Program-made: the position numbers and the translations under genes
The notes under the pieces: generated by a model
Told to the model about the DNA's origin: nothing
Database searches by the model: none
What the model saw: only the letters and a program-made list of their open reading frames with translations
In this document: positions 1-64,000 of the stretch, piece by piece
How the letters are laid out: the number at the start of each line of letters is the position of its first letter
Position numbering within the stretch: the stretch's first letter is position 1
Assembly: GCA_965196725.1 (NCBI GenBank)
Contig: OZ239770.1
Location: 78,018 to 142,017 of the forward strand
Origin: Mycoplasmatales bacterium
GTDB taxonomy: Bacteria; Bacillota_I; Bacilli_A; Mycoplasmatales; MT37
Length of the DNA stretch: 64,000 nt
Reading direction: 5' to 3'

Positions 1-948
1 TTTTTTCACCGCGCGGGAAATTCCCATTCGTAAGCCTTGTTCATGGGTTCCACCATCATGGGTATTAATGTTGTTGCAGAACGAATAAATTGTTTGGGTG
101 TTATTTTCGACGTATTGAAACAGGTAACTAAACCGAATCATTTCTTTATTAAAACTCCCAAAAATAGGGGTCGTATTAACTTTAGTATCATTGCCAATCA
201 TTTTCGTTAATAAAGTCTGCAGCCCATTTTGAAAATGAAAGACTTGATGAAAATCATTCCGTTGGTCAGTAAAACTAATGTTAATGTTGGCGTTAATGTA
301 AGCGCTTTGTTCAAGCCGATTTTTAACGATATTATGGTCTAAACTGTATGGTTCATCAAAGAGTTTATTATCCGGTTTAAAAATGACAACTGTTCCATGC
401 TTAAAATCAGGTCGATCGGAATCAGTTACCACCACATCATTGGTAGTTTTCAAACCATTTTCAAACCGCAGGGTATGCATTTTATTTTTTTGATAAACTT
501 TGACCACTAAATATTTGCTTAACGCATTGGTCACGGTTGAACCAACGCCGTGTAAACCACCGGAGACCTGATAGGTTTGATTATCAAATTTAGCTGAAGC
601 ATGTAAAACAGAGAAGACTGTTTCCAGTGTCGAAACCCCGCTTTCTGGATTATAACCAGTCGGAATACCACGTCCATTATCTTCGATAATAACTTCTTCA
701 TGATTGGTAATTGTGACCTTAACAGTGTCACAAAAACCCGCTAAATATTCATCAAGCGCATTATCAATAATTTCTCAAATTAATTGATGAAAACCATTTA
801 GATCAGTTGATCCAATGTACATGGCCGGGTTTTGCCGAACAGCCGGGGTCCCTTTTAAAACTTTAATCGATTCGCTGCTATATTTTGTGCTCATATTGGA
901 AGATGAAGAAGATAATTTAGCTCTCAAAGAAGAATTTTCGATTGGCAT
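1..948 (-). CDS. Type IIA topoisomerase subunit B (GyrB or ParE), N-terminal ATPase part; gene continues beyond window start
   Basis: Minus-strand translation from ATG 948-946: MPIENSS..KVLKGTPAVRQNPAMYIGSTD..IWEIIDNALDE..EDNGRGIP..GGLHGVGSTV (GHKL ATPase motifs). One in-frame TGA is read as Trp. GyrB and ParE cannot be told apart from this fragment. Confidence 0.85.
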
Positions 949-985
949 CGTTTAGTATCCATTATACATTTATTAAAGAGCAAAA

Positions 986-1819
986 TTATAACTTATTTTT
1001 GAATGGTGGAAAGGAGAGTTTAAAGAGTTGACAAGCGTTTTGACTAGTCGTTCATAAAACATCGGCCAAACTACTTGTTTTTAGCTTCGCAACCAGTTGA
1101 GCAGTTTCAAGTAAATAATGGGGATAATTAATTTTGCCACGGTTGGATTGGGGTGCTAAATAGGGCGCATCAGTTTCTAAAACAAAGGCGGAAAGCGGAA
1201 GCATTTTAACTATTGTTCGTAAATTTTCGGCATTGGGAAAAGTTAAAATTCCTCCTAAAGCGAGTTTAAATCCCCGGGCAATTAATCAATTAGCGTCTTC
1301 TAAACTGCCCGCAAAACAATGACTGATCCCTTGCAAGGCAAAGGGTTTTAAAATGGTTTTTAAATCAGCAAAAGCTTTGCGAACGTGTAATAAAACTGGC
1401 AGTTGATATTTGGCGGCTAATTTTAATTGAGCTTTAAATAATCATTTTTGCCGGGCAATGGTGGCGAAATTATAGTGATAATCCAATCCAATCTCACCGA
1501 TGGCAACGATTTTATCTCGATTAGTTTGAATTAACATTTCCAACGCTTGAATAGTTTGGGAATCAACTTTATCCGCTTCATGCGGATGAATTCCGACCGC
1601 TGGTAAACAGTTCGGAAACTGCTGTGCTTGTTTAATAACAATTTGACTACTTGTTAAATCAGTGCCAACGTTAATTAAATACTGAGCATGAGCTGTCATT
1701 GCGGCATGATAAATCATTGCGGGGGTCATTTTTTGCTCGGCAAAGCGCTGGTCAAATAAATGACAATGCGTATCAATTCAACTTTTAAACGATGGTGTTT
1801 TAATTAATGATTTGGGCAT
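986..1819 (-). CDS. tatD: TatD-family metal-dependent hydrolase/DNase
   Basis: MPKSLIKTPSFKSWIDTHCHLFDQRF..AIGEIGLDYHY..LPVLLHVRKA..VLETDAPYL. Contiguous only with TGA=Trp; TAA stop at 986-988. Confidence 0.85.
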
Positions 1820-2246
1820 CGGGTTTACTTCGAAATGATTGTTGAATTTTTTCCATCTTACATTCTAATTGATAATGGAAACGAAATTTTTGAAAGAGAA
1901 CCCGAGCAAGGAAATTTTCAAAGGTTTTTTTGTTTTGGCGGAATTTACCGGTTAAAAGAGCGGATTGATTGCTTTTAATTTCGACAATAATTTGGTCACG
2001 ATTTTTGAAAAGAACTTTCAGCTTTTCAATCTGAATTTCATATTCAGTTTGAATAATATCAAACAAAACAGTTTCAATTGTTTTAATAATCGCGGCAAAA
2101 TTATAAAATAAAACTGTATAGCGCCGGAAAAAAACCAATTTTTCTGTTCTTAAAAGCGAATAAAAAACTGGTTGATCCGGTTTTTGTAAACGACGTTGAA
2201 ATTTTTTTATTTGGAAGAAAAAGAAAAAAACCTTTTCAATGTTCAT
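1800..2246 (-). CDS. Hypothetical basic 148-aa protein; overlaps yidC 3' end by 40 nt and tatD 5' end by 20 nt; contains the perfect match to CRISPR spacer 16
   Basis: Uninterrupted ORF (ATG 2246, TAA 1800-1802) in the same orientation as its neighbours. I recognise no family motif. Confidence 0.5.
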   Translation of the reverse strand: MNIEKVFFFFFQIKKFQRRLQKPDQPVFYSLLRTEKLVFFRRYTVLFYNFAAIIKTIETVLFDIIQTEYEIQIEKLKVLFKNRDQIIVEIKSNQSALLTGKFRQNKKTFENFLARVLFQKFRFHYQLECKMEKIQQSFRSKPDAQIIN

Positions 2247-3388
2247 GGTTTAATCACTCCTTTTTTCAGCAACGCACGTTGTTTTTTTTGTCATTTTTCA
2301 AGATAAAAAAAGATTATTTTTTGTAGAATTTCGAACAACGAACTAAAAATCCAGTAAATACTTGTTCCGGTTGGCACGATAAAAAAGAAGACCAAAAACA
2401 TAATTTTGAAAACTCATTTAAAGAGAAAACTACGTGTTTTATTCTCGGTTTTGGGATTTTGAATGATAATCACTTTCTGTTCTTTTTTAAAAAGGCGGTC
2501 AAAGCCAAAATTATCGAATAAAAACAAACTTAAATAAACTCCGACTGGAAGTAAATAAATCCATTGCAAAGCTTTTAAACTGTCTCAAATGGTGCGGGTT
2601 AGAGAAAAGGTTTCTGTTCCAGAATCTTTAATCATTCTCGTTGTTCTAACCATGATAAAAATCGCAAAAAGAAAAGGGGTAAAAAGAAAACTATTCAAGG
2701 CGTTGCCGGAGGGACTAACATTCATTTTGCGATACATCTTCATGATTTCGAATTGCATTTGTTGTTTGCTGTGAAAATCGTCTTTATTACGATATTTCGC
2801 TTTAATTTCGTTGGCTTTATGCTGTAAAATTTTCATTTTATCAGCGTTTTTATATGTTTTTCAAGCATTAAAACCAACAATAATTCGAATCATTAAACTG
2901 ACCAGAAAAATTGAAGAAATCATAATCCACAGATTACTTTGTGCATGTAAATGATTTGCTGATCACCCAAAAAGATAAGAAATTTTAACCGTGATTCAAC
3001 TCAAAGGAAAAACAAAACAGACATGGAAAAGGGATTGAGAATATTTTCAAATTAAAGCAACGTTATCAGCACCGTAATAATGGTATTGATAAAAATCATT
3101 GCCAACAAGATGAAAATAATGCCGTTTAAAACTTAAAGCGGTTTCATAACCTGCTAAAACTTCAAAAAAAGTGCCGGATAAATAATCTTTTTTACCATCA
3201 CTATCGGTAATTGCAGCGGTGTTAATTTGCTGGCGGAAGAATAAAATTCCTAATCCTCAGAAAAAATTTAAAAGCATAAAAAGAAAGATTATTAAGCGCA
3301 AACCCTGAAACAAAGAACGCAAAACTTGTTTGGTCTTAGCGGGTTTAATCTCTAAATTAGCGCGATAAAAAATGTTATGATTGGTCAT
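2207..3388 (-). CDS. yidC: Membrane protein insertase YidC/Oxa1 family
   Basis: Directly downstream of rnpA. MTNHNIFYRANLEIKP.., then ..KMKILQHKANEIKAKYRNKDDFHSKQQMQFEIMKMYRKMNVSP.. and hydrophobic segments. Frame is continuous across several TGA codons to TAA at 2207-2209. Confidence 0.85.
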
Positions 3389-3743
3389 TTTGAACCTTTT
3401 CATGTTTGGAAATGTTTGCTAAACGTATGAAAATTTTCTGTAAAACAGTTTTTAACTGCGCGGGCGGAAATTGAAAGTAGTTATCTAGCACCATAAAGAC
3501 AATGTCTAATCCTAATTGAGGGCGAAAAACTTCTCGGAGCAACGGACGGATCTGGCGTTTAATTCGATTGCGTTCAACTGCTTCCGTTTTCATTGCTCGA
3601 CTGATGACAATCGCACAACAAGTTGGTTGCTTTTGGGTTGTTGTTTGAAGATAAAAGACTAAAAAAGGGTTAAAACGAATTCGTTTGCCGGCGCGAAAAA
3701 CGGTTTGAAGAGCAGGACCTTTAAGAACTGGGAAAAATTTCAT
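3375..3743 (-). CDS. rnpA: Ribonuclease P protein component
   Basis: 122-aa basic ORF between rpmH and yidC; ..AVERNRIKRQIRPLLREV.. motif (RNR-box-like). Confidence 0.85.
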   Translation of the reverse strand: MKFFPVLKGPALQTVFRAGKRIRFNPFLVFYLQTTTQKQPTCCAIVISRAMKTEAVERNRIKRQIRPLLREVFRPQLGLDIVFMVLDNYFQFPPAQLKTVLQKIFIRLANISKHEKVQNDQS

Positions 3744-3758
3744 ATATAAAAAGAGCAG

Positions 3759-3893
3759 TTAAACCGTTAAAGATTTACGTTGTTTTTGCCGGCGATGACG
3801 CAAAATTTTGCGACCATCAGCGGTTGCCATTCGGGCGCGAAACCCGTGCTTACGTAAGCGTTTTGTTTTTTTGGGTTGATAAGTTCTTTTCAT
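3759..3893 (-). CDS. rpmH: 50S ribosomal protein L34
   Basis: Translation [44 protein letters not shown]. Confidence 0.95.
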
Positions 3894-3960
3894 AACAAAA
3901 TTGATTCTATTCCTCTAAGGATAAAAAAGGACACTTCATCCATTAGATTATAACACTTTT

Positions 3961-4698
3961 TTAGTCTTTCAAGTGCAATTTGCGAGCAAAAACCAATAAA
4001 CTTTCCAGTCCTAATAAATACATTTGATCAAAAGTAAAGGCGCGATCGGCAAAAGTGGTTTCTTGACTTTCTTTGGTCGGATAAAGAAGATCAGAAACAG
4101 TGAGAATAGTAGCAGTAGCACGGTTAAATTTTTTTCCGAGCGCAAATAAGGCGTATGCTTCCATATCAACAGCTGATAGGTTGTGGTTTTGACTCAATTG
4201 GATTTGAGCATGATTTTGATCATAAAAAACGTTGGTGGTTAAAATATTACCCGTTTTTAACGTTTGTTTTAACCGAACAGCGGTTTGCTGAATAATTGCA
4301 TTTAAACGATGATCAGCGGGTAAAAAATGGTTCGTTTGCCCGGCATGTGATCAAAAAAGAAATCGACTTCAAGCTTGTTCAACTAAAAGTAAATCACGAA
4401 TTATCAATTGTTGAGAATAAGCACCACAAGTTCCAACCCGAATGATTGCTTGAACATGATAGTCATGAAAAAGTTCGTGGGCATAAATCGCAATTGAACC
4501 AATCCCCATCCCGCTCGTTGCAAACGTAACGGTTTGCCCTTTATATTGCCCGGTAAAACAATAATTATTACGAACTTTGGAAACTAATTGTGGATTAGTG
4601 AGAAATTTTTTTGCCATATATTCGGTTCGCAATGGATCACCAGCAATTAAAACAAGGGGGGCAATTTGGGTTGCTGAAGCATTTAAATGACGAGACAT
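3961..4698 (-). CDS. deoD: Purine nucleoside phosphorylase, DeoD type
   Basis: ..IAGDPLRTEYMAKKFL..ATSGMGIGSIAIYAHEL..RVGTCGA..VDMEAYALFALG.. Two ORF-track fragments join in frame through TGA codons; I checked that no TAA/TAG lies between them. Confidence 0.9.
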
Positions 4699-4746
4699 AA
4701 TTTAATTTGGTCGCCGCGAGATTTGGGCAAACGGTGGCAATTTGGT

Positions 4747-5640
4747 TCAGTTACGTTTGAAAAAAGTGTAAAAACCATAAAAAAATAAAGCAATCACAGA
4801 AAGAAAATAACTGGTTGTTTTGATCAATTCAACATATAGTTCGCCGGCCTGACTATTAGCAAGCGTTTGTAAAACAACAAACAGAAAAGTAAAAAACAAA
4901 GTTAAGAAAATTTGGTGATTAGCAAGGTTTAAAATTGCCAACCCAATAAACCCGTATCCAAACACGGTGCCGGAAAAAAGCGTTTGAGCTTCGATGAAAA
5001 ATAAACCGGCAAAAGTAATCAGAATTGAACCGAGTAATAAAGCAAGATAACGATATTTTTGCACATTCAGTCCCATTAAAAGAAGCGCTTTTTCGTTTTT
5101 ACCGGAAGCACGAATTCGTAATCCGGATGTTGTTCAATAAATGAAAAAATAAACAATAAATGCTAATGCTAAACCAACAAAAAGATGAATAAAGACCGGC
5201 AGTTGTCGAAAAAGATAGGCATCAAATTCAGGATTGGCGTACAGGAAAATAAAGTCTTTTTGGGTAAAACTAGAAAAATTACGGACTAAAACAATGACAA
5301 ACGAAGCAATTCCGCCAATAATAATGTTTAAGGCTAACCCAACCAAAATAGCATCCATTCTCAAAGTGACACTTAAAGTTGTAAAAAGCAAGGTAAAGAG
5401 AAAGACAAACAAAAAGGAAAGCAAAAATGATAAAAGATAAACTGCTAAATCAGAGGTCAAACTTTTCCGGAGGAGAAAATTCATCAGCGTAAAAATAAAA
5501 ACAGCGGTTGTTAGTTGACCTTCTAAAGCAATATTAATTACCCCGGATAACTCCGATAATAAAGCAGTTAAAGCAATCAGAAATAAACAACCAAATAAAA
5601 GGAGTGTTCGATGGTCAATAAAATTTTGTAGTGTTAACAT
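4747..5640 (-). CDS. ABC transporter permease (nucleoside/sugar, BMP-associated type)
   Basis: Polytopic hydrophobic protein. Fragments 4747-5076 and 5134-5640 join in frame (..IYWTTSGLRIRASGKNEKALLLMGLNV..). Lies in an operon with the ATPase and BMP lipoprotein. Confidence 0.8.
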
Positions 5641-5650
5641 GATTTGACTT

Positions 5651-6814
5651 CTAATGGCGCTTCCTTTCCCGGTGTTTTGTTCAGAAATTAATCAGCGGGG
5701 CAAAATAAAGTTGCAATTTTGCTTTTCAAACGACTTTTTCGGCTTTTGACATTGAAAGCAAACGATTCATAAAAGCCACAGTTAATAGAATAAAACCAAG
5801 AATAATTTCAACATTTGAGGCGGGCAAATCACTTGTCACAATTTGGGTTTGTTGATATCTTAACATCGCAACAAAAAAAGTGACAAACGGCAAAACAAAA
5901 AATGATCCCTGCGATAATCAAACAATTGAAATCGTATCAAACCCATTGCTTGGCAATGCTTCTTCTTTGAAAAGATAATTGTTATCAAAATTACGGTAAT
6001 AGTAAAAAATTCCCGCTAAACCAGCTAGCAAACCACTGAAAGCAATCAGACCTAAAAGTTCCCGGGAACGATTAATACCAGCATACCGAACTGCTTTATG
6101 ATTAATTGCTAAAATCTTCATTTTGAAACCATAAAGTGTTTTCTTGAAAAGAAAAACAAAAACGATCACAACAAAAAAAGCAACAAACAAAGAAACAGGT
6201 AGCAAATTACCAATTAAAAGGTTGATTCCCATTAGATTGTTAACATTATTCATCGTCAATGTTCGTCCGATTAAATTGGTAAAATCAGGATGCGAAACAT
6301 AAAAACGATAGACGTGCATAATCACGTAATTAAGCATAATGGTTGTGAGAATCTCACTAACACCAAAGTAAATTTTTAGCGCACCAGTAAAAATAGCAAT
6401 TGTCATCGCGGTTAAAATTCCAACTACAAGTAAAAGAAAAATTCATAAAACTTTATAATCACCAACTAAATTGGCCATGTTTAAGTGATTGGCAAGGGCA
6501 AAAATAACCAGTCCGCTGGCCGACATTTGGCCGGCAACACCAAGATTAATAAAACCAACGTTAAAACAAATTAAAACCGCTACCGAACCAATTAAAAATG
6601 GCGCAAATTGCTTTAAAATCTGCACAAAAGTATTAAGATTAGTAAAAGGTTGATAAAACAAATCAACAAAGATAACGTCGCCATTATACTTGTCGGTTGA
6701 TAAAAGAAACAATCAAAAAAGAAGGACAACCAGATAAATCGATAACAAAGAAGCTGTTAGACGTTTAAGGGTGGCAACAATTTGCTGATTTCGATTTTCA
6801 CTTGCAAATTTCAT
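5651..6814 (-). CDS. ABC transporter permease (nucleoside/sugar, BMP-associated type)
   Basis: ATG 6814-6812 (MKFASENRNQQIV..), continuous in one frame through TGA codons to TAG at 5651-5653. Contains ..AINHKAVRYAGIN.. and multiple TM segments. Confidence 0.8.
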
Positions 6815-6817
6815 AAT

Positions 6818-8743
6818 TTAACTTCCTTTCCCTGTTATTAAAGTTCCAATTTCATGTAAGGCGGCGGTTTTATCTTTGATTTGGACAACTCCCATTATGC
6901 ACCCTTTACTCATTACAATTACACGATCAGAAATGGTGACAATCTCTTTTAAATCAACACTGGAAAAGAGGAGTGTCATTTTTTGTTGGGTTTTAACTTC
7001 AAGAAAAAGATTATATAAGAAATTTTTTGCTTTTAAATCAATTCCTCATGTTGGTTCATCAATTAATAAAAGGTGCGGTTGTTTTTCCATTTCACGACCA
7101 ATTAAAAATTTTTGAATATTTCCACCCGAAAGGGAACGAATTGGTTGTTTATAACTATGAAAACCGGCAATTTGATACTTTTTAATCAAATCATAAACAT
7201 GTTGCGCAGCCAGATTTTGATTAAACATTTTATAGGGGAAAAAACGCTTGTTCGTCAAATCATTAAAAACTAAATTGATGTGTAAGGGTTGATTTAAAAG
7301 AGCAGTTTCTTTAATCCGATCTTGTGATAAATAACCAATTTTTAATTTTTGACGATGATGAATTGATAATTTATCCAACCTGATTGATGATGCTGCTTGG
7401 TCATTTTGTTGGTGGCAATGAAAATGAAAACTACCCTGCTGCAGTTTTTCTAAACCATAAAGGGAACGCAAAAGGGTTGATTGACCATTATTTTCAATCC
7501 CTGCTAAGCCCACAATTTCCCCCTGATAAAGTTTAAAATTAAGATGTTGCAAATTTTGCCCTTCATAACTTTCTAGGGTAATGTTTTTCGCTTCCAGCAA
7601 AAGCGGTTTACTGTTGATTTGGTCAGATCCTTCCATTGTTTTGATTTTAGGGGTTCCTCCAACCATTAAACGGACTAATTCTTCGTCTGTAATTTCGTCA
7701 ACTTGGTAGTTACCAACCATTTTACCCTGGCGTAAAACAGTAATTTCATCAGCAACATGACGAATTTCATTAATTTTGTGGCTAATAAAAATAATTGCTT
7801 TGTTTTGTTTTTTATACTGAATCAATGAGTCTAAAAACTTTTTAATCTGATCAGATGGTAAAACGGAAGTTGGTTCATCAAAAATAATGATGTCAGAACG
7901 GCGGAATAAGGTTTTAAGAATTTCTGTTTGTTGTTGCTTAACAATACTAATGTCTTTAACTTTGTCGTTCAAATTAATCTGTAAATTAAAATCAGTGATT
8001 AATTTTTGCAATTCTTTGCGGGCTGCTGAATTACGATAAAAATTGGTTAAATTTTGATTATTAAATTTATCATACAAAGCATTCATAAGGTTGAGATATT
8101 TCTTTTCCACTAGCTTTGGATCATATTTTTTCAGAAAAAGTGTTTTCTGTTGTAAAAGCTCTTTAATTTGCTCAAGGCGTGTTGTTTCAGTTTCGCCTTG
8201 GTCTTTATTGAGCGGGAGCATTTTCAGTCTTTCTAACCGAACAGCATATGTGTCTTCAATTCGAATCACTTCCTGGCGGAGATTGTTTAATTCAGTTTCC
8301 TTGGCAAACAACAAATCATTTTTTGCTTGACTAAAGGCAGTCGCATTTTTTTGCCGCCGGGAAGGTGATACTAATTCGTATCCTAAAACAACATTTTCAA
8401 AAACAGAAAAATCATCAATTAAATTAAAATGTTGGCGCACAATTCCGATTCCAAGATGCATGGCTAAACGGGGATTATGTAATGAGGAAACTTGTTGATT
8501 TTTGATTCAAATTTGACCTGAGGTTGGTTTAATTTCACCACAAAGCATTTTGACAAACGTTGATTTTCCGGCGCCATTTTCGCCAAAAATCACATGAATT
8601 TTGCCATACTCAACCGCAAAATTGTTATTATCGTTTGAAACCAACCCATTAGGAAAACGATTCGTTAACGCAATTGTTTTAATCGCAATCTGTCCCGGTT
8701 GTTTTTGATGCCCATTCAAATGAGAAGAAGAATTACTGTTCAT
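6818..8743 (-). CDS. ABC transporter ATP-binding protein with two nucleotide-binding domains and a long insertion in NBD1
   Basis: Walker A GENGAGKST; IIIFDEPTSVL; second NBD GIENNGQSTL, LSGGNIQK, LLLIDEPTWGID. Fragments joined via TGA. Confidence 0.85.
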
Positions 8744-8761
8744 TACTTTTATTATCTCTCA

Positions 8762-10204
8762 TTATTTAGTGACGGAAAGGACCCTTGCTGATGGATTATT
8801 TAAAATTTGTTCAAAAACCAAATTAATATGACTTGGTAAGACAGATTTAAAGATTAGTTTTTGCAATGCTTGTTGTTGTGATTTAGCGATCATCGCTAGA
8901 TTTTGCCCGGCAATTAAAGTTTGATCTAAAACGCGTTGGTAAACTAGTCATACTGGGTTTGTTAGATTTTGGTAACGTTCAGGAATTTGGACGTATTCAC
9001 GATCATTTTTAGTATCTAAATTGCCAATTTTTTGACTTTTTAATGCTTTTTGACCACTATCAATTTTATGCAAAATTGTGGTTGTTAATTTTTGTAGATT
9101 GATTTTGGCCGAAACCAAAAAAACTGTTGGTGACGGTTCAAAGGTAATTGGAGCTTGATCTTTTGCTAAAATGGCAGCTTGATCGATATCAACACCAACG
9201 ACTCAATGTTGGCGATTTTTTTGGAGATAATTTTGTTCGTTAGCAACTTTTTGCATAATTGAGGTGAGATTAACAGCAATCGAAAAAAGGACAGAGACAC
9301 GATGCTTTTTAAATAGTTTTTGGGCTAAATGATATGTTTCTTTTCCGTTTAATTGGAGATCAAATCCACCAATGATAAGATTTTTAAAGAAACTCAATTC
9401 CACCTTTTGATCAGGATTGATAGGTAATTTTGTTGTCATTTTTCGAACAAGCGGATCTGAACTATTTTTGATTGCTTTAAGAATGGCTCGCCGATGATCA
9501 TTAACTTTTTCAATTGCTAACTTAAACCCTAATGCATAAGCGGCGATAGCGGGAATTTTTAATCCTCCTAGTGAAGCAAAGCGGATTTGTTTCCCATTGT
9601 TCGAATTTTGATCAGCATCTTTAAATAAATCTGGTCTTAAAAGGGCTTGAATAGCAGCGTATAATCCGGCATTATATCCGGCATATTGTTGATTAAAACC
9701 ATATTCATACAAATTACTTGGCCATCGACCGGGAAGTTTAGAATGAACAGGATTAAAAAAAGTATCAACGGAAAAAAAAGCATCTAATTTAGGATCAAAC
9801 TGTTTTAAATAACTGTTTAAAAACGCTGTGAAATTATAACCAGGCAACAGGAAAATACGTTTTTGATGAGGATATTTGAGAACTTGTGATTTTAAGTAGT
9901 CATAGATTTTCTTCGGATCAACAACTGTTCCTGAATATCCGTAACTAATTCGGGCGTTAAACTGTGGATTTGAAGTTAAACATTGCTGGGAAGCAATGTT
10001 TAAAAAATTACAAGTTCCATTAAGAATAGCTTGATGGAATCCTTTATCAACATAGGCATAGGGTTCGTTTAATAATAAGAAAAAAGTTGGCAAATCATCG
10101 CCTTTTTTCTCCTTCTTTTTTAAAATTAAAAAAATTGTTGCTCCAAACAAAATAAAACACAGCAAAAAAATAAAAATATGATGAAGAATTAAGCGAATTT
10201 TCAT
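8762..10204 (-). CDS. BMP-family substrate-binding (lipo)protein of the ABC uptake system
   Basis: N-terminal hydrophobic anchor MKIRLILHHIFIFLLCFILFGA.. First gene of the ABC operon. Continues past the TGA at 9203 to TAA at 8762-8764. Family call rests on context and overall look, not on a strict motif. Confidence 0.7.
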
Positions 10205-10320
10205 TATTTAGATATTGTTTAACCAAACTCTTCTTTCCTGTTTTAAATACTTAAAAAAAATTAGTATTCCAAAGAAAAAATTATAGCACAAGAAATTTTT
10301 TTAGTCTATTAAAAGTTAGA

Positions 10321-10935
10321 TCAACGATTAAACCGAACAAAATGTTTATCACATCTTGGTTCATAAACATCGGCGCCACCGACTAATTCTTCATCAGAAA
10401 TTAATTTGGGATTAACTGGTTGATGTGTTTGGTCAACTCTTTGGGTCTTAGTGGCGGGCAACTTACAAACAACACATTGAGCAAAAAGAAATTGCTCTAA
10501 ATCAGCAATTGCTCGCAATTGATCCATGACCGGTAAACGACGCTCTGAAAAACCTTGGTGCAAACCAGCACAAATTACCATTTTTTGCGCTTTTAATAAG
10601 TTTTTAATGATTAAAACGATTTCTGTGTCAAAAAAGTGCGTTTCATCAAAGCAAACAATATTAACAATTTTTGCTTGATTATTTTCGCTTTGAGTTATAA
10701 TTTGCGGAATTTCATTAGAGCTAGCAATGGTTTTTGCAACCACGGAAAAACCATTGCGACTAAAAAAAAGATCATTAGCTCGTCGATCTAACCTAGGTTT
10801 AAAACAAACAACAAAATATCCTTGCTTGCGAAAAGCAATAATATCAGTAATTAATTTAGTGGTTTTGCCAGCAAACATTGGTCCACAAATAATTTTTAAT
10901 TTAGCAGGTAAAAACGAATGGTTTTTTAATTTCAT
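10321..10935 (-). CDS. tdk: Thymidine kinase
   Basis: P-loop GPMFAGKTT; C-terminal zinc-ribbon cysteines (CVVC..C). Confidence 0.9.
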   Translation of the reverse strand: MKLKNHSFLPAKLKIICGPMFAGKTTKLITDIIAFRKQGYFVVCFKPRLDRRANDLFFSRNGFSVVAKTIASSNEIPQIITQSENNQAKIVNIVCFDETHFFDTEIVLIIKNLLKAQKMVICAGLHQGFSERRLPVMDQLRAIADLEQFLFAQCVVCKLPATKTQRVDQTHQPVNPKLISDEELVGGADVYEPRCDKHFVRFNR

Positions 10936-11085
10936 ACGATAGTTTTAAAATGGTTTTTTTCTACATTACATTCAATGGTTTTATTATGTATGAGAATGAA
11001 ACGAATGTCAAATTAAAGGCAAATAGTATTCAGTTTGAATTAATAGTAGGTTATATTATTAAAAATGAAGAAGACAGACTAGGCA

Positions 11086-12438
11086 GTGAAAAAAGAAATT
11101 TACCTTAACCGAATTTGAAACTTTTTTTTGCAACAACAGTTAAAAAATTTCAGAGAAATTTTATTAAAAAAAGAAGCATTGGAACACTTAAAAAAAACCA
11201 AAATTCTTAAAATTGACGATGATGAAATTATTTTTGACGTTCATAATATAAAAGTGATTGATTTTTTAAAAAAAAACAATTTAATCAACAAGTTTTTAAT
11301 GCAAATTCAGGGAGAAGCAAAAAAAGTTATTTTTCAACAAAAAGCGATTACCACAAAAGAAAATACCACTTTAATGCCAACGCTTTTGTCGGACCATAAA
11401 CAGGTACAGCCTGTTATTTTGAATCTTGATAAAACAGTTGTAATCGGTGATTTTAATCGTAAAATCATTGAAATCATCGAACGAACATTAAATGGCGAGA
11501 AAATTTGAAGCCCTTTATTTATTCACAGTGCTTCGGGACTTGGCAAAACAAGTATCTTACATTTAATTGAACGCGCATATACTTCAAATAAGGTGTGTTA
11601 TATTTCGGCACTTGATTTTATTTCTGATTTTTTTGAAAAACTAACAATGTCTGTTCACGAAATTGAAGAGTGAAAAAAACAATTCGCCGAATATCAAGTT
11701 TACCTTTTTGATGATGTTCATTTGTTTGCTAATAAAAATAAAACGAACGAAGTTTTGTTTCAAATTATTAGTCGAGCAATTCAAAACAATAAAATTATTG
11801 TTTTTACAGCGGAAATTCATCCCGAAAATTTTATTGGGTTTGAAAAGCGATTAATTTCAAGATTTCAACAGGGGTTAATTTTGGAAATTAAAAAACCTGA
11901 CTTACCGGTCAGTGTAAAAATTATTCGCCAAAAGGGAAGAATGTTTTGCCCTAAAATGAAAATAACAGATGGAGCAATTAATGCAATTGCACAGCATTTC
12001 TCGCATGATATTCGTAAATTAGAAGGCGTTATTAAGCGGATTGCTTTTCAATGGGAATTCGAAAACCTTGAGGATAAGCCGGTTGATCTTGAGTTTATTA
12101 AGCGGATTTTTGGAGAAAAAAATTGAACCAAGAAAGCAAAATTAACAGCAAGACAAATTTTTAATCTTGTTGTTGATTACTATAATTTAAGTCAAAAAGA
12201 TCTTTTATCAATTAGTAAGAAGCAAAAAATTGTTATGATTCGTTATCTAGGGATGTATCTTATCCGCCAATTAACCATTATGAGTTATGAAAAAATTGCC
12301 CGGGTTTTTAATATCAAAAGTCATGCAACTGTTCTTAACGCAATTAAAAAGATCAAAAAACTAAATAAAACAGATCGTACAATTACGAAAGACGTTCAAA
12401 TTCTAACAAAAAAATGTCAGAAAATTAATCAAAATTAA
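11086..12438 (+). CDS. dnaA: Chromosomal replication initiator DnaA (start uncertain: GTG 11086 or TTG 11128)
   Basis: SASGLGKTSILH (Walker A), VYLFDDVH, DIRKLEG, C-terminal HTH ..SHATVLNAIKKI.. Three ORF-track pieces are in one frame, joined by TGA. In-frame TAG at 11080. Confidence 0.9.
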
Positions 12439-12729
12439 TAACATAATTTGACAAACAATTTTCTCAAACAGAGCAAGGAAAATTTTAATATTTTGTTAAG
12501 GCTAAATTTTTTTTAAATAACAATTAAACTAACATTGAATTAAACCAAAAAAGAGTGGTTAATTCAACTAAAAATAAACAAATAACATTAAGTTGACAAT
12601 TAATAATAATTAAAAAAGAAAAAGGTTATTTATTTAGATATTTAATTAATATTAGGTTAAAAGAGGAAATGTAATCTCCTGTTTTTTTGTGTAAAATAGA
12701 AATTAGTTGCTCTGTTTTAGGAATAGAAG
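12439..12729. other. AT-rich dnaA-dnaN intergenic region, candidate oriC
   Basis: 291-nt non-coding AT-rich gap between dnaA and dnaN. No perfect TTATCCACA box found; TGTGTAAAA (reverse complement TTTTACACA) near 12690 is the closest. Confidence 0.35.
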
Positions 12730-13836
12730 ATGAAAATTGTCATTAAAGCTTGATTATTAAAAAAGTTCTTTCGATATGTTAACAAGGTTATTTCTTATGA
12801 TCGTGGATCACAATTGTTGATTACTGCTTTCGAAAAAGAGTTAATGATTCAAGCTAATGACCGGAAGTTATCAGTTTCTGCCCGCTTTGCTAAAGATGAT
12901 TATGGGTTTGAAATTATTAATCAGGGTGAAATTTTAATTGACGCTAATTTAATCAACGAATTAGTTCAAAAATTTAATGATGAGGTTTTGAATTTATTTG
13001 TGTCGGAAGAAAATGTTTTACAAATTTTTACCACTTTATCCAAAACAAACATCACTTTAACAGCAAAAGAAAAATGAGATAAAGTTGACTTTGCTTTGCA
13101 AGGAACCACAGTTCAGGTTCCAACCCAAATTTTTAGCGATATTAATAGTCAACTTGCTTTTGCGGTTGCCAGAGGTGAAGCAAAACCAATTTTTCAAGGG
13201 ATTGGGATTAGCAGTCGAAATTCTTATTTGGTTGCTTCGGCGACAGATACACTACGTTTAGTTTGAAAACAATTAACACCTTTTTCCAAAAAAATTGAAC
13301 TTATTCTTCCTATTTATACAGTTAATGAAATCAACCGTTTAAATGATTTTGATTGTGAGAAAGCAACTTTAACTTACACTGATAATCAAATTTTAATTGA
13401 TTTAAACGGGCGAATCAAACTTTTAAGCGCTTTAATTGATGGTCATTATCCGGATTTAACCAAACAATTGGATCGGGAATTTGAAACAGATCTGGTTTGT
13501 TCGACACAAACCCTGATTAAAGCGATTGAAGCATGTAGTATCTTTCGGGAAGAAACATCTGAATATACGTCTGTTATGTTGGTTTATAAGGAACAAAAAT
13601 TTAAAGTTGCTTCAACGGCCGCCATCTCCAAAGGAAGCCACAATCAAGATGTTTTGTTGTTTAAATTCAGCGGTAAAGAGCAAAAAGTTCAATTCCAAGC
13701 ACGCTTTTTATTAGAAACGCTTCGCAGTTTTCCATCTAAATCACAAACCCGAATTCAATTTGCGATTAAAGAAGGACCAATTTTGCTTACAATTGCTGAT
13801 GAGAATCGTGTCTTTAACTTGATTCTGCCGGTTTGA
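12730..13836 (+). CDS. dnaN: DNA polymerase III beta sliding clamp
   Basis: Position after dnaA. 368-aa frame from ATG 12730 is continuous through TGA codons (MKIVIKAWLLKKFF..). Confidence 0.85.
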
Positions 13837-13914
13837 AGTTAAAAACTTTCCCTCTGTTCATTATTTTTTTTCTTGTTTTGATGATAAAATCCAAAACAAT
13901 TATAATTTTTTACA

Positions 13915-14724
13915 GTGAAACTACCGGTTAAATTTTTAGCAATTGATCTTGATCACACCCTAATTGGTTTTGGAATGGGAACAGTTTCGTCCAACAACAC
14001 CATTGCAATTCAAAATTTAAAACTTTCCGGGGTTGAAGTCGTGATTGTTACCGGGAGAAGTTTTGAACGCTCTTTACAATACGCGAAAGCCTTAAAATTA
14101 AACTATCATGTTTGCTTTGGTGGTTCCGTCATCTATGATCTTAAAAATAATTGTTTTTTAAGGATTGCAAAATTTGAGAAAAAAACATTGCAAGCTTTAC
14201 AAACCCTTATTTTGAATGATCCTTCTTTATATGCTGTTTTTTATGTCGTTCAAGCGGACGGTAAAATTGCTAATTTCACCCTTAATCAACCAAATCAAGG
14301 TTTTTTCTTTCATCAAATTAATAATCAATCATTTCAAACTTTTACGCCGACTGTTTTTGATCAAAAGGTGGTTCGGGTTAATGTTTTCACCAACAATCTT
14401 TTAGGATTGGAAAATGCCTTTCAACAAATTAGTTTTCTGTCAACCGTGAAAGTGAATCAAAACTACAATTCCGTGCTCGAAATTACCCCAATTGAAGGTC
14501 ATAAAGGAGCAGCGGTGAAGAGTCTGATTAAAGATCTTAACATTTCTCAATCACAAACTGCCGCAATTGTTGATAGCTTAAATGATTATCCGTTAATTCA
14601 GTTTGTTCGTTATAGTTTTGCCGTAGCTAATGCTAACCAATTAATTAAACGCAGTTGTCAATATCAAACCAAATCTTTTGATCAAGACGGCGTGGCATTT
14701 GCAATTGAAAAATGACTTTTATAA
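13915..14724 (+). CDS. HAD-superfamily (Cof-type) phosphatase
   Basis: Motif I AIDLDHTLIG, motif II VTGRS, C-terminal ..DSLNDYPLI.. GTG start; reads through the TGA at 14713 to TAA at 14722. Confidence 0.8.
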
Positions 14725-14736
14725 AAGATTAAATTA

Positions 14737-16149
14737 TTAGACTACCCGATTGGTTTTTCATAATGTAAAAGTTAAAGTATTTGTGGCAACCAATCAACCT
14801 AGATTAACACTTAACGGAACCAATGTTCCACTATACAGCATTGGTCTTTGTAGTTTCCAAAATCAAGCATAAATTTTACCATTGCTTTTTAATTCTAAAT
14901 CAATTTGATTTGGATTGTTTTTAAGAATATTGAGCGCTTGTTCCATTTGATTTTTGACATCTTTCACGACAAACGAATTTGGATTAGTCTCAAAGTCAAA
15001 ACTTGGATAAGTAAGTTGCATGAAGTTTTCAACCCCTTGCTTTCATTTGCTATATCCTTCGGGCGTTAAAATCTCTCGTTTAAAATGGGCAAAATCATCA
15101 AAAATTGCCAAAGCTTTCAATTCTTTTGCAAATGATTTAGAAGGGTTATTAACGTCATAATATTCATCAGCAATTGCCGCTGGTGCTTTGATAAAATGCG
15201 TCACAAATTCTGAATATATTACATCGTATTGTGATATTTCTCAATTTGAGGAATAGCTACCATTTTCGGTCCCGGCTTCAATCATTTTTAAAGATGGTTG
15301 CAACGGACTAATTAGCGTAATCATTCTTCACACTTTTGCCGCCTCCGATACCTCTAAAAATTTTCATGGATCTTCTCTGCTTTTTACTAAAAATAATATT
15401 TCTATTCCGGCTGGCGCGATTCATAAACCAGCAAAAAACAGAAAAACAAAAAACGTAATAATTGTGATTGGCAAAATTCCCTTTGATCCTAATTTAAAAG
15501 ACGAAAACAGCATTCCCAAACTCAGGTTTGTCAAAATAAACATTAGTAATCCTAGAAGAAAAACCCCTCAGTTAAATTGTGGCAGAATTTTATTTCTGAA
15601 ACTAGGATAAAAGGCTAAAACCGCAAATTTAAGCAATACTGCAACAATCGAAAGGGCAAAATATAAAATAAAAAACAACATCAACAAACTGTTTTTAGTT
15701 GTAAAACCACTGACCATTTTTTTGTAGAGAATTGTATATTTAATGTCGGCGATGGAAACGGCCATATAAATAAAGGCAGCAAAGCCAATTGTATAAATTA
15801 AAAACTCAAATCAAATTTTAACTTTCGTTATTGCGGCAATATTTGTTTGACCAAATAAACTTTCATTAAAAAGATTTACTTTGAAAAGGATTAAATAAAT
15901 AACTGAAATGACAATTGGAAAAATAAGAATAATGGTAACACCGATGTAATCACTAAAGAAAAGTCGAACAATAAATTTGAAAACAATTCAATTTTGCCTT
16001 CAAGTTTTGTATTCTATTAAATTTCTTTCCCTGGAATTTTTATTTACTGTATTTTCCTTGGAATTATTGTCTGATGCATTTTTTAGCAATTTCTTCCCAA
16101 ATTGCTTTATGTTAGAAAATCACGTTTGCTTTTTTAAATAATTTGTCAT
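14737..16149 (-). CDS. ABC transporter permease (unknown substrate)
   Basis: 470-aa frame checked codon by codon: no TAA/TAG, many TGA. Hydrophobic segments; immediately downstream of the ATPase gene. Confidence 0.65.
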
Positions 16150-16155
16150 TTTTTT

Positions 16156-16926
16156 CTATAATCTTCCAATCTCTTTATCGATGTATTCGTGAATCATGTT
16201 TTTAATTGTGCCTCATTTTTTCTTGGCTTGACTTACTTTTCCATCAAAAGTGATTGTTTTGTTTCGTTTAGAAATCAAAACAATTCGATTGCAAAGATTA
16301 ATTTCTTCTAGATCGTGGGTAATTCAAATAATTGTTTGGTTCTTGTCTTTTTTATATAGTTCATCAAATAGACGAAATAATTCAATTCGCCCGTTAATAT
16401 CGACTCCAGCAGTTAATTCATCTACAATGCAAAATCTTCCAGGCATACTTAACATTAAAACCGCTTCTAATTTCTTGCGTTGACCGAATGATAATTTGTT
16501 TACTTTTTGATTTTTAAGTTCATAAATCTGTAGGATTTTCATTAATCGGTCGGTTACCGAGGAACTGGCTTTGATGCTGAAAAGATTTTGATACAGTTTA
16601 ATGACGTTTTTTACAAGCAGCTTCCGTGGATATTCACCAACTTGATAAACAACCTGGGTGTTCAAAAGAAAATTCTGTTTATTGATGTCGTAAATAATTT
16701 CTCCTTTGCTTGGTGATTTTAGACCCAGCAAAATTTCCGTCAATGTTGTTTTACCACAACCGTTTACTCCGATTAAGGCGATTTTATCACCCTTTTTGAT
16801 TTCGAGATTAATGCCTTTGAAAACAACATTTTTCCCAAAACTTTTGCTAAGATTGACTACTTTAAGCAAAACGTTTTTTTCAGTCTTGTTTGCTTTTATT
16901 GGAGAATTATTTGTTTTTTGTTGCAT
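16156..16926 (-). CDS. ABC transporter ATP-binding protein
   Basis: Walker A GVNGCGKTT, signature LSFGQRKK, Walker B FCIVDELTAGVD. TGA at 16324 read through to TAG at 16156. Confidence 0.85.
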
Positions 16927-17071
16927 TTTTTAAATCCAAAAAATAATTGCTTAATTATAACACAACATTTTGATGGAAAACAGTTTTGAAAGATCACGTA
17001 TTAAAACCAAAATTGCAATATGGTGATATAGTAAAATAAAAGTTAATATTTGGATTCTTGTTCGAAACAAT

Positions 17072-18340
17072 ATGTTAACAATTAAAACTCTTCTTTCGCT
17101 CGAAAAACAAAAACGGCAACGCTTATTTCAACGCACAAGGAATAATAATTATGCCGAAATTTTTAAAAATTTAGAATTTCTTTATCAACATCAAAAACAA
17201 ATTCAACAACTTTTTGATTTTCATCAACATAAAATTAAACAACTAACCGTATTAATTCATTTAAATAATGATTTGCAACAAAAAGCGCAAACTGTTTTTT
17301 ACCGCAAAATTAACCAGTACCTTCGTCAATTTTTAAATTTTTTGACACTTAAAAGTAATTATTTCCAAAGTCAACTACCCAACATCCCTCATCAATCAGT
17401 TCCAGTTGGTGACGAAAAAAATAATCAAATTATCGAACAATCGTTGGATTATGAAAAACAAAAATTTGCTGAATTAAAAACCAAATTGTTTTTAAGACAT
17501 GATCAAATTCTCCAACAGTTTGACCTTTTAGAAACAGTGAATACAACCAAAATGACAACTTCACGAACAGTAACATATCAAGGATTAGCGAGTCGGTTAT
17601 TGCGTGCTTTGCAAAATTTTCTCCTTGATTATCATGTTCAGAATAATTATTTAGAAATAACGCCACCTTATTTTGTTAAGCGCAAAGCAATGATAAATAC
17701 CGGTCAATTTCCAAAAGCTGAAAATGACAGTTACCAACTTGGGAATCTTGATTTGTATCTTATTCCGACTGCGGAAGTTTCACTAGTTAATCTATATTAT
17801 AAAAAGTTATTTAAAAAAACTGATTTACCGCATAAAGTTTGTGCTTATTCTCCTTGTTTTCGCAAAGAAGCAGGGGCTGCCGGACAAAAAACTGCTGGCA
17901 TTATTCGTTTACATCAATTTCATAAAGTGGAAGTTGTCCAATTTGTTGAAGCATCAAAATCTTATCAAGCATTAATTAAAATGACAAAAGAACTAGGGAA
18001 TATCTTAAAATTATTAAAAATCCCCTTCCGGATCGTTAATCTTGCCAGTGAAGATTTAGCTTTTCAAGCCGCCAAAACATTGGATTTAGAAGTATGATGA
18101 CCGAGTCAACAACAATTTTTGGAAATTTCTTCAATTTCAAATACTGAGGCCTTTCAAGCTTCATCTTTACAAATTAAGTACTTAAACGACGTTAATAAAG
18201 AGCATGTTCACATTCTTAATGGATCAGGATTGGCGATTGATCGTTTATTAGCAGTTTTAATTGAATATTATTTCGATCAAAAAAAACAAACCTTTCTTTG
18301 ACCACCAATTTTAGCAAAGTATTTAAATCAGGTTGGATAA
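17072..18340 (+). CDS. serS: Seryl-tRNA synthetase
   Basis: Class II motifs ..CFRKEAGAAGQKTAGIIRLHQFHKVE.. and ..NGSGLAIDRLLAVLIE.. Tandem TGA TGA at 18095-18100 read as WW. Confidence 0.9.
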
Positions 18341-18392
18341 ATCCGGTAAAATTAATTTATAACTTTGTGATTCAATTCTTTTTTAAAAACCA

Positions 18393-19811
18393 ATGTCAAG
18401 AAGCAAAAATATTAATTTTTATCAAAAATATCGTCCTAATACTTTTGCCACTATTGCCGGGCAAGAAGTAATTGTTAAAATTTTACGACAACAAATTAAA
18501 CACGAAGCAATTCATCATGCTTATCTTTTCTCTGGCAAACAAGGGATTGGTAAAACAACAACAGCGCGTGTTTTCGCTAAAACAATTAATTGTTTAAATT
18601 TGTCGTCTGCTACTGATCGTTGTTTTAAATGCTCATGATGTTTAAAATTAGAAGAACAAACTTTAGATATTAATGAAATTGATGCCGCTTCCAATAATGG
18701 AGTGGAAAACATTCGCGCTTTAAAAGATGATGCTGTTTTATCACCTATTTTAGGGCGTTTTAAAGTTTACATTATTGATGAGGTTCATATGTTATCCAGG
18801 AGCGCTTTCAACGCGTTTCTAAAAATTTTAGAAGAACCACCACGTCATGTTGTGTTTATTTTAGCAACCACCGAATTAGAAAAACTTCCCGCAACAATTG
18901 TTTCGCGTTGTCATCATTTTCGATTTCGGAACTTAAATTATGAAAAATTAAGTTTAATTCTGGCGAAAATCGCCCAAAATGAAAAGATTAAAATCGCCAC
19001 CACCGCCTTACAAGCAATTGCTAAACATACTAATGGTGCGGTTCGAGATGCCTTAAATTTACTTGAGCAAGCTGCCACTTTTTTTTCTGCTGATCAATTA
19101 ATTGATCTGAAAGCAATTAATCAACTACTTGGAACAATGGCCCAAGATCAAGTTTATAATCTGTTTGAACCCCTTTTGACCCGCCATTTTACTAAAATTT
19201 GACCGGTCCTTGACCGCTGAAAAATTCAAAATGTTAACTTTGCGCAAATGGCTGAAAAAATGGTTAAATTTTGCAATGATGTTCGCATTCAAAATCTTTT
19301 TCAACAAACCGTTCCTTTTAAGCGTTTCCCTCTTTTCCAACCCTGAACGGCGCGTGATTTCATAATTTTAGAAAAAATTGCCTCTCTCATCGTTGCTGAT
19401 TTAAGCAATTTTCAATTAAATATCGATCCCAAAATCATGTTTGAAAATTTGATTTTAAAGATTATTCAAATCTTGCCGCCGCTTTATCATTTTGAGGAGC
19501 AAAAATATCTCCTACTGCTAAGAAACAATGATGTTGAATTAAAAAAGCGTTTAAAAAAAACCCGAAAAACATTAACGCCTTCTCTTGTTGTTTTTCAAGA
19601 AATTAAACTGCTTGCTGCCACTTCAAAAGCATTATTGTTGCTTATTACGGAAGAAGTTTTAAAATTTTTGCAAGATTCGGATGGAAAACAACAGTTTGAA
19701 CAATTTTGTCTGCTGAATAAATGAGAAAAATATCAGATTAATTTCATTTCTTTTCGGCAACGTGATTTTATTAAAACTAATTTCACCTCCACTTTTCCAA
19801 AACAACAATAA
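18393..19811 (+). CDS. dnaX: DNA polymerase III subunit gamma/tau
   Basis: GKQGIGKTTTARVFAK, IIDEVHMLS, ATIVSRCHHFRF. Three ORF pieces in one frame. Confidence 0.9.
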
Positions 19812-19827
19812 AATTTATCAAACTAAA

Positions 19828-19836
19828 TGATATAAT
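19828..19836 (+). promoter_or_regulatory. Extended -10 element TGATATAAT upstream of paralogue A
   Basis: TGnTATAAT about 118 nt upstream of ATG 19954; the same element precedes paralogue B. Confidence 0.45.
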
Positions 19837-19848
19837 TTTTGACGGCAG

Positions 19849-20618
19849 TCTGGTGATTGCTTTTTCTCAACCCAAAATGCTAGTTCATGTGGTATTTTTT
19901 GACATCCCCCGTCATTTGTTTTTTAAAAAACCGAAAACAAGGAGAAGAGTATTATGAAAGGCAAAACCTCTCTTTTTAAAAAATGGTTAGAAAAGTCAAA
20001 ACGCAATAAACTGGTAACTTTTTCCACCGTTTTTCTGATTTCAACCCTCATCATTGCGGGAAGTTTAGGAGGTTATTTTGCAACCCGTTCCGATGAAGCA
20101 ACATCGAGCAATTTACAAACAATTGCCCCTGATGATTTTATTACTAAGAAACATCTGGACGACGAATTAGCCAAAAAATTAAATCTGGCTGATCTGAATA
20201 ATCAAATTAAAGATGCCCATTCCTCCCTAAAAACTGATGCCGCATTTCAACAACATCTTGCCGATGCATTAACAACCAAATTTGCTGATTATTTGCAAAA
20301 AAGCGCTTTTAACACCGAGTTAAAAACAGCAGTGCAAAGTTTAAAAACTGATAGCACTTTTCAAACCAATTTGGCCGAAGCATTAACCGCTGAATTTACC
20401 AAATATTATTCTAAAACCAACATTGATAGTAATTTCTACACCAAAACTGCGGTTAACACCCTGCTAAATTCGTATCTGCAAAAAACCAATTTAACCGCGG
20501 AAACCAAAGCGGTTATTACCCAATTAAAAACTGATTCCCAATTTCAAACAGATATTGCGGAAGCATTAAGAAGCACATTTGATAACTACTACACCAAACC
20601 CGAAGTTGATAGCAAACT
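19849..20618 (+). repeat. Copy 1 of duplicated 5'UTR + N-terminal coding cassette
   Basis: By eye identical to 22018-22788, except for one extra T in a T-run (T5 here, T6 in copy 2) and one synonymous SNP (20130 T versus 22300 C). Confidence 0.85.
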
Positions 20619-21828
20619 AACTGCTAAAGCCGACAAAACCTATACTGATCTTGCGCTGGCGCTTAAGACCGATCAAACCTACACCGATACCGAATTAGCC
20701 AAAAAAGCCGACAAAACTGATCTCTTCGAACCTGCGGCAGTTGCCCTAGAATTAAAATCTTCTTTAACACCGCGTTTGGCAACAAAAACAGAAGTTAATG
20801 CTAAAGCTTCCAAAACTTACACTGACACCGAATTAGCCAAAAAAGCCGACAAAACTTACACTGACACCGAACTAGCAAAAAAGGCAACCACAGTTGCTTT
20901 GCAAGATAAATTAGATAAAACAAGTTATGATTTTGCTCCCTTATTTGGTCAATATGAATTTGCCACTGATACTAACACCAATAAAAAGGTTCCTCGCTTA
21001 AAAGAATATGGGAAACTTTCCCAATCTAAAACACGCTTAGCCCATTATCCGCGTGAATATTCAACGCTTGAAAGTAATTTGATATCTTACGGAATTAGTT
21101 ATCTTAAACGCGCTAATAGCAAAGTGCTAGTCCAAGGGCATCGAAAAGGATGAGTTAAAGATCCAACACCGCCAACATGAGGTGATAATGCACTAACGTT
21201 GAATGCTGTTAAAGGTTATGATTGAAGCGCTTTGATCAATCAAGGAGAAACAAAAGACATTAGTGCTCAAACAGTTCCTAAAAGATTTTTTAAAGGCGAT
21301 AAATTAGTTATTAAATTCCATATACATTTGACTAATCATGGTCGAAATGGTTTATTTTTAATCTTTAAATATAATGGCGTTAATTTGAAAATTACAGATG
21401 CTAAATGGTGAAACCGTTGGCAGGGTTCTTCAGGAATTGATAGCGAATGAGCACGTAATACAACAAAAAGTGATTGTAATACTGTCGCTGTAGCACAATT
21501 TAATCCACTCAAATACAAATATCTCGAAGGTACATTTGTCATTCTTTTTGAAGATAATATTTACATTAGAATGGCAAATGGTGGTGTCGATAACGAAACT
21601 GATATTAACCATACAATGGCGCAAGCAACATTAGAATATCCTACAAATTACGATGATAATGTTGGAATTGAATTCTCTGGAATTGAAATTTCAGAAACGG
21701 CGTGGGCGACAGGAGCTCCTACAAGCAGTGGTTCTTCTCATAAATTTGATGTTGGAAGTAGAATTATTTTGAAGGAAAGTCCTTTTAACAAACAATTAGC
21801 TGCTGTTACACCAGGAGTAGAATTTTAA
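19954..21828 (+). CDS. Membrane-anchored repeat protein, paralogue A (624 aa)
   Basis: N-terminal TM anchor ..LVTFSTVFLISTLIIAGSLGGYF.. Helical LKTDxxFQxxLAEAL repeats and KADKTYTDTELAKK modules. Trp-rich C-terminal domain read through 6 TGA codons, frame checked. Confidence 0.75.
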
Positions 21829-21997
21829 TTTTTCACTGCTTAATTTTAAGTAACAACAAAACAGTTTAAACCAACTTTTCTAACCGAAAAATGTGATTAA
21901 AATCAAGCGCATGTGGTTGTTTTTTCTAATGTAAATGGAATTAATCAAACTTTTTAGTTCTCGTTAAAATATCAAAAATAGAAATATTTAAGCTTGA

Positions 21998-22006
21998 TGA
22001 TATAAT
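21998..22006 (+). promoter_or_regulatory. Extended -10 element TGATATAAT upstream of paralogue B
   Basis: Same sequence and spacing as at 19828. Confidence 0.45.
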
Positions 22007-22017
22007 CATGGCAGCAA

Positions 22018-22788
22018 TCTGGTGATTGCTTTTTTCTCAACCCAAAATGCTAGTTCATGTGGTATTTTTTGACATCCCCCGTCATTTGTTTTTTAAAAAA
22101 CCGAAAACAAGGAGAAGAGTATTATGAAAGGCAAAACCTCTCTTTTTAAAAAATGGTTAGAAAAGTCAAAACGCAATAAACTGGTAACTTTTTCCACCGT
22201 TTTTCTGATTTCAACCCTCATCATTGCGGGAAGTTTAGGAGGTTATTTTGCAACCCGTTCCGATGAAGCAACATCGAGCAATTTACAAACAATTGCCCCC
22301 GATGATTTTATTACTAAGAAACATCTGGACGACGAATTAGCCAAAAAATTAAATCTGGCTGATCTGAATAATCAAATTAAAGATGCCCATTCCTCCCTAA
22401 AAACTGATGCCGCATTTCAACAACATCTTGCCGATGCATTAACAACCAAATTTGCTGATTATTTGCAAAAAAGCGCTTTTAACACCGAGTTAAAAACAGC
22501 AGTGCAAAGTTTAAAAACTGATAGCACTTTTCAAACCAATTTGGCCGAAGCATTAACCGCTGAATTTACCAAATATTATTCTAAAACCAACATTGATAGT
22601 AATTTCTACACCAAAACTGCGGTTAACACCCTGCTAAATTCGTATCTGCAAAAAACCAATTTAACCGCGGAAACCAAAGCGGTTATTACCCAATTAAAAA
22701 CTGATTCCCAATTTCAAACAGATATTGCGGAAGCATTAAGAAGCACATTTGATAACTACTACACCAAACCCGAAGTTGATAGCAAACT
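22018..22788 (+). repeat. Copy 2 of duplicated 5'UTR + N-terminal coding cassette
   Basis: See 19849-20618. Confidence 0.85.
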
Positions 22789-24820
22789 TGCTCCCAAAGC
22801 CGACAAGACCTACACCGACACCGAATTAGCAAAGAAAGCCGATAAATCTTCAGTGTATACAAAGACCGATCTTGATACAAAGTTTCAAGAAGCACGAACA
22901 GTAATTAAAAAAAATATTTCAAATTTCACGCTTTTTTCTGATATTTCGGCAATCAAAATAAATACCAAGGTTTATTTTAATTTTGCCGGGACTTTTACAC
23001 CCACCGAATTAGAAACAAAACTTTTTATTGGAACACTAATTGTAAAGCATGCTGGTGATGAAGTTTATCTTGGTGAACTTTTTGATTACAGCGGCACCAA
23101 AGCCGACGGTTTTTATAAATTAACAGTTAGAGATACATTTGTTAACGGCACATCACAAGATAAAGTTAATTTCATTGCCACCAAAATGCCAATTGTTGAA
23201 TTTCAAAATTATTATTCAAAAACTGATGTGGATAGCAAACTTACTCCCAAAGCCGACAAAACCTATACTGATTTTGCGCTGGCGCTTAAGACCGATCAAA
23301 CCTACACCAACACTGAACTAGCAAAGAAGGCCGACAAAACTGATCTCTTCGAACCTGCGGCAGTTGCCCTAGAATTAAAATCTTCTTTAACACCGCGTTT
23401 GGCAACAAAAACAGAAGTTAATGCTAAAGCTTCCAAAACTTACACTGACACCGAATTAGCCAAAAAAGCTGACCAAACCTACACCGACACCGAATTAGCA
23501 AAGAAAGCCGATAAAACAACCTCTTACACCAAAACCGAAGTTGATGCCAAACTTACTCCCAAAGCCGACAAAACCTACACCGATACCGAACTAAATAAAA
23601 AGATTGAATATATTGAGGTTAATTTAGACACTCCTATTATTAACGGTAAAACAATTGGCGATTGAACAAGCAATGAATTGTCAGGACTTGATGGTTTGTT
23701 TAGTACTGGTAAAGTTTATAAAATTATTCATAACAGTAAAACCTTTCTTGTTCGTGCAGCAAACGAAATCAAAACTGCAAGCGAAATTGAGAATACTTTT
23801 TATGGCATGCAACTTGATGATTCCACAAATAAATACGGAATAGTAACAATTGCAATTGCAATCAAAAATTCAACGTCAACATTTAAAGTTCAATCAATTA
23901 ATTTTGAACAATTGAAAATCTTACTTAATCAAGCAGATTTTTATTACGATCCAATCAACAAAAACTATTTAGAAAATAGTTTAATTTTTAAAAACATTGA
24001 CGCTGCCCAACAAAATGTTTTATCGCGTAAAGAACGTTCGTATACAACTCATGCTGCCTTATTAGCAACTCAGGGAATTCAGTATCGTCTTTTAGGTCCT
24101 ACTCTAGCAGTAAACGGAGATTCTAAAATGGAAATTGTGGGCGCTCACAATGTGTGATATAAAAATACAATTAAACCTAAATGGTATACCAATAAATTTG
24201 AACCCAATGCTTATTATGGTTGAGATCAGGAAGCTGAAATCGGTTACGGAGAAAGCAACACGCTGCCTAATGCGGAAACTAAAAAATTCTATAAAGGTGA
24301 TATTATTCACTTTAAAATCCATGGTCATACTAACATTTTAGGAAAATGAGCAGGTATTAAATTTGTTTTAAAAGATAAAAACAACACTGAGTTCGCTACA
24401 ACTGATGCAATATTTTCCAATGACTATGGTTCTAGAAATGAAATTCATAAGTTTACAAGTCAATCAAAAACAAACTCGTCTCATTTAATGGTAAATCTTT
24501 TTGCTTCTAAATATTTTGAATTTAGCGGAAAAATTAGTTTTGAAAATGCCCGAATTTATATTTCAGCAGTTGGATGAATTCATCAGCTAGGACATGATAT
24601 GAATACTATTAGCACTGATATGGCATTAGCTTATCCAGGCGGTTTTGCTGATGATGGCATTACATTGGCTGCTATTGAAATTGGCGAAGTAGGAACTATG
24701 AGCACACTTGAAATAACTGGAACTGCTGTTGAATGAAGTGCGGGCAGTCGAATTTTTTTAAGAGATGATATTAGCAACAGACAGTTAAAAATTGTCAAAA
24801 AAACCCTAATTAATAACTAG
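22124..24820 (+). CDS. Membrane-anchored repeat protein, paralogue B (898 aa)
   Basis: First 221 aa identical to paralogue A. Has extra internal domains. C-terminal head is distantly similar to A (KKFYKGDIIHFKIH versus KRFFKGDKLVIKFH; AGSRIFLRDD versus VGSRIILKES). Frame checked to TAG at 24818. Confidence 0.75.
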
Positions 24821-24954
24821 TTAAGTATGCCTGCTAAGGTATGAAGTTTTGTGTAACAATTTCACATGGCTTAATTATCATTGTTCAACGAACCTCCCAC
24901 CTAGTTTCAACCAATACTCCATGTTAGAATAAACAAAAGGGAACTTTTGTCACG

Positions 24955-25590
24955 ATGAAAAAAGGAATGCTGATTGTTTTTGAAGGATTTGATAACAGCG
25001 GCAAAACATCGCTGACCAAAAAGTTAACGAAAAAAATTCAAAAATTTTATCCCAACCAAAAAGTTTTATTAACTCGGCAACCATATAATAAGGAAATTAG
25101 CATCTCTTTCAAACGTTTTTTAGATCTTCATCAATCTGATCAAACTGATTTTTATTATTTTCTCCTTGATCGCCATTTACATTTTACAAAGGTTCTTTTC
25201 CCTGCTCTGAATGCGGGCACAATTGTTGTTTGTGATCGCTTTTATTATTCTAGTTTTGTTTACCAAAGTTTTTCCTTACAAAAAGATTTTGAAAGTTTGG
25301 AAAAAATTCATCGTTTATTAGATCTTTTCCCAATTCCTGATTTAGTTTTCTTTCTTAATCCTTCCGTCCAAACTTTACGCTCTCGTTTGAGTGATCAGAA
25401 AAATCATTTGCGTTTGAAACAAAACCTTCCTCAATTGAAAAAACAATACGAAAAAATTTTTGCTCATTATCAAACCCAAAACCATCCGATTGTGACAATT
25501 GGCGGAAATAAATTTGCCAGCAATTTTCAACGAATTTGACAAATCTTTCAAAAAAATTACAGCACATGGAATGACAATTTGAAAAGCTAA
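24955..25590 (+). CDS. tmk: Thymidylate kinase
   Basis: P-loop FEGFDNSGKTS. Reads through the TGA at 25537 to TAA at 25588. Confidence 0.85.
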
Positions 25591-26348
25591 AAAGGTATCT
25601 AAAAAGCTTAAAATCCAACCAGCAACTGCCGCATAATTTATTGTTAAAAACGAATCAAATTGACCTCGGAAACCAATTGTTAATCAGTCTAACCACTGAT
25701 TCATCGCTTCAAAATGATTGCTTTGTTTTTCGTTATCATGCTGATTTTGAAAAACAAAAACAACAATTATCCGAATTATTCTTTTGAACCAACCTTGCCA
25801 AAAAAACCACCAATTATGTTTTTTTTTATCTTCCTGAATTAGAAAAATATTCCTATCTTTTTTATAATCGCTTGCTAAAGTTACTGGAAGATCATAAGAC
25901 CCATTTAGTGGGAATTTTACAAACCACCAAAACACATTCTTTACCCCAAACAATTATTTCTCGTTGTCAATTGTTTCAAATTAAACCAGTTTCAACCACC
26001 CCTTTTCATCAAATTGATATTCATATTACCCGTTTTTTCCACCTTTTGAACCAAAAAGCGTTATGAAAATCATTTTTTTCTTTATATGACGAAACCCAAA
26101 TTAGCGCTTTTTGACCCTGGTTTCAAACTTTACTAATTGCCTTTCAAACCCGTTTGCGAACAAGGTCATTTTCTGATCAATTTGAAAGTAACCTATTTCA
26201 TTCTGGTTGGAAATTATTGATTAATAACTTATGAGCCGAACAGAAATATAATTTTTCCCTTGATGCTAAAACAACTTGAATTTTATTTGTTTCGCAAGTT
26301 CGAATTTTTCATGAAAACAAAGCAAAGCAATCTTTCCAGTTCAATTAA
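25566..26348 (+). CDS. holB: DNA polymerase III delta' subunit-like
   Basis: Follows tmk; ..LLKLLEDHKTHLVGILQTT..TIISRCQLFQIKP.. Start ATG 25566 (TTG 25536 also possible). Confidence 0.7.
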
Positions 26349-26377
26349 AACCAAAATAATGTATTATAATAGTCAAA

Positions 26378-28402
26378 ATGAACAACCGTTTTACGAAAAA
26401 TAACAAACCAGTTCGTCCCCGGAAAAGAGTCAGTGTCTTTTCTATTGTTGTTGGAATTCTAATTGCCCTTTTTTTGGGAATTTTAATTTATCAATATGTC
26501 AGTAACATGTCTTCTGGTTCGATTTCTGAAACCCAGGCATTAGAAATTATTACCAAGATTGAAACCCAGGCAACTTATTCGGGCAATAAGAATTATCGTT
26601 ATAACAATCTGAAAAAAATTACTTTGTATAATCCCAATCGATTTTCAGCTTCCACCGGAACTGTGCAAATGGAGTACACGATTAAACAAGTCAATGGAAG
26701 TAGAGAATGGACGACCCGGCAATCTGTTTATGTCAATAACATTGAAGAATTTCGTAAAAGTATTAAAAACTCCGCTACCAAAAAGAAAATTTTTACTGTT
26801 AATTCCTATCCCATCACAGTTTTTTCTGTTTTTACCCGAATTGGCTCCCAATTACTTTTCCTTCTTCCCTTAATTTGAATTTTTTATTTCTTCTTCTATC
26901 GGATGCAGTCCGGTCTAAATATTGATGATAAATATGCAACCGCTAAGTTAAGTAAAAGCGATGTTATGTTTGCTGACGTGGCCGGCATTAAAGAAGAAAA
27001 AAACGAGCTTTTAGAAATTGTCGAATTTTTAAAACACCCCAACCGGTATCTTGATGTTGGTGCTCGAATTCCGAAAGGTTTATTATTATACGGTCCACCA
27101 GGAACCGGAAAAACTCTTTTAGCCAAAGCCGTTTCCGGTGAATCAGGAGTTCCGTTTTTTTCCGCTGCTGGTTCTTCTTTTGAAGGCATGTTTGTTGGTT
27201 TGGGAGCAAGTCGGATTCGTGATCTTTTTGCGAAGGCGAAAAAAAATGCTCCATGTATTATTTTTATCGATGAAATTGATTCTTTAGGTTCAAAACGGCA
27301 AAACACTTTTAGCAGTGTGCAAAGTCAATCCTTAAACCAATTTTTGTCTGAATTAGACGGTTTTGAAACAACAGCGGGTGTCATTGTGATTGCTGCTACC
27401 AATCGAATTGAAGTTTTAGATTCTGCGCTTCTTCGTTCCGGTCGCTTTGATCGCAAAATTCAAATTAATCTTCCCGACGTTAAAGAACGCGCCGAAATTT
27501 TACGTATTCATTCTCGCAACAAAAAAATTAGCCAAAAAATTGATTTTGAAGAAGTTGCCACTCGGACACCTGGTTTTTCCGGTGCGGAATTGGAAAACTC
27601 ATTGAATGAAGCCGCTTTACAAGCAGTGCGGAAAAACCATACCGTTATTGAAGCGGAAGATATTGATGAAGGAATTGATCGTGTGATTGGTGGACCTGCT
27701 AAAACTTCACGTGTTATTAACCAAAAAACGCGCACGATTGTTGCTTTACATGAATCAGGGCACGCGTTAATTGGTCTGCTTTTGGCTGATGCTTCCAAAG
27801 TGCAAAAAGTCACAATTATTCCGCGTGGTTCCGCGGGTGGTTATACAATTACCACTCCCAAAGATGAAACCACGATGTATTCAAAAGAAACTTTAACGCA
27901 CCAGGTGATTGGTTTGCTTGGTGGTCGCGGAGCGGAAGAAACGATTTTAGGTCATCAACACATTACAACCGGAGCGTATGATGATTTTACAAAAGCAACT
28001 CATATTGTCGAACGGATGATTAAAGAGTTTGGAATGTCCGCTTTAGGAGTTCGCTTTACCAATAGTCAAAATAATTTAATGTTGGGGATTAATTCGCCTT
28101 TATCAGAAACCAAAAAAACCGCAATTGATAAGGAAATTGATCTTTTCTTAGCTGATTGTTTAGTCAAGGCAAAAAAATTAATTAATCAAAATAAAACTTT
28201 ACTCTTCTTGCTGGCCGAAGCTCTTTTAATTTTAGAAACAATTAATGCTTCACAAATTGAATATATTCATCAAAATAAAGCTTTACCGGCCGAAGCAATT
28301 GCGCAAAAGAAGAAATATCCTGAGAAAAAGTTTTTTGATCTGGAGATCTTTAAAACCAACCAAAAACCATCATCCGAACCGCATAAAAATGAGGTAAGAT
28401 AG
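26378..28402 (+). CDS. ftsH: ATP-dependent zinc metalloprotease FtsH
   Basis: GPPGTGKTLLAKAVSGE, IIFIDEID, HESGHAL. The N-terminal TM part joins through the TGA at 26876. Confidence 0.95.
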
Positions 28403-28412
28403 AAACTTCCTG

Positions 28413-30485
28413 ATGATGTATCCGCGGTTTAATAAGATTTACTATTTATTTATTCTGTTGTTTGGTTTTTCTTGCCTTACTTTAATTATTTTGCTTGTTT
28501 TATGGAAACAACCGGCAATTAATTTTAATAACAGACAATTTCACATTGCCGTGATTAGTTTATCGACTTTGTCATTAGTAACTTTTTTAAATTGCTTTGG
28601 TTTCTTTCTTTGGGAACGTTGAACTCGTTACCGTGAACCACGCTCCCAAATTAAATTTAAGTTTTTAAACAGCATTTTAAATGCTAGTCAAAGTTGCTTA
28701 ATTACCCGTAACCGCTTAAATAAAATCATTTGAGCGAACAACTGATCATTTCTCCAGAAAGTTTTAAATACTAAAACAGTTTATTATTTCAATTTAAACC
28801 GCCTGGCTAAAAACATTGAAAAGTTCCGGATTGGGGAAGCAATTAATTTTATTCAAACCACCGCGGATGCAAAAAATGAATACCAGCTTAGATTAATTGA
28901 AAAAGATTTATTTCTTCTCCATGCCAAAACAGAAGAATTTAAAGTTTCGCAAATGTTTTTACAAACGAAACCAGTTTTTTTGGTTATTACTCTTGATAAG
29001 ATTAGTTCTAATTTGCAAGAAGGTGACTTTGAGCGCTTGGAAACGCAAATTTTGATGCAAATTCGGATTGAACTTTATGAGGAATTAAACCAGTATGATA
29101 TTTTAATTTTTAATTCTAATCCATATGAATGAATGTTGATTATGAAAAGCAAACAATTAGCTTTTTTCCGCACGAAAAACTTTGATTTTTTGAACAAAAT
29201 TGAGAGTAAAATTAAGGAAAAATATAAAATTTTAATTACTTTTTCGGTTGGTTGCTACCTTGGGTTTCAAACCGTTTTTAAAAATCGCAATAACTTAGAA
29301 TTTCATCGTGCTAGTTTGGTTGAATTGTATCAAAAGACCCTTTTGGCTCGTCGGATGGCTCAGGTTCGTGGTGGTGATCAAGTGATTTTAACTGATGCTA
29401 ATAGTGCTTTTACAGTTTACGGAAAACAGCGTGATCTTCCCAAGGTTGATACTTCAAATATTAAAAACTTTTTAACCAAATTTATCCCGCTTGTCAAAAA
29501 ATACGAAAATATCATTATTGTTGGTCATAAACAAGCTGATTTTGATGTCATTGGTGCCGGTGTTGCCTTGAATTATTTTCTAAAAAAACGCTTGGGTGCT
29601 AAAAAAAACATTCATTTTACGATCAACAAAATTGCCGATAAAACCCTTGCTTTTGTTAAGGAAAAAATTAGCACGGAAGTTTTTGAAAAGTACATTAATT
29701 TAAGCACCGCCAAGCTTTTTGCCCGAGCCAAAGCAAAGAAAACGCTTTTAATTGTCGTTGATACGAATAATCCTGATTTTATTGATTTTCCCGATCAAAA
29801 AATCACCAACATGGATAAAATTTTCATTGATCATCATGTCAACTGTTTTAAAGGTGATCCGATTATGCAATTAATTAGTAGCACCTTTTCTTCAACCTCG
29901 GAAATCATTTTAAGTTTGATGATTCAAGCAAATATTTCCCGTTCGAAACCATATCAATTTAATCATGATCCCGATGTTTTACGCCTTTTATTGTTTGGAA
30001 TTTTAATCGACACCAATAATTTACAAGTTCAAATTGGCAAATATACCCTTGAAGTTGTTAATTTCATTATTAAAAACGGGATTAACATGGAAGAGATGAT
30101 TAACGAAATTAATCACTTTAAAACTGTTTCATCCCGCGCCATTGATTTATATTCGAATGAATTTCAAACTAAACAAATTGATAAAAATAAAGTCGTTCTT
30201 GAATTTAACAATGATTTTTTGGTCAATGCGGAAATTGTTGCTAATTTAGCCGAAAAATATTTAGCCAACAATAAAGTTGCCATGGTTTTTGCGATCGGCC
30301 ATGATCAAAACGGCATTATTTATCTTTCTGGTCGTTCTCAGGCGCCTTACAATGTTGAAATTATCTGTAAGCACTTCGGTGGTGGTGGCGATTCCCGTCG
30401 GGCAGCAGCTAAAATTGATGATATTGATATGAAATTAGGCTTAGCAACCCAAAAACTCACGCAGTTGGTCGCTGATCAAAAATAG
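28413..30485 (+). CDS. gdpP: GdpP-like DHH/DHHA1 phosphodiesterase (cyclic-di-AMP phosphodiesterase family)
   Basis: N-terminal TM helices, degenerate GGDEF (RGGDQV), DHH motifs GHKQADFDVIGAG / VVDTN / FIDHH, and GGGGDSRRAAAK. Frame 28413-30485 checked: no TAA/TAG. Confidence 0.8.
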
Positions 30486-30500
30486 TAAGGACTTGGTTCA

Positions 30501-31850
30501 ATGATTAATTTTGAAGCTGAAAAATCAATTCTTGCTATTTTCATTCATTCTTCTGAAGCACGTGCCAGTAAAATTCCTTATTTAAAACCAACTGATTTTA
30601 GCAACCCGGTTCATCGTGCTCTTTTTGTTAATTTAAATGAATTGTTTTATCAAACAAATAATCAATTTGATCTTGATCTGTTCTTTACTACTCTTCACAA
30701 TAAAGATCAAGTGAAAAAATGTGGGGGGAAGGAATATTTAGTTAATCTGGTTAAACTTTATAGTAGCGATCTTTTTTTAGAACAATATTTTTACTTAATC
30801 ACGCAAAAAGCAATTCATCGCGATCTTCAATTGTTGCTTGATCAACAAACAAATTTGTTAAAACAAGGAAATAATCCCAGCAAGGTTTTGAAAAGCTTAT
30901 ATTTGAAGTTAAACGATCTTGATCATAATTATCAACGAACGACAAATGCGTTTGTGGCGGTTTCGAAGTTATTACAAACAACTTTTGAACATTCACAACA
31001 ACAAAAACATGCCGAAGATGATTATTTTTCCACCGGGTTTGCTAATTTGGATGAAAAACTTGGGGGCTTCCGACCAGGGCAATTGATTATTTTAGCCGGC
31101 CGTCCTTCAATGGGAAAAACCGCTTTATCATTGAATTTAATTTTTAACGATTTTTTCTTCAATAAAAACACCAGCGATGCCGACCGCGGTGATATCATTT
31201 TCTTTTCGCTCGAAATGTCTAACCAACAATTAAGTCAACGTATTTTTAAAAGTTATCTTGATTTATCACCCCATTTTCTTCATGATGAAGCGGAAATTCA
31301 ACGCGTGGAAGGTTTGATTGCTAATTTAAGGTTAAGCAACATTTTTATTGATACCAATAATACAACTGATATTTTTCAAATTCAAGCCAAACTGCGAAAA
31401 TGAATTCAAAAACGCAAACTGCGTTTAATTGTCATTGATTATTTACAACTTTTAAAAACAGTGGGGCAGAAAAAATTTGAAAACCGTAATTTAGAAATTG
31501 CTTTTTGAACGCGAACTTTAAAAGAAATGGCCTTGGAATTTAAAATTCCGATTATTTGCTTATCACAATTATCACGGAATGTGGAAAAACGCGAAAATAA
31601 ACGTCCGCTTCTTGCTGATTTGCGTGATTCAGGAAGCATTGAACAAGATGCCGATTTAGTCCTTTTTTTGTATCGTGATGAATACTATTTGAAAGATGAT
31701 CTCTCAAATTCCGGCAAAACGGAGTATAATCATAAACGACCACAAAAAGCAGAAATTATCATTGCTAAGCATCGCAATGGTCCCATCGGAAGTGTAGAAG
31801 TTTTGTTTATTCCCTACAAAACAACTTTTATGGATTATTCCGAAAATTAA
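30501..31850 (+). CDS. dnaB: Replicative DNA helicase DnaB
   Basis: [53 protein letters not shown]. Confidence 0.9.
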
Positions 31851-31857
31851 ATTCCTA

Positions 31858-32511
31858 ATGTTTCATCAAACTAAAATTCAACGTCTGATTTTACTCCCGT
31901 TTTTCGCCTTCTTGTTTGTTTTCGCTAGTCTTTTTCTTGCCGCTTGCGCCTGCCAACCTGTAAAAGGTGATCAAATCACAGTCCAAGTTGTTAGTTTAGA
32001 TGTTAATCAAAAAGTCGCTAAAACAATTGCAGCGCCATTTTTAACCAAACAATTAGTTGAAAAAGTTAGTAATCAGTTGTTTAATCAAGGTCAATATCAA
32101 AGTAAACCACCATTACTAATTCAAAAATTAAAAGCCACAAAAAACCCGTTTTTGCCAAAATTTCGTCCGCTTTTTTTTGCTAAAACCAACAATCGTTTTA
32201 ACCCCATCTATTTTGTTACCCAAAAAATTATCAAAGATTCTGCTTCTAAAATCGAATATCCGGTTGAATTAACTCTAACCGCTAAAAATTCAGAAACGAT
32301 TAAAGATGTGGCAGTCGAATTTCATTTCTTTTACGCTAGTAAATGAAAAATTCGGATTGTCCTTTCAAAAGTACGTTTTACTTTTCCCGCCGTGGATCCA
32401 AAAAAACCTGTTCTTCGGTTTGCTAACCAATTTTCCTTCCTTAATTCCGCCGATAAATCAGTGGATAATTTAACTTTGGATCAATTTGCGGTGGATTTAG
32501 TTCAAATTTAA
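31858..32511 (+). CDS. Putative lipoprotein
   Basis: Signal peptide with lipobox-like ..LFLAAC.. Reads through the TGA at 32344. Confidence 0.6.
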
Positions 32512-32512
32512 A

Positions 32513-33169
32513 ATGGATTGAAAAACTTGACTAACGATCGAGAAAACGAAACCATATTTTTCGGTTTTGCAAGCCAAATTAAAACAAGCTTATGATGATC
32601 ATAATTGTCTACCTTTGGATAAAAAAGCAGTCTTTCGTGCGTTAACACTCACACCATTAGCAAAAGTGAAAGTTGTTATTCTCGGGCAAGATCCCTATCC
32701 TAATCCGCTTCAAGCAAATGGTTTAGCATTTAGTGTTAATCGGAATCAAGCTTTGCCAAAATCACTGCAAAACATTTTTCAGGCATTAAAACATGATTTT
32801 AAAGACTTAACCTTAAATCATGGTGATTTAAGTCTTTGAGCACAACAAGGTGTTTTACTTTTAAATAGTTGTTTAACCGTTGCTCCGTTTCAACCTTTTA
32901 GCCATACTACTTGAAACTGAACAACTTTTACCACCAATTTATTCAAAATGTTAAATCAACTGGAGCAAAAAATTGTTTTTTTGCTCTGAGGTAATGCTGC
33001 TCAACAATTTCAAACTCTGCTTACAAATCAGCATCATTTAATTTTAACAACCTCCCATCCTTCTCCTCTAAGTGCCCATCGTGGCTTTTTAACCGCCCGC
33101 CATTTTTGGCAGACAAATCAATTTTTAAAACAAAATAATCTTTCTCCAATTGATTGGAATTTGCGCTAA
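32513..33169 (+). CDS. ung: Uracil-DNA glycosylase
   Basis: GQDPYP, GVLLLN, HPSPLSA. Start ATG 32513 (MDWKTWL..). Confidence 0.9.
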
Positions 33170-34135
33170 ATGCAACAATTACAAGTCCCCTTTTTTCTCG
33201 ACTATTATTATTTTGCCGCCCTCGGGGTAATCCTTTTATTGGGATTGCTTTATTTTATTTACTTCATGCGCCAAAAACACCGCCTTTTCCAGAACTTATC
33301 ATTAAAAAAACAAATTCATAATATTGTCACCATTTCGCTTTTTTCCGCGATTGCTACCGCAATTCTAATTTTTTTTTCCCGAATTAATAACATCACGCTG
33401 ATCCCGGCGGTGCGCGTTGCGTTTGAAGGCGTTTTAGTCAAAATTTCCGGTTTTATTTTTGGGCCAATTGTTGGTTTGATTAGCGCGCTTGTAACTGAAT
33501 TAACGGTGATTTTATTTATTCCAACTTATTTTCACTATAACTATTTGCTGGTTTTGATGGCATTTGGTTTTTTTGCTGGTTTAATTAAAGTTTTCCGCCA
33601 AAATTATTTAACGGATTTTTGGGCGATAATTGCTCTTTATCTTGGCATTATTTTTTTCATCTGCTTTACAATTTGATTTTTTGTTTCCAATTTAAATGAT
33701 CATCAATATAGTCAATTTAATTTTCATGCCTGAATGCAAAAATTTAAAGCTAAATATTTGTTTGAAACCGCGATTGATTTTAACACTTTTCTGTTTTGAA
33801 TTAATATGATGATTTTCCTCTTTTTATTGATTATGGTTTCAATTGTTTTTTTTACCAAAACAAAAAGAAACTTTTTCTTTAAAACCATTGTTGAAGAGCG
33901 TTCTTCGATTATTGGCGTTTTATGTCTGACAGTTTTTGCTGAATATCTAATTTCTGTTTCAATTGCTACCAAAGCTAACAGCACTGTTTTTGGCGAAACC
34001 ACCAATAATTATCGTATGCTTTTTATTTCCGCCGCCTCGATTGCCCCCGTCAAAATTTTTATTAACTCCGTCATCATTTTAAGCGTCTATCGAATTATGA
34101 TTAGTTATAAACCGAATTTAAAATTTACCCATTAA
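33170..34135 (+). CDS. Integral membrane protein (possibly ECF-transporter S-component-like)
   Basis: Multiple TM segments; ..FEGVLVKISGFIFGPIVGLISALVTEL.. resembles the S-component core. Function is tentative. Confidence 0.55.
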
Positions 34136-34140
34136 ATAAC

Positions 34141-35487
34141 ATGCCTTATACTTTATCCTTTAAAAATCCTTTTCTCAAAACCACATTTCGCTTTAAGATC
34201 TCTTCTCGCCGAGTGGTTACGATCTATTTATGTGGTCCAACTGTTTATGGACCGCTTCACATTGGCAACTTCCGCAATGTTTTTTTATTTGATGTTTTGG
34301 TGCGCTTTTTCCGTCGGCAACGGCAGCCAACAATTTATTGACAAAATATTACCGATATTGATGACAAAATTATTCAGGCAGCCAACAAATCTAAGCTCAG
34401 CGAAACAACTTTAACCAGCAAATATTTTCGTGAATATCAAGCGCTTTTAAAAACGTGCCAACTTTTAAATCCTGATCAGCTTTTTGTTAGTCAAAATATT
34501 CCGGCAATTATTGACTTTATTCAGGGATTGGAAAAAACTGGTTTTACCTATCAAACCCAATCGGGACTTTATTTTGAAATTAATCGCTTACCCAAATATG
34601 CTCGTTTTCAAACGACCACACTTCCCTTAATGCAACGAAATCAATTTTGATTGGATAAGAAGAATAGGCGTGATTTTGCCCTTTGAAAGTTTACCCAGAC
34701 CGGTAAAACTTGAAAAAGTCCGTGAGCAGCAGGTCGTCCTGGTTGACATACTGAATGTGTTGCTTTAATTAATAAATACAACAAGCATCAACCAGTTACC
34801 ATTCATGGTGGAGGACGTGATTTGCTTTTTCCTCATCATGAAAATGAAGAAGCACAATTTCAGGCCCTGCACCGCCAGCAATTAGCCCATTTTTGGCTTC
34901 ATAATGGTTTGATTACCAGTCAAGCCGGCAAAATTAGTCGTTCCACGCAATCAAAGAGTGAACAATTGAACATGGCAAAGCTTTTAAAACAATATGATCA
35001 TAATGTTTTCCGCCTGTTTTTTTTCAGTCAGCCTTATTTTAAGGATATAAAGTTTAGTTTTGCCAAGATGACTGAATTGCAAAAAATTTATCAACGTTGA
35101 ACCAGTTTGTTTATTCAGATTCAACGTTATGCTCATTTACATCACCATTTGCAATGAACTCAACTGGTCATTCCCCAAACAATTAAAACCAAACTAGAAC
35201 GTTTATTGGCAAATAATTTGGGGGTGGACAAACTGTGACCGCTTTTTTTTACCTGAGAGAAAAAAATCAACACTTTTTACCAGCGCCTTCATCTGTTAAA
35301 GACCTTTAAATATGCTGCTTATCTTCGCTTTGGCTTACTTGCCCTTGGATTTAATGTTCCCCTTCCCAACTGAACTAATGCCCAAAAAACCATTTTAGCC
35401 CGGTGAAAGATTGCCACCAACCAGCAAAATTATCGTCTCGCTGATCAATATCGAAAGCAACTCCAAGCGGCGAAATTATGAAATTAA
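34141..35487 (+). CDS. cysS: Cysteinyl-tRNA synthetase
   Basis: CGPTVYGPLHIGNFRN (HIGH), GGGRDLLFPHHENE, KISRS (KMSKS-like). Frame checked across many TGA codons. Confidence 0.9.
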
Positions 35488-36227
35488 ATCAGCAAAAATT
35501 AGTTTTTGGTAAACAAACGGTTAAACTCCTTTTAGCGACCCGCGCCGATTTAGTCACCAAATTGTTTTGCTTACCAAATTCTGCTTGAATTAGCACGGCC
35601 CAAACTTTACAACTTCCCTATCAAATCTGTTCCAAAACTTTTTTCACCACCCATTTTAATGCTGTAAACCACCAGGGCATTGTCGTTCAAATTAAAAACT
35701 GACCAATTAATGATTGAAAACAATGATGAACGCAAATTCAAACATCTTCGTTTCCCAATAAACTGATTCTGATTCTTGATCATCTAGAAGATAGTTATAA
35801 TTTAGGTGCGATTATTCGTAGTGCCGTTGCTTACAATGTGGCCGCCATTATTCTTCCAAAGCGGCGTCAAATCAGTTTAAATCCGCTGGTTGCTAAAACT
35901 TCCACCGGTGCTTGCTTTTGCATTCCGATTCTCATTGTTCCTAATTTAGCGCACATTATTAAACAACTCCAAGCAACTAATTTTTGAATCATTACTACGA
36001 CTTTAAAAGCCAGTTCATTACCACCTCTGCCAGCCAATTTAGAAAATGTTCAATTGGCACTTATCATCGGCAACGAGGAGAAAGGGGTCAGTCATCAATT
36101 AAATTGCTTGGCTGATTTTAACCTTGTTTTACCAATGCAAAAACCAATTGCTTCACTAAATGTTAGTGTTGCTACCGGAATCAGTTTATATGCCATTCGT
36201 AATCAGCAAAAGCGTTGAAGAAATTAA
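35478..36227 (+). CDS. SpoU/TrmH-family RNA 2'-O-methyltransferase (RlmB-like)
   Basis: ..LEDSYNLGAIIRSA.., ..LIIGNEEKGVS.., ..SLNVSVATGISLY.. Syntenic with cysS-rlmB of Firmicutes. Confidence 0.8.
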
Positions 36228-36774
36228 TTATTTGATTTATTTAGTTCAAAAATACCAGTCTGCTTGAGCTTTCAAACATTTGTTCCTTTATTATGAACGG
36301 TTGTTTTATATTGTCACCGAACGATATCTCGATAGTTATTTGTTTACATCAGGCAACCGGCGCTTTTACCATCTTTGGATTTATGAAATCTTCTATGAAT
36401 CTCTTTTAACTTTTCGCTTGCCAACTCAAACCTTTTTTATTAATTTTTGCTTACGCCGTTGAAAATGAAAGTTGCAAGATCTGCTAAGAAGTAAACAAGC
36501 ATTAGCCAAAAAACTGCCGTCTTTTGATCTTGACAAACTAGCCTTTTCCCTTCCCGCCGTCTCGCTTGCTCCGGATCGCGCCCCAAATCAACCGCACCAT
36601 TTATTGATTCCAAAGAAAATAAAATTATCGTTTTTAGAACAGCAAATTTTCCGATTTCGCTTTTCCGGTTATCAAAATCTGGAAATTGCTTCTGATCTTG
36701 CTTATTCTGCTCGCCAAATTGCTAATGGTTGAGAACGGACGAAAAAAAAATTAAAAAAATATTATAATATTTAG
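36190..36774 (+). CDS. Sigma-70-family (SigH-position) sigma-factor-like protein
   Basis: Region-2-like ..LIYLVQKYQSAWAFKHLFLYYERLFY.. and region-4 HTH ..GYQNLEIASDLAYSARQIANGWERTKKKLKK.. Lies between rlmB-like and secE, as sigH does in Bacillus. Start is tentative. Confidence 0.55.
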
Positions 36775-36815
36775 AAAGAACAATCACTTACAAGTTTAAG
36801 TTCTTCCCGCTCATT

Positions 36816-37043
36816 TTGAGGAAAGATTTGGTTTTGAAACGCTATTTTTGACAACTGATACTAAATCTGAAAACTTGAATTATCAGTTGTAACTTTGAAA
36901 TTCGAAGAACGCGTTGAGCAAAACCACTTCGAATGTTACCACTTTTTCTAACATTATTAATCCTTTTATTGGGATTAGGTGCTTTCCTTTTTGGGTATGA
37001 AAAACTTTTGCTTCTTGTGTTGAAAAAAATTAAAATTATTTAA
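36816..37043 (+). CDS. secE: Preprotein translocase subunit SecE (start codon uncertain, no ATG)
   Basis: C-terminal ..EIRRTRWAKPLRMLPLFLTLLILLLGLGAFLFGYEKLL.. immediately upstream of nusG. Confidence 0.55.
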
Positions 37044-37048
37044 AAACA

Positions 37049-37621
37049 ATGCTAACTTCCAATTCTGCACCCCAACCAACATATGTTTGATATGCAATCA
37101 AATGTCAACAATTTAAAGACTGAACAGTCCTAGATTATTTGCAACAACATCCGCAAATGTGCCAAGATGCACGGATTATTATTGATAATAGTAAACCAAA
37201 AAAATCCGCCCGCAAAATTAATTTATCACCGGGAGTAGTTTTTGTTAGATTAGCAACACATCGTGGTGAAATTGACCCAGCAGTGCGAAAATGAATTACA
37301 AATGTTCCATATGTTAAAGGATTTAAAAATTATTCGATGCGAACTTTATCTGAGCCAATGCCATTTTCGCCCCAGACCATCGCCAATTTAATTAATCAAC
37401 AGACCCAACCAACCCTTAAACGTGGTAAGTATTCAGCCTCTGATATTGGTTTTAAACTGGGTGATTATCTTTTGGTCATGCAAGGAATTTTTGCCAAGTA
37501 TGAAGGGGAAGTAATTAAAATCGACTATAACACCGGGATTTTAACAATTGCCACCGAATTTTTTGGTCGTTTAACTCAAATTGAAGTTAACTTTGCCGAT
37601 TGTAAAAAAGTCACGGAATAA
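37049..37621 (+). CDS. nusG: Transcription termination/antitermination factor NusG
   Basis: N-terminal ..YVWYAIKC.. and KOW motif ..GDYLLVMQGIFAKYEGEV.. secE-nusG-rplK synteny. Confidence 0.9.
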
Positions 37622-37638
37622 AAGTAAAAGGAACAAAA

Positions 37639-38094
37639 ATGAAAAGTATTAAACGAATTGCAAAATTACAATTTCCTGGTGCCCAAGCCAAACCAGGACC
37701 TGCACTTGCTTCATTAGGGATTAACATTATGCAGTTTTGTACCCAATTTAACTCGCAAACTCAAGCACGGGCTGGTGAAACAGTCCCGGTTGAAATTACT
37801 ATTTTTACCGATAAAAGTTTCATTTTTAAATTAAAAACAACTCCCACCGCCGAGTTAATTAAAAAAGCGGCTAACCTCGAAAAAGGTGCTTCCCAAATCA
37901 CTCCCGGAAAACCAGTTGCCACCATTAGTCAAGCTGATTTTCACAAAATTGCTGAGTATAAACTGATTGACCTAAATACTACTTCACTTGAAGCAGCCAA
38001 AAAAAGTGTCCTAGGAACAATGAAACAAATGGGGGTGAGTTTAGCCCCTTCTGATCAACAAACTAATGAGGTTCAAAATGAAAAAACCAACTAA
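37639..38094 (+). CDS. rplK: 50S ribosomal protein L11
   Basis: ..AKLQFPGAQAKPGPALASLGINIMQFC.. Confidence 0.95.
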   Translation: MKSIKRIAKLQFPGAQAKPGPALASLGINIMQFCTQFNSQTQARAGETVPVEITIFTDKSFIFKLKTTPTAELIKKAANLEKGASQITPGKPVATISQADFHKIAEYKLIDLNTTSLEAAKKSVLGTMKQMGVSLAPSDQQTNEVQNEKTN

Positions 38095-38773
38095 AAACCA
38101 AACTACTTTTCTTCAAGCATTAGGAAAAACAAATCCGCAGCGTTTGGAAGCCGTTTTAACGGCGTTAAAACAGCATCATAAAGTTAAATTTGATAGCACC
38201 GTGGACGTTGTTTTTCATTTAAACATTAATGCAAAACGTGCCGAACATAATTTGAAAGGCAATTATCAACTTGCCAAACCATTTGCTAACCAAAAACGGA
38301 TTTGTGTTGTTAGCAAAAGTGCTGAGCAAATTGCCCTTGCCAAACAATTAGGAGTTGATCTGACCGGACAAGAAGCTTTTTTAATTGATTTAGCAAAAAC
38401 CGGCAAACTTAATTTTGATGTTTTAGTTGCAACACCTGATATTATGCCCGAGTTGACTAAATTGGGACGACTACTTGGACCACGCAAATTAATGCCATCA
38501 CCTAAAAATGGTTTAATTACCAATGATTTGCAAGCGATCATTGCCAAAATTCGCCGTGGTTATTTTGCTTATCAAGTTGATAGTGGCGGTAATTTACGGT
38601 TTAAAATTGGCAAACTATCGCAATCACTGAATGAATTACAAACTAATTTTCAGCAAATTTACCAATTAGTTAAAACGATTAAACCGCCTTTTGTCAAAAA
38701 ACAATATTTAAAACAAATTAGTTTGAACGCCACAATGAGTAAAGCTTTCAAACTGGATTTGAAACAACTTTAA
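38078..38773 (+). CDS. rplA: 50S ribosomal protein L1
   Basis: ..FDSTVDVVFHLNI..FDVLVATPDIMPELTKLGRLLGPRKLMPSPK.. ATG 38078 preferred (GAGG 6 nt upstream). Confidence 0.9.
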   Translation: MKKPTKNQTTFLQALGKTNPQRLEAVLTALKQHHKVKFDSTVDVVFHLNINAKRAEHNLKGNYQLAKPFANQKRICVVSKSAEQIALAKQLGVDLTGQEAFLIDLAKTGKLNFDVLVATPDIMPELTKLGRLLGPRKLMPSPKNGLITNDLQAIIAKIRRGYFAYQVDSGGNLRFKIGKLSQSLNELQTNFQQIYQLVKTIKPPFVKKQYLKQISLNATMSKAFKLDLKQL

Positions 38774-38778
38774 AAATC

Positions 38779-38787
38779 TGCTATAAT
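38779..38787 (+). promoter_or_regulatory. Extended -10 element TGCTATAAT ahead of the rplJ leader
   Basis: TGnTATAAT about 100 nt upstream of the rplJ ATG; the long untranslated leader is consistent with L10-leader-type regulation. Confidence 0.4.
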
Positions 38788-38889
38788 AAGGAAAGATTTA
38801 AGACCATAGAAAACAACAGTCATTGACTTAATTAGTTGTTGAGGTGCCTGTTCGTTTTCTTTCTGGTTGTTGAAAAAAACTTCAAACCA

Positions 38890-39426
38890 ATGTTAAAAAG
38901 TCATCGTAAAGCTAATTTTGTCACCCAAATTAAAAGCGAATTACTTGATTATCCCTTTCTTTTACTTGGTCAATACACCAAAATTAATGTTCGCCAGTTC
39001 GAAGTGATGCGAAACAAATTACGTCCGCATGCCGGGGTGCTAAAAATTTATAAAAATAATCTTTTAAAATTGGCATGCTTAAAAACTTCCTTTGCTTCTT
39101 TCCATGATCATTTGCAGGGGCCTAATTTTGTCATTAAAGCTCAAGGGGAGATTTTTCCTTTGTTTGCTTTGCTCCAGCAATTTAAGAAAGAATTCAAAAC
39201 TTTAACATGGAAAATCGGGGTTTGAAATGGCAAATTACTTGACCAAACTAAAATTACGCTTTTGGGGCAAATTCCCGATCGTAAAGTGCTATTTCAACGC
39301 CTTTTAATGACGTTAAAAACTCCCCTTTATCAACTTCATGCAACCCTTAAAAGTTGAAGCGAGCAACGCCGTAGTCAATCATCACAAAATCTCAATCAAA
39401 CAGAAAAAAGCGAGGAACATCAATAA
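38890..39426 (+). CDS. rplJ: 50S ribosomal protein L10
   Basis: Position between rplA and rplL; MLKSHRKANFVTQIKSEL.. Reads through TGA at 39223 and 39355. Confidence 0.85.
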
Positions 39427-39839
39427 TGAATGATTCAAATTCAACCAAACCAACTCCCCAACCACCAACGAGTGCCGTTGTTAAGGAATTAATGACTAAA
39501 ATTGGGCAATTAACCATTTTAGAATTAAATGAATTAGTCGAAGGGTTACAAGCCAAATTTGACATTCAGCCTTTACAAGCAGTTGCAACCGGAACAGGTA
39601 GTGATAGTAGCAACGAAGAAAAGAAAGCTGATGTTGTTAATGTTATTTTGACTGAAATTGGTGACAATAAAATTGCTGTCATTAAAACTTTAAGTAGTAT
39701 TACCAAAAAAGGTCTAATGGATGCCAAGAAAATGCTTGACAAACTCCCATTAACGGTTATTGAGAATCAAAAACCTGATTCTGCCAATGAAATTAAAACT
39801 GAATTAGAAAAAGCAGGAGCGGTTATTGTCTTAAAATAA
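39426..39839 (+). CDS. rplL: 50S ribosomal protein L7/L12
   Basis: ..ILELNELVEGLQAKFD.. hinge ..KIAVIKTLSSITKKGLMDAKKMLD..ELEKAGAVIVLK. Confidence 0.95.
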   Translation: MNDSNSTKPTPQPPTSAVVKELMTKIGQLTILELNELVEGLQAKFDIQPLQAVATGTGSDSSNEEKKADVVNVILTEIGDNKIAVIKTLSSITKKGLMDAKKMLDKLPLTVIENQKPDSANEIKTELEKAGAVIVLK

Positions 39840-39870
39840 AATTTTTAATGATAAATTAAAGGTCATAACA

Positions 39871-40164
39871 ATGAAAGTCGTTAAACATAAAGCAAAGCAT
39901 TTGCCGTTAAATTTAGTCAAGGTTAACTGCATTACTTGTGAGACCCATTTTGAAATTTACACCACTTTAAAAACTGATTTTAAAGTTGATGTTTGTTCGC
40001 ATTGCCATCCTTTTTACATTGGAACACAAAAATTTGAATCCAAGGCCGGTCGTGTCGAACGATTCCGGCGTTTGCAAAGAAAGCGAACTGATATTTTAAA
40101 CAAATTGATTGATAATACCCAAGAGTCGAAAGTGATTGACAAGGAGAAAAATAATGTACAGTAA
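39871..40164 (+). CDS. rpmE: 50S ribosomal protein L31
   Basis: CITC..VDVCSHCHPFYIGTQK..GRVERF. Confidence 0.9.
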   Translation: MKVVKHKAKHLPLNLVKVNCITCETHFEIYTTLKTDFKVDVCSHCHPFYIGTQKFESKAGRVERFRRLQRKRTDILNKLIDNTQESKVIDKEKNNVQ

Positions 40165-40621
40165 TGTTGTTGTCTGCGGACGTTTAGTCAATGATTTAGT
40201 TTTAAGAACTAATCAACAAAGTGAGCAAAAATTTTGCCTTTTTACCGTTGCGGTCAACGAGTATAACTATTATAGTAAAACACGAATGACCCACTATATC
40301 AACTGCATCATTTCCGGTCGCAATGCGGAAAACATGGCGCGTTTTCTGAAAAAAGGTGCGCTTATTTTAGTCGAAGGCGCTTTAAAAAGTCGTTTAATTA
40401 CCGGTGAAAACGCCAGCAAGATCAATAGTTTAATGGTGCGTGCTAATAATGTTGTTTTTCTTGAAAGTAAAAAAACCAGCACTCGTTCTCAACAAGCGGT
40501 CGAACCGCATGATGAAACTCTGACTGCCAATGATGAAGCCGCTTCTTCTCCTTCGCAATCTAATTCCACATCATCTCAGCAAAATAATCAAGCAAGCGAA
40601 GGAGAAATTGACTGAGAATAA
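40154..40621 (+). CDS. ssb: Single-stranded DNA-binding protein
   Basis: MYSNVVVCGRLVNDLVLR.. OB fold, low-complexity acidic tail ending ..EGEIDWE. AAGGAG RBS before ATG 40154. Precedes rpsR. Confidence 0.85.
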
Positions 40622-40626
40622 TAATT

Positions 40627-40905
40627 ATGAATGCCAAAAAACCATTTAAATCTTCCCATGCTAGCAGTTCATCGCGTTCCCGTCGGAAAAGTTTTGTTAG
40701 GCGCCGCCGTTGTTTTTTAACGAAGCAACGGGTTACTTACGTTGATTATAAAGATCTGCAATTATTGAAACGTTTCTTGTCAAAATCCGGGCAAATTTTA
40801 CCTCGTTTTGTTACCGGAACACGTGCGATTTATCAGCGGCAAATTGCTTTAGCTGTTAAAAGAGCGCGCTTTCTTGGATTGCTTGGTTTTGTCACATTAG
40901 AATAA
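40627..40905 (+). CDS. rpsR: 30S ribosomal protein S18
   Basis: ..VDYKDLQLLKRFLSKSGQILPRFVTGTRAIYQRQIALAVKRARFLGLL.. Confidence 0.95.
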   Translation: MNAKKPFKSSHASSSSRSRRKSFVRRRRCFLTKQRVTYVDYKDLQLLKRFLSKSGQILPRFVTGTRAIYQRQIALAVKRARFLGLLGFVTLE

Positions 40906-40990
40906 TTTTTTCTTCCCTGTTTTTCTTTTTCAGACTAGCTGATTTTTATGCTAAAATGCTAAACTTAATCGTTGTCTAAACGATTTAATC

Positions 40991-42454
40991 ATGATTTTAA
41001 AAGCGAATATTAGAACGCGTTTTGCCCCCTCCCCAACCGGTCATTTACACCTGGGAAGTGCCCGAACCGCCCTTTTTAATCATCTTTTTACGCAACATTA
41101 TCGCGGCCAAATGATAGTTCGGTTTGAAGATACTGATCAAAAGCGCAATCTGAAAGATGTCATTATTCAGCAATTAGATAATTTACGTTGATTAGGGATT
41201 CATATTGACGAAACAATCAATGTTTCTAGCAGTCAATATGGACCTTATTTACAAAGTGAACGTTTGGATCTTTATCGGCAATATGCTGATTTTTTATTGC
41301 ATAAACAACATGCTTATTACTGTTTTTGCACTCCTAAAGAATTAGCAATTCAACGAAAAATTCAATGCGAACAGGGTGCCAAAGTTTATTTATATGATCG
41401 TCGTTGTCATAAATTAAATAAAGAAGCGGTGCATACTTTTTTAACCAAACAACGCCCTTATTGTATTCGCTTTTTTTCTCCCGCGCAAACAAAGATCGTT
41501 TTTCGTGATTTAACCTTTGGGAAAATGGTCTTTCAAAGCGAAGCGGTCGAAGATTTTATCATCATTAAAAATGATGGTTTTCCAACCTACAATTTTGCCG
41601 CTGTTATTGATGATCATTTGATGAAAATTACCCATGTTATGCGTGGTGTTGATCATCTTTCTAACACCGCCAAACAACTTTTAATTTTTCGTGCTTTTGC
41701 TTGAACACCACCGGCTTTTGCGCATTTCACTCTTCTACAAACCGATTTAAAACATAAAATTTCCAAGCGTCACTTTGTGCCCGAACATTATCTGGAATAT
41801 TATCGGCAAATTGGTGTTTTACCGGTTGCAATGCGCAATTTTCTTGCCTTAATGGGCTGATCACCACCGGGTAAAAAAGAAGTTTTTACCGATCGGGAAT
41901 TAATTGAAGTTTTCAACGGGAAAGGGTTTAATCGTTCGCCATCAATTATTGATTTAAATAAATTATATTGATTGAATCAGAAACATATTCAAACCCTATC
42001 TGCTTCGGAATTTTGAAGTCGCTGTCAACCATTTTTAACTTCTTATCTTAACAACGATTATTATCCGTTGGAAACCTGGAAACAAATTGTTGCTTTATTT
42101 CAAAAAGAGGTTAATGTTTTATCCGAGATTAAAAAATTAGTTCGTCTTTTTATCGTTTCCAGTTTTAAATATTCTTCCCCACAGCAATTAATTTTAAAAA
42201 CAAATGCCGCTTTAATTAAAGCTTTTGCCGCTGAATTACTTGCGGCAAACGATAAAGTTTGAAATGCGGCTAATTTAAAACTACTATGCAAAAAGGTTCA
42301 AGCCCAAACCCAGTTGTTTGGGAAATTGTTTTACCATCCTTTAAGAATTGCAATCACCGGACAAGATTATGGTCCGCCTTTTCATGAACTGCTTGCTGTT
42401 TTAGGAGTTAAAAAAACCTTAAATCGTCTGAAAAAAATCATTGATCATGCCTAA
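40991..42454 (+). CDS. gltX: Glutamyl-tRNA synthetase
   Basis: [21 protein letters not shown] (HIGH), ..[15 protein letters not shown].., KISKR. Confidence 0.9.
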
Positions 42455-43637
42455 AACAATTATTCGCTTTACCCATCGTGTTTATGGAGAAATTAGTTTT
42501 ACTAATCCGGTTTTGGTGGCTTTAATTCAAACGCCATTATTTAAACGGTTAAAAGCATTAGCACAATTGGGAACTTTGCGGATTTGAAAACATCATAAGG
42601 AACATAATCGTTATAACCATTCCATTGGTGTTGCCTATCTAATTAGTTATTTATTTAAACATAACCCTTCCTTTCGTCATCTCTCTGCGAAAGTAAAGTT
42701 AGAAACAATTGTGGCCGGTTTGCTCCATGATTTAGGACATGGGCCATTTTCGCATGATTTTGAAAAATTATTTTTTCCGTTTAAACACGAAAAGCAGGGA
42801 ATCAGTTTAATTTTAGATCCGACCTTGCCAATTGCTACTATTTTGAAAGCAGCAAAGTTAGATCTGAAGCGGATTACCAATTTAATTCTCGGGAAAGTAC
42901 CAACCGATTTTGCCCAAAATTTAATTTCCTCACAATTTGATTGTGATCGGTTAGATTATCTTTTAAATGATCCTTATTATCTTAATGCTCCTTTGCGGGA
43001 ACCAATTGCTTGAAAGAAGATTTTAGAAGGACTTGTTTTGGATCGCCAGCGCAAGCAAATTTATTTTCCATTTAAAGCTTTAAAAGCAGTCGAAAATTAT
43101 CTACAGGCCCGTTATTATTTGCATAAATATCAGTTTTGAAGTGATAATCATCTCTTAATTTCCGGTTGTTTTCAAAAGTTTTTCGCCCGATTAAATGATT
43201 TAGTTGCCGCGCGTCGATTAGCAAAAAACCAGTTAAAACCATTTGCTCATTTATGAGCTTCAACTCCGCTTATTCCCGCCACCGCCTTTTTAAAATGGAC
43301 TGATTTAAATCTCATTCAGTGAATGAAAGCAGTGAGTGAGGAACTCAAAGATCCAATTTTAACTTTTTTTCTCACCAACTTTTTACAACCATATCAAAAA
43401 GAAAATCGTGTCTTATTGCGCCGCTTTCGTTTTCTACGGAAAGCAAACCAAAAAGATTTACAAAAGTATCGTTATCTTAATTTCACTTTTAAAGTTTGAT
43501 CTTACCAAAGCATTGGTAAACCGCCAATTCTGTTTTTAAACCAAAAATCGCAAAAGGTTTTTCGGCTTGAACAAATTTCAGAACTTTTTATGAAAACGTT
43601 GCGCATTGAAGAAGAACATCGTTTTTGACTTTGATAA
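42447..43637 (+). CDS. HD-domain phosphohydrolase (dNTP triphosphohydrolase-like)
   Basis: ..NRYNHSIGVA..GLLHDLGHGPFSHDFE..DCDRLDYLLND.. Confidence 0.8.
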
Positions 43638-43702
43638 AATTGCTTTTTTCATTTCCAAATGAGTTAAAATATTAGACTGATTATTTTATTAAAACCGCTC
43701 TA

Positions 43703-44455
43703 ATGATTTTTCATTTCAATTTTCAAAATTATTTGTGATTGGAACAACTAGGCAAAATGCCCCCCTTTCCGTTTCCTGTTTTTGTTGCTTTTACTCCTTT
43801 ACAAGCCCGCAGATTAGGTGGGATTGAGGCAATCGCAACTTATTTTCGTGGTTGAAAACAACGGTTTCCACTTCACCAAAAAGTTTATTTGCATTTAGAT
43901 CATGCACGGACTTTAAAACTTTGTTACCGGGCGCTTGCCGCCGGCTTTAATGCAATCATGTTTGATGGTTCTCATCTGACTTTTAGGCAAAATTTAGCGT
44001 TGACCAAAAAATTAGTCCATGATGCTCATCAAGCAAATGTTTGGGTGGAAGCAGAATTGGGGATTTTAAAACGTGATCAGTATCAAAAAACTGATCCTCA
44101 ACAAGTCCAACACTTTACCGAAACTACCCGAGTGGATTTTTTAGCGGTTGCAGTTGGAAATTATCATGGGCTTGATCATCAAGCACCGGTGCTTGATTGA
44201 AATTTACTGCGCCAAATCAATCAAGTCAGTCGGGCTAAAATTGTTTTGCATGGCGCAAGCGGCATTGCAATTGAAGTTTTACAAGCGTTAAAGGTTGCCA
44301 AGTTAATTGGGAAAATTAATTTTGATACTGATTTGCAACGCCAATTTCTCAACCATTGAAGAAAATTGGATAATCATAATTACTATCAACATCAAGCTTT
44401 AGCCTTTCAGGCTGTTCAACAGTGGATTTTACGGCTTTTCACTCTTTTGAAATAA
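43703..44455 (+). CDS. fba: Class II fructose/tagatose-bisphosphate aldolase family protein (short, diverged)
   Basis: ..YLHLDHA.., ..AVAVGNYHG.., ..VLHGASG.. In-frame TAG at 43673 limits the N-terminus. Confidence 0.7.
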
Positions 44456-44459
44456 TTGA

Positions 44460-45455
44460 ATGCGGAAATTAAAAATAGCAATTAATGGTTTAGGAATAAT
44501 TGGCAGGTTAATTGTCCAAACCCTTATTGATGATCACCGTTTTCAAATTGTGGCTCTCAATGATCCGGCTTCTCCGCTTTATCTAGCGCCATTTTTAAAT
44601 CGCTTTCCCAGTCAACTTCAACCGGCCGGACGCTTCACCTTTCATGACGGGCAGTTAAATTATTGCTCCCAAACCATTCCTTATACACGATATGCGCAAC
44701 CAATCGGACAATTATGAGGAAAAACAGATTGTGATCTTTTAATTGAAGCAAGCGGACGCTTTAATTCTTTTTCGACGTTGCAAACGCATTTGCAAGCGGG
44801 CGCGAAACGAATTTTTATTACGACTAATTTTCAGGAACCAGAGTTGTTTGCGCAAACTTTAATTTATAATTTTAATCATCACCTTTTTAACCACCAAAAG
44901 CGTCTATGGTCATTTGGTTCTTGCACGACGAATAGTTTGCTGTTAACTTTAAAGGCTTGTCAATCCCTTTTCGCTTTTTCAAGCATTCAGGCTTTAACCA
45001 TTCATTCGGTGACGAATCAACAAACAGTTTTGAACCGGCTAGCAACCCAATTAGCAAATAGTTATCGTATTTTAGATAATCTTTTACCCGCTCGCTCCAA
45101 TGCTACTCGAATTTTAAAATACTTTTTTCCGTCTTGTCAAAGTCATGTTGCAGCTTTGCGTGTTCCAACCACTTCCGGTTCCTTATTGATTTTAAATCTA
45201 GGTTTAAAAGCCCCAATTGATTCGACGCTATTACTGCACCATTTACAGCAGGCAAGTAATTCCTCATTTCAAATCCGCACCACCCCTTTAACCTTAATTG
45301 ATCTGCGAGCACAGAAAACACCAGTTCTTTTAGATTGAACTTTAACTGTTAATCATAAAACTAATCTTCAATTAGGAATTTGATATGATAACGAAATTGG
45401 TTATGTTCAACAAATTTACCAAACGCTGATTTATCTTTTTCACCGCCTAAATTAA
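44460..45455 (+). CDS. gap: Glyceraldehyde-3-phosphate dehydrogenase-like protein (diverged)
   Basis: INGLGIIGR, catalytic GSCTTNS, ..LTIHSVTNQQ.. Confidence 0.75.
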
Positions 45456-45531
45456 TTGAACGCCGGATTGCTAGTTTGAAAAAAACTGCTTTTCCTGCTT
45501 TTTAAGTGTAAAATTTTGATGCTAAACTTTT

Positions 45532-46242
45532 ATGAATTTACCCAAATTTTTGATCTTTAATTGAAAACAAACTGCTTCATTTTCCATGTTAAAAAATTTG
45601 CTTGACCAAAGGCAATTTTTAACGCCAAAATGAAATTTTTACCTTGCTTGTCAGCCGCGTTTCTGGTTTACCCAGTCAATCTTGCATTTTTGTTTAATCG
45701 GACAAAATTTTGCTTTTTTGCCGTTTCCAACTTATTATTTTTTAGTCTTAACCGCTTTTAAAAGACGTCGATTAGATGGTTTATTACTTAATCATCCCCA
45801 AAATCATTTTCGTTTGCAACAACAGCAACAATTAATTGAGCTTTGCCAAGTTATGAAACAAACTGTTTTTTATTGTTTTGGCAAAAACCTGGATTTTTCT
45901 CAATCCCGCCAAACTAATTTCCGCATCTTAATTTCGGAATTACACCAACTTTCTGCGCTTTTTGCCCAATCTTTGCTGACCCCAATTTTAATTTTAGAAC
46001 CTTTAAATTCGTCGGCAACTGTTTTTACTGCGCTTAAACAACTGCGTTGATTAATTCGTTTTCTTAAAGACTGATGACAAATTCGCTTTCAAACTCCGCT
46101 ACTTGTTGGTCTTGGTGGCGGAATTACAACCACCAATGCTTGATTGGTAGCTTTTATGGACGGTTTTATTGTTGGAAGAAATAGTAAGACTAAAGTCAAT
46201 ATTCAAAGATGGGGGAAAAGAATAAATGTCACGTCGCTTTAA
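45532..46242 (+). CDS. tpiA: Triosephosphate isomerase-like protein, strongly diverged
   Basis: FNWKQ, ..IGQNF.., ..LVGLGGGIT.., ..MDGFIVGRNS.. retained. Canonical GHSERR and EPVWAIGTG loops appear as NHPQNHFR and LEPLNSSATV. Confidence 0.55.
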
Positions 46243-47164
46243 ACGCATCATTATTTTTGGCGCCGGCAATGTTGGTGCAACAATTGCGGCTTTTTTAATT
46301 AACGAAAATTTAACCCGTGAAATTCTTTTCTTTGAACGCAAAAGACAATTTTTAGCCGCCCAAATTCTTGATTTACAAGATCATGCCTTTAATAGTCACC
46401 ATTCAATTCAGGTTGGAGTAGCCAAGTGAACAGACTGTGAACAAGCAGATCTAATCATTATTGCTGCCGGTCAAAAACAACGTTTTAGTCAGCCACGCGA
46501 CGAATTAGCAATTACCAACGGAAAAATTGTGCGTCAATTTATCCAAAAACTCAATCAGACACCTTTCGGTGGTTTTATTATTGTTGTGACTAATCCGGTC
46601 GATCAGATTACCTATTTAGTTCATCGCCTATCCAAGCTATCGGCACCACACATTATCGGCACCGGAACTAGTTTGGATGTTCTTCGGATGCGTACTTTTT
46701 TTCGTCGTCAAATTGGCAAAACAACCAAGCAAACGATTAATTTAATTGGTGAACACGGGGTTAAAATGTTTTTACCAAAGTTAATGAATAGGCAATTACA
46801 TCGTTTTTTAACACGGTTTAAAATCGGTTTTGAAGCATTGATTAATCAGATTTGTGCCGTTCCATTTGAAATTATTCGCGGGAAAAAAGCTACTTACTAT
46901 GGAATTGCCAACATTGTTGTTAAAATTATTAAACAGTTGAGAAAGAAAACTCCGCTTCGCATGAATTTAAGTGTTTTTTTTAATAAGTCTGTTATTAGTC
47001 ATCCGTGTTTCATTAGCAAAATTGGCATTTTGCCCTTGCCACCGTTGTTAAAATTTGATGAACAAGCAAAATTTCATCACCTTTTAAAAACCATGGCAAC
47101 TAAACAAGTTCAACTTTGAGAAAGTTTATTTCTTTCTTCAGCAAAAATATCTAGCAAGAAATAA
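46226..47164 (+). CDS. ldh: L-lactate/malate dehydrogenase family protein
   Basis: IFGAGNVGA, ..VVTNPVD.., ..GTGTSLDVLRMR.., ..GEHG.. Confidence 0.8.
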
Positions 47165-47213
47165 AAACCTTGTTTAAGAAAGTTCTTAATTTTTAAACCA
47201 AAAAATAAATAGG

Positions 47214-47222
47214 TGGTATAAT
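47214..47222 (+). promoter_or_regulatory. Extended -10 element TGGTATAAT (orphan, followed by terminator)
   Basis: TGnTATAAT 47 nt upstream of the hairpin at 47269. Confidence 0.35.
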
Positions 47223-47268
47223 TACCCCTGTATGTTGATTATTATAACAGCACCTTTTTAACTAGAAA

Positions 47269-47304
47269 CCCAGGCTTCTTTTGCAAGAAGATTGGGTTTT
47301 TTTT
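47269..47304 (+). terminator. Rho-independent terminator-like hairpin
   Basis: CCCAGGCTTCTT-TTGC-AAGAAGATTGGG (12-position stem: 10 Watson-Crick pairs, one G-T pair, one mismatch) followed by T8. Confidence 0.6.
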
Positions 47305-47316
47305 GCTATAAATAAC

Positions 47317-47325
47317 TGTTATAAT
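47317..47325 (+). promoter_or_regulatory. Extended -10 element TGTTATAAT, candidate arc operon promoter
   Basis: TGnTATAAT about 125 nt upstream of the arcA ATG, just after the terminator. Confidence 0.4.
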
Positions 47326-47451
47326 GTTTGAAAAGACGAGTTAAAAAACTGATTTAACGCTTTTTAGACTCTGAAAAATGAGAGTTGGTTAACATTACGT
47401 TTTTTTATTTTTTGCTAGAGAAAAAAGAAAAATGAAAAGAGGATTTTAAAA

Positions 47452-48642
47452 ATGAAAGGTATTCATGTATTTTCCGAAATCGGAAAACTTAAAAAAGTTC
47501 TTTTGCATCGCCCTGGAAAGGAAATTGAAAATTTAACCCCAGATTTGCTAGAACGTTTACTTTTCGACGACGTACCATATTTAAAAGTCGCTCGTGAAGA
47601 ACACGCTGCATTTGAAAAAATTTTGCGTGATAACGGAGTTGAACCAGTCTTTATTGAAGAATTAGCTGCTCAAACCCTTGATTTATTGCCCCATTTGCGG
47701 GCAAAATTCGTTGATGATTTTATCTTCGAAGCAAAAGTGCATAACGATCATAAAGATAAATTGAAAGCTCATCTTCTTACCCTAAGTAATCAAGCAATGA
47801 TTGATTTAATGATTGCTGGACTTGAAACTTTGGAATTAGGCGTTGAAGCAATTAATGCTTATCCATTTGTGATTGATCCGCTTCCCAATACCCTTTTCCA
47901 GCGTGACCCACTTGCTTCGATCGGAAATGGTTTAACAATTAACCGCATGGCATCAGTAACGCGCAACCGTGAAACTTTGTTTACTGATTTGGTTTTCCGT
48001 AATCATCCTGATTTTGCCGGGCATGTTTCCTATTTTTACAAACGAAATAATAAGCATCCATTAGAAGGTGGTGACGTTTTGGTTTTGAATAAAAAAGCTT
48101 TAATTATCGGTTGCTCCGAACGCACTAAAATGGATGCGATTGAGCATTTAACCCAAACAATTGTTGCTGATCCAGCTAGTGGTTACGAAACTGTTTATGT
48201 TTTGAAACTACCGGAAAAAAGAGCTTTTATGCATCTTGATACGGTTTTTACCAACATTGATTACGATAAGTTTATTGTTCATCCGTTAATTTTCAATGAT
48301 ATGGATGCTTTTAAAATTTATAAAATTGATCGTAATGGAACCCAAGAAATTCAAAAAGATTTACAAACTTTCTTGTCAGAAATTGTTGGCAAACCAGTCC
48401 AATTAATTCAATGTGGGGGAAAATCTCCAATTGCTGCTGGTCGTGAACAATGAAACGACGGAACAAACGTTTTAGCACTTGCGCCCGGACGCGTAATTTC
48501 TTATTCCCGTAACCACGTAACCAACCAATTATTGCGTGATGCCGGTGTCGAAGTGTTGGAAATCCCTTCTTCCGAATTATCACGTGGTCGTGGTGGACCA
48601 CGTTGCATGAGTATGCCTTTAATTAGAGAGGACTTAGAATAA
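47452..48642 (+). CDS. arcA: Arginine deiminase
   Basis: [22 protein letters not shown].., ..FMHLDTVF.., C-terminal ..[12 protein letters not shown].. Confidence 0.95.
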
Positions 48643-48644
48643 TT

Positions 48645-49640
48645 ATGCCATTTAATTTAAAAGGACGTAGTTTTCTCACTTTACTTGATTTTAGTCCTGA
48701 TGAAATCCAGTTTTTAATTGATTTAGCGGCTGATTTAAAGGCCGCTAAATACAACGGGACCGAAGTTCCACGTTTACAAGGGAAAACAGTTTGTCTCTTG
48801 TTTCAAAAAGATTCAACCCGCACCCGCTGCGCATTTGAAATCGGTGCTACTGATCAAGGAATGCATACGGTTTATTTAGGACCTTCTGGTTCACAATTTG
48901 GCAAAAAAGAATCAGTTGCTGATTCAGCGCGCGTTCTTGGTCGGATGTTTGATGGAATTCAATTTCGTGGTTTTAGCCAAAAAGTGTGTCAGGAACTGGC
49001 GGAACATGCCAATGTTCCGGTTTGAAACGGTTTAACTGATCTTTATCATCCTACTCAAGTTTTGGCCGACTTTTTAACCATTCTGGAACAAAAGAAAACA
49101 TTAAAAAAGCTTCGGTTCGGTTACTTTGGTGACGGTCGCAATAATGTTGCTAATTCCTTAATGATTGGCGCAACCAAAATGGGAATGGATTTTGTCTTGG
49201 TTTCGCCGCGCAGTTTATGACCAAATGATAGTTTGGTTAATCAATGTGAAGCGTTTGCTGCCCAATCTGGTGGTTCATTAACGATTACTGATCACGTCCT
49301 TGAAGGAGCAAAGAACTTAGATGTCATTTACACTGATGTTTGAGTATCAATGGGGGAACCAGAAAGTGTTTGAGAAGAACGGATCAATCTGCTTAAACCT
49401 TATCAAGTTTCGATGGAAGTTGTTCGCAAAGCAAAAGATGATGTGATTTTCTTACATTGTTTACCCGCTTTCCACAACACCAAAACCGAAGTTGGCAAGC
49501 AGATTGCTTCTAAATTCGGCATCACCGAAATGGAAGTCAGTGATGAAGTGTTTGAATCTAAACATTCCCGTGTTTTTCAGGAAGCCGAAAACCGTTTGCA
49601 TACGATTAAAGCCTTAATGGTGGCAACGATCGGAAATTAA
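48645..49640 (+). CDS. arcB: Ornithine carbamoyltransferase (catabolic)
   Basis: STRTRCAFE, ..HPTQ.., ..HCLPAFH.. Confidence 0.95.
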
Positions 49641-49689
49641 TTTTATGAGATAATAAAGGAAAAAAAAGGAGAAAAAATCAAAACAAACT

Positions 49690-51336
49690 ATGAATATGAA
49701 TAGTTTAAAGGGTAAAAGTTTCTGGGCACGCTTCCGCATGCCACATGTTTTTACCCTACTTTTTGCTATTATTGTTTTAATGGGTGTTGTTTCGCTAATT
49801 TTGGCGTATAGTGGAGTAACATATAAAGACAGTAAGGGTAAAGAAGTTAAAATCCTAGCTGCCGGTATTACAGAATGAATTGCTGCTCCGCTTGCCGGAA
49901 TGGTGAATGCCGTCTGAATTATCGTTTTCCTATTTGTTTTAGGAGGTTTCATTTACTTCATTGTAAAATCAGAAGCCCTTGAAGCATTAATGGGACGTTT
50001 AGGACTGAAATTAAAACAAATTACGCCGCGGGATCATTCCCATAAAACTGGCTTTGCTTATTATTGAGCAATGACCGGGGAATTTTTCCGTCAAACGTGA
50101 CTAATTTTTCCACTGGTAATGTTTTTTGCCTTTTGTGGAACTAGTTATGGAATGGCCGAAGAATCACTAGCTTTCTATGCAATTATTATTCCGTTAACAA
50201 TTGCCGCTGGATTTGACATGTGAACAGGGTTTTTAATTATTTTCGCTGGTGCCGGAATTGGCGTAATGGGTTCAACAATTAACCCGTTCTCTGTTTTAGC
50301 AGCCAACGATGCGATGAAAGGGGCAGCAACAAGCGCCAATAAAGCGGCAATTGAAACCGCCGCTAACAATGGAATGGCCTGACGTTGATTGTCATGATCA
50401 CTTCTTTCCACAATGACAGCATTGTTTGTCATGTTTTACGCTTTCCGAGTGAAGCAAAACCAAGCAAAAGCGAAATTTGCTGATATGTTTGAAGTTCACA
50501 AGAAAGAATTTGGGATGGCAAACGCCCAATTACCAACCCTAACACGCCGGCGTTTAATTTCCGCGCTTTTATTCTTTCTAACTTTCATCATTCTGGTATT
50601 AGGAATGATGCAATATGATTCAAACTTTGATACGAAAATCGCTGATTGAACAGCGGATAAATTTAGTGACCAAAAATCTACGCAATGATTTTACAACCAA
50701 ACTACAATTAATAAATTAACATCCGATGGTTACGACTGAACATTCGGAGCGTGATGATGAACAGCGATTATCAGCCTGTTCTTGATTTCGGCGGTCACAA
50801 TTGCGATCATCAATCGTAACAATGAAACCGAAACAATGGAAGGATTTGTTATCGGGGCGAAAGACATGCTAGGCGTTGCGCTAGCAGTTGGAATTTCCCG
50901 TGGCGTTTCCATGATTTTAAAAGCGACGAATATGGAAGGTTATTTTGCCCAAAAATTAGCAAATGTCTTAAAAAACATTGAAGGGGAAAAGAACATTGCG
51001 ATTCCTTTAACTAGTTACTTCCTCTTTATTCCGCTCACATTTTTGATTCCTTCCACTTCCGGACTTGCGTCCGCAACCTTTGGTGTGATTGGCAACTCTG
51101 TTGGAGTAGCCGCGCCAACCGCATTAAGCGGAACTGTCACAGCTTACGCAATGGGATCAGGGTTTGCAAACATGTTTGTTCCAACCTATGCCGTTGTTAT
51201 TGGAGCGATTGGAATTACGAAAATTTCCTATGCTCGCTTCATTAAAGCGATTGCTATCTTCCTTGGATTGGCATTCTTGGCCGGAATTGTCTTAATTACC
51301 CTTGGTGGAGCAGTGACAGACGGAAAAATCTTCTAA
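49690..51336 (+). CDS. YfcC/DcuC-type polytopic carrier within the arc operon (candidate arginine/ornithine exchanger)
   Basis: 548-aa polytopic membrane protein assembled from three in-frame pieces, located between arcB and arcC. Substrate is inferred from context only. Confidence 0.65.
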
Positions 51337-51445
51337 ACGACGTTGAAAGATTAACCGTTTTTTTGATTACGCCAGGATTCGTTCAGATTTGGAATGGGTC
51401 CTGGCGGTTTGATTTTTATTACCATGGTGAAATTCCGCTTCCTAA

Positions 51446-51474
51446 ATTCAAAAACTCTTGCCTAGTTTTTGAAT
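51446..51474 (+). repeat. Perfect 11-bp inverted repeat with 7-nt spacer upstream of arcC
   Basis: ATTCAAAAACT-cttgcct-AGTTTTTGAAT. A second hairpin, GCCAGGA..TCCTGGC, lies about 60 nt upstream. Confidence 0.5.
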
Positions 51475-51513
51475 TCTTGAAATGGAATGGAGGAACAAAA
51501 AAGTTAGTTAAAA

Positions 51514-52473
51514 ATGGAAAAAATTATTATTGCATTAGGTGGCAATGCCCTGGGAAATAATCCGATCGAACAAAAAGTCGCCGTAAAAAAAACGGCCCAT
51601 TCAATCGTTAATCTGGTTGTCAATGGGCATCAAGTTTTAATCTGTCATGGAAATGGTCCCCAAGTAGGAATGATTAATTTAGCTTTTAATGAAGCAAACA
51701 CAAAAACAGCCGGCAAAATTCCGGGGTTAGATTTACCGGAAGCAACGGCAATGAGTCAAGGTTACATTGGTTTTCATCTCCAGAATGCGATTAACAACGA
51801 ATTATCACGCCGGAATTTACATCACATTAAAACGGTTAGTTTAATTACCCAAGTTGAAGTGGATAAAAATGATCCAGCCTTTCGTCACCCCACTAAACCA
51901 ATTGGTGCTTTTTATTCCGAAGCGGAAGCGAAGCGCCTAGCAAGCGAGAAAAACTGGGTTGTCAAAGAAGACGCCGGGCGCGGTTGACGCCGCTTTGTTG
52001 CTTCTCCTAAAGCTTTGGATGTGGTGGAAAAACAAGTAATTATTGATCTTTTAAATCAAAACAACATTGTGATTGCCGCTGGCGGTGGTGGAATTCCTGT
52101 TTATCGTGATGATTTTGCTTTCCAACCGCTAGCCGGAGTAATTGATAAAGATAATGCTTCCGCCAAATTAGCATCGATTATTAGTGCTGATAAATTTATT
52201 ATTTTAACGGCCGTTGAATATGTCAGCATTAATTACAATCAACCAACGGAACAGAATTTGTACCGGGTAAATTTAAAAGAATTACAAAAGCACATTGACG
52301 ATCAACAATTTTCCGCCGGTTCGATGCTTCCCAAAGTTTTAGCAGCAATGGATTTTGTCGAGAAAAATCCAACTAAACAAGCAATTATCGCTCATTTAGA
52401 TGATTCAGTTGAAGCTGTTCAGGGGCGAAAAGGAACGATTATTTATAGTAATAATCGTAACCACATAGAATAA
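51514..52473 (+). CDS. arcC: Carbamate kinase
   Basis: ALGGNAL, HGNGPQVG, AAGGGGIPV. Confidence 0.95.
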
Positions 52474-52497
52474 AAACTAAAAGGAGAAGCAAAGGAA

Positions 52498-54162
52498 GTG
52501 TTAGTTGCGATTGCAAAAGAATTACTGATTCAAGGTTTAAATCAATTAAATTATCAAGTTCCTGCCCAATTTCGGATTTGAATTCCAAAGCAAATTGGCG
52601 ATGCAAAAAATGATGTTTCCACTAATCTTTGTATGGTTATTGCTTCTTTAACACGAACTGATCCGCACCAATTTGCTTCTCGTTTAATTCGTGTGCTGGA
52701 AAAATCCAATCCTAATTTAGAAAGTTTAACGTATCAAAATGGTTATTTAAATTTTACTTTTACGCCTTCGTTTCGGAATCGTGTCATTACGGAGATTTTA
52801 ACTTCCAAGCAAACCTATGGCAAATTGGATTTGGGAAAAGGGCAACGGTTAAATTATGAATGGATTTCGGCTAATCCGACTGGTTATTTACACATTGGTC
52901 ATGCCCGAAATGCTGTGTTAGGAATGGCGATTTCCAATTTGTTAGAATTTGTGAATTATGATGTGACCCGTGAATTTTATGTTAATGATCAAGGAAAACA
53001 AATTTTTAATTTAGGTAAAAGCATTTTTTATGCTTATTGTCAGCAATTAGATCAACCAGTTGCCAAAGTTGATCAAGAAATTTATGTTAATGCTGAAATT
53101 AGTCAGGCGGCCAGGGAATTAATTAACCGGGTTAAGAACCGCTATTTAAACAGTGATTTTTTCAATAATCGTAGTGTTCAGACTGATTTTGCTAATTTTG
53201 GCAAGCAGTTTTTTCTGCCTAAAATCAAAAAAATCTGCAGTCAACTTGGCATTCAATTTGATGTCTGAACATTTGAATCTGCTTTATTTCAAAAGAATCG
53301 TGATCAAGAATTTCTTCATCGCTTGCACCGGCAAAAGTTGTTGTACCAAAAAGCTGGTGCCACCTGGTTAAAAATTGGTGATCAACCAAGCGCTGATGAT
53401 TTTGTCCTTTTTAAAAGCAGCGGGGAAGCAACTTATTTTCTCGGTGATTTAATGTATCATGCTAATAAATTTGACCGTGGTTTTAAGATCTGCATTGATT
53501 TATGAGGTGCTGACCATCATGCCCATTATTTAAAGCTTCAAAAAGCGTTAGCGGTTTTAAAATATCCCGCCCATAATTATCACGTTAATTTGATGCAATT
53601 GGTTAAAATTGTTCGCAATCAACAAAGCTTAAAGATGTCAAAGCGAAAAGGAACGGCTTATTATTTGCATGATTTATACAATGAAGTTGGGAATGATTTT
53701 TTCAAATTCATGCTCCTTTCTTCCAAACGGAACAATAAATTTACCTTCGATCTTACTTTGGTCAAGCAAAAAACCACCCAAAATCCGTTGTTTTATTGTC
53801 AATATGCCTATGCGCGTGCTTGCAAGTTGTTAACAATACAGCATGTTTCGCTTCCTCAAACTGCATTTGCCAACGCATCATTTGCCGTTTTAAATAGTCG
53901 CTCGGAGCGGAAATTAATTCTTGCTTTGCATCAATTTCCGCATTATCTGGAAAAAGCCGTCACTTTTTATGAACCAGCAATTTTAATTGAATATGTCCAA
54001 AAACTGGCGAAAGCATTTCATCTTGTTTATGAAAATGATCGAATTAAGCAAATTAGTGATTTAAATTTAAAACACGCCCGTTTAGCTTTAATTAAAGCGT
54101 TTACGCTTGTCTTCAAGCAGATCTTTACCTTATTTGGAATTTCAACCCCTGAACGAATTTAA
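52498..54162 (+). CDS. argS: Arginyl-tRNA synthetase
   Basis: SANPTGYLHIGHARNAVLG (HIGH), MSKRKG. GTG start after AAGGAG. Four ORF pieces in one frame. Confidence 0.9.
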
Positions 54163-54237
54163 TCATGCTTCATTTCGCTTTTTGCTTTAGTTTTAAAATT
54201 TTTTCCAAAAAAATCAACAAGGATATAAAATGAAATC

Positions 54238-57200
54238 ATGAATAGTAAATTAAAATATTATCTTGGCTTGGATCTAGGAATTTCTTCGGTTGGTTGAGCG
54301 ATTATGGCTGAAGATCCCAAAACCGCCAAACATACCTTATATGATTTTGGCGTTCGTTTGTTTGATGTGCCGGAAAATAGGGATAAACAATCAAATGCGA
54401 GTTTAAGACGTGATTTACGATCAAATCGTCGCTTAATTCGCCGCCGCAAGCATCGTATTTTAATGTTGAAAAGATTTCTATCCAGAATAAAATTTTTGAC
54501 AGAAGATCAATTTCAAACTGAATTTAACTTAAAATCAACAAACAAATTAATTAAAAAAGATGGTCGTTGAACAACAGAAACTGGATATTATAATACTTAT
54601 GTTTTAAAGGTTAAAGGTTTAACGGAGAAATTAGACAAACCTGAGTTATATTCTGTTTTATTAAATTATGCCAAAAAACGTGGTTATCTTAATAAATTTG
54701 CAATTGAAAATGATAAAAAACTTACAAAAACAGAACAATCAAATCAAAACAAAGCAATTGAAGAAGCAGATAATTTAGTTAAGAATTATGATGATTCAAT
54801 AGCAAAAGCAATTGTTTATGATAAAAGATTTGCCTTTGTTAAAAATGTAAAAGATCCGAAAACAAAAATTTTAATTGCTAACAACAAATCAGAGCTTGTG
54901 GAATTTCAAGGAAAAATGATTAATCGTTATCTTTTGGAAAAAATTTCCGCCAAAGAAGCAGAAAATGCTAAAACTAGTCAGTTTAATTGATTATTTGCTC
55001 GTCGCGATTATAGAAAAGAGTTACAGAATCTTCTTTTATATCAAAGTCAATTTCATCCAGAATTAAACACTAATAATTGTGATCAGATTATTGATATTAT
55101 TTTTCAAACTCGCGACTTTGAAATGGGTGCTAAATGCCGTGATTGTATTAAAAATATGATTGATAAAACAGAAGATTATATTGCGAATACAAACAATATT
55201 AGAAACTGTAAAAGACTAGATTGTTCGAATTTTGGTAATTTTTGAGATCTAAAAGGAAAATGTCACTTTTATCCCGAGGAAAGACGCCAAACAAAGGCTT
55301 CAGTAACATACATTATTTTTTATTTTATTAATGAATTATCAAAAATTTGAAGTTTTCTTGAACAGCGCAAAAACAGTAAATTAAAATTTACAGCTGCTGA
55401 TAAAAATGAAGTTTTATCTAGTTTATTTTTTAATGAATGAAAAACACATGCGCAAGCTTTGAAAATAATTCAACAAAAAATTAGTGAAACCTCAATATGA
55501 CGAGATTATGGAGATAAAAATTATTTTGATAAGAAGAAATATCCGATTTGAAAAGAAGATACAAAAGATGAGCAAACAGGTTTATCTTTTAAAAAACCAA
55601 TTTTATTACAAGCATGTTCTAAAATTCCTGCTTTAACATCCCAATTGAAACAGATCGAATTAACATCAAACAAGGTTTTTAATTGGGAGCAAAATATTAT
55701 TGAAAAAATAGGAGAAACCTGCTCGCTTTGAAAAACACCAATAAGAAGGGAATACGCATTAAAAAAACTGTTTTTATCAAAAAATATCGGTTTGAATAAA
55801 GAAGAATTTGCTCTTCTTCTTAAAGAATTGAAAGAAATAGAAGCATCTCCGGGGAACGCATCCGCAAAATATATGCAAGAAGCTATTAGAGATTATTTTG
55901 ATAAAGGCACATTATATGGTGATTTTGCCTGAAATTTTCAAAAAAATCATAACACTATCAAAAACAAAATTGTTAAAAACCAAACCATTTTTGCTCATTT
56001 TATCGATAAAGATATGATGTCGAATCCAGTTGTTATGCGGGCAATTAGTCAGACACGTAAAATTCTCAAAGCACTGCATCAAAATATTCAATTTGAATCT
56101 ATTGTTGTTGAAGTAGCAAGAGATTTGTATTCTACCCCTGAACAACGCAACGCTATTGAGAAAATAAATATAAATAATTATAACGAAAAAAAACGAATCA
56201 TTGAAAGGTTAAAAAAACGTGGTTTTGAAAACATTACTAAACGGAAAATTTTAGAATACAGTTTATGAGAACAACAGAAAGGAATCTGTATCTACAGTGG
56301 TAAACCAATTGATTTTAACCCTTCTCCTAATGTAGTATGAGAAATTGATCATATTATTCCTCAGAGTTTATGTCAAAATGATACAGCGACTAATAAAGTT
56401 CTTGTTTTGAGGACAGAAAATCAAAGTAAAGGCAAAAAAATTCCTTATTGATGATTGCAAGGTAAAAATTGATCAGATTTTTCTTCTCGTGTCAAATCAT
56501 TAAAATTACCTAAAGTTAAAACTAATCTTTTGTTAGCAAAAACTGTTGAAGAGGCAATTGAAGCTTTTTCTAGTCGTAATTTAAATGATACGCGTTATAT
56601 TTCTAAGTGAATTTCTAACTATATTAAAAGTGAAATTAGTCACTTTAATTTACCAACAAAAGTTTTTGTAGTTCCTGGTGCTTTAGTCTCTCATCTTCGC
56701 AGAAGTTGATTACGACAGTCGGCATGAGGATTATATCAAAAAGTTCGTGATATTACTCCTTATCATCACGCAATCGATGCCATTGTTATTTGTCAATTTA
56801 AAAAACAAATGGATATTCAATTAGCAGTTGATTTATTGAAACTAAATCAAATAAGATGGAAAAACATTAGTGAAAGCGAAAAAAAAGCAGAAGAAAAACA
56901 GTTTCTTGAAGTAAGTCAAAAAACCGCTAATATTCTTGAAAAAGCTTTTGGTAAGCAAGATGTTGATGAATATTCTAAAAAAATCAAAGAGGCATCTCGA
57001 AAAACTTTTTTGATGTTTGATTTTTATATTTCTAATTTGAAAGAAGAAGTTGAGAAAAGAATTCCCGTGAAATTAAAAAAAGTCGACTGTGAATGCCGAA
57101 AAAGAAGTATTTCTTCACTTTCAACCCCTTCGCCAGTTGATAATTGCCGAATTTGTTATGGAAGCAAAAAAATTCCTAGATATGACAGAATTTTGAATGT

Positions 57201-57942
57201 GGATGAATTTTATAACGAAAATTCTGAACTTTCAAATTCAATTTACATTAATTTTCGATACCCGCACATTTCACACATGATAAATCATAAAGTTCCCAAA
57301 CGAATTAACAGCAGTGAAAAAATAGGTTTCTTTTTTACAGGTTATACAAAAACAAAAAAAATGATATTTGAAAAAGCAAAAAACAAACTTTTCAGAATTT
57401 GATTTAAAAATCGCAAATTAAAATTGGAAGATTTGAATTTAAAGTTAGATTTCAAGTATGTAAAAGAAAAAGATCTACAAAGTTGATTGAACGAATTTAG
57501 CAGTGAAAATCGTGATTTTTTGGTTAAAACATCTAAAACAGGAGATCTTTTGGGGGTTATACCTATAAGTCGATTTTTTGGCTTAGAAATTAAAAAAGAT
57601 AAATTAGTGTGGTTAACAAACAAAACCGCTCAAGAATATGCGAAGAAAAACATCATCCATAAATCATTACATAAGATTTTAATTCCCAATAATTTGGTGG
57701 AGTATTATGATCCAAAACTTAGAAAAAATATTATTAAAGTGTTTAAATCACGTAAAGACAAAGATAAAGCATATTTACATATCAATGGTTTAATGAAAAC
57801 CGATGAAAAAACTATTTTTGGATTTAAAAATTCCACTGAAACACTTAAGAGAATTTCTAATGATTCACTTAAAATTATAAGAGTTAATTTGTTGGGTGAT
57901 TTATTGACCAAAAAAAATATATTTACTTCTATTAAAAGATAA
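54238..57942 (+). CDS. cas9: CRISPR-associated endonuclease Cas9 (1234 aa)
   Basis: RuvC-I YYLGLDLGISSVGWA; Arg-rich bridge helix RRDLRSNRRLIRRRKHR; HNH WEIDHIIPQS..NKVLV; RuvC-III YHHAIDAIVI. Whole frame translated: no TAA/TAG, many TGA=Trp. Confidence 0.95.
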
Positions 57943-57958
57943 GAAATTACTATCTACT

Positions 57959-58023
57959 GTTTTTATTCTATTAAAAATGGCGACTGAATCAAGCGGTGAT
58001 AGTTGAAAATGGACTAGTTTTTT
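57959..58023 (+). ncRNA. tracrRNA candidate (anti-repeat plus short tail and T6)
   Basis: 57959-57989 is the perfect reverse complement of repeat nt 6-36. 57990-57994 (CAAGC) extends pairing over nt 1-5 with one mismatch and one G-U. Tail GGTGATAGTTGAAAATGGACTAG ends in TTTTTT at 58018-58023. Strand is inferred (see findings). Confidence 0.7.
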
Positions 58024-58053
58024 GTTAAAATTAAGGTAATTGTTTGATGTGAA

Positions 58054-58389
58054 ATGATTGTTAAGTCACGGTTACGCATGATGCGAATTCTTTTAATGTA
58101 TGATTTGCCCAGCACAACCAAAAAAGCTCAGCAAATCTATCGTGAATTTAATGGTTTTCTTCTTAAAAATGGTTTTTATATGTTACAAGAATCAGTTTAT
58201 TGCTGTTTTGCAAAAAGTTATATGACAGCCAAATTAATTGTGACAAAGATTAAGAAAAACAGTCCGATTCTAGGTGACGTGCGTTGTTTAATAATTACCG
58301 AAAAACAATATCAGGAGATCAGTTTTTTTAGTGGAAAACCCAGTTTTCAGGAAGAATTGTTTAACCCGGAACCCATCTTAGAAATTTAA
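58054..58389 (+). CDS. cas2: CRISPR-associated endoribonuclease Cas2
   Basis: ..RMMRILLMYDLPSTTKKAQQIYREFNGFLLKNGFYMLQESVY..ITEKQY.. This pattern matches type II-A Cas2 (MRMILMFDMP..FRKFL..G..QFSVY..TEKQF). Confidence 0.85.
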   Translation: MIVKSRLRMMRILLMYDLPSTTKKAQQIYREFNGFLLKNGFYMLQESVYCCFAKSYMTAKLIVTKIKKNSPILGDVRCLIITEKQYQEISFFSGKPSFQEELFNPEPILEI

Positions 58390-58391
58390 AC

Positions 58392-59573
58392 ATGAAAACA
58401 ATTGAAATTAGTAACCAACTTTTTGAAAAGCAAAAAATTACCTTTGTTAATAAAATTGCGATTATTACCGGGCAAAATCGAGCGGGGAAAACGATGTTGC
58501 TAGATCAAATTGCAAGCGGTTTAGAAGGAAATAGCTTGCAAGTTTTGGTTGATAATCGAATGGTGAAAAAAGGGGAGTTTCAGGTTGTTTATTTAACAGA
58601 TGATCGCCAATTTAATGAAGAAATTAAATTAACCAAAACAAGTCGGTTTCGGAATCAATTAATTAATCGAATTAATAAAACTTTAATTCACAACGAAAAT
58701 TATTTGAATTTAAATCAACAAATTGAAGAATTGGCGGAAAAAATTAAAACAATTACTAATTTGGCAATTAGTCCAAACGAAACAGCATTTACGACTAAAA
58801 AAATTAAATTAACATTTGATACATCAAAAGTCAATCTGGAAAAAATTGTTGATAAATTACTCGAAATTGATTTAATCGATCAGCAAACGCAAACCCGGTT
58901 GGACGAAAAACATTTCAATAACTTTTTGTTAAGAATGATTGTTTTTAATATTTTGCTGACCGGATTAGATTGAGAAGATAAGCAACGTCCAATCGTAATT
59001 TTAGTTGATAATCCGGCGGTTTATGCGAATTATCAAACTTTAACTGAGTTTGCCTTTGAATTAAAAAAACTCCTCAAATTTCCCCATTTATATCTTTGTT
59101 TAGCCACCGGAAACGCCGAATTGGTTGCAAGTTTAAACTGTGATTTAGAAGCTATTCATTTGATTAAAGAACGTGAAATCATTGCTTTTAGAGGATATGA
59201 GGAAATTATCGAAGAAGCAATTGCGCTTTTTAGTTTTATTAGCAACAATGACTATAAAGATTGGCAACAATTTAAAATTAATTTAAAAAATGTGTTGGAA
59301 AAAGCCGATTTTGAACGTGAATTTAGTTTATTTTGAAACACGGAAACGATTAACTGGTTTAAAATGCTTTACGCTAGTAAAATTGTTTTTGCGGCGGAAA
59401 AAGAAATAATTAATTTAGATGATTATGTTAGCAAAAACTTTACCTTGATCATTCGAACTAATCTTTTAAGACAAATTATTCTTTTTTTATACGCAAAGAA
59501 TTTGAATATTCCTGTGATTTTTAGTACAAATTTGCAGGCAAAACTAAAAAAAATTAGTTTTTTGTGGAACTAG
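58392..59573 (+). CDS. P-loop NTPase in the csn2 position (Csn2-like, 393 aa)
   Basis: Walker A ITGQNRAGKTML; Walker-B-like RPIVILVDNP (Asn where the catalytic Glu is expected). Three in-frame pieces joined by TGA. Lies between cas2 and the array. Confidence 0.6.
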
Positions 59574-59704
59574 TTTTTTTAAAAAAATGTAATTTTTACA
59601 AAAAAATTCTAAAAAAGCAATATGTTTTTTCAATAAGCAATGTTTATAAAATATTAAATATTGTTGGTGATATGAGTTTGATATTATGTTTTTTTGCTAT
59701 AATG
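59574..59704 (+). promoter_or_regulatory. CRISPR leader with extended -10 TGCTATAAT (59695-59703) abutting repeat 1
   Basis: AT-rich 131-nt region between the csn2-like stop and the first repeat. The TGnTATAAT ends 1 nt before the repeat. Confidence 0.5.
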
Positions 59705-62700
59705 GTTTTATTCAGTCGCCATTTTTAATAGAATAAAAACATTCTTTTATTTGAAATAAGATGGAAAAAAGTTTTATTCAGTCGCCATTTTTAATAGAAT
59801 AAAAACTTTCGCCTTCGTAAAGATGTTCCCCCGCCGGTTTTATTCAGTCGCCATTTTTAATAGAATAAAAACGTTAAATTACCAAATGATATTTTTTCAA
59901 CCGTTTTATTCAGTCGCCATTTTTAATAGAATAAAAACACAATTCGGCGATCGTTTGAACGGTGAAGCGTTTTATTCAGTCGCCATTTTTAATAGAATAA
60001 AAACTTTCTTTTCTCAAATCGGCAAAAAATACTGGTTTTATTCAGTCGCCATTTTTAATAGAATAAAAACTTTTGCTTTGGCAAAAAAACCCTGTCCCAA
60101 GTTTTATTCAGTCGCCATTTTTAATAGAATAAAAACGGAAAAATTTAATTACATATTAGAACGACGGTTTTATTCAGTCGCCATTTTTAATAGAATAAAA
60201 ACGCGATTTGTTGGATTTGTTAGAAGTTAAGAGTTTTATTCAGTCGCCATTTTTAATAGAATAAAAACCTGTTTTTTTCAAACTACCCTTCAACCGCTGT
60301 TTTATTCAGTCGCCATTTTTAATAGAATAAAAACATGTTATTAACAAGAAAGATTTGCTCGTCAGTTTTATTCAGTCGCCATTTTTAATAGAATAAAAAC
60401 AGCAGTTCCCTGTCTCGCGTGGTGCGGGGGGTTTTATTCAGTCGCCATTTTTAATAGAATAAAAACGAAGGTTTGCTTCTCTTAAACAGACCAAAGGTTT
60501 TATTCAGTCGCCATTTTTAATAGAATAAAAACTCTTTAATTGGCGAAGTCGCGGTTGGGATTGTTTTATTCAGTCGCCATTTTTAATAGAATAAAAACCT
60601 CCTACTCCCAGTCCACCTCTTGCGCCGCGTTTTATTCAGTCGCCATTTTTAATAGAATAAAAACTTTGACACCGCGCCGATTACCGACGCGGGCGTTTTA
60701 TTCAGTCGCCATTTTTAATAGAATAAAAACATTTTGCCGCGATTATTAAAACAATTGAAAGTTTTATTCAGTCGCCATTTTTAATAGAATAAAAACTAAC
60801 AAAGTTAAAAACCGGACAAAAAGTCAGTTTTATTCAGTCGCCATTTTTAATAGAATAAAAACTTGCCGACCAAGCAAACCCCTTAATTGTTAGTTTTATT
60901 CAGTCGCCATTTTTAATAGAATAAAAACATTTATGGGTTGTTGTATTACCGTATATGGGTTTTATTCAGTCGCCATTTTTAATAGAATAAAAACCTGCTT
61001 GATCCACGGGAACCCGAACGAGTGGTTTTATTCAGTCGCCATTTTTAATAGAATAAAAACCACCTTTAAGACCTTTTTCGCCAGTGATGCGTTTTATTCA
61101 GTCGCCATTTTTAATAGAATAAAAACCTGATGGGCGGCTTCAAAGGCAGTGCGAGCGTTTTATTCAGTCGCCATTTTTAATAGAATAAAAACATTATTAC
61201 GCCCTTAATTACGGCATCCAGTGTTTTATTCAGTCGCCATTTTTAATAGAATAAAAACAACGACGCTTTATTTAGCAATAACGTGGCTGTTTTATTCAGT
61301 CGCCATTTTTAATAGAATAAAAACTAATAAATCAGTGTTAATTTTGTTTTCGGTGTTTTATTCAGTCGCCATTTTTAATAGAATAAAAACCTTTCAAAGA
61401 CGGCTACACCGTTTAAGCGCGTTTTATTCAGTCGCCATTTTTAATAGAATAAAAACAAATAAAGGAGGCGACATTAGACCCCTAAAGTTTTATTCAGTCG
61501 CCATTTTTAATAGAATAAAAACAACTTACGAAATTGAAGCAGTTTTTAACAAGTTTTATTCAGTCGCCATTTTTAATAGAATAAAAACCGCACTTAGCTA
61601 GCAAGCTTGTTTTTTGCTGTTTTATTCAGTCGCCATTTTTAATAGAATAAAAACCTTTTTAATACTTAGTATTTTTGCCTTCTGGTTTTATTCAGTCGCC
61701 ATTTTTAATAGAATAAAAACAAATAAAGATAAAGGAGGATTAGACCCTAAGTTTTATTCAGTCGCCATTTTTAATAGAATAAAAACTACGGCTTTGTCAT
61801 GTCGCCCTCTTCAAAGGTTTTATTCAGTCGCCATTTTTAATAGAATAAAAACAAAAAAAGGGCGCTTCTTTATTAACTGTTAAGTTTTATTCAGTCGCCA
61901 TTTTTAATAGAATAAAAACGTTCATTGGTGAATAAGTCCTTCGTTGAGCGTTTTATTCAGTCGCCATTTTTAATAGAATAAAAACCAGGTTTGATAAAGT
62001 AATGACACCCTTTAAGTTTTATTCAGTCGCCATTTTTAATAGAATAAAAACGATTTAGTGAGCCTTGCTTTTAACGAAGCAGTTTTATTCAGTCGCCATT
62101 TTTAATAGAATAAAAACTGAACAATGATTGTTTTTTGCTCTAATAAAGTTTTATTCAGTCGCCATTTTTAATAGAATAAAAACTTCGAAACGGGCAAGAC
62201 GGGGGAACGATAAGTTTTATTCAGTCGCCATTTTTAATAGAATAAAAACTACTTCATCTAAAACATCTCGTCCAACCAAGTTTTATTCAGTCGCCATTTT
62301 TAATAGAATAAAAACTCATTTCTCTTCAAACCATAAATAAAAAAGGTTTTATTCAGTCGCCATTTTTAATAGAATAAAAACTTTCTTGTTAATAACATAA
62401 AACGGATGGGAGTTTTATTCAGTCGCCATTTTTAATAGAATAAAAACAAGACGAACAACTTCGGCCAAGCGCGAAGAGTTTTATTCAGTCGCCATTTTTA
62501 ATAGAATAAAAACTTTTTTGCATTGAAAATTTATTAAATATGTGTTTTATTCAGTCGCCATTTTTAATAGAATAAAAACGTATTTGCTTGCTTTTGCCTT
62601 TCTGAGGACGTTTTATTCAGTCGCCATTTTTAATAGAATAAAAACTCGTAAAATTTGGTTGTTAAAATAACAATGGTTTTATTCAGTCGCCATTTTTAAT

Positions 62701-64000
62701 AGAATAAAAACCGGTTGTTGGCGGACTAGGCGCCCTTGGTGGTTTTATTCAGTCGCCATTTTTAATAGAATAAAAACTGTTAATTTTCGTTTCCATCTTA
62801 AAAGCGGGTTTTATTCAGTCGCCATTTTTAATAGAATAAAAACACCTTGTTGACCAGGCACACCTTGGATACCGTTTTATTCAGTCGCCATTTTTAATAG
62901 AATAAAAACAAAACGGCTAGGACTTCCTTTCGAAAGAACGTTTTATTCAGTCGCCATTTTTAATAGAATAAAAACTTTTGAAGCACTTTTAACCCATGAA
63001 AAAACGTTTTATTCAGTCGCCATTTTTAATAGAATAAAAACAAATAAAAAAAAAGGAGATAGACCCCTTGAGTTTTATTCAGTCGCCATTTTTAATAGAA
63101 TAAAAACGCGGACGGGCAAACGACCGACGCCGGGAATGTTTTATTCAGTCGCCATTTTTAATAGAATAAAAACGCGGGCGCTGATGAAAGGGATATTGCT
63201 TGAGTTTTATTCAGTCGCCATTTTTAATAGAATAAAAACAAAATGCGAACGCCAAGCTTAGTAGCTTAGGTTTTATTCAGTCGCCATTTTTAATAGAATA
63301 AAAACAATGAAGAAATTGTCATGATTGTTTCACCAGTTTTATTCAGTCGCCATTTTTAATAGAATAAAAACAAATAAAAAAAAAGGAGATAGACCCCTCA
63401 AGTTTTATTCAGTCGCCATTTTTAATAGAATAAAAACAAAGGGTTGAAGCATTAAGTTCGCCCGCACGTTTTATTCAGTCGCCATTTTTAATAGAATAAA
63501 AACCGGTGATTTGGTCGTTCCGTTTGAACCGCTGTTTTATTCAGTCGCCATTTTTAATAGAATAAAAACAAAAAATAGCAAATCATGAATGTTGCGCTTG
63601 TTTTATTCAGTCGCCATTTTTAATAGAATAAAAACGTTAACTCCTTTGGGGCGCTTTGCTCACTAGGTTTTATTCAGTCGCCATTTTTAATAGAATAAAA
63701 ACGACGGCGGATTAGAGACCATGATTATAACTGTTTTATTCAGTCGCCATTTTTAATAGAATAAAAACGAACATGATTTTTACTTTGACTATCAGTAATG
63801 TTTTATTCAGTCGCCATTTTTAATAGAATAAAAACCAAATGGTGGTGTTGATAATGAAACTGATAGTTTTATTCAGTCGCCATTTTTAATAGAATAAAAA
63901 CGATTAAGTCAGCCTTAATCCCTCGTTCAATGTTTTATTCAGTCGCCATTTTTAATAGAATAAAAACCTAAAATTTCGATAAACGAATCGCTTACAATGT
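59705..64000 (+). CRISPR. CRISPR array: 65 complete 36-nt repeats (GTTTTATTCAGTCGCCATTTTTAATAGAATAAAAAC) and 65 spacers; array continues past window end
   Basis: 66-nt periodicity from 59705. Spacers are 30 nt, except four of 31 nt (61853, 63636, 63769, 63968). No repeat variant noticed by eye. The last 2 nt (GT) start a 66th repeat. Confidence 0.98.

What the first reader, a model, noticed from the sequence alone, without database searches (positions are those of the whole stretch)
2072..2101. Perfect (30/30) chromosomal match to CRISPR spacer 16 inside a core-operon ORF
Spacer 16 (60731-60760, ATTTTGCCGCGATTATTAAAACAATTGAAA) is identical to the minus strand of 2072-2101. That is the sense strand of the 148-aa ORF 1800-2246 (codons ..NFAAIIKTIE..). 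cas9 in the same window is intact with all nuclease motifs, so a perfect self-target should be lethal. It could survive only if the PAM is absent, interference is off, or crRNA16 is not made. With the array read on +, the 3' flank is CTGTTTTGTT. This shares nothing with the flank of the second self-like hit (TTAACCATAC after 21604), so at least one of the two lacks a PAM. There are two possible origins. This ORF, or a close homologue, may travel on an invader. Alternatively, spacers may be sampled from conspecific chromosomal DNA, for example during mycoplasma chromosomal transfer.
Basis: partly seen in the sequence, partly recalled or inferred. Interest (0 to 1): 0.85.

Follow-up and report, generated by a model that had tools for sequence, protein, structure and literature searches.

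The report
Self-matching CRISPR spacer in a marine Mollicute
One spacer in this small-genome marine Mollicute's CRISPR array matches one of the bacterium's own chromosomal genes perfectly. This kind of self-match is already documented in Mollicutes, and why the cell survives it cannot be settled from this window.

Summary
Spacer 16 (60731-60760, +) matches the minus strand of 2072-2101 at 30/30, far beyond chance.

**Target.** It is a real gene under purifying selection (dN/dS 0.18). It lies between yidC and tatD and is best read as a diverged Jag/KhpB-type KH-domain protein. I found no sign that it travels on a phage or plasmid.

**A second case.** Spacer 63 matches a surface-protein gene at 28/30, and both mismatches are synonymous. 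So this array has sampled DNA from the species' own gene pool at least twice.

**Host.** It uses genetic code 4 and is related to Ca. Spiroplasma holothuricola.

**Cas locus.** Cas9 is full length with all catalytic motifs, but the locus is rearranged compared with every relative I could fetch.
- Only the last 4 codons and stop of cas1 remain next to cas2.
- The lineage's tracrRNA candidate is absent from the 64 kb window.
- A lone inverted repeat next to cas9 looks like a tracrRNA but is an old array end.
- One inversion explains all three, and would put cas1 and the tracrRNA beyond the window end.

**PAM.** No external protospacer was found in any collection, so the PAM is unknown.

**Why it is tolerated.** My estimates are no functional PAM at the resident copy (about 0.4), interference switched off (about 0.3), or an assembly that mixes strains (about 0.12).

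**Verdict.** New member of a known kind, moderate-low interest.

The parts
2072..2101 (-). Protospacer: 30/30 identical to spacer 16, on the sense strand of ORF148
2062..2071 (-). 3' flank of the protospacer in crRNA sense (CTGTTTTGTT), where a Cas9 PAM would have to lie. The +1 base is C here and A in the nearest relative (Thr versus Asn codon).
   Evidence: crRNA direction inferred
1800..2246 (-). ORF148, the target gene. It is a lineage-restricted small protein, probably a diverged Jag/KhpB-type KH-domain protein, overlapping the yidC 3' end and the tatD 5' end.
   Evidence: dN/dS 0.18 against the syntenic ortholog; 8-member family; KH_KhpA-B and R3H hits in family members, PDB 2pt7_G and 3gku; synteny
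2207..3403 (-). yidC (60KD_IMP), upstream neighbour in the operon
986..1819 (-). tatD-family hydrolase, downstream neighbour
54238..57942 (+). cas9, 1234 aa under code 4. It matches TIGR01865 end to end and carries D12, E625, D704-H705, N719 and H843..D847.
57959..57994 (+). Lone repeat unit in inverted orientation, with 2 mismatches to the reverse-complement consensus. It is the positional homologue of the cas9-proximal terminal repeat in relatives. It mimics a tracrRNA anti-repeat but has no tracrRNA tail.
58005..58017 (+). Remnant of the last 4 codons and stop of cas1, fused next to the lone repeat. The rest of cas1 is absent from this position.
58023..58031 (+). Extended -10 (TGTTAAAAT) ahead of cas2, conserved in relatives
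58054..58389 (+). cas2
58392..59573 (+). 393-aa P-loop protein in the csn2 position. The same gene follows cas2 in all relatives. It has no Csn2 Pfam hit.
59695..59703 (+). Leader promoter: extended -10 TGCTATAAT, one base before repeat 1. The same element (TGTTATAAT) is present in relative L007.
59705..64000 (+). CRISPR array: 65 identical 36-nt repeats, spacers of 30-31 nt, running off the window end
60731..60760 (+). Spacer 16, 16th from the leader end, 27% GC (host-like)
63836..63865 (+). Spacer 63, the near-self spacer
21575..21604 (+). 28/30 match to spacer 63 inside surface-protein ORF 19954-21828. Both mismatches are synonymous (GTC/GTT Val, AAC/AAT Asn).

Best explanation
Spacer 16 is a by-product of adaptation. 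The type II-A machinery captured it from the species' own gene pool, either from the cell's own chromosome or from DNA of a conspecific cell, and not from a mobile element. The array is transcribed on the + strand from the leader next to the csn2-like gene. Cas9 loaded with crRNA16 would therefore pair with 2072-2101 and need a PAM within CTGTTTTGTT.

I think the resident copy is most likely not licensed for cutting because that flank is not a functional PAM for this Cas9. There are two ways this could arise. The donor allele may have carried a different flank, or a flank substitution was selected after capture. On this reading the spacer is inert baggage that has persisted while at least 15 newer spacers were added.

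**Shown:** the match; the gene is real, chromosomal and syntenic; the Cas9 motifs are present; a second spacer comes from a diverged allele or paralogue of a host gene.

**Inferred:** the array direction (about 0.8), the polarity and order of acquisition, and the non-PAM status of the flank.
For: 1. **Self or conspecific origin.** The match is 30/30 to the window's own chromosome but only 23/30 to the nearest relative's ortholog, with dS about 0.83 between them. Spacer 63 differs from the resident gene only at two synonymous sites. Both spacers have host-like GC, whereas 18 of 64 spacers are at least 50% GC against 7% of genomic 30-mers.
2. **No mobile-element link.** The target has no PHROG hit, and no window spacer (16 included) has a phage, plasmid or IMG/VR match. 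The family is small, and the one homologue whose locus could be fetched is chromosomal and syntenic.
3. **Cas9 looks functional.** It is a 1234-aa open frame in an AT-rich genome with all catalytic motifs.
4. **Tolerance is old.** Spacer 16 is 16th from the leader. Later acquisitions in type II-A need Cas9 and Csn2 (PMC6990116). So the spacer was tolerated while at least the Cas9-dependent adaptation machinery still worked, which makes a later loss of function an unlikely original rescue.
5. **Direction.** An extended -10 sits directly before repeat 1 and is conserved in L007. The degenerate terminal repeat lies at the far end in relatives. The tracrRNA candidate in relatives has a conserved -10 and a hairpin-plus-U7 terminator, and its anti-repeat end pairs with the repeat's 5' end in leader-to-array sense.
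6. **Flank and PAM domain.** In the 56 nt from the PAM-proximal protospacer half onward, one of only two differences from the relative is the +1 flank base. The PAM-interacting C-terminal third of Cas9 is its fastest-evolving part, at 18-43% identity.
Against: - The PAM is unknown. Every attempt to find external protospacers failed.
- Type II-A acquisition is normally PAM-selected. A spacer taken from this very locus should therefore have had a PAM, so a flank difference or mutation must be assumed, and none is shown.
- Most Cas9 PAMs do not read the +1 position (my own knowledge).
- The locus is visibly rearranged, and neither the cas1 body nor a tracrRNA is in the window. A disabled system is a serious alternative.
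Confidence: 0.4

Rival explanations
1. Interference is switched off in this strain, so any self-match is harmless. The rearrangement separated or removed the tracrRNA and most of cas1. Alternatively, Cas9 is inactivated by a missense change or an unseen anti-CRISPR. Adaptation without cleavage would also let host-derived spacers accumulate.
For: - The locus differs from all fetched relatives. Only the last 4 codons and stop of cas1 remain.
- The lineage's tracrRNA candidate has no counterpart anywhere in the 64 kb.
- The only anti-repeat is a relic repeat whose tail is cas1 debris.
- Two host-like spacers fall in the 15% of the genome that is visible here. That echoes the loss of foreign-DNA preference reported for dCas9 (Wei et al. 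2015, as summarised in PMC6990116).
- In M. arthritidis, self-targeting spacers coexist with a broken cas9 (PMC6882279).
Against: - A single inversion explains the junctions, and it would leave cas1 (minus a few codons) and the tracrRNA just beyond the array, outside the window.
- The cas9 ORF and its motifs are intact, and all 65 repeats are identical.
- Fifteen spacers sit on the leader side of spacer 16, so the adaptation machinery, including Cas9, worked after its capture.
- Most spacers are compositionally foreign, which is not the chromosome-dominated pattern seen with dCas9.
Confidence: 0.3
2. The self-match is an artefact of assembling a symbiont population. The array carrying spacer 16 and the matching target allele (or its flank) belong to different co-resident strains that were merged into one consensus contig. 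In that case the spacer records conflict between strains.
For: - The relatives are metagenome contigs at very high coverage, named like ctg3641_2251x_c. The window's proteins map to a single 399,034-bp NCBI/ENA contig with no names.
- The target and the array are 58 kb apart, which I expect is farther than a single long read spans. I could not inspect the reads.
- Spacer 63 shows that diverged alleles or paralogues exist in the gene pool.
Against: A consensus normally follows the dominant strain at both loci. A chimera needs spacer 16 to be in the majority array while its carrier's target variant is in the minority. I have no read-level evidence either way.
Confidence: 0.12
3. The spacer was taken from a phage, plasmid or ICE that carries a copy of ORF148.
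For: Nothing direct. Mollicute ICE-derived spacers are known (PMC6882279).
Against: - The ORF148 family has 8 representatives in 1.84 billion proteins. The only close homologue sits in the same rnpA-yidC-X-tatD slot.
- There is no PHROG hit.
- There are no phage, plasmid, IMG/VR or JGI metagenome matches.
Confidence: 0.04
4. The self-match has a function: Cas9 with crRNA16 binds without cutting and regulates the jag-like/tatD operon.
For: Natural regulatory uses of self-targeting are reviewed in PMC6990116.
Against: - Known cases use partial complementarity, whereas this match is 30/30.
- The crRNA has the sense sequence, so it cannot pair with the mRNA. It would bind the template strand, which is the weaker orientation for a transcription block (my own knowledge).
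- Spacer 16 was not found in the relatives' arrays that were fetched.
Confidence: 0.03

Closest known systems
Self-targeting spacers in Mollicutes with apparently intact Cas9 (M. dispar ATCC27140, M. mobile 163K, M. gallisepticum S6) or broken Cas9 (M. arthritidis 158L3-1, A. palmae J233), Ipoutcha et al. 2019, PMC6882279
   Same: A type II system in a code-4 minimal bacterium. A spacer is identical to a housekeeping-type chromosomal gene (for example pheT in M. arthritidis). No PAM consensus could be derived, and tolerance is unexplained where Cas9 looks intact.
   Different: - The host is from another clade, related to Ca. Spiroplasma holothuricola.
- The cas locus is rearranged, with cas1 and the tracrRNA displaced or lost.
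- A second spacer carries synonymous-only mismatches, which points to allelic or paralogous donors.
CRISPR autoimmunity and tolerance routes in general (Stern et al. 2010; Wimmer and Beisel 2020, PMC6990116)
   Same: The self-match appears accidental. The recognised survival routes are mutations that disrupt targeting (of the target or of the CRISPR-Cas components), active DNA repair, partial complementarity, and anti-CRISPRs.
   Different: - The protospacer is unmutated and the flanking repeats are perfect.
- The spacer is not at the leader end.
- Which route applies here could not be determined.
CRISPR loci with cas9 reversed relative to the other cas genes in marine and arthropod symbiont Mollicutes (Ca. 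Spiroplasma holothuricola CP022928/9, Ca. Mycoplasma liparidae, Ca. Hepatoplasma), Lian et al. 2020, PMC6965317
   Same: Large arrays in reduced genomes (424,539 bp for Ca. S. holothuricola, 795,917 bp for Ca. M. liparidae), with cas9 reversed relative to the other cas genes. The window's Cas2 is 62% identical to that of CP022929.1.
   Different: The window has a third arrangement: cas9, lone inverted repeat, cas1 stub, cas2, csn2-like, array. The close relatives fetched here have cas9 -> array <- csn2-cas2-cas1. In the CP022929.1 locus fetched here, cas9 lies upstream of and divergent from cas1-cas2-csn2-array.
Anti-CRISPR-protected self-targeting in type II-A Listeria (Rauch et al. 2017; cited in PMC6990116)
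   Same: Intact Cas9 together with a perfect chromosomal match
   Different: No prophage or Acr candidate was identified here. This was not testable with one 64-kb window of a roughly 0.4-Mb genome.

Membership tests
Self-targeting CRISPR spacer | Spacer identical to a site in the same replicon outside the array | tested here: met
   30/30. This holds within the assembled window; a strain chimera is not excluded.
Self-targeting CRISPR spacer | Target flanked by the system's PAM, making it an interference-competent self-target | not testable with these tools
   No external protospacers were found in phages, plasmids, IMG/VR, JGI metagenomes or GTDB genomes, so the PAM is unknown.
Type II-A CRISPR-Cas | cas9 with RuvC and HNH nuclease domains | tested here: met
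   TIGR01865 E=1.8e-133 over residues 7-1220; motifs
Type II-A CRISPR-Cas | cas1 adjacent to cas2 | tested here: not met
   Only the last 4 codons and stop remain at 58005-58017. Relatives have a 298-310 aa cas1 there. It may lie beyond the window end.
Type II-A CRISPR-Cas | cas2 | tested here: met
   PF09827 and TIGR01573
Type II-A CRISPR-Cas | csn2 | tested here: inconclusive
   A 393-aa P-loop protein sits in the csn2 slot and is conserved after cas2 in all relatives. It has only weak AAA/RecF-like hits and no Csn2 family hit.
Type II-A CRISPR-Cas | tracrRNA with anti-repeat, nexus and terminator | tested here: not met
   The window has only a relic repeat at 57959-57994 with no conserved tail. 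The candidate is present in the relatives' pyrG-cas1 spacer. Rfam does not recognise it.
Type II-A CRISPR-Cas | 36-nt repeats, about 30-nt spacers, leader next to the last cas gene | tested here: met
Jag/KhpB (target gene ORF148) | KH domain with GxxG loop | tested here: inconclusive
   ORF148 alone has no Pfam hit. PF13083 is hit by 3 of 9 family members (best E=0.0023). Profile hits are PDB 2pt7_G (E=1e-3) and 3gku (E=0.011). In the window protein the motif is GKFR, not GKFG.
Jag/KhpB (target gene ORF148) | C-terminal R3H domain | tested here: not met
   R3H is found in only one longer family member, P0248.
Jag/KhpB (target gene ORF148) | Position directly downstream of yidC in the rnpA-yidC operon | tested here: met
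   That this is the usual place of jag in Firmicutes is my own knowledge.
Regulatory (non-cleaving) self-targeting | Partial complementarity that allows binding without cleavage | tested here: not met
   The match is complete, 30/30.

The most novel reading that the evidence does not exclude
This symbiont, whose genome appears to be only about 0.4 Mb, may routinely feed DNA of its own species into its CRISPR array. Two of 64 complete spacers map to the 15% of the chromosome visible here, which extrapolates loosely to roughly 10-20% of spacers. That would imply DNA exchange or uptake between cells of a host-restricted, extremely reduced bacterium. It would also imply that a perfect, PAM-flanked self-target is kept harmless by an unknown mechanism, such as an inhibitor or a Cas9 that selects spacers but does not cut the chromosome.
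Probability: 0.12. Interest if true: 0.65.

Novelty: new member of a known kind. Interest (0 to 1): 0.35.

Why it matters
If the resident site turned out to carry a working PAM while Cas9, the tracrRNA and crRNA16 are all expressed, this genome would be a compact place to look for a new Cas9 inhibitor or a self-tolerance mechanism. It would also be evidence for DNA flow between cells of one of the smallest-genome bacteria known to carry CRISPR.

As it stands, it adds one more case to a documented and unresolved pattern in Mollicutes. Its most useful by-products are structural:
- the inversion-type rearrangement of the cas locus;
- a tracrRNA candidate for this clade;
- the unusually fast divergence of Cas9 compared with its neighbours.

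Tried and rejected
1. **First tracrRNA call.** I initially took 57959-58025 for the tracrRNA (anti-repeat plus U-tract). I rejected this because the tail aligns to the cas1 3' end and cas1-cas2 junction of relatives. The unit is also the positional homologue of the relatives' terminal repeat.
2. **Minus-strand transcription of the array.** This would put the PAM on the other side, with flank TATAAAATAA. I considered it because spacers 27, 31, 51 and 56 all start with AAATAAA, and spacer 31 is out of register at its 3' end. I judged it unlikely (about 0.2) given the conserved extended -10 before repeat 1, the degenerate repeat at the far end in relatives, and the promoter and terminator polarity of the tracrRNA candidate. 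Duplex energies alone cannot separate the strands.
3. **Deriving the PAM from external protospacers.** All of these were negative or gave chance hits:
   - all spacers against 50,697 phage records and against 72,556 plasmids;
   - six IMG/VR scans (the 57 loci returned were checked);
   - two JGI metagenome scans;
   - two GTDB genome scans.
4. **Partial hits from relatives' spacers.** The 19/20 matches of relatives' spacers to window genes fall inside the shuffled null once scored over full length.
5. **Reaching the window's own contig beyond 64 kb.** Exact-protein look-ups found no record.
6. **Rfam.** It has no match for the tracrRNA candidate.
7. **Flanks reconstructed from overlapping spacers.** Under the favoured direction, the spacer 10 and 41 overlap gives no flank information.

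Full report
**1. Observation**

The 30-mer of spacer 16 (60731-60760, +) occurs once more in the window, on the minus strand of 2072-2101, with no mismatch. No dinucleotide-preserving shuffle produced a second copy, and an independent Hamming scan gave the same result. On the spacer-sense strand the flanks are TTATTTTATA (5') and CTGTTTTGTT (3').

The array starts at 59705. It has 65 identical 36-nt repeats (GTTTTATTCAGTCGCCATTTTTAATAGAATAAAAAC), 64 complete spacers of 30-31 nt, and a 65th spacer cut by the window end.

I pooled 422 spacers from this array and from the arrays of relatives. Only spacers 16 and 63 rise above a shuffled-spacer null, whose best score was 25/30.

**2. Organism and context**

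Table 11 ORFs are fragmented, while code 4 (TGA = Trp) gives long ORFs. GC content is 33.7%. So this is a Mollicute.

Its proteins map to one unnamed NCBI/ENA contig of 399,034 bp. The closest Cas9 relatives sit on metagenome contigs of 412,791 bp and 420,644 bp. The larger carries a '_c' suffix, which I read as circular. They share the synteny arcA-arcB-arcD-arcC-argS-cas9.

Cas2 is 62% identical to the Cas2 of CP022929.1. PMC6965317 identifies that record as Ca. Spiroplasma holothuricola, a 424,539-bp hadal sea-cucumber gut symbiont. The window therefore comes from a relative of that small-genome marine-symbiont clade. This placement rests on those comparisons and not on a phylogeny.

**3. 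The target gene**

ORF 1800-2246 (-) lies between yidC (2207-3403, PF02096) and a tatD-family gene (986-1819), downstream of rnpA. It has no direct Pfam, NCBIfam or PHROG hit.

Homologues are very scarce. Among 5.8 billion proteins there is one 76%-identical protein, which sits in the same rnpA-yidC-X-tatD slot of a related organism (L001). Among 1.84 billion cluster representatives there are only 8 proteins at E <= 1e-3.

Against the L001 ortholog, dN/dS is 0.18 with dS 0.83. That is similar to tatD (0.19) and rnpA (0.15), so this is a real gene under purifying selection.

The family alignment shows a conserved LLxGKFGQNQxxLExFL block. Further evidence on what the family is:
- Three of nine members hit the KhpA/KhpB KH-domain model, with best E = 0.0023.
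- One longer member carries an R3H domain.
- The family profile hits the KH-type PDB entries 2pt7_G (E = 1e-3) and 3gku (E = 0.011).

Given its position after yidC, I read it as a diverged, R3H-less Jag/KhpB-type protein. The statistics are weak but consistent. Nothing links it to a mobile element.

**4. Where the spacers came from**

The relative's ortholog differs from spacer 16 at 7 of 30 positions, all within the PAM-distal 17 nt. With dS near 0.8 between the two organisms, a 30/30 match must come from the cell's own chromosome or from a very close conspecific.

Spacer 63 differs from the resident gene at two positions. Both are synonymous third-codon transitions (GTC/GTT Val, AAC/AAT Asn). 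That is the signature of an allele or paralogue of a gene under selection, not of chance similarity.

Spacer 63's target is the first of two tandem genes for membrane-anchored, repeat-rich proteins with identical N-terminal parts. It has only weak PHROG hits, confined to its repeat region.

Most other spacers look foreign. Eighteen of 64 are at least 50% GC, against 7% of genomic 30-mers. Four read as Gly-X-Y triplets. Spacers 16 and 63 have host-like composition.

The non-array part of the window is about 15% of a roughly 0.4-Mb genome. Two hits there suggest that more exist elsewhere, but with very wide uncertainty. The relatives' arrays show no such hits in the small parts of their genomes that I hold.

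**5. State of the CRISPR-Cas locus**

*What is intact.* Cas9 (54238-57942, 1234 aa) matches TIGR01865 end to end. It has D12, E625, D704-H705, N719 and H843..D847. cas2 (58054-58389) is present. So is a 393-aa P-loop protein in the csn2 slot (58392-59573).

*What is missing or misleading.* cas1 is not there. Between cas9 and cas2 lie only 111 nt, and they contain a 36-nt unit (57959-57994) that is almost the reverse complement of the repeat. I first took that unit for the tracrRNA anti-repeat.

*What the relatives show.* Several loci have pyrG, a roughly 300-nt spacer, then cas1 (298-310 aa), cas2, the csn2-like gene, a leader and the array. These are L007, L008 and L009-L011, representing at least three organisms. 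One of them (L009) keeps only a single repeat. In L004/L007 and L005, that module faces cas9 across the array: cas9 -> [degenerate terminal repeat ... array ... leader] <- csn2-cas2-cas1.

*How the window compares.* The window's lone unit is the positional homologue of that cas9-proximal terminal repeat. The sequence immediately after it (58005-58017, GAAAATGGACTAG) aligns with the last codons and stop of cas1 in the relatives. It is followed by the conserved cas2 promoter TGTTAAAAT.

*Simplest history.* One inversion fits these junctions. Its breakpoints would lie at the terminal repeat and inside the 3' end of cas1. It would flip cas2, the csn2-like gene, the leader and the array. It would leave a slightly truncated cas1 at the far end of the array, outside this window. 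This is an inference, because I could not fetch the rest of the contig.

**6. tracrRNA and array direction**

In the relatives, the pyrG-cas1 spacer carries a conserved element on the strand opposite cas1. Its parts, in order, are:
- a -10 box;
- GGTAAC ... GTAATAAGAT, complementary to the repeat's 5' end;
- AAGGCC... hairpins;
- a GGGG...CCCC hairpin;
- a strong GCACAT...ATGTGC-T7 terminator.

Covariation support is limited because few sequences are available. Rfam does not recognise the element. It remains a candidate.

Nothing like it exists in the window.

Three things indicate that crRNAs are made in the leader-to-array direction, which is the window's + strand. They are this candidate, the conserved extended -10 directly before repeat 1 (TGCTATAAT at 59695-59703; TGTTATAAT in L007), and the degenerate repeat at the far end of the relatives' arrays. 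I put this at about 0.8.

**7. The PAM**

I could not derive it.
- All spacers were searched against 50,697 phage records and 72,556 plasmids.
- Selected spacers or spacer families were run in six IMG/VR scans and two JGI metagenome scans.
- The repeat and Cas9 were searched against 185,579 species genomes.

These gave nothing or only chance hits.

One detail may matter. In the 56 nt that run from the PAM-proximal half of the protospacer downstream, the window and L001 differ at only two positions. One of them is flank base +1 (C versus A, Thr versus Asn). This is compatible with an escape substitution but does not show one.

**8. Why the cell survives**

The known routes are reviewed in PMC6990116. 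The main ones are mutation of the target or PAM, loss of CRISPR function, anti-CRISPRs, and partial complementarity.

The position of spacer 16 constrains the answer. It is 16th from the leader, so at least 15 spacers were added later. Type II-A acquisition needs Cas9 and Csn2. It also needs the tracrRNA, which is my own knowledge from Heler et al. 2015 and Wei et al. 2015. The spacer was therefore tolerated while at least the adaptation functions of Cas9 were working. That argues against a later rearrangement as the original rescue.

My ranking is:
- the resident site lacks a functional PAM: 0.4;
- interference is off, through loss or displacement of the tracrRNA, a silent Cas9 defect or an inhibitor: 0.3;
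- a population-assembly chimera: 0.12;
- other readings, including a mobile-element donor for the spacer's origin (0.04) and a regulatory role (0.03).

**9. Comparison with what is known, and novelty**

Ipoutcha et al. 2019 (PMC6882279) already list perfect self-targeting spacers against housekeeping genes in several Mollicutes. Three of those species have apparently functional Cas9, and no PAM consensus was found. Lian et al. 2020 (PMC6965317) already describe reversed cas9 arrangements and large arrays in marine-symbiont Mollicutes.

The finding is therefore a new member of a known kind. What this analysis adds:
- the particular rearrangement;
- the relic repeat that mimics a tracrRNA;
- the synonymous-only near-self spacer;
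- the Jag/KhpB reading of the target;
- a tracrRNA candidate for the clade;
- the observation that Cas9 is far more diverged (42-46% identity) than its neighbours (argS 60-76%, arcC 83-91%, Cas2 76-85%), most of all in its C-terminal third.

**10. Verdict**

Interest is moderate-low (0.35) because the phenomenon is documented and the key unknowns cannot be resolved from this window. Those unknowns are the PAM, the presence of the tracrRNA, and strain purity. A handful of simple analyses on the full contig and its reads would settle most of them.

Noticed in passing
window 54238-57942 versus L004, L005, L006: Cas9 is only 42-46% identical to its closest relatives, while flanking genes are far more conserved (argS 60-76%, arcC 83-91%, Cas2 76-85%, csn2-like 57-84%). 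The C-terminal, PAM-interacting third is the most diverged part (18-43%). This suggests rapid diversification or exchange of the cas9 module within the clade.
   Followed up: partly
window 57959-58031: A lone inverted repeat unit is fused to the last 4 codons and stop of cas1. Together they look like a tracrRNA (anti-repeat plus U-tract) but form a rearrangement junction. If transcribed by read-through from cas9, the unit would give an RNA fully complementary to crRNA repeats.
   Followed up: yes
window 61457-61486, 61721-61750, 63042-63071, 63372-63401 (spacers 27, 31, 51, 56): These four spacers are variants of one target (AAATAAA..GGAG..TAGACCC). Spacers 51 and 56 share 27 nt. This looks like a hot spot in a variable invader, and no source was found in any collection.
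   Followed up: partly
window 60335-60364 and 62382-62411 (spacers 10 and 41): The two spacers overlap by 17 nt on opposite strands. Both come from the same 43-nt stretch of an unknown invader.
   Followed up: partly
window spacers 14, 21, 46, 48 (60599-60628, 61061-61090, 62712-62741, 62844-62873): These spacers translate as Gly-X-Y triplet repeats (collagen-like coding sequence). Eighteen of 64 spacers are at least 50% GC in a 34% GC genome, so many spacers come from compositionally foreign DNA of unknown origin.
   Followed up: partly
window 19954-21828 and 22124-24820: Two tandem paralogous genes encode membrane-anchored, repeat-rich (KADKTYTDTELAKK) proteins with identical N-terminal parts of about 220 aa and different C-terminal domains. 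Spacer 63's near-match lies in the C-terminal domain of the first. There is no firm Pfam assignment.
   Followed up: partly
L007 about 8800-9010, L008 about 8830-9020, L009 about 8840-9010 (minus strand): A conserved tracrRNA candidate lies in the pyrG-cas1 intergenic region of relatives. It also contains a second segment (TTTATTCTATTAAAAA) complementary to the repeat's 3' half, placed downstream of the nexus-like hairpins. That is an unusual permuted layout.
   Followed up: partly
L004 13705-21600, L005 13694-23636, L007 11682-17851: Relatives on contigs of 412,791 and 420,644 bp carry very large arrays: at least 121 repeats in L004/L007 and at least 151 in L005. In L005 some spacers are present twice.
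   Followed up: partly
L009 11683-13364: One relative has cas1-cas2-csn2-like followed by a single repeat, then a DNA methylase and a ThaI-type restriction gene. This looks like a collapsed array next to a restriction-modification system.
   Followed up: no
L067 (CP022929.1) 4852-20309: In Ca. Spiroplasma holothuricola, cas9 is divergent from cas1-cas2-csn2-array. The array lies next to tatD-yidC, with no ORF148-like gene between those two.
   Followed up: partly
window 2033-2088 (minus strand) versus L001: A 56-nt stretch covering the PAM-proximal 13 nt of the protospacer and the sequence downstream has only 2 differences from the relative, although dS is about 0.8. Synonymous sites are conserved too. 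This could be a nucleotide-level constraint such as an internal promoter or RNA element.
   Followed up: no
window 10309-12438: Gene orientation switches at about 11 kb, from minus-strand genes to plus-strand genes. The first plus-strand ORF (11086-12438) looks DnaA-like by eye. If so, the protospacer would lie about 9 kb from the replication origin. This was not tested against a family model.
   Followed up: no

What the first reader, a model, noticed from the sequence alone, without database searches (positions are those of the whole stretch)
21575..21604. Spacer 63 matches paralogue A at 28/30 and both mismatches are synonymous third-codon positions
Spacer 63 (63836-63865, CAAATGGTGGTGTTGATAATGAAACTGATA) aligns to 21575-21604 (CAAATGGTGGTGTCGATAACGAAACTGATA). 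The differences are at 21588 (GTC versus GTT, Val) and 21594 (AAC versus AAT, Asn). The spacer's source therefore encoded the same peptide, ANGGVDNETDI. This indicates a diverged homologue of this C-terminal head domain on foreign DNA, such as a phage or ICE gene or another strain's chromosome. The surface family is thereby tied to material the CRISPR system has met. The two mismatches (positions 14 and 20 of 30) may be what spares the chromosome.
Basis: partly seen in the sequence, partly recalled or inferred. Interest (0 to 1): 0.8.

Follow-up and report, generated by a model that had tools for sequence, protein, structure and literature searches.

The report
CRISPR spacer nearly matching host fibre-head gene
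One memory unit in this tiny bacterium's CRISPR array matches one of its own surface-protein genes at 28 of 30 bases, most likely because that gene's tip domain is shared with the fibre protein of a small phage-like element that this group's CRISPR systems target; this is a well-documented case of a known phenomenon, not a new mechanism.

Summary
Spacer 63 (63836-63865) matches 21575-21604 at 28/30. Both differences are synonymous third-codon positions in a 624-aa membrane-anchored fibrous protein (paralogue A). Chance cannot explain the match.

The "foreign homologue" idea is supported only indirectly. A's C-terminal head domain is 45-47% identical to the C-terminus of 780-924-aa fibre-like proteins. 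One of these sits on a 14.9-kb repeat unit assembled about 1.8 times in a contig labelled circular. That element is hit by perfect spacers from the CRISPR array of a sister ~420-kb genome. Spacers 9, 15 and 28 of this array map to the same fibre gene, with synonymous or conservative differences. Four more spacers encode collagen-like Gly-X-Y triplets.

The exact source of spacer 63 was not found in IMG/VR, GTDB representatives, JGI metagenomes, GenBank phages or PLSDB. Known element-borne homologues are far too diverged to be the source. A closer phage copy, another paralogue or another strain's allele all remain possible.

The claim that the two mismatches spare the chromosome is not supported. 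Spacer 16 matches a chromosomal site perfectly (30/30), and the PAM is unresolved.

This is a new example of a known kind, of moderate interest.

The parts
21575..21604 (+). Chromosomal near-protospacer of spacer 63 (28/30) inside paralogue A, encoding (A)NGGVDNETD(I)
21605..21610 (+). 3' flank at the PAM position: TTAACC. It fits the sister lineage's R-Y-C at +4..+6, but not the G-T-T inferred for three protospacers of this array.
19954..21828 (+). Paralogue A: 624 aa with an N-terminal hydrophobic anchor, a repetitive stalk (YTDTELAKKADKT-type repeats) and a C-terminal head domain. Identical to database protein P0121.
21013..21825 (+). Head domain of A (aa 354-624), homologous to the C-termini of P0122/P0123 (fibre-like; P0123 on element L004, P0122 on related fragment L005) and P0124 (chromosomal, sister genome)
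22124..24820 (+). Paralogue B: 898 aa. It shares 846 nt (97% identical) with A, comprising about 150 nt of upstream sequence plus roughly the first 230 codons. Its head domain is 28% identical to A's and is not matched by the spacer.
63836..63865 (+). Spacer 63
59705..64000 (+). CRISPR array: at least 65 identical repeats GTTTTATTCAGTCGCCATTTTTAATAGAATAAAAAC with 30-31-nt spacers. It runs off the window end.
54238..57942 (+). cas9 (1234 aa). TIGR01865 scores 447 bits, and the RuvC and HNH motifs are intact.
57959..57989 (+). Candidate tracrRNA anti-repeat: 31/31 complementary to repeat positions 6-36, with a T-run near 58019. The downstream fold is weak.
58078..58389 (+). cas2 (PF09827, 3e-13). 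There is no cas1 ORF between cas9 and cas2.
58392..59573 (+). 393-aa P-loop ATPase at the csn2 position. No Csn2 model recognises it.
60731..60760 (+). Spacer 16, a perfect self-targeting spacer
2072..2101 (-). Perfect 30/30 chromosomal match of spacer 16, in an unannotated ORF between yidC and tatD. The 3' flank is CTGTTTTG.
60269..60298 (+). Spacer 9: encodes LFFSNYPSTA, a 9/10 match to fibre protein P0123 (L004 10505)
60665..60694 (+). Spacer 15: encodes FDTAPITDAG, a 10/10 match to P0123 (L004 10772). It matches 24/30 nt, and all six differences are synonymous.
61523..61552 (+). Spacer 28: maps to L004 10474-10503, in frame and 1 nt upstream of the spacer 9 site (21/30 nt)
62844..62873 (-). 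Spacer 48: encodes the collagen-like GIQGVPGQQG. Spacers 14, 21 and 46 also encode Gly-X-Y triplets.

Best explanation
Spacer 63 was most likely taken from a mobile element, probably a small phage related to the 14.9-kb element L004. The source would be a gene whose C-terminal head domain is a very close relative of the head domain of chromosomal paralogue A. A is a membrane-anchored fibrous protein built from the same stalk repeats and head domain as the fibre-like protein of these elements. The spacer cross-matches the host gene because host and element share this module. The two differences are ordinary synonymous divergence between the two copies. The chromosome is probably not cut. The likely reasons are that the flank is not a working PAM for this Cas9, that two mismatches fall inside the 20-nt guide (positions 11 and 17 from the PAM), or that the system is not cleaving at all. 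Shown here: the match, its synonymy, the homology of the domain to element-borne fibre proteins, CRISPR targeting of those elements, and other spacers of this array from the same gene. Inferred: that the actual source was such an element.
For: The match is 28/30 with 0 expected by chance. Both differences are synonymous. An exhaustive HMMER search finds only four real clusters with this head domain: A itself, P0122, P0123 and P0124. A and P0123 are 45% identical over 285 aa, E 1e-65. P0122's N-terminus hits PHROG head-tail adaptor at 1.4e-6, and P0121-P0123 share phrog_5004 stalk repeats. P0123 lies on L004, a 14,943-bp unit repeated at 99.99% identity in a contig labelled circular. The sister genome's array has spacers matching L004 at 30/30 (twice), 29/30 and 27/30, and L005 at 30/30 (twice). 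A third genome's array has seven spacers matching at 24-27/30. In this array, spacer 15 matches P0123 at 10/10 aa with six synonymous nt differences, spacer 9 at 9/10 aa, and spacer 28 lies adjacent and in frame. There were 3 hits at one or fewer aa mismatches, against 0 in 40 shuffles. Four spacers encode Gly-X-Y triplets, against 0.22 expected. L004 itself encodes a membrane-anchored collagen-like protein. If the mismatches were random spacer mutations, both would land on third-codon positions only about 10% of the time (10/30 x 9/29, my calculation).
Against: No sequence encoding ANGGVDNETDI was found outside the window. This covers IMG/VR, GTDB representative genomes, JGI metagenomes, GenBank phages and plasmids. 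The known element-borne homologues differ at this loop (QSIMDNDTDI, with one residue fewer), so a much closer copy must be postulated. The invariant D-I-N motif fixes the 3' flank as TTAAY in all homologues. That does not carry the G-T-T seen at +4..+6 of the three inferred protospacer flanks of this array. Spacer 63 has 0/10 G+C at third-codon positions, compared with 8/10 for spacer 15. The rest of the source genome (a 399-kb contig) could not be retrieved, so another paralogue cannot be excluded.
Confidence: 0.5

Rival explanations
1. The spacer came from chromosomal DNA of the same gene family: a third paralogue elsewhere in this genome, or the allele of another strain brought in by transduction, conjugation or uptake. 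It persists because the target lacks a working PAM or differs at two positions.
For: The family is multi-copy. A and B sit in tandem with 97%-identical 5' parts, which suggests ongoing gene conversion. The sister genome has at least two collagen-type genes within one 21-kb locus. Identity of 93% at the nucleotide level with 100% at the peptide level, in a loop that varies between homologues, is what alleles or recent paralogues show. The spacer's third-codon composition is host-like. Spacer 16 shows that this array does hold chromosome-derived sequence.
Against: No such copy was seen, although only 64 kb of roughly 400 kb or more could be read. Nothing in the window indicates a route for foreign chromosomal DNA, such as an ICE. 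The fibre and collagen-like spacers show that the array mostly samples the element.
Confidence: 0.25
2. The spacer was acquired from paralogue A itself. The two differences arose later. They may be escape mutations in the gene (synonymous because the protein is needed), a gene-conversion tract, or mutations in the spacer.
For: Type II-A systems do acquire self spacers, and this is normally masked by lethality (Wei et al. 2015, PMC4335292, listed). Self-targeting spacers are reported in several Mollicutes (PMC6882279). Spacer 16 is a perfect self-match. Spacer 63 lies far from the leader and is therefore old, whereas spacer 16 is younger and still perfect.
Against: One mutation in the seed or PAM would be enough to escape, but two are seen, at guide positions 11 and 17. 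Neutral drift of 2 in 10 third-codon sites implies a long time, yet all 65 repeats have stayed identical. Random spacer mutations would both be third-codon positions only about 10% of the time.
Confidence: 0.15
3. The match has no functional consequence because the CRISPR-Cas9 system no longer cleaves. Self-matches of any quality are then simply tolerated relics.
For: There is no cas1 at the locus, and the protein at the csn2 position is an unrecognised ATPase. A perfect self-match exists. The candidate tracrRNA has no convincing 3' hairpins (z = 0.45).
Against: Cas9 is full length with intact RuvC and HNH motifs and scores 447 bits on TIGR01865. The anti-repeat is 31/31 complementary to the repeat. 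All 65 repeats are identical. Sister lineages keep very large arrays with perfect matches to a co-occurring element.
Confidence: 0.1

Closest known systems
Self-targeting or near-self CRISPR spacers, including those reported in Mollicutes type II systems (Ipoutcha et al. 2019, PMC6882279; reviewed in Wimmer & Beisel 2020, PMC6990116)
   Same: An array spacer matches the cell's own chromosome outside the array. Such cases usually reflect prophage or mobile-element homology, a missing PAM, target mismatches or a degraded system. M. arthritidis has a spacer identical to its own pheT gene, which parallels spacer 16 here.
   Different: The near-match here falls in a non-prophage chromosomal gene between dnaX and tmk. 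That gene's head domain is shared with the fibre protein of an element. Cas9 looks intact, unlike in M. arthritidis.
Type II-A CRISPR-Cas9 loci (cas9-tracrRNA-cas1-cas2-csn2-array)
   Same: cas9, an anti-repeat just downstream of cas9, cas2, 36-nt repeats that start GTTTTA and end AAAAC, and 30-nt spacers.
   Different: There is no cas1 at the locus. A 393-aa P-loop ATPase stands in place of a recognisable Csn2. Sister genomes have the array inverted directly after cas9.
Phage tail-fibre or receptor-binding proteins with collagen-like stalks and a C-terminal globular head
   Same: P0122, P0123 and P0124 have Gly-X-Y stretches followed by the same head domain. A has a repetitive stalk plus the head. 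PHROG tail-fibre and head-tail-adaptor hits are present. There are weak structural hits to phage tail-fibre and collagen proteins.
   Different: A and B start with a membrane anchor rather than a virion-attachment domain, and they are chromosomal. The head domain matches no Pfam family or PDB structure.

Membership tests
Type II-A CRISPR-Cas | Cas9 effector with RuvC and HNH nuclease domains | tested here: met
   TIGR01865 scores 447 bits (cutoff 100). Pfam HNH_4 and RuvC_III match. The motifs GLDLGISSVGWA, EIDHIIP...N and HHAIDA are present.
Type II-A CRISPR-Cas | tracrRNA with an anti-repeat complementary to the CRISPR repeat | tested here: met
   57959-57989 is 31/31 complementary to repeat positions 6-36. 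The 3' structure is weak and there is no Rfam hit.
Type II-A CRISPR-Cas | Adaptation genes cas1 and cas2 next to cas9 | tested here: not met
   cas2 is present (PF09827, 3e-13). Only about 135 nt separate cas9 from cas2, with no cas1 ORF. The rest of the genome was not searched.
Type II-A CRISPR-Cas | csn2 gene | tested here: inconclusive
   The 393-aa protein at that position gives only weak P-loop/RecF-like hits and matches no Csn2 model.
Self-targeting spacer | Spacer matches own chromosome outside the array | tested here: met
   Spacer 63 matches 28/30. Spacer 16 matches 30/30.
Self-targeting spacer | Target flanked by a functional PAM, so that it is cleavable | tested here: inconclusive
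   The sister-lineage PAM is roughly N-A-A-A-T-C, from 9 protospacers. Three inferred flanks for this array share G-T-T at +4..+6. Protospacer 63 has A-C-C there. Protospacer 16 has G-T-T one nucleotide out of register. The PAM-interacting region of this Cas9 is poorly conserved relative to the sister Cas9.
Phage-derived spacer | Exact or near-exact protospacer on a phage or other mobile-element sequence | tested here: not met
   No hit for the spacer or its peptide-coding pattern in IMG/VR, GTDB representatives, JGI metagenomes, GenBank phages or PLSDB. The lineage is barely sampled, so the absence is weak evidence.
Phage fibre / receptor-binding head-domain family (P0122/P0123 type) | Significant sequence homology of the head domain | tested here: met
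   HMMER E-values are 1.6e-19 to 1.8e-16 with a 125-aa query. BLASTP gives 45% identity over 285 aa, E 1e-65. The four-sequence alignment A2 has 67 invariant columns.
Phage fibre / receptor-binding head-domain family (P0122/P0123 type) | The family member sits on a bona fide phage | tested here: inconclusive
   L004 is a 14.9-kb unit in a circular-labelled contig and is targeted by many spacers. Its large ORFs hit no PHROG, Pfam, PDB or GenBank phage entry. Only P0122's N-terminus hits a head-tail adaptor PHROG.
Phage fibre / receptor-binding head-domain family (P0122/P0123 type) | Fold comparable to known receptor-binding heads | tested here: inconclusive
   The AlphaFold2 model has mean pLDDT 49 and is beta-rich in residues 120-280. 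There is no PDB match. BFVD matches to tail-fibre and collagen proteins are weak.

The most novel reading that the evidence does not exclude
Paralogues A and B (and P0124 in the sister genome) may be domesticated, membrane-anchored copies of a phage receptor-binding fibre in ~400-kb symbiont-like Mollicutes. Host and phage would still exchange the head module. CRISPR memory against the phage copy would then impose selection on the host copy, so the two synonymous C-for-T differences would be CRISPR-driven escape changes in a host gene.
Probability: 0.12. Interest if true: 0.7.

Novelty: new member of a known kind. Interest (0 to 1): 0.42.

Why it matters
The match ties a family of surface-exposed fibrous proteins in an extremely reduced Mollicute to the fibre protein of a previously undescribed 15-kb element, to which several spacers in three related genomes' CRISPR arrays match. 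That gives a concrete handle on phage-host biology in a lineage with no cultured members. It suggests which protein the element may use as its fibre and shows that the host carries the same head module on its own membrane. It also shows that a ~400-kb genome keeps arrays of 65 to more than 150 spacers. The spacer match itself is an ordinary consequence of shared host and phage sequence, and it does not reveal a new mechanism.

Tried and rejected
- **Exact and peptide-degenerate scans.** Scans for the spacer in IMG/VR, GTDB representatives and JGI metagenomes found nothing.
- **GenBank phages and plasmids.** blastn of the spacer, megablast of the whole array and tblastn of the head domain found only chance-level hits or none.
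- **Word-indexed protein search.** It returned nothing for the head domain and even missed the protein itself, so that negative is uninformative.
- **Source genome.** It could not be fetched, so other paralogues could not be checked.
- **Spacer 15 peptide pattern.** It hit a 73% G+C actinobacterial SecA-like gene in a JGI contig at 28/30. I rejected this as a chance peptide match in a very large database; shared G+C-rich codons then inflate the nucleotide identity.
- **Head-domain structure.** The prediction had low confidence (pLDDT 49). Foldseek against PDB gave nothing usable, and BFVD gave only weak tail-fibre and collagen hits.
- **Large ORFs of L004.** PHROG, PDB and GenBank-phage searches gave nothing, so its phage nature rests on context.
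- **Extending protospacer flanks.** Overlaps between spacers (sp10/sp41, sp25/sp47, sp29/sp37, sp40/sp51) were too short or too low in complexity to define a PAM.
- **Literature.** Searches for the accession numbers found no paper.

Full report
**Observation**

The window comes from a Mollicutes-type genome with 33.9% G+C that reads TGA as Trp.

- A CRISPR array starts at 59705 and runs off the window end. It has 65 identical 36-nt repeats and 30-31-nt spacers.
- The 63rd spacer (63836-63865) matches 21575-21604 on the same strand at 28/30. No such match occurred in 100 shuffles.
- Apart from spacer 16, no other spacer matches the rest of the window better than 24/30.
- The site is in frame in a 624-codon ORF, paralogue A (19954-21828).
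- The two differences, at 21588 and 21594, are third-codon positions (GTC/GTT and AAC/AAT). The spacer's source therefore encoded the same ANGGVDNETDI.

**The CRISPR locus**

- cas9 (54238-57942) is full length. It scores 447 bits on TIGR01865 and keeps the RuvC and HNH motifs.
- Seventeen bases after its stop lies a 31-nt stretch perfectly complementary to repeat positions 6-36, which is a candidate tracrRNA anti-repeat. Its 3' part folds poorly.
- cas2 follows (PF09827), then a 393-aa P-loop ATPase that no Csn2 model recognises.
- There is no room for cas1 between cas9 and cas2.
- The repeat orientation (GTTTTA...AAAAC) and the degenerate cas9-proximal repeats of the inverted sister arrays indicate transcription on the + strand. 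The spacer as written then equals the crRNA, and the PAM lies 3' of the protospacer.
- From my own knowledge of type II systems, only the 3' 20 nt of a spacer are kept in the mature guide. The mismatches (spacer positions 14 and 20) would then be guide positions 17 and 11 from the PAM. One is PAM-distal and one sits at the edge of the seed.

**The target gene**

- A and its tandem neighbour B (22124-24820) lie between dnaX and tmk. This is ordinary chromosome, with no obvious island.
- Both proteins start with a hydrophobic anchor.
- They share 846 nt at 97% identity, made up of about 150 nt of upstream sequence plus roughly the first 230 codons.
- Both continue with stalk repeats and end in head domains that are only 28% identical to each other.
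- The spacer matches A only.

**Relatives of the head domain**

A word-indexed search found nothing, not even the protein itself. An exhaustive HMMER search of 1.84 billion cluster representatives, using the TGA-free last 125 residues, found A itself (P0121) and three real relatives.

| Protein | Length | Features | Source |
|---|---|---|---|
| P0122 | 924 aa | Non-membrane N-terminal domain, short collagen-like stretch, stalk repeats, head domain | L005, a 4.8-kb Logan contig |
| P0123 | 780 aa | Same architecture as P0122 | L004, an ENA contig labelled circular |
| P0124 | 381 aa | Membrane anchor, collagen stretch, head domain | Chromosome of a 420,644-bp sister genome |

- A is 45% identical to P0123 over 285 residues, E 1e-65.
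- P0122's N-terminal domain hits the PHROG head-tail adaptor family (1.4e-6). P0121, P0122 and P0123 all hit phrog_5004 in the stalk.
- A near-identical region to the P0124 locus, where the gene appears truncated to 160 aa, lies in CP138194.1, "MAG: Mycoplasmatota bacterium isolate Ac_bin3.5", 414,516 bp.

**The element carrying P0123**

- L004 is part of an ENA contig labelled circular. It consists of a 14,943-bp unit present about 1.8 times, and the copies are 99.99% identical.
- L005 shows the same gene order around its fibre gene.
- The large ORFs of L004 hit nothing in PHROGs, Pfam, PDB or GenBank phages. Calling it a phage is therefore an inference from its size, its circular label, the adaptor and fibre hits, and CRISPR targeting.
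- The targeting itself is clear.
  - The sister genome has an array of at least 151 repeats directly after cas9.
  - Its spacers match L004 at 30/30 (twice), 29/30 and 27/30, and L005 at 30/30 (twice).
  - A third genome (412,791-bp contig, at least 119 repeats) has seven spacers matching at 24-27/30.

**Other spacers of this array from the same gene**

- Spacer 15 matches L004 inside the fibre gene at 24/30. All six differences are synonymous, and the peptide FDTAPITDAG is identical.
- Spacer 9 encodes LFFSNYPSTA, compared with LFFSNYPATA in P0123.
- Spacer 28 maps in frame one nucleotide upstream of the spacer 9 site.
- At one or fewer amino-acid mismatches there were 3 hits, against none in 40 shuffles.
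- Four more spacers (14, 21, 46 and 48) encode Gly-X-Y triplets, against 0.22 expected. L004 carries collagen-like coding sequence in its fibre gene and in a 428-aa membrane-anchored protein.
- This array has therefore repeatedly sampled fibrous structural genes of an L004-like element.

**What this means for spacer 63**

The head-domain family does occur on DNA that these CRISPR systems target.
- The exact source was not found.
- At the spacer site the element-borne homologues read QSIMDNDTDI or QGIMDNDTDI, with one residue fewer.
- The loop is variable across the family. A source encoding the identical peptide at 93% nucleotide identity must therefore be a close relative of A, not merely a family member.
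- That source could be one of three things:
  - the fibre, or a membrane-anchored fibrous gene, of the still-unsampled phage of this organism;
  - another paralogue elsewhere in the genome, or another strain's allele;
  - A itself, followed by change.
- Synonymy argues against random decay of the spacer. The chance that both mutations land on third-codon positions is about 10%. Synonymy does not separate the other options.
- The source genome outside the window could not be retrieved.

**What spares the chromosome**

- Spacer 16 (60731-60760) matches 2072-2101 on the minus strand perfectly. The site lies in an unannotated ORF between yidC and tatD. The chromosome therefore tolerates a perfect self-match, and mismatches are not required for survival.
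- The PAM could only be approached indirectly.
  - Nine protospacers of the sister array give roughly N-A-A-A-T-C.
  - For this array, three inferred flanks all have G-T-T at +4..+6. Two come from homologous element sequence and one from the adjacency of spacers 28 and 9.
  - Protospacer 16 has G-T-T one nucleotide out of register (CTGTTT).
  - Protospacer 63 has TTAACC. This fits the sister pattern (R-Y-C) but not G-T-T.
  - The C-terminal, PAM-interacting part of this Cas9 is poorly conserved relative to the sister Cas9.
- It is therefore undetermined whether protospacer 63 has a working PAM. The mismatch explanation is possible but neither needed nor demonstrated.
- An inactive system is a further possibility. 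It is somewhat disfavoured by the intact cas9, the perfect anti-repeat and the perfectly homogeneous repeats.

**Comparison with what is known**

- Self-targeting and near-self spacers are common. They have been described in Mollicutes, including a spacer identical to a housekeeping gene in M. arthritidis (PMC6882279).
- Self-acquisition in type II-A systems is well documented (PMC4335292).
- This case is a new member of that kind. Its particular feature is that the matched host gene shares its head module with the fibre-like protein of a small element that is itself new.

**Verdict**

- The novelty of the finding itself is low and interest is moderate. Most of the interest lies in the surrounding biology: the new element, the host copies of its head domain, and the very large arrays in ~400-kb genomes.

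Noticed in passing
window 60731-60760 (spacer 16) and 2072-2101 (-): Spacer 16 matches the chromosome perfectly (30/30), in an unannotated 148-codon ORF between yidC and tatD. The 3' flank is CTGTTTTG, so the G-T-T seen at +4..+6 of the inferred protospacers lies one nucleotide out of register here.
   Followed up: partly
window 57943-58077: There is no cas1 gene between cas9 and cas2. The gap holds only the candidate tracrRNA. The protein at the csn2 position (58392-59573) is a P-loop ATPase with weak RecF-like similarity and does not match any Csn2 model.
   Followed up: partly
L002 13694-23684; L007 13705-21667: Two related ~415-kb genomes carry very large arrays (at least 151 and at least 119 repeats). 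The arrays sit directly after cas9 in inverted orientation, with the degenerate terminal repeat next to cas9. No cas1, cas2 or csn2 gene was called between cas9 and the array. Synteny upstream (arcA-arcB-dcuC-arcC-argS-cas9) is conserved with the window.
   Followed up: partly
L004 (ENA ERZ25073835 ctg53697), L005 (Logan SRR23257818): A previously undescribed 14.9-kb circular-labelled element has no detectable similarity to known phages in its large ORFs. It encodes a 780-aa adaptor/fibre-like protein and a 428-aa membrane-anchored collagen-like protein. CRISPR arrays of three related genomes target it.
   Followed up: partly
window spacers 27, 31, 51, 56 (61457, 61721, 63042, 63372): These four spacers are variants of one target (AAATAAA...GGAG...TAGACCCC, resembling a ribosome-binding-site region). 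This suggests repeated acquisition from the same site in diverging invaders.
   Followed up: no
window spacers 10 (60335) and 41 (62382): The two spacers overlap by 17 nt on opposite strands, so they come from the same invader locus. No match for that locus was found.
   Followed up: no
window 59741-63968 (all spacers): Spacer G+C content is bimodal, with peaks at 20-30% and 40-70% and a mean of 40%. The host is 34% G+C. Part of the G+C-rich class encodes Gly-X-Y collagen-like triplets (spacers 14, 21, 46, 48). Neither sister array has any Gly-X-Y spacer.
   Followed up: partly
window 19803-20648 vs 21973-22818: Paralogues A and B share 846 nt at 97% identity, including about 150 nt of upstream sequence. 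Their C-terminal heads are only 28% identical. This suggests gene conversion or a recent duplication with swapping of the head module.
   Followed up: partly
L006 3739-3767 (JGI Ga0209380_10011607): A 73% G+C actinobacterial SecA-like gene encodes the same FDTAPITDAG peptide as spacer 15 and matches it at 28/30 nt. I judged this a coincidence caused by database size and shared G+C-rich codons.
   Followed up: yes
L003 10145-10627 (CP138194.1): In the complete genome Ac_bin3.5, the P0124-type head-domain gene appears truncated or frameshifted: only a 160-aa ORF remains, against 381 aa in the near-identical ENA contig.
   Followed up: no

What the first reader, a model, noticed from the sequence alone, without database searches (positions are those of the whole stretch)
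57943..58053. No cas1: cas9 is followed by only 111 nt (the tracrRNA) and then cas2
The canonical type II-A order is cas9-cas1-cas2-csn2. Here the cas9 stop (57942) and the cas2 start (58054) are separated by 111 nt, which the anti-repeat/tracr candidate occupies. No frame in 54238-59573 gives a Cas1-like protein. Yet the array holds at least 65 spacers, including families that look like repeated re-acquisition. There are three possibilities. cas1 may lie elsewhere, for instance beyond the array. It may have been deleted recently, leaving a frozen array with an orphan cas2. Or adaptation may use something else.
Basis: partly seen in the sequence, partly recalled or inferred. Interest (0 to 1): 0.7.

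Follow-up and report, generated by a model that had tools for sequence, protein, structure and literature searches.

The report
Rearranged CRISPR locus; cas1 encoded elsewhere
The cas9–cas2 gap really lacks cas1, but an intact cas1 gene sits elsewhere on the same small genome, so this looks like an ordinary type II-A CRISPR system whose genes were reshuffled, not a Cas1-less one.

Summary
Read with genetic code 4 (TGA = Trp), cas9 (54238-57942) is followed by 111 nt and then cas2 (58054-58389). Next come a 393-aa csn2-position gene (58392-59573), a leader, and an array of 65 identical repeats that runs off the window. No Cas1-like sequence exists anywhere in the 64 kb.

In all seven related genomes examined, cas1-cas2-csn2-like-array is one contiguous block. 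In the closest relatives that block faces cas9 across a very large array (about 15 kb in the one fully assembled case).

The 111-nt gap looks like a rearrangement scar:
- It holds a solo inverted repeat (34/36), in the place and orientation of the terminal repeat next to cas9 in the two sister genomes whose array abuts cas9.
- It holds a 19-nt block identical to the closest relative's cas1 stop codon plus cas1-cas2 spacer.
- It shows no significant predicted structure and has none of the conserved tracrRNA-like element found beside cas1 in relatives. It is probably not the tracrRNA.

Verdict: an ordinary type II-A system with cas1 unlinked. Interest is low.

The parts
52498..54162 (+). argS (arginyl-tRNA synthetase), the conserved left neighbour of cas9 in this clade
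   Evidence: Code-4 ORF. It is 60-76% identical to ArgS next to cas9 in L001-L003. Synteny ADI-OTC-DcuC-CK-ArgS-cas9 is seen.
54238..57942 (+). cas9, intact, 1234 aa under code 4
   Evidence: TIGR01865 E=1.8e-133 over the full length, with HNH_4 and RuvC_III domains. It is identical to P0001 on the 399,034-bp contig. It is only 46-49% identical to the closest relatives' Cas9, an outlier against its neighbours.
57959..57994 (-). Solo CRISPR repeat in inverted orientation (34/36; the first 31 nt are perfect). Read as an orphaned terminal repeat and left junction of the rearrangement, not a tracrRNA.
   Evidence: It is the only repeat-like match outside the array. In L001 and L002 the degenerate terminal repeat of the array lies 41 nt and 9 nt after the cas9 stop, in the same orientation.
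58003..58033 (+). Remnant of the cas1 3' tip, plus the cas1 stop codon and cas1-cas2 spacer. Includes an extended -10 promoter-like site (TTGAAA-17-TG-TAAAAT).
   Evidence: 58015-58033 (TAGTTTTTTGTTAAAATTA) is identical to the cas1 stop plus intergenic sequence of L005. The motif TTTTTGTTAAAAT is conserved in L006 and L007. The promoter-like site at 58003-58031 matches 10/12 with a TG. Promoter function is inferred.
58054..58389 (+). cas2, intact, 111 aa
   Evidence: PF09827 E=3.8e-13 and TIGR01573 E=7.5e-19. It is 76-85% identical to the Cas2 that directly follows cas1 in L005-L007.
58392..59573 (+). 393-aa P-loop protein in the csn2 position (probable large Csn2)
   Evidence: Only weak AAA/RecF-type hits and no Csn2 Pfam or NCBIfam hit. 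Orthologues always follow cas2 and precede the array in L005-L011. The best fold match is Stu0660, named only as a S. thermophilus crystal structure; that it is the large Csn2 is my own knowledge. That match has E=1.3e-3 but comes from a low-confidence model (pLDDT 50).
59574..59704 (+). CRISPR leader with a conserved extended -10 box (TGCTATAAT, 59695-59703) directly upstream of repeat 1
   Evidence: TTTTGyTATAATGG is invariant in the window and in L005-L008.
59705..64000 (+). CRISPR array: 65 identical 36-nt repeats (GTTTTATTCAGTCGCCATTTTTAATAGAATAAAAAC) and 64 complete spacers of 30-31 nt. It continues beyond the window.

Best explanation
[quoted passage not shown] Its locus has been rearranged.

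In the closest relatives the layout is tracrRNA-like element <- | cas1 -> cas2 -> csn2-like -> leader-array -> <- cas9 <- argS. The adaptation operon and cas9 converge across a very large array (15 kb in the one fully assembled case).

In the window's genome the block cas2-csn2-like-leader-array has the opposite orientation relative to argS-cas9. One breakpoint is at the terminal repeat beside cas9. The other is at the cas1/cas2 boundary. The 111-nt cas9-cas2 gap is the scar of this event. It consists of an orphaned inverted terminal repeat, about 20 nt of unclear origin, and then the old cas1 stop codon with the cas1-cas2 spacer.

cas1 itself is intact (P0137, 298 aa) and lies elsewhere on the same 399-kb contig. 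Most likely it is at the far end of the array, beside pyrG and the real tracrRNA. From there it would supply Cas1 in trans to Cas2, the Csn2-like protein and Cas9 for normal leader-end spacer integration.

Shown:
- the gene content and junction sequence of the window;
- the absence of cas1 from the 64 kb;
- the contiguous cas1-cas2-csn2-like layout in seven relatives;
- the existence of a full-length Cas1 on a contig with the same length and sources.

Inferred:
- that this contig is the window's contig (about 0.95);
- that the event was an inversion and that cas1 lies beyond the array (about 0.6);
- that cas2-csn2 are expressed from the conserved TGTTAAAAT motif or by cas9 read-through;
- that adaptation is currently active.
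For: - Cas1 profile search: P0137 is 298 aa, carries PF01867, is 87% identical to the closest relative's Cas1, and has longest_contig = 399,034 with sources ncbi+ena.
- P0137 is full length, ending ...LPEIIKKD against ...LPEIIKKE in the relative. It scores 282 bits on TIGR03639, type II Cas1 (cutoff 120).
- P0137's identity to genomes E, A and B (86.9, 77.5, 74.5%) follows the same rank order (E highest, B lowest) as the window's ArgS, ADI and Csn2-like protein; Cas2 ties E and A.
- In L005, L006, L007, L008, L009, L010 and L011, cas1-cas2-csn2-like are contiguous, with the array following in the five loci that extend far enough (L006-L009, L011).
- L002 and L007 overlap on one circular 420,644-bp contig. 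Merged, they give argS-cas9-[232 repeats, 15.3 kb, opposite orientation]-csn2-like-cas2-cas1-pyrG.
- Junction homologies are shown: the solo inverted repeat next to cas9, and the 19-nt cas1-stop/spacer block in front of cas2.
- Nothing in the window looks decayed. cas9, cas2 and the csn2-like gene are intact, all 65 repeats are identical, and the leader and its promoter box are conserved.
- Inversions within Mollicute CRISPR loci have been reported before (PMC6882279).
Against: - The DNA around cas1 in this genome could not be retrieved.
- The position and orientation of cas1 are unknown.
- A single-cut inversion between cas1 and cas2 does not explain one detail. The window keeps about 11-14 nt resembling the last cas1 codons plus a TAG, yet P0137 is complete to its C-terminus.
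- A perfect self-targeting spacer raises the possibility that some part of the system is not fully functional.
Confidence: 0.8

Rival explanations
1. One reading: the 111-nt gap encodes the functional tracrRNA, with the anti-repeat at 57959-57994 followed by a short tail and a T-run.
For: The element is 34/36 complementary to the repeat and lies on the same strand as the array, so an RNA made from it could pair with pre-crRNA. It would be transcribed at least as a cas9 3' extension, because no terminator separates it from cas9. Ipoutcha et al. report cas9-tracrRNA-cas1 as the usual order in Mollicutes (PMC6882279). The window's Cas9 is strongly diverged from the relatives' Cas9 and could use a different tracrRNA.
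Against: The fold is no better than shuffled sequence (z=-0.28; 71 of 200 shuffles fold at least as well). There is no G+C-rich hairpin or terminator. Complementarity is nearly perfect over the full length, which is what a displaced array repeat looks like. The terminal array repeat occupies the equivalent spot next to cas9 in two sister genomes. Relatives carry a conserved, structured element with a split anti-repeat, an AAGGCC nexus-like motif, a GGGGATCCC hairpin and a terminator. It lies between pyrG and cas1 and folds with z=-2.2 and some compensatory changes. That element has no counterpart in the window.
Confidence: 0.1
2. cas1 is genuinely absent from this genome. P0137 comes from another contig that happens to have the same length, leaving a frozen array with an orphan cas2.
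For: The contig link is indirect, since no coordinates or accession could be obtained.
Against: P0137's identity pattern fits the window lineage. All repeats are identical and cas2, the csn2-like gene and the leader are intact.
Confidence: 0.03
3. Assembly artefact: the cas2-csn2-array block was mis-oriented by the assembler, and the true genome has the relatives' layout.
For: CRISPR arrays break or confuse assemblies. L001/L006 is a linear contig broken inside its array. The left junction also lies at a repeat copy.
Against: The sequence following the inverted repeat is unique (about 20 nt, then the cas1-stop block, then cas2), not a spacer-repeat continuation. A mis-join at a repeat would not create it. 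The relatives' assemblies carry very high coverage labels in their contig names (970x, 2251x).
Confidence: 0.05
4. cas1 moved by some other route, such as translocation or a multi-step rearrangement. It sits at an unrelated site rather than at the far end of the array.
For: The apparent duplication of the cas1 tip is not explained by one simple inversion. Cas9 shows anomalous divergence, which suggests additional recombination at this locus.
Against: Synteny on the cas9 side is fully conserved. pyrG, rpoB and rpoC, the neighbours of cas1 in relatives, are absent from the window, as expected if they lie beyond the array. One inversion with a breakpoint between cas1 and cas2 explains both the orientation change and the loss of linkage.
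Confidence: 0.2

Closest known systems
Canonical type II-A CRISPR-Cas (S. pyogenes; S. thermophilus CRISPR3): cas9-cas1-cas2-csn2-array with tracrRNA
   Same: It has the same protein set. Cas9 has HNH and RuvC domains, Cas1 is the type II kind (TIGR03639), Cas2 is present, and a P-loop protein sits in the csn2 position. Repeats are 36 nt, spacers are 30 nt, and the leader faces the adaptation genes.
   Different: The gene order differs. cas1 is unlinked from cas2-csn2, and cas9 is followed directly by cas2. The csn2-position protein matches no Csn2 sequence model. The tracrRNA is not identifiable in the window.
Loci of the sister genomes (ENA contigs ctg35098 and ctg3641; CP138194.1 'Mycoplasmatota bacterium Ac_bin3.5'; Logan ERR1529708)
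   Same: These are orthologous genes: Cas1 72-87%, Cas2 76-85%, csn2-like 57-84%. Repeats are nearly the same, the leader box is the same, and the argS-cas9 synteny is the same.
   Different: There, cas1-cas2-csn2-like-array is one block convergent with cas9. Here the block minus cas1 is co-oriented with cas9. The window's Cas9 is only 46-49% identical to theirs.
Mollicute type II loci with inversions (Ipoutcha et al. 2019, PMC6882279) and the Ca. Spiroplasma holothuricola locus
   Same: These are type II systems in minimal genomes. Inversions of locus parts are reported for several Mycoplasma strains. Ca. S. holothuricola has cas9 divergent from cas1-cas2-csn2-like-array (L009).
   Different: The passages of Ipoutcha et al. 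that I read mention inversions but give no case that separates cas1 from cas2. I did not inspect their Figure 1 data, so I cannot say that no such case exists.

Membership tests
[quoted passage not shown] | Cas9 effector with RuvC and HNH nuclease domains | tested here: met
   TIGR01865 E=1.8e-133 over the full length; PF13395 and PF18541.
[quoted passage not shown] | Cas1 integrase encoded by the genome | tested here: met
   It is not in the 64-kb window. P0137 (298 aa; TIGR03639, 282 bits) lies on a contig with the same length (399,034 bp) and sources as the window's Cas9 and 393-aa protein. The link is by contig fingerprint, not by coordinates.
[quoted passage not shown] | Cas2 | tested here: met
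   PF09827 at 49.9 bits (cutoff 23.8); TIGR01573 at 67.8 bits (cutoff 24.5).
[quoted passage not shown] | Csn2, the subtype signature protein | tested here: inconclusive
   There is no Csn2 hit in Pfam, NCBIfam or PDB sequences; only weak P-loop hits appear. The best fold match is Stu0660 (E=1.3e-3, TM 0.26-0.29), which I know from memory to be the large Csn2 of S. thermophilus; one search names it only as a crystal structure. The match rests on a pLDDT-50 model. The gene's position after cas2 and before the leader is conserved in seven related loci.
[quoted passage not shown] | tracrRNA with an anti-repeat and a Cas9-binding scaffold | tested here: inconclusive
   The window has only a bare inverted repeat with no scaffold. 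Relatives have a conserved structured candidate beside cas1. That region of the window's genome could not be read. Rfam gave no hits.
[quoted passage not shown] | Operon order cas9-cas1-cas2-csn2 (typical, not strictly defining) | tested here: not met
   The order in the window is cas9-111 nt-cas2-csn2-like.
Cas1-less or degenerate ('frozen') CRISPR locus | No cas1 anywhere in the genome | tested here: not met
   P0137 lies on the 399,034-bp contig.
Cas1-less or degenerate ('frozen') CRISPR locus | Decay of the remaining adaptation genes, leader or repeats | tested here: not met
   cas2 and the csn2-like ORF are intact, all 65 repeats are identical, and the leader box is conserved.
tracrRNA (as the identity of 57943-58053) | Structured 3' scaffold (nexus, hairpins, terminator) after the anti-repeat | tested here: not met
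   Minimum free energy is -16.1 kcal/mol against a shuffle mean of -15.4 (z=-0.28). No terminator-like site is present. There is no similarity to the relatives' candidate.

The most novel reading that the evidence does not exclude
The orphaned inverted repeat, now transcribed as part of the cas9 3' end and immediately upstream of cas2-csn2, may have acquired a function. It could act as a scaffold-less second anti-repeat that pairs with pre-crRNA, for RNase III processing or to couple Cas9/crRNA levels to cas2-csn2 expression. Because it is now inverted relative to 65+ array repeats, it could also act as a recombination partner that flips the cas2-csn2-leader segment, giving a switchable adaptation module. 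In either case cas1 would be expressed from a separate unit, uncoupled from cas2.
Probability: 0.08. Interest if true: 0.5.

Novelty: new member of a known kind. Interest (0 to 1): 0.2.

Why it matters
A large, uniform CRISPR array without any Cas1 would have been a real puzzle, because it would imply an alternative spacer-integration route. It is not one: the genome encodes an intact type II Cas1.

What remains is modestly useful:
- It is a reminder that code-4 genomes and window-limited views produce apparent 'missing' genes.
- It may be a natural example of cas1 working unlinked from cas2-csn2. Whether cas1 is expressed and adaptation is active was not tested.
- It documents that these roughly 0.4-Mb Mollicute genomes devote up to about 3.6% of their DNA to one array. 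Their named relatives are a hadal sea-cucumber Spiroplasma and an uncultured Mycoplasmatota MAG.

Tried and rejected
- Exact-protein look-ups of the window's Cas2, Cas9 (P0001) and Cas1 (P0137) returned nothing. This genome is not in the gene-position index, so the DNA beyond the array could not be read.
- The genome-contig scan with Cas9 found nothing. The second scan, with the Cas1 alignment, found relatives but not this species.
- The metagenome-contig scan with the Cas1 alignment found nothing.
- Cluster look-up gave no names or accessions.
- Rfam at gathering thresholds gave no hit in the window or in L005-L007.
- The Cas2 half of the concatenated Cas2+393-aa query returned no hits; only the 393-aa part did.
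- The PDB sequence search with the csn2-like profile gave only marginal P-loop hits. The AlphaFold model was poor (pLDDT 50), so the Stu0660 match is only a hint.
- blastn of the array against the phage collection gave one spurious hit. No spacer is shared with the relatives' arrays.
- A cas1 pseudogene or remnant ORF in the window is rejected.
- A second diverged cas2/csn2 locus on the same contig is considered unlikely. Only one 393-aa homologue carries the 399,034 fingerprint.

Full report
**Reading frame and gene content**

The window is 33.7% G+C. Under the standard bacterial code all long genes are broken at TGA. With code 4 (TGA = Trp) they become clean ORFs.
- argS ends at 54162.
- cas9 is 54238-57942 (1234 aa).
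- A 111-aa ORF is 58054-58389.
- A 393-aa ORF is 58392-59573.
- A CRISPR array starts at 59705.

Cas9 matches TIGR01865 over its full length (E=1.8e-133) and carries HNH and RuvC-III domains. The 111-aa protein is Cas2, above the curated cutoffs of both PF09827 and TIGR01573. The 393-aa protein gives only weak P-loop/RecF-type matches.

**Checking the observation**

The cas9 stop and the cas2 start are separated by exactly 111 nt. The array has 65 perfectly identical 36-nt repeats and 64 complete spacers of 30-31 nt, and it runs off the window end. The only repeat-like sequence outside it is a reverse-complement copy at 57959-57994, matching 34/36.

tblastn under code 4, using Cas1 proteins from three close relatives, finds nothing in the 64 kb (best E=0.29). 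The neighbouring Cas2 and 393-aa proteins of those same relatives hit at 76-85% and 57-84% identity.

**What relatives look like**

The window's Cas9 is identical to P0001, recorded on a 399,034-bp contig. Its nearest homologues (42-46% identity) sit in the same ADI-OTC-DcuC-carbamate kinase-ArgS-cas9 synteny, two of them on contigs of 412,791 and 420,644 bp (the third on a 13-kb contig). In those two, cas9 is followed within 9-41 nt by a very large array in the opposite orientation, with no cas genes in between.

Searching with the 393-aa protein found its orthologues on those same contigs. Their loci read rpoC<-rpoB<-pyrG<- | cas1->cas2->393-aa gene->array.

L002 and L007 overlap on one circular contig. 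Merged, they give argS-cas9-[232 repeats, 15.3 kb]-393aa-cas2-cas1-pyrG, so cas9 converges with the adaptation operon across the array.

Four further loci keep cas1-cas2-393aa contiguous, while the position of cas9 varies:
- CP138194.1, 'Mycoplasmatota bacterium Ac_bin3.5';
- Ca. Spiroplasma holothuricola;
- a Mollicutes MAG;
- a Spiroplasma endosymbiont.

The window's genome is the only one of eight in which cas1 is not directly upstream of cas2.

**Where cas1 is**

A profile of the relatives' Cas1 proteins retrieved P0137. It is 298 aa, carries PF01867, and is 87% identical to the closest relative's Cas1. Its longest contig is 399,034 bp and its sources are ncbi+ena. That is the same fingerprint as the window's exact Cas9 (P0001) and exact 393-aa protein (P0126).
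- P0137 is complete to its C-terminus.
- It scores 282 bits on the type II Cas1 model TIGR03639.
- Its identities to the three sister genomes (86.9, 77.5, 74.5%) rank them in the same order as the window's ArgS, ADI and 393-aa protein; Cas2 ties the first two.

I take this as strong, though indirect, evidence that the window's own genome encodes an intact cas1 outside the window. The DNA there could not be fetched, so its position is inferred.

The orientation of cas2-393aa-array is flipped relative to argS-cas9 when compared with the sister genomes. pyrG, rpoB and rpoC are absent from the window. The simplest history is therefore an inversion with one breakpoint at the array's terminal repeat next to cas9 and the other at the cas1/cas2 boundary. 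That would leave cas1 beside pyrG at the far (trailer) end of the array. I put this at about 0.6.

**Anatomy of the 111 nt**

The parts of the gap, in order, are:
- 16 nt after the cas9 stop;
- the inverted repeat (31 perfect nt, then 3 of 5 matching), in the place and orientation of the degenerate terminal repeat beside cas9 in L001 and L002;
- about 20 nt of unclear origin, whose last 11-14 nt resemble the final cas1 codons;
- TAGTTTTTTGTTAAAATTA, identical to the cas1 stop codon plus cas1-cas2 spacer of L005 and conserved in L006 and L007;
- 20 nt leading to the cas2 start.

The conserved TTTTTGTTAAAAT motif coincides with an extended -10 promoter-like site. I infer that it may drive cas2-csn2. 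No terminator separates cas9 from cas2.

One detail is unexplained. The window seems to keep a cas1 tip even though P0137 is full length.

**Is the gap the tracrRNA?**

Probably not. It folds no better than shuffled sequence (z=-0.28).

In the relatives, the pyrG-cas1 intergenic region carries a conserved element on the strand opposite cas1. Its parts are:
- GGTAAC, a variable hairpin, then GTAATAAGAT (the two flanking pieces are complementary to the 5' part of the repeat);
- AAGGCC..., then a GGGGATCCC hairpin;
- an intrinsic terminator.

This element folds with z=-2.2 and shows some compensatory changes, although only three distinct sequences were available. nhmmer, blastn and motif searches find no counterpart in the window. 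The real tracrRNA is thus most likely next to cas1, outside the window.

**State of the system**

Nothing looks decayed. The repeats are identical. The leader, with its TGyTATAAT box directly before repeat 1, is conserved across five genomes. Two spacer pairs indicate repeated sampling of the same targets.

The 393-aa protein is probably a large Csn2. Its position is conserved, and its best fold match is Stu0660, which I know from memory to be the large Csn2 of S. thermophilus. The model behind that match is poor, so membership is unproven.

**Comparison and verdict**

By content this is a type II-A system, with a non-canonical and lineage-specific gene order. Inversions in Mollicute CRISPR loci have been noted before (PMC6882279). 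Marine-invertebrate Mollicutes with reduced genomes are known for extensive arrays (PMC11535214).

Interest is low (0.2). The residual points are the unlinked cas1, the scar structure and a few side observations.

Noticed in passing
window 60731-60760 (spacer 16) versus window 2072-2101 (minus strand): Spacer 16 matches the organism's own chromosome 30/30, inside a hypothetical code-4 ORF (1800-2249, minus strand) that lies between a 403-aa ORF and a 292-aa ORF. I take these to be YidC-like and TatD-like from their sequences only; no family search was run on them. The 3' flank in spacer sense is CTGTTTTGTT. A perfect self-target suggests a non-permissive PAM, impaired interference, or a population-consensus effect.
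   Followed up: partly
window 63836-63865 (spacer 63) versus window 21575-21604: Spacer 63 matches a 633-aa ORF (19927-21828) at 28/30, and both mismatches are synonymous third-codon positions. That ORF has a paralogue at 22097-24820 whose first 40 listed residues are identical. The spacer seems to derive from a homologous gene in another strain or element.
   Followed up: partly
window 54238-57942 (cas9): Cas9 is an outlier in divergence. It is 48.9% identical to the closest genome, while ArgS is 76%, ADI 93%, and Cas1, Cas2 and Csn2-like are 84-87%. That is lower than the 63.7% between two more distant sister genomes. This suggests allele replacement or accelerated evolution of cas9 in this lineage, possibly linked to the rearrangement.
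   Followed up: partly
L005 8645->8489 (minus strand); L006 8637->8478; L007 8662->about 8530: The candidate tracrRNA of the sister genomes has its anti-repeat split by a variable hairpin (GGTAAC[hairpin]GTAATAAGAT). It also carries a second repeat-like piece (TTTATTCTATTAAAAA) between the scaffold and the terminator. To my knowledge this is not the usual tracrRNA layout.
   Followed up: partly
L002+L007 (circular 420,644-bp contig); L001+L006 (412,791 bp); L004 (461,754 bp): These genomes of about 0.4 Mb carry very large arrays. One has 232 repeats over 15.3 kb (3.6% of the genome), one has at least 213 repeats, and one has at least 108. A 2024 paper gave 107 spacers as the second highest count among Mollicutes, so these are larger.
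   Followed up: partly
L004 14003-15976: In the more distant relative (Cas9 34% identical), a 657-aa ORF with no Pfam hit lies between cas9 and the inverted array.
   Followed up: no
window 1-64000: No Rfam family reached its gathering threshold anywhere in the 64-kb window. That means no tRNA, rRNA or other curated RNA in 64 kb of a roughly 0.4-Mb genome.
   Followed up: no
window 60335-60364 (spacer 10) and 62382-62411 (spacer 41); 63042-63071 (spacer 51) and 63372-63401 (spacer 56): Spacers 10 and 41 overlap by 17 nt on opposite strands of the same target. Spacers 51 and 56 are identical over their first 27 nt. Both pairs look like repeated acquisition from the same invader.
   Followed up: yes
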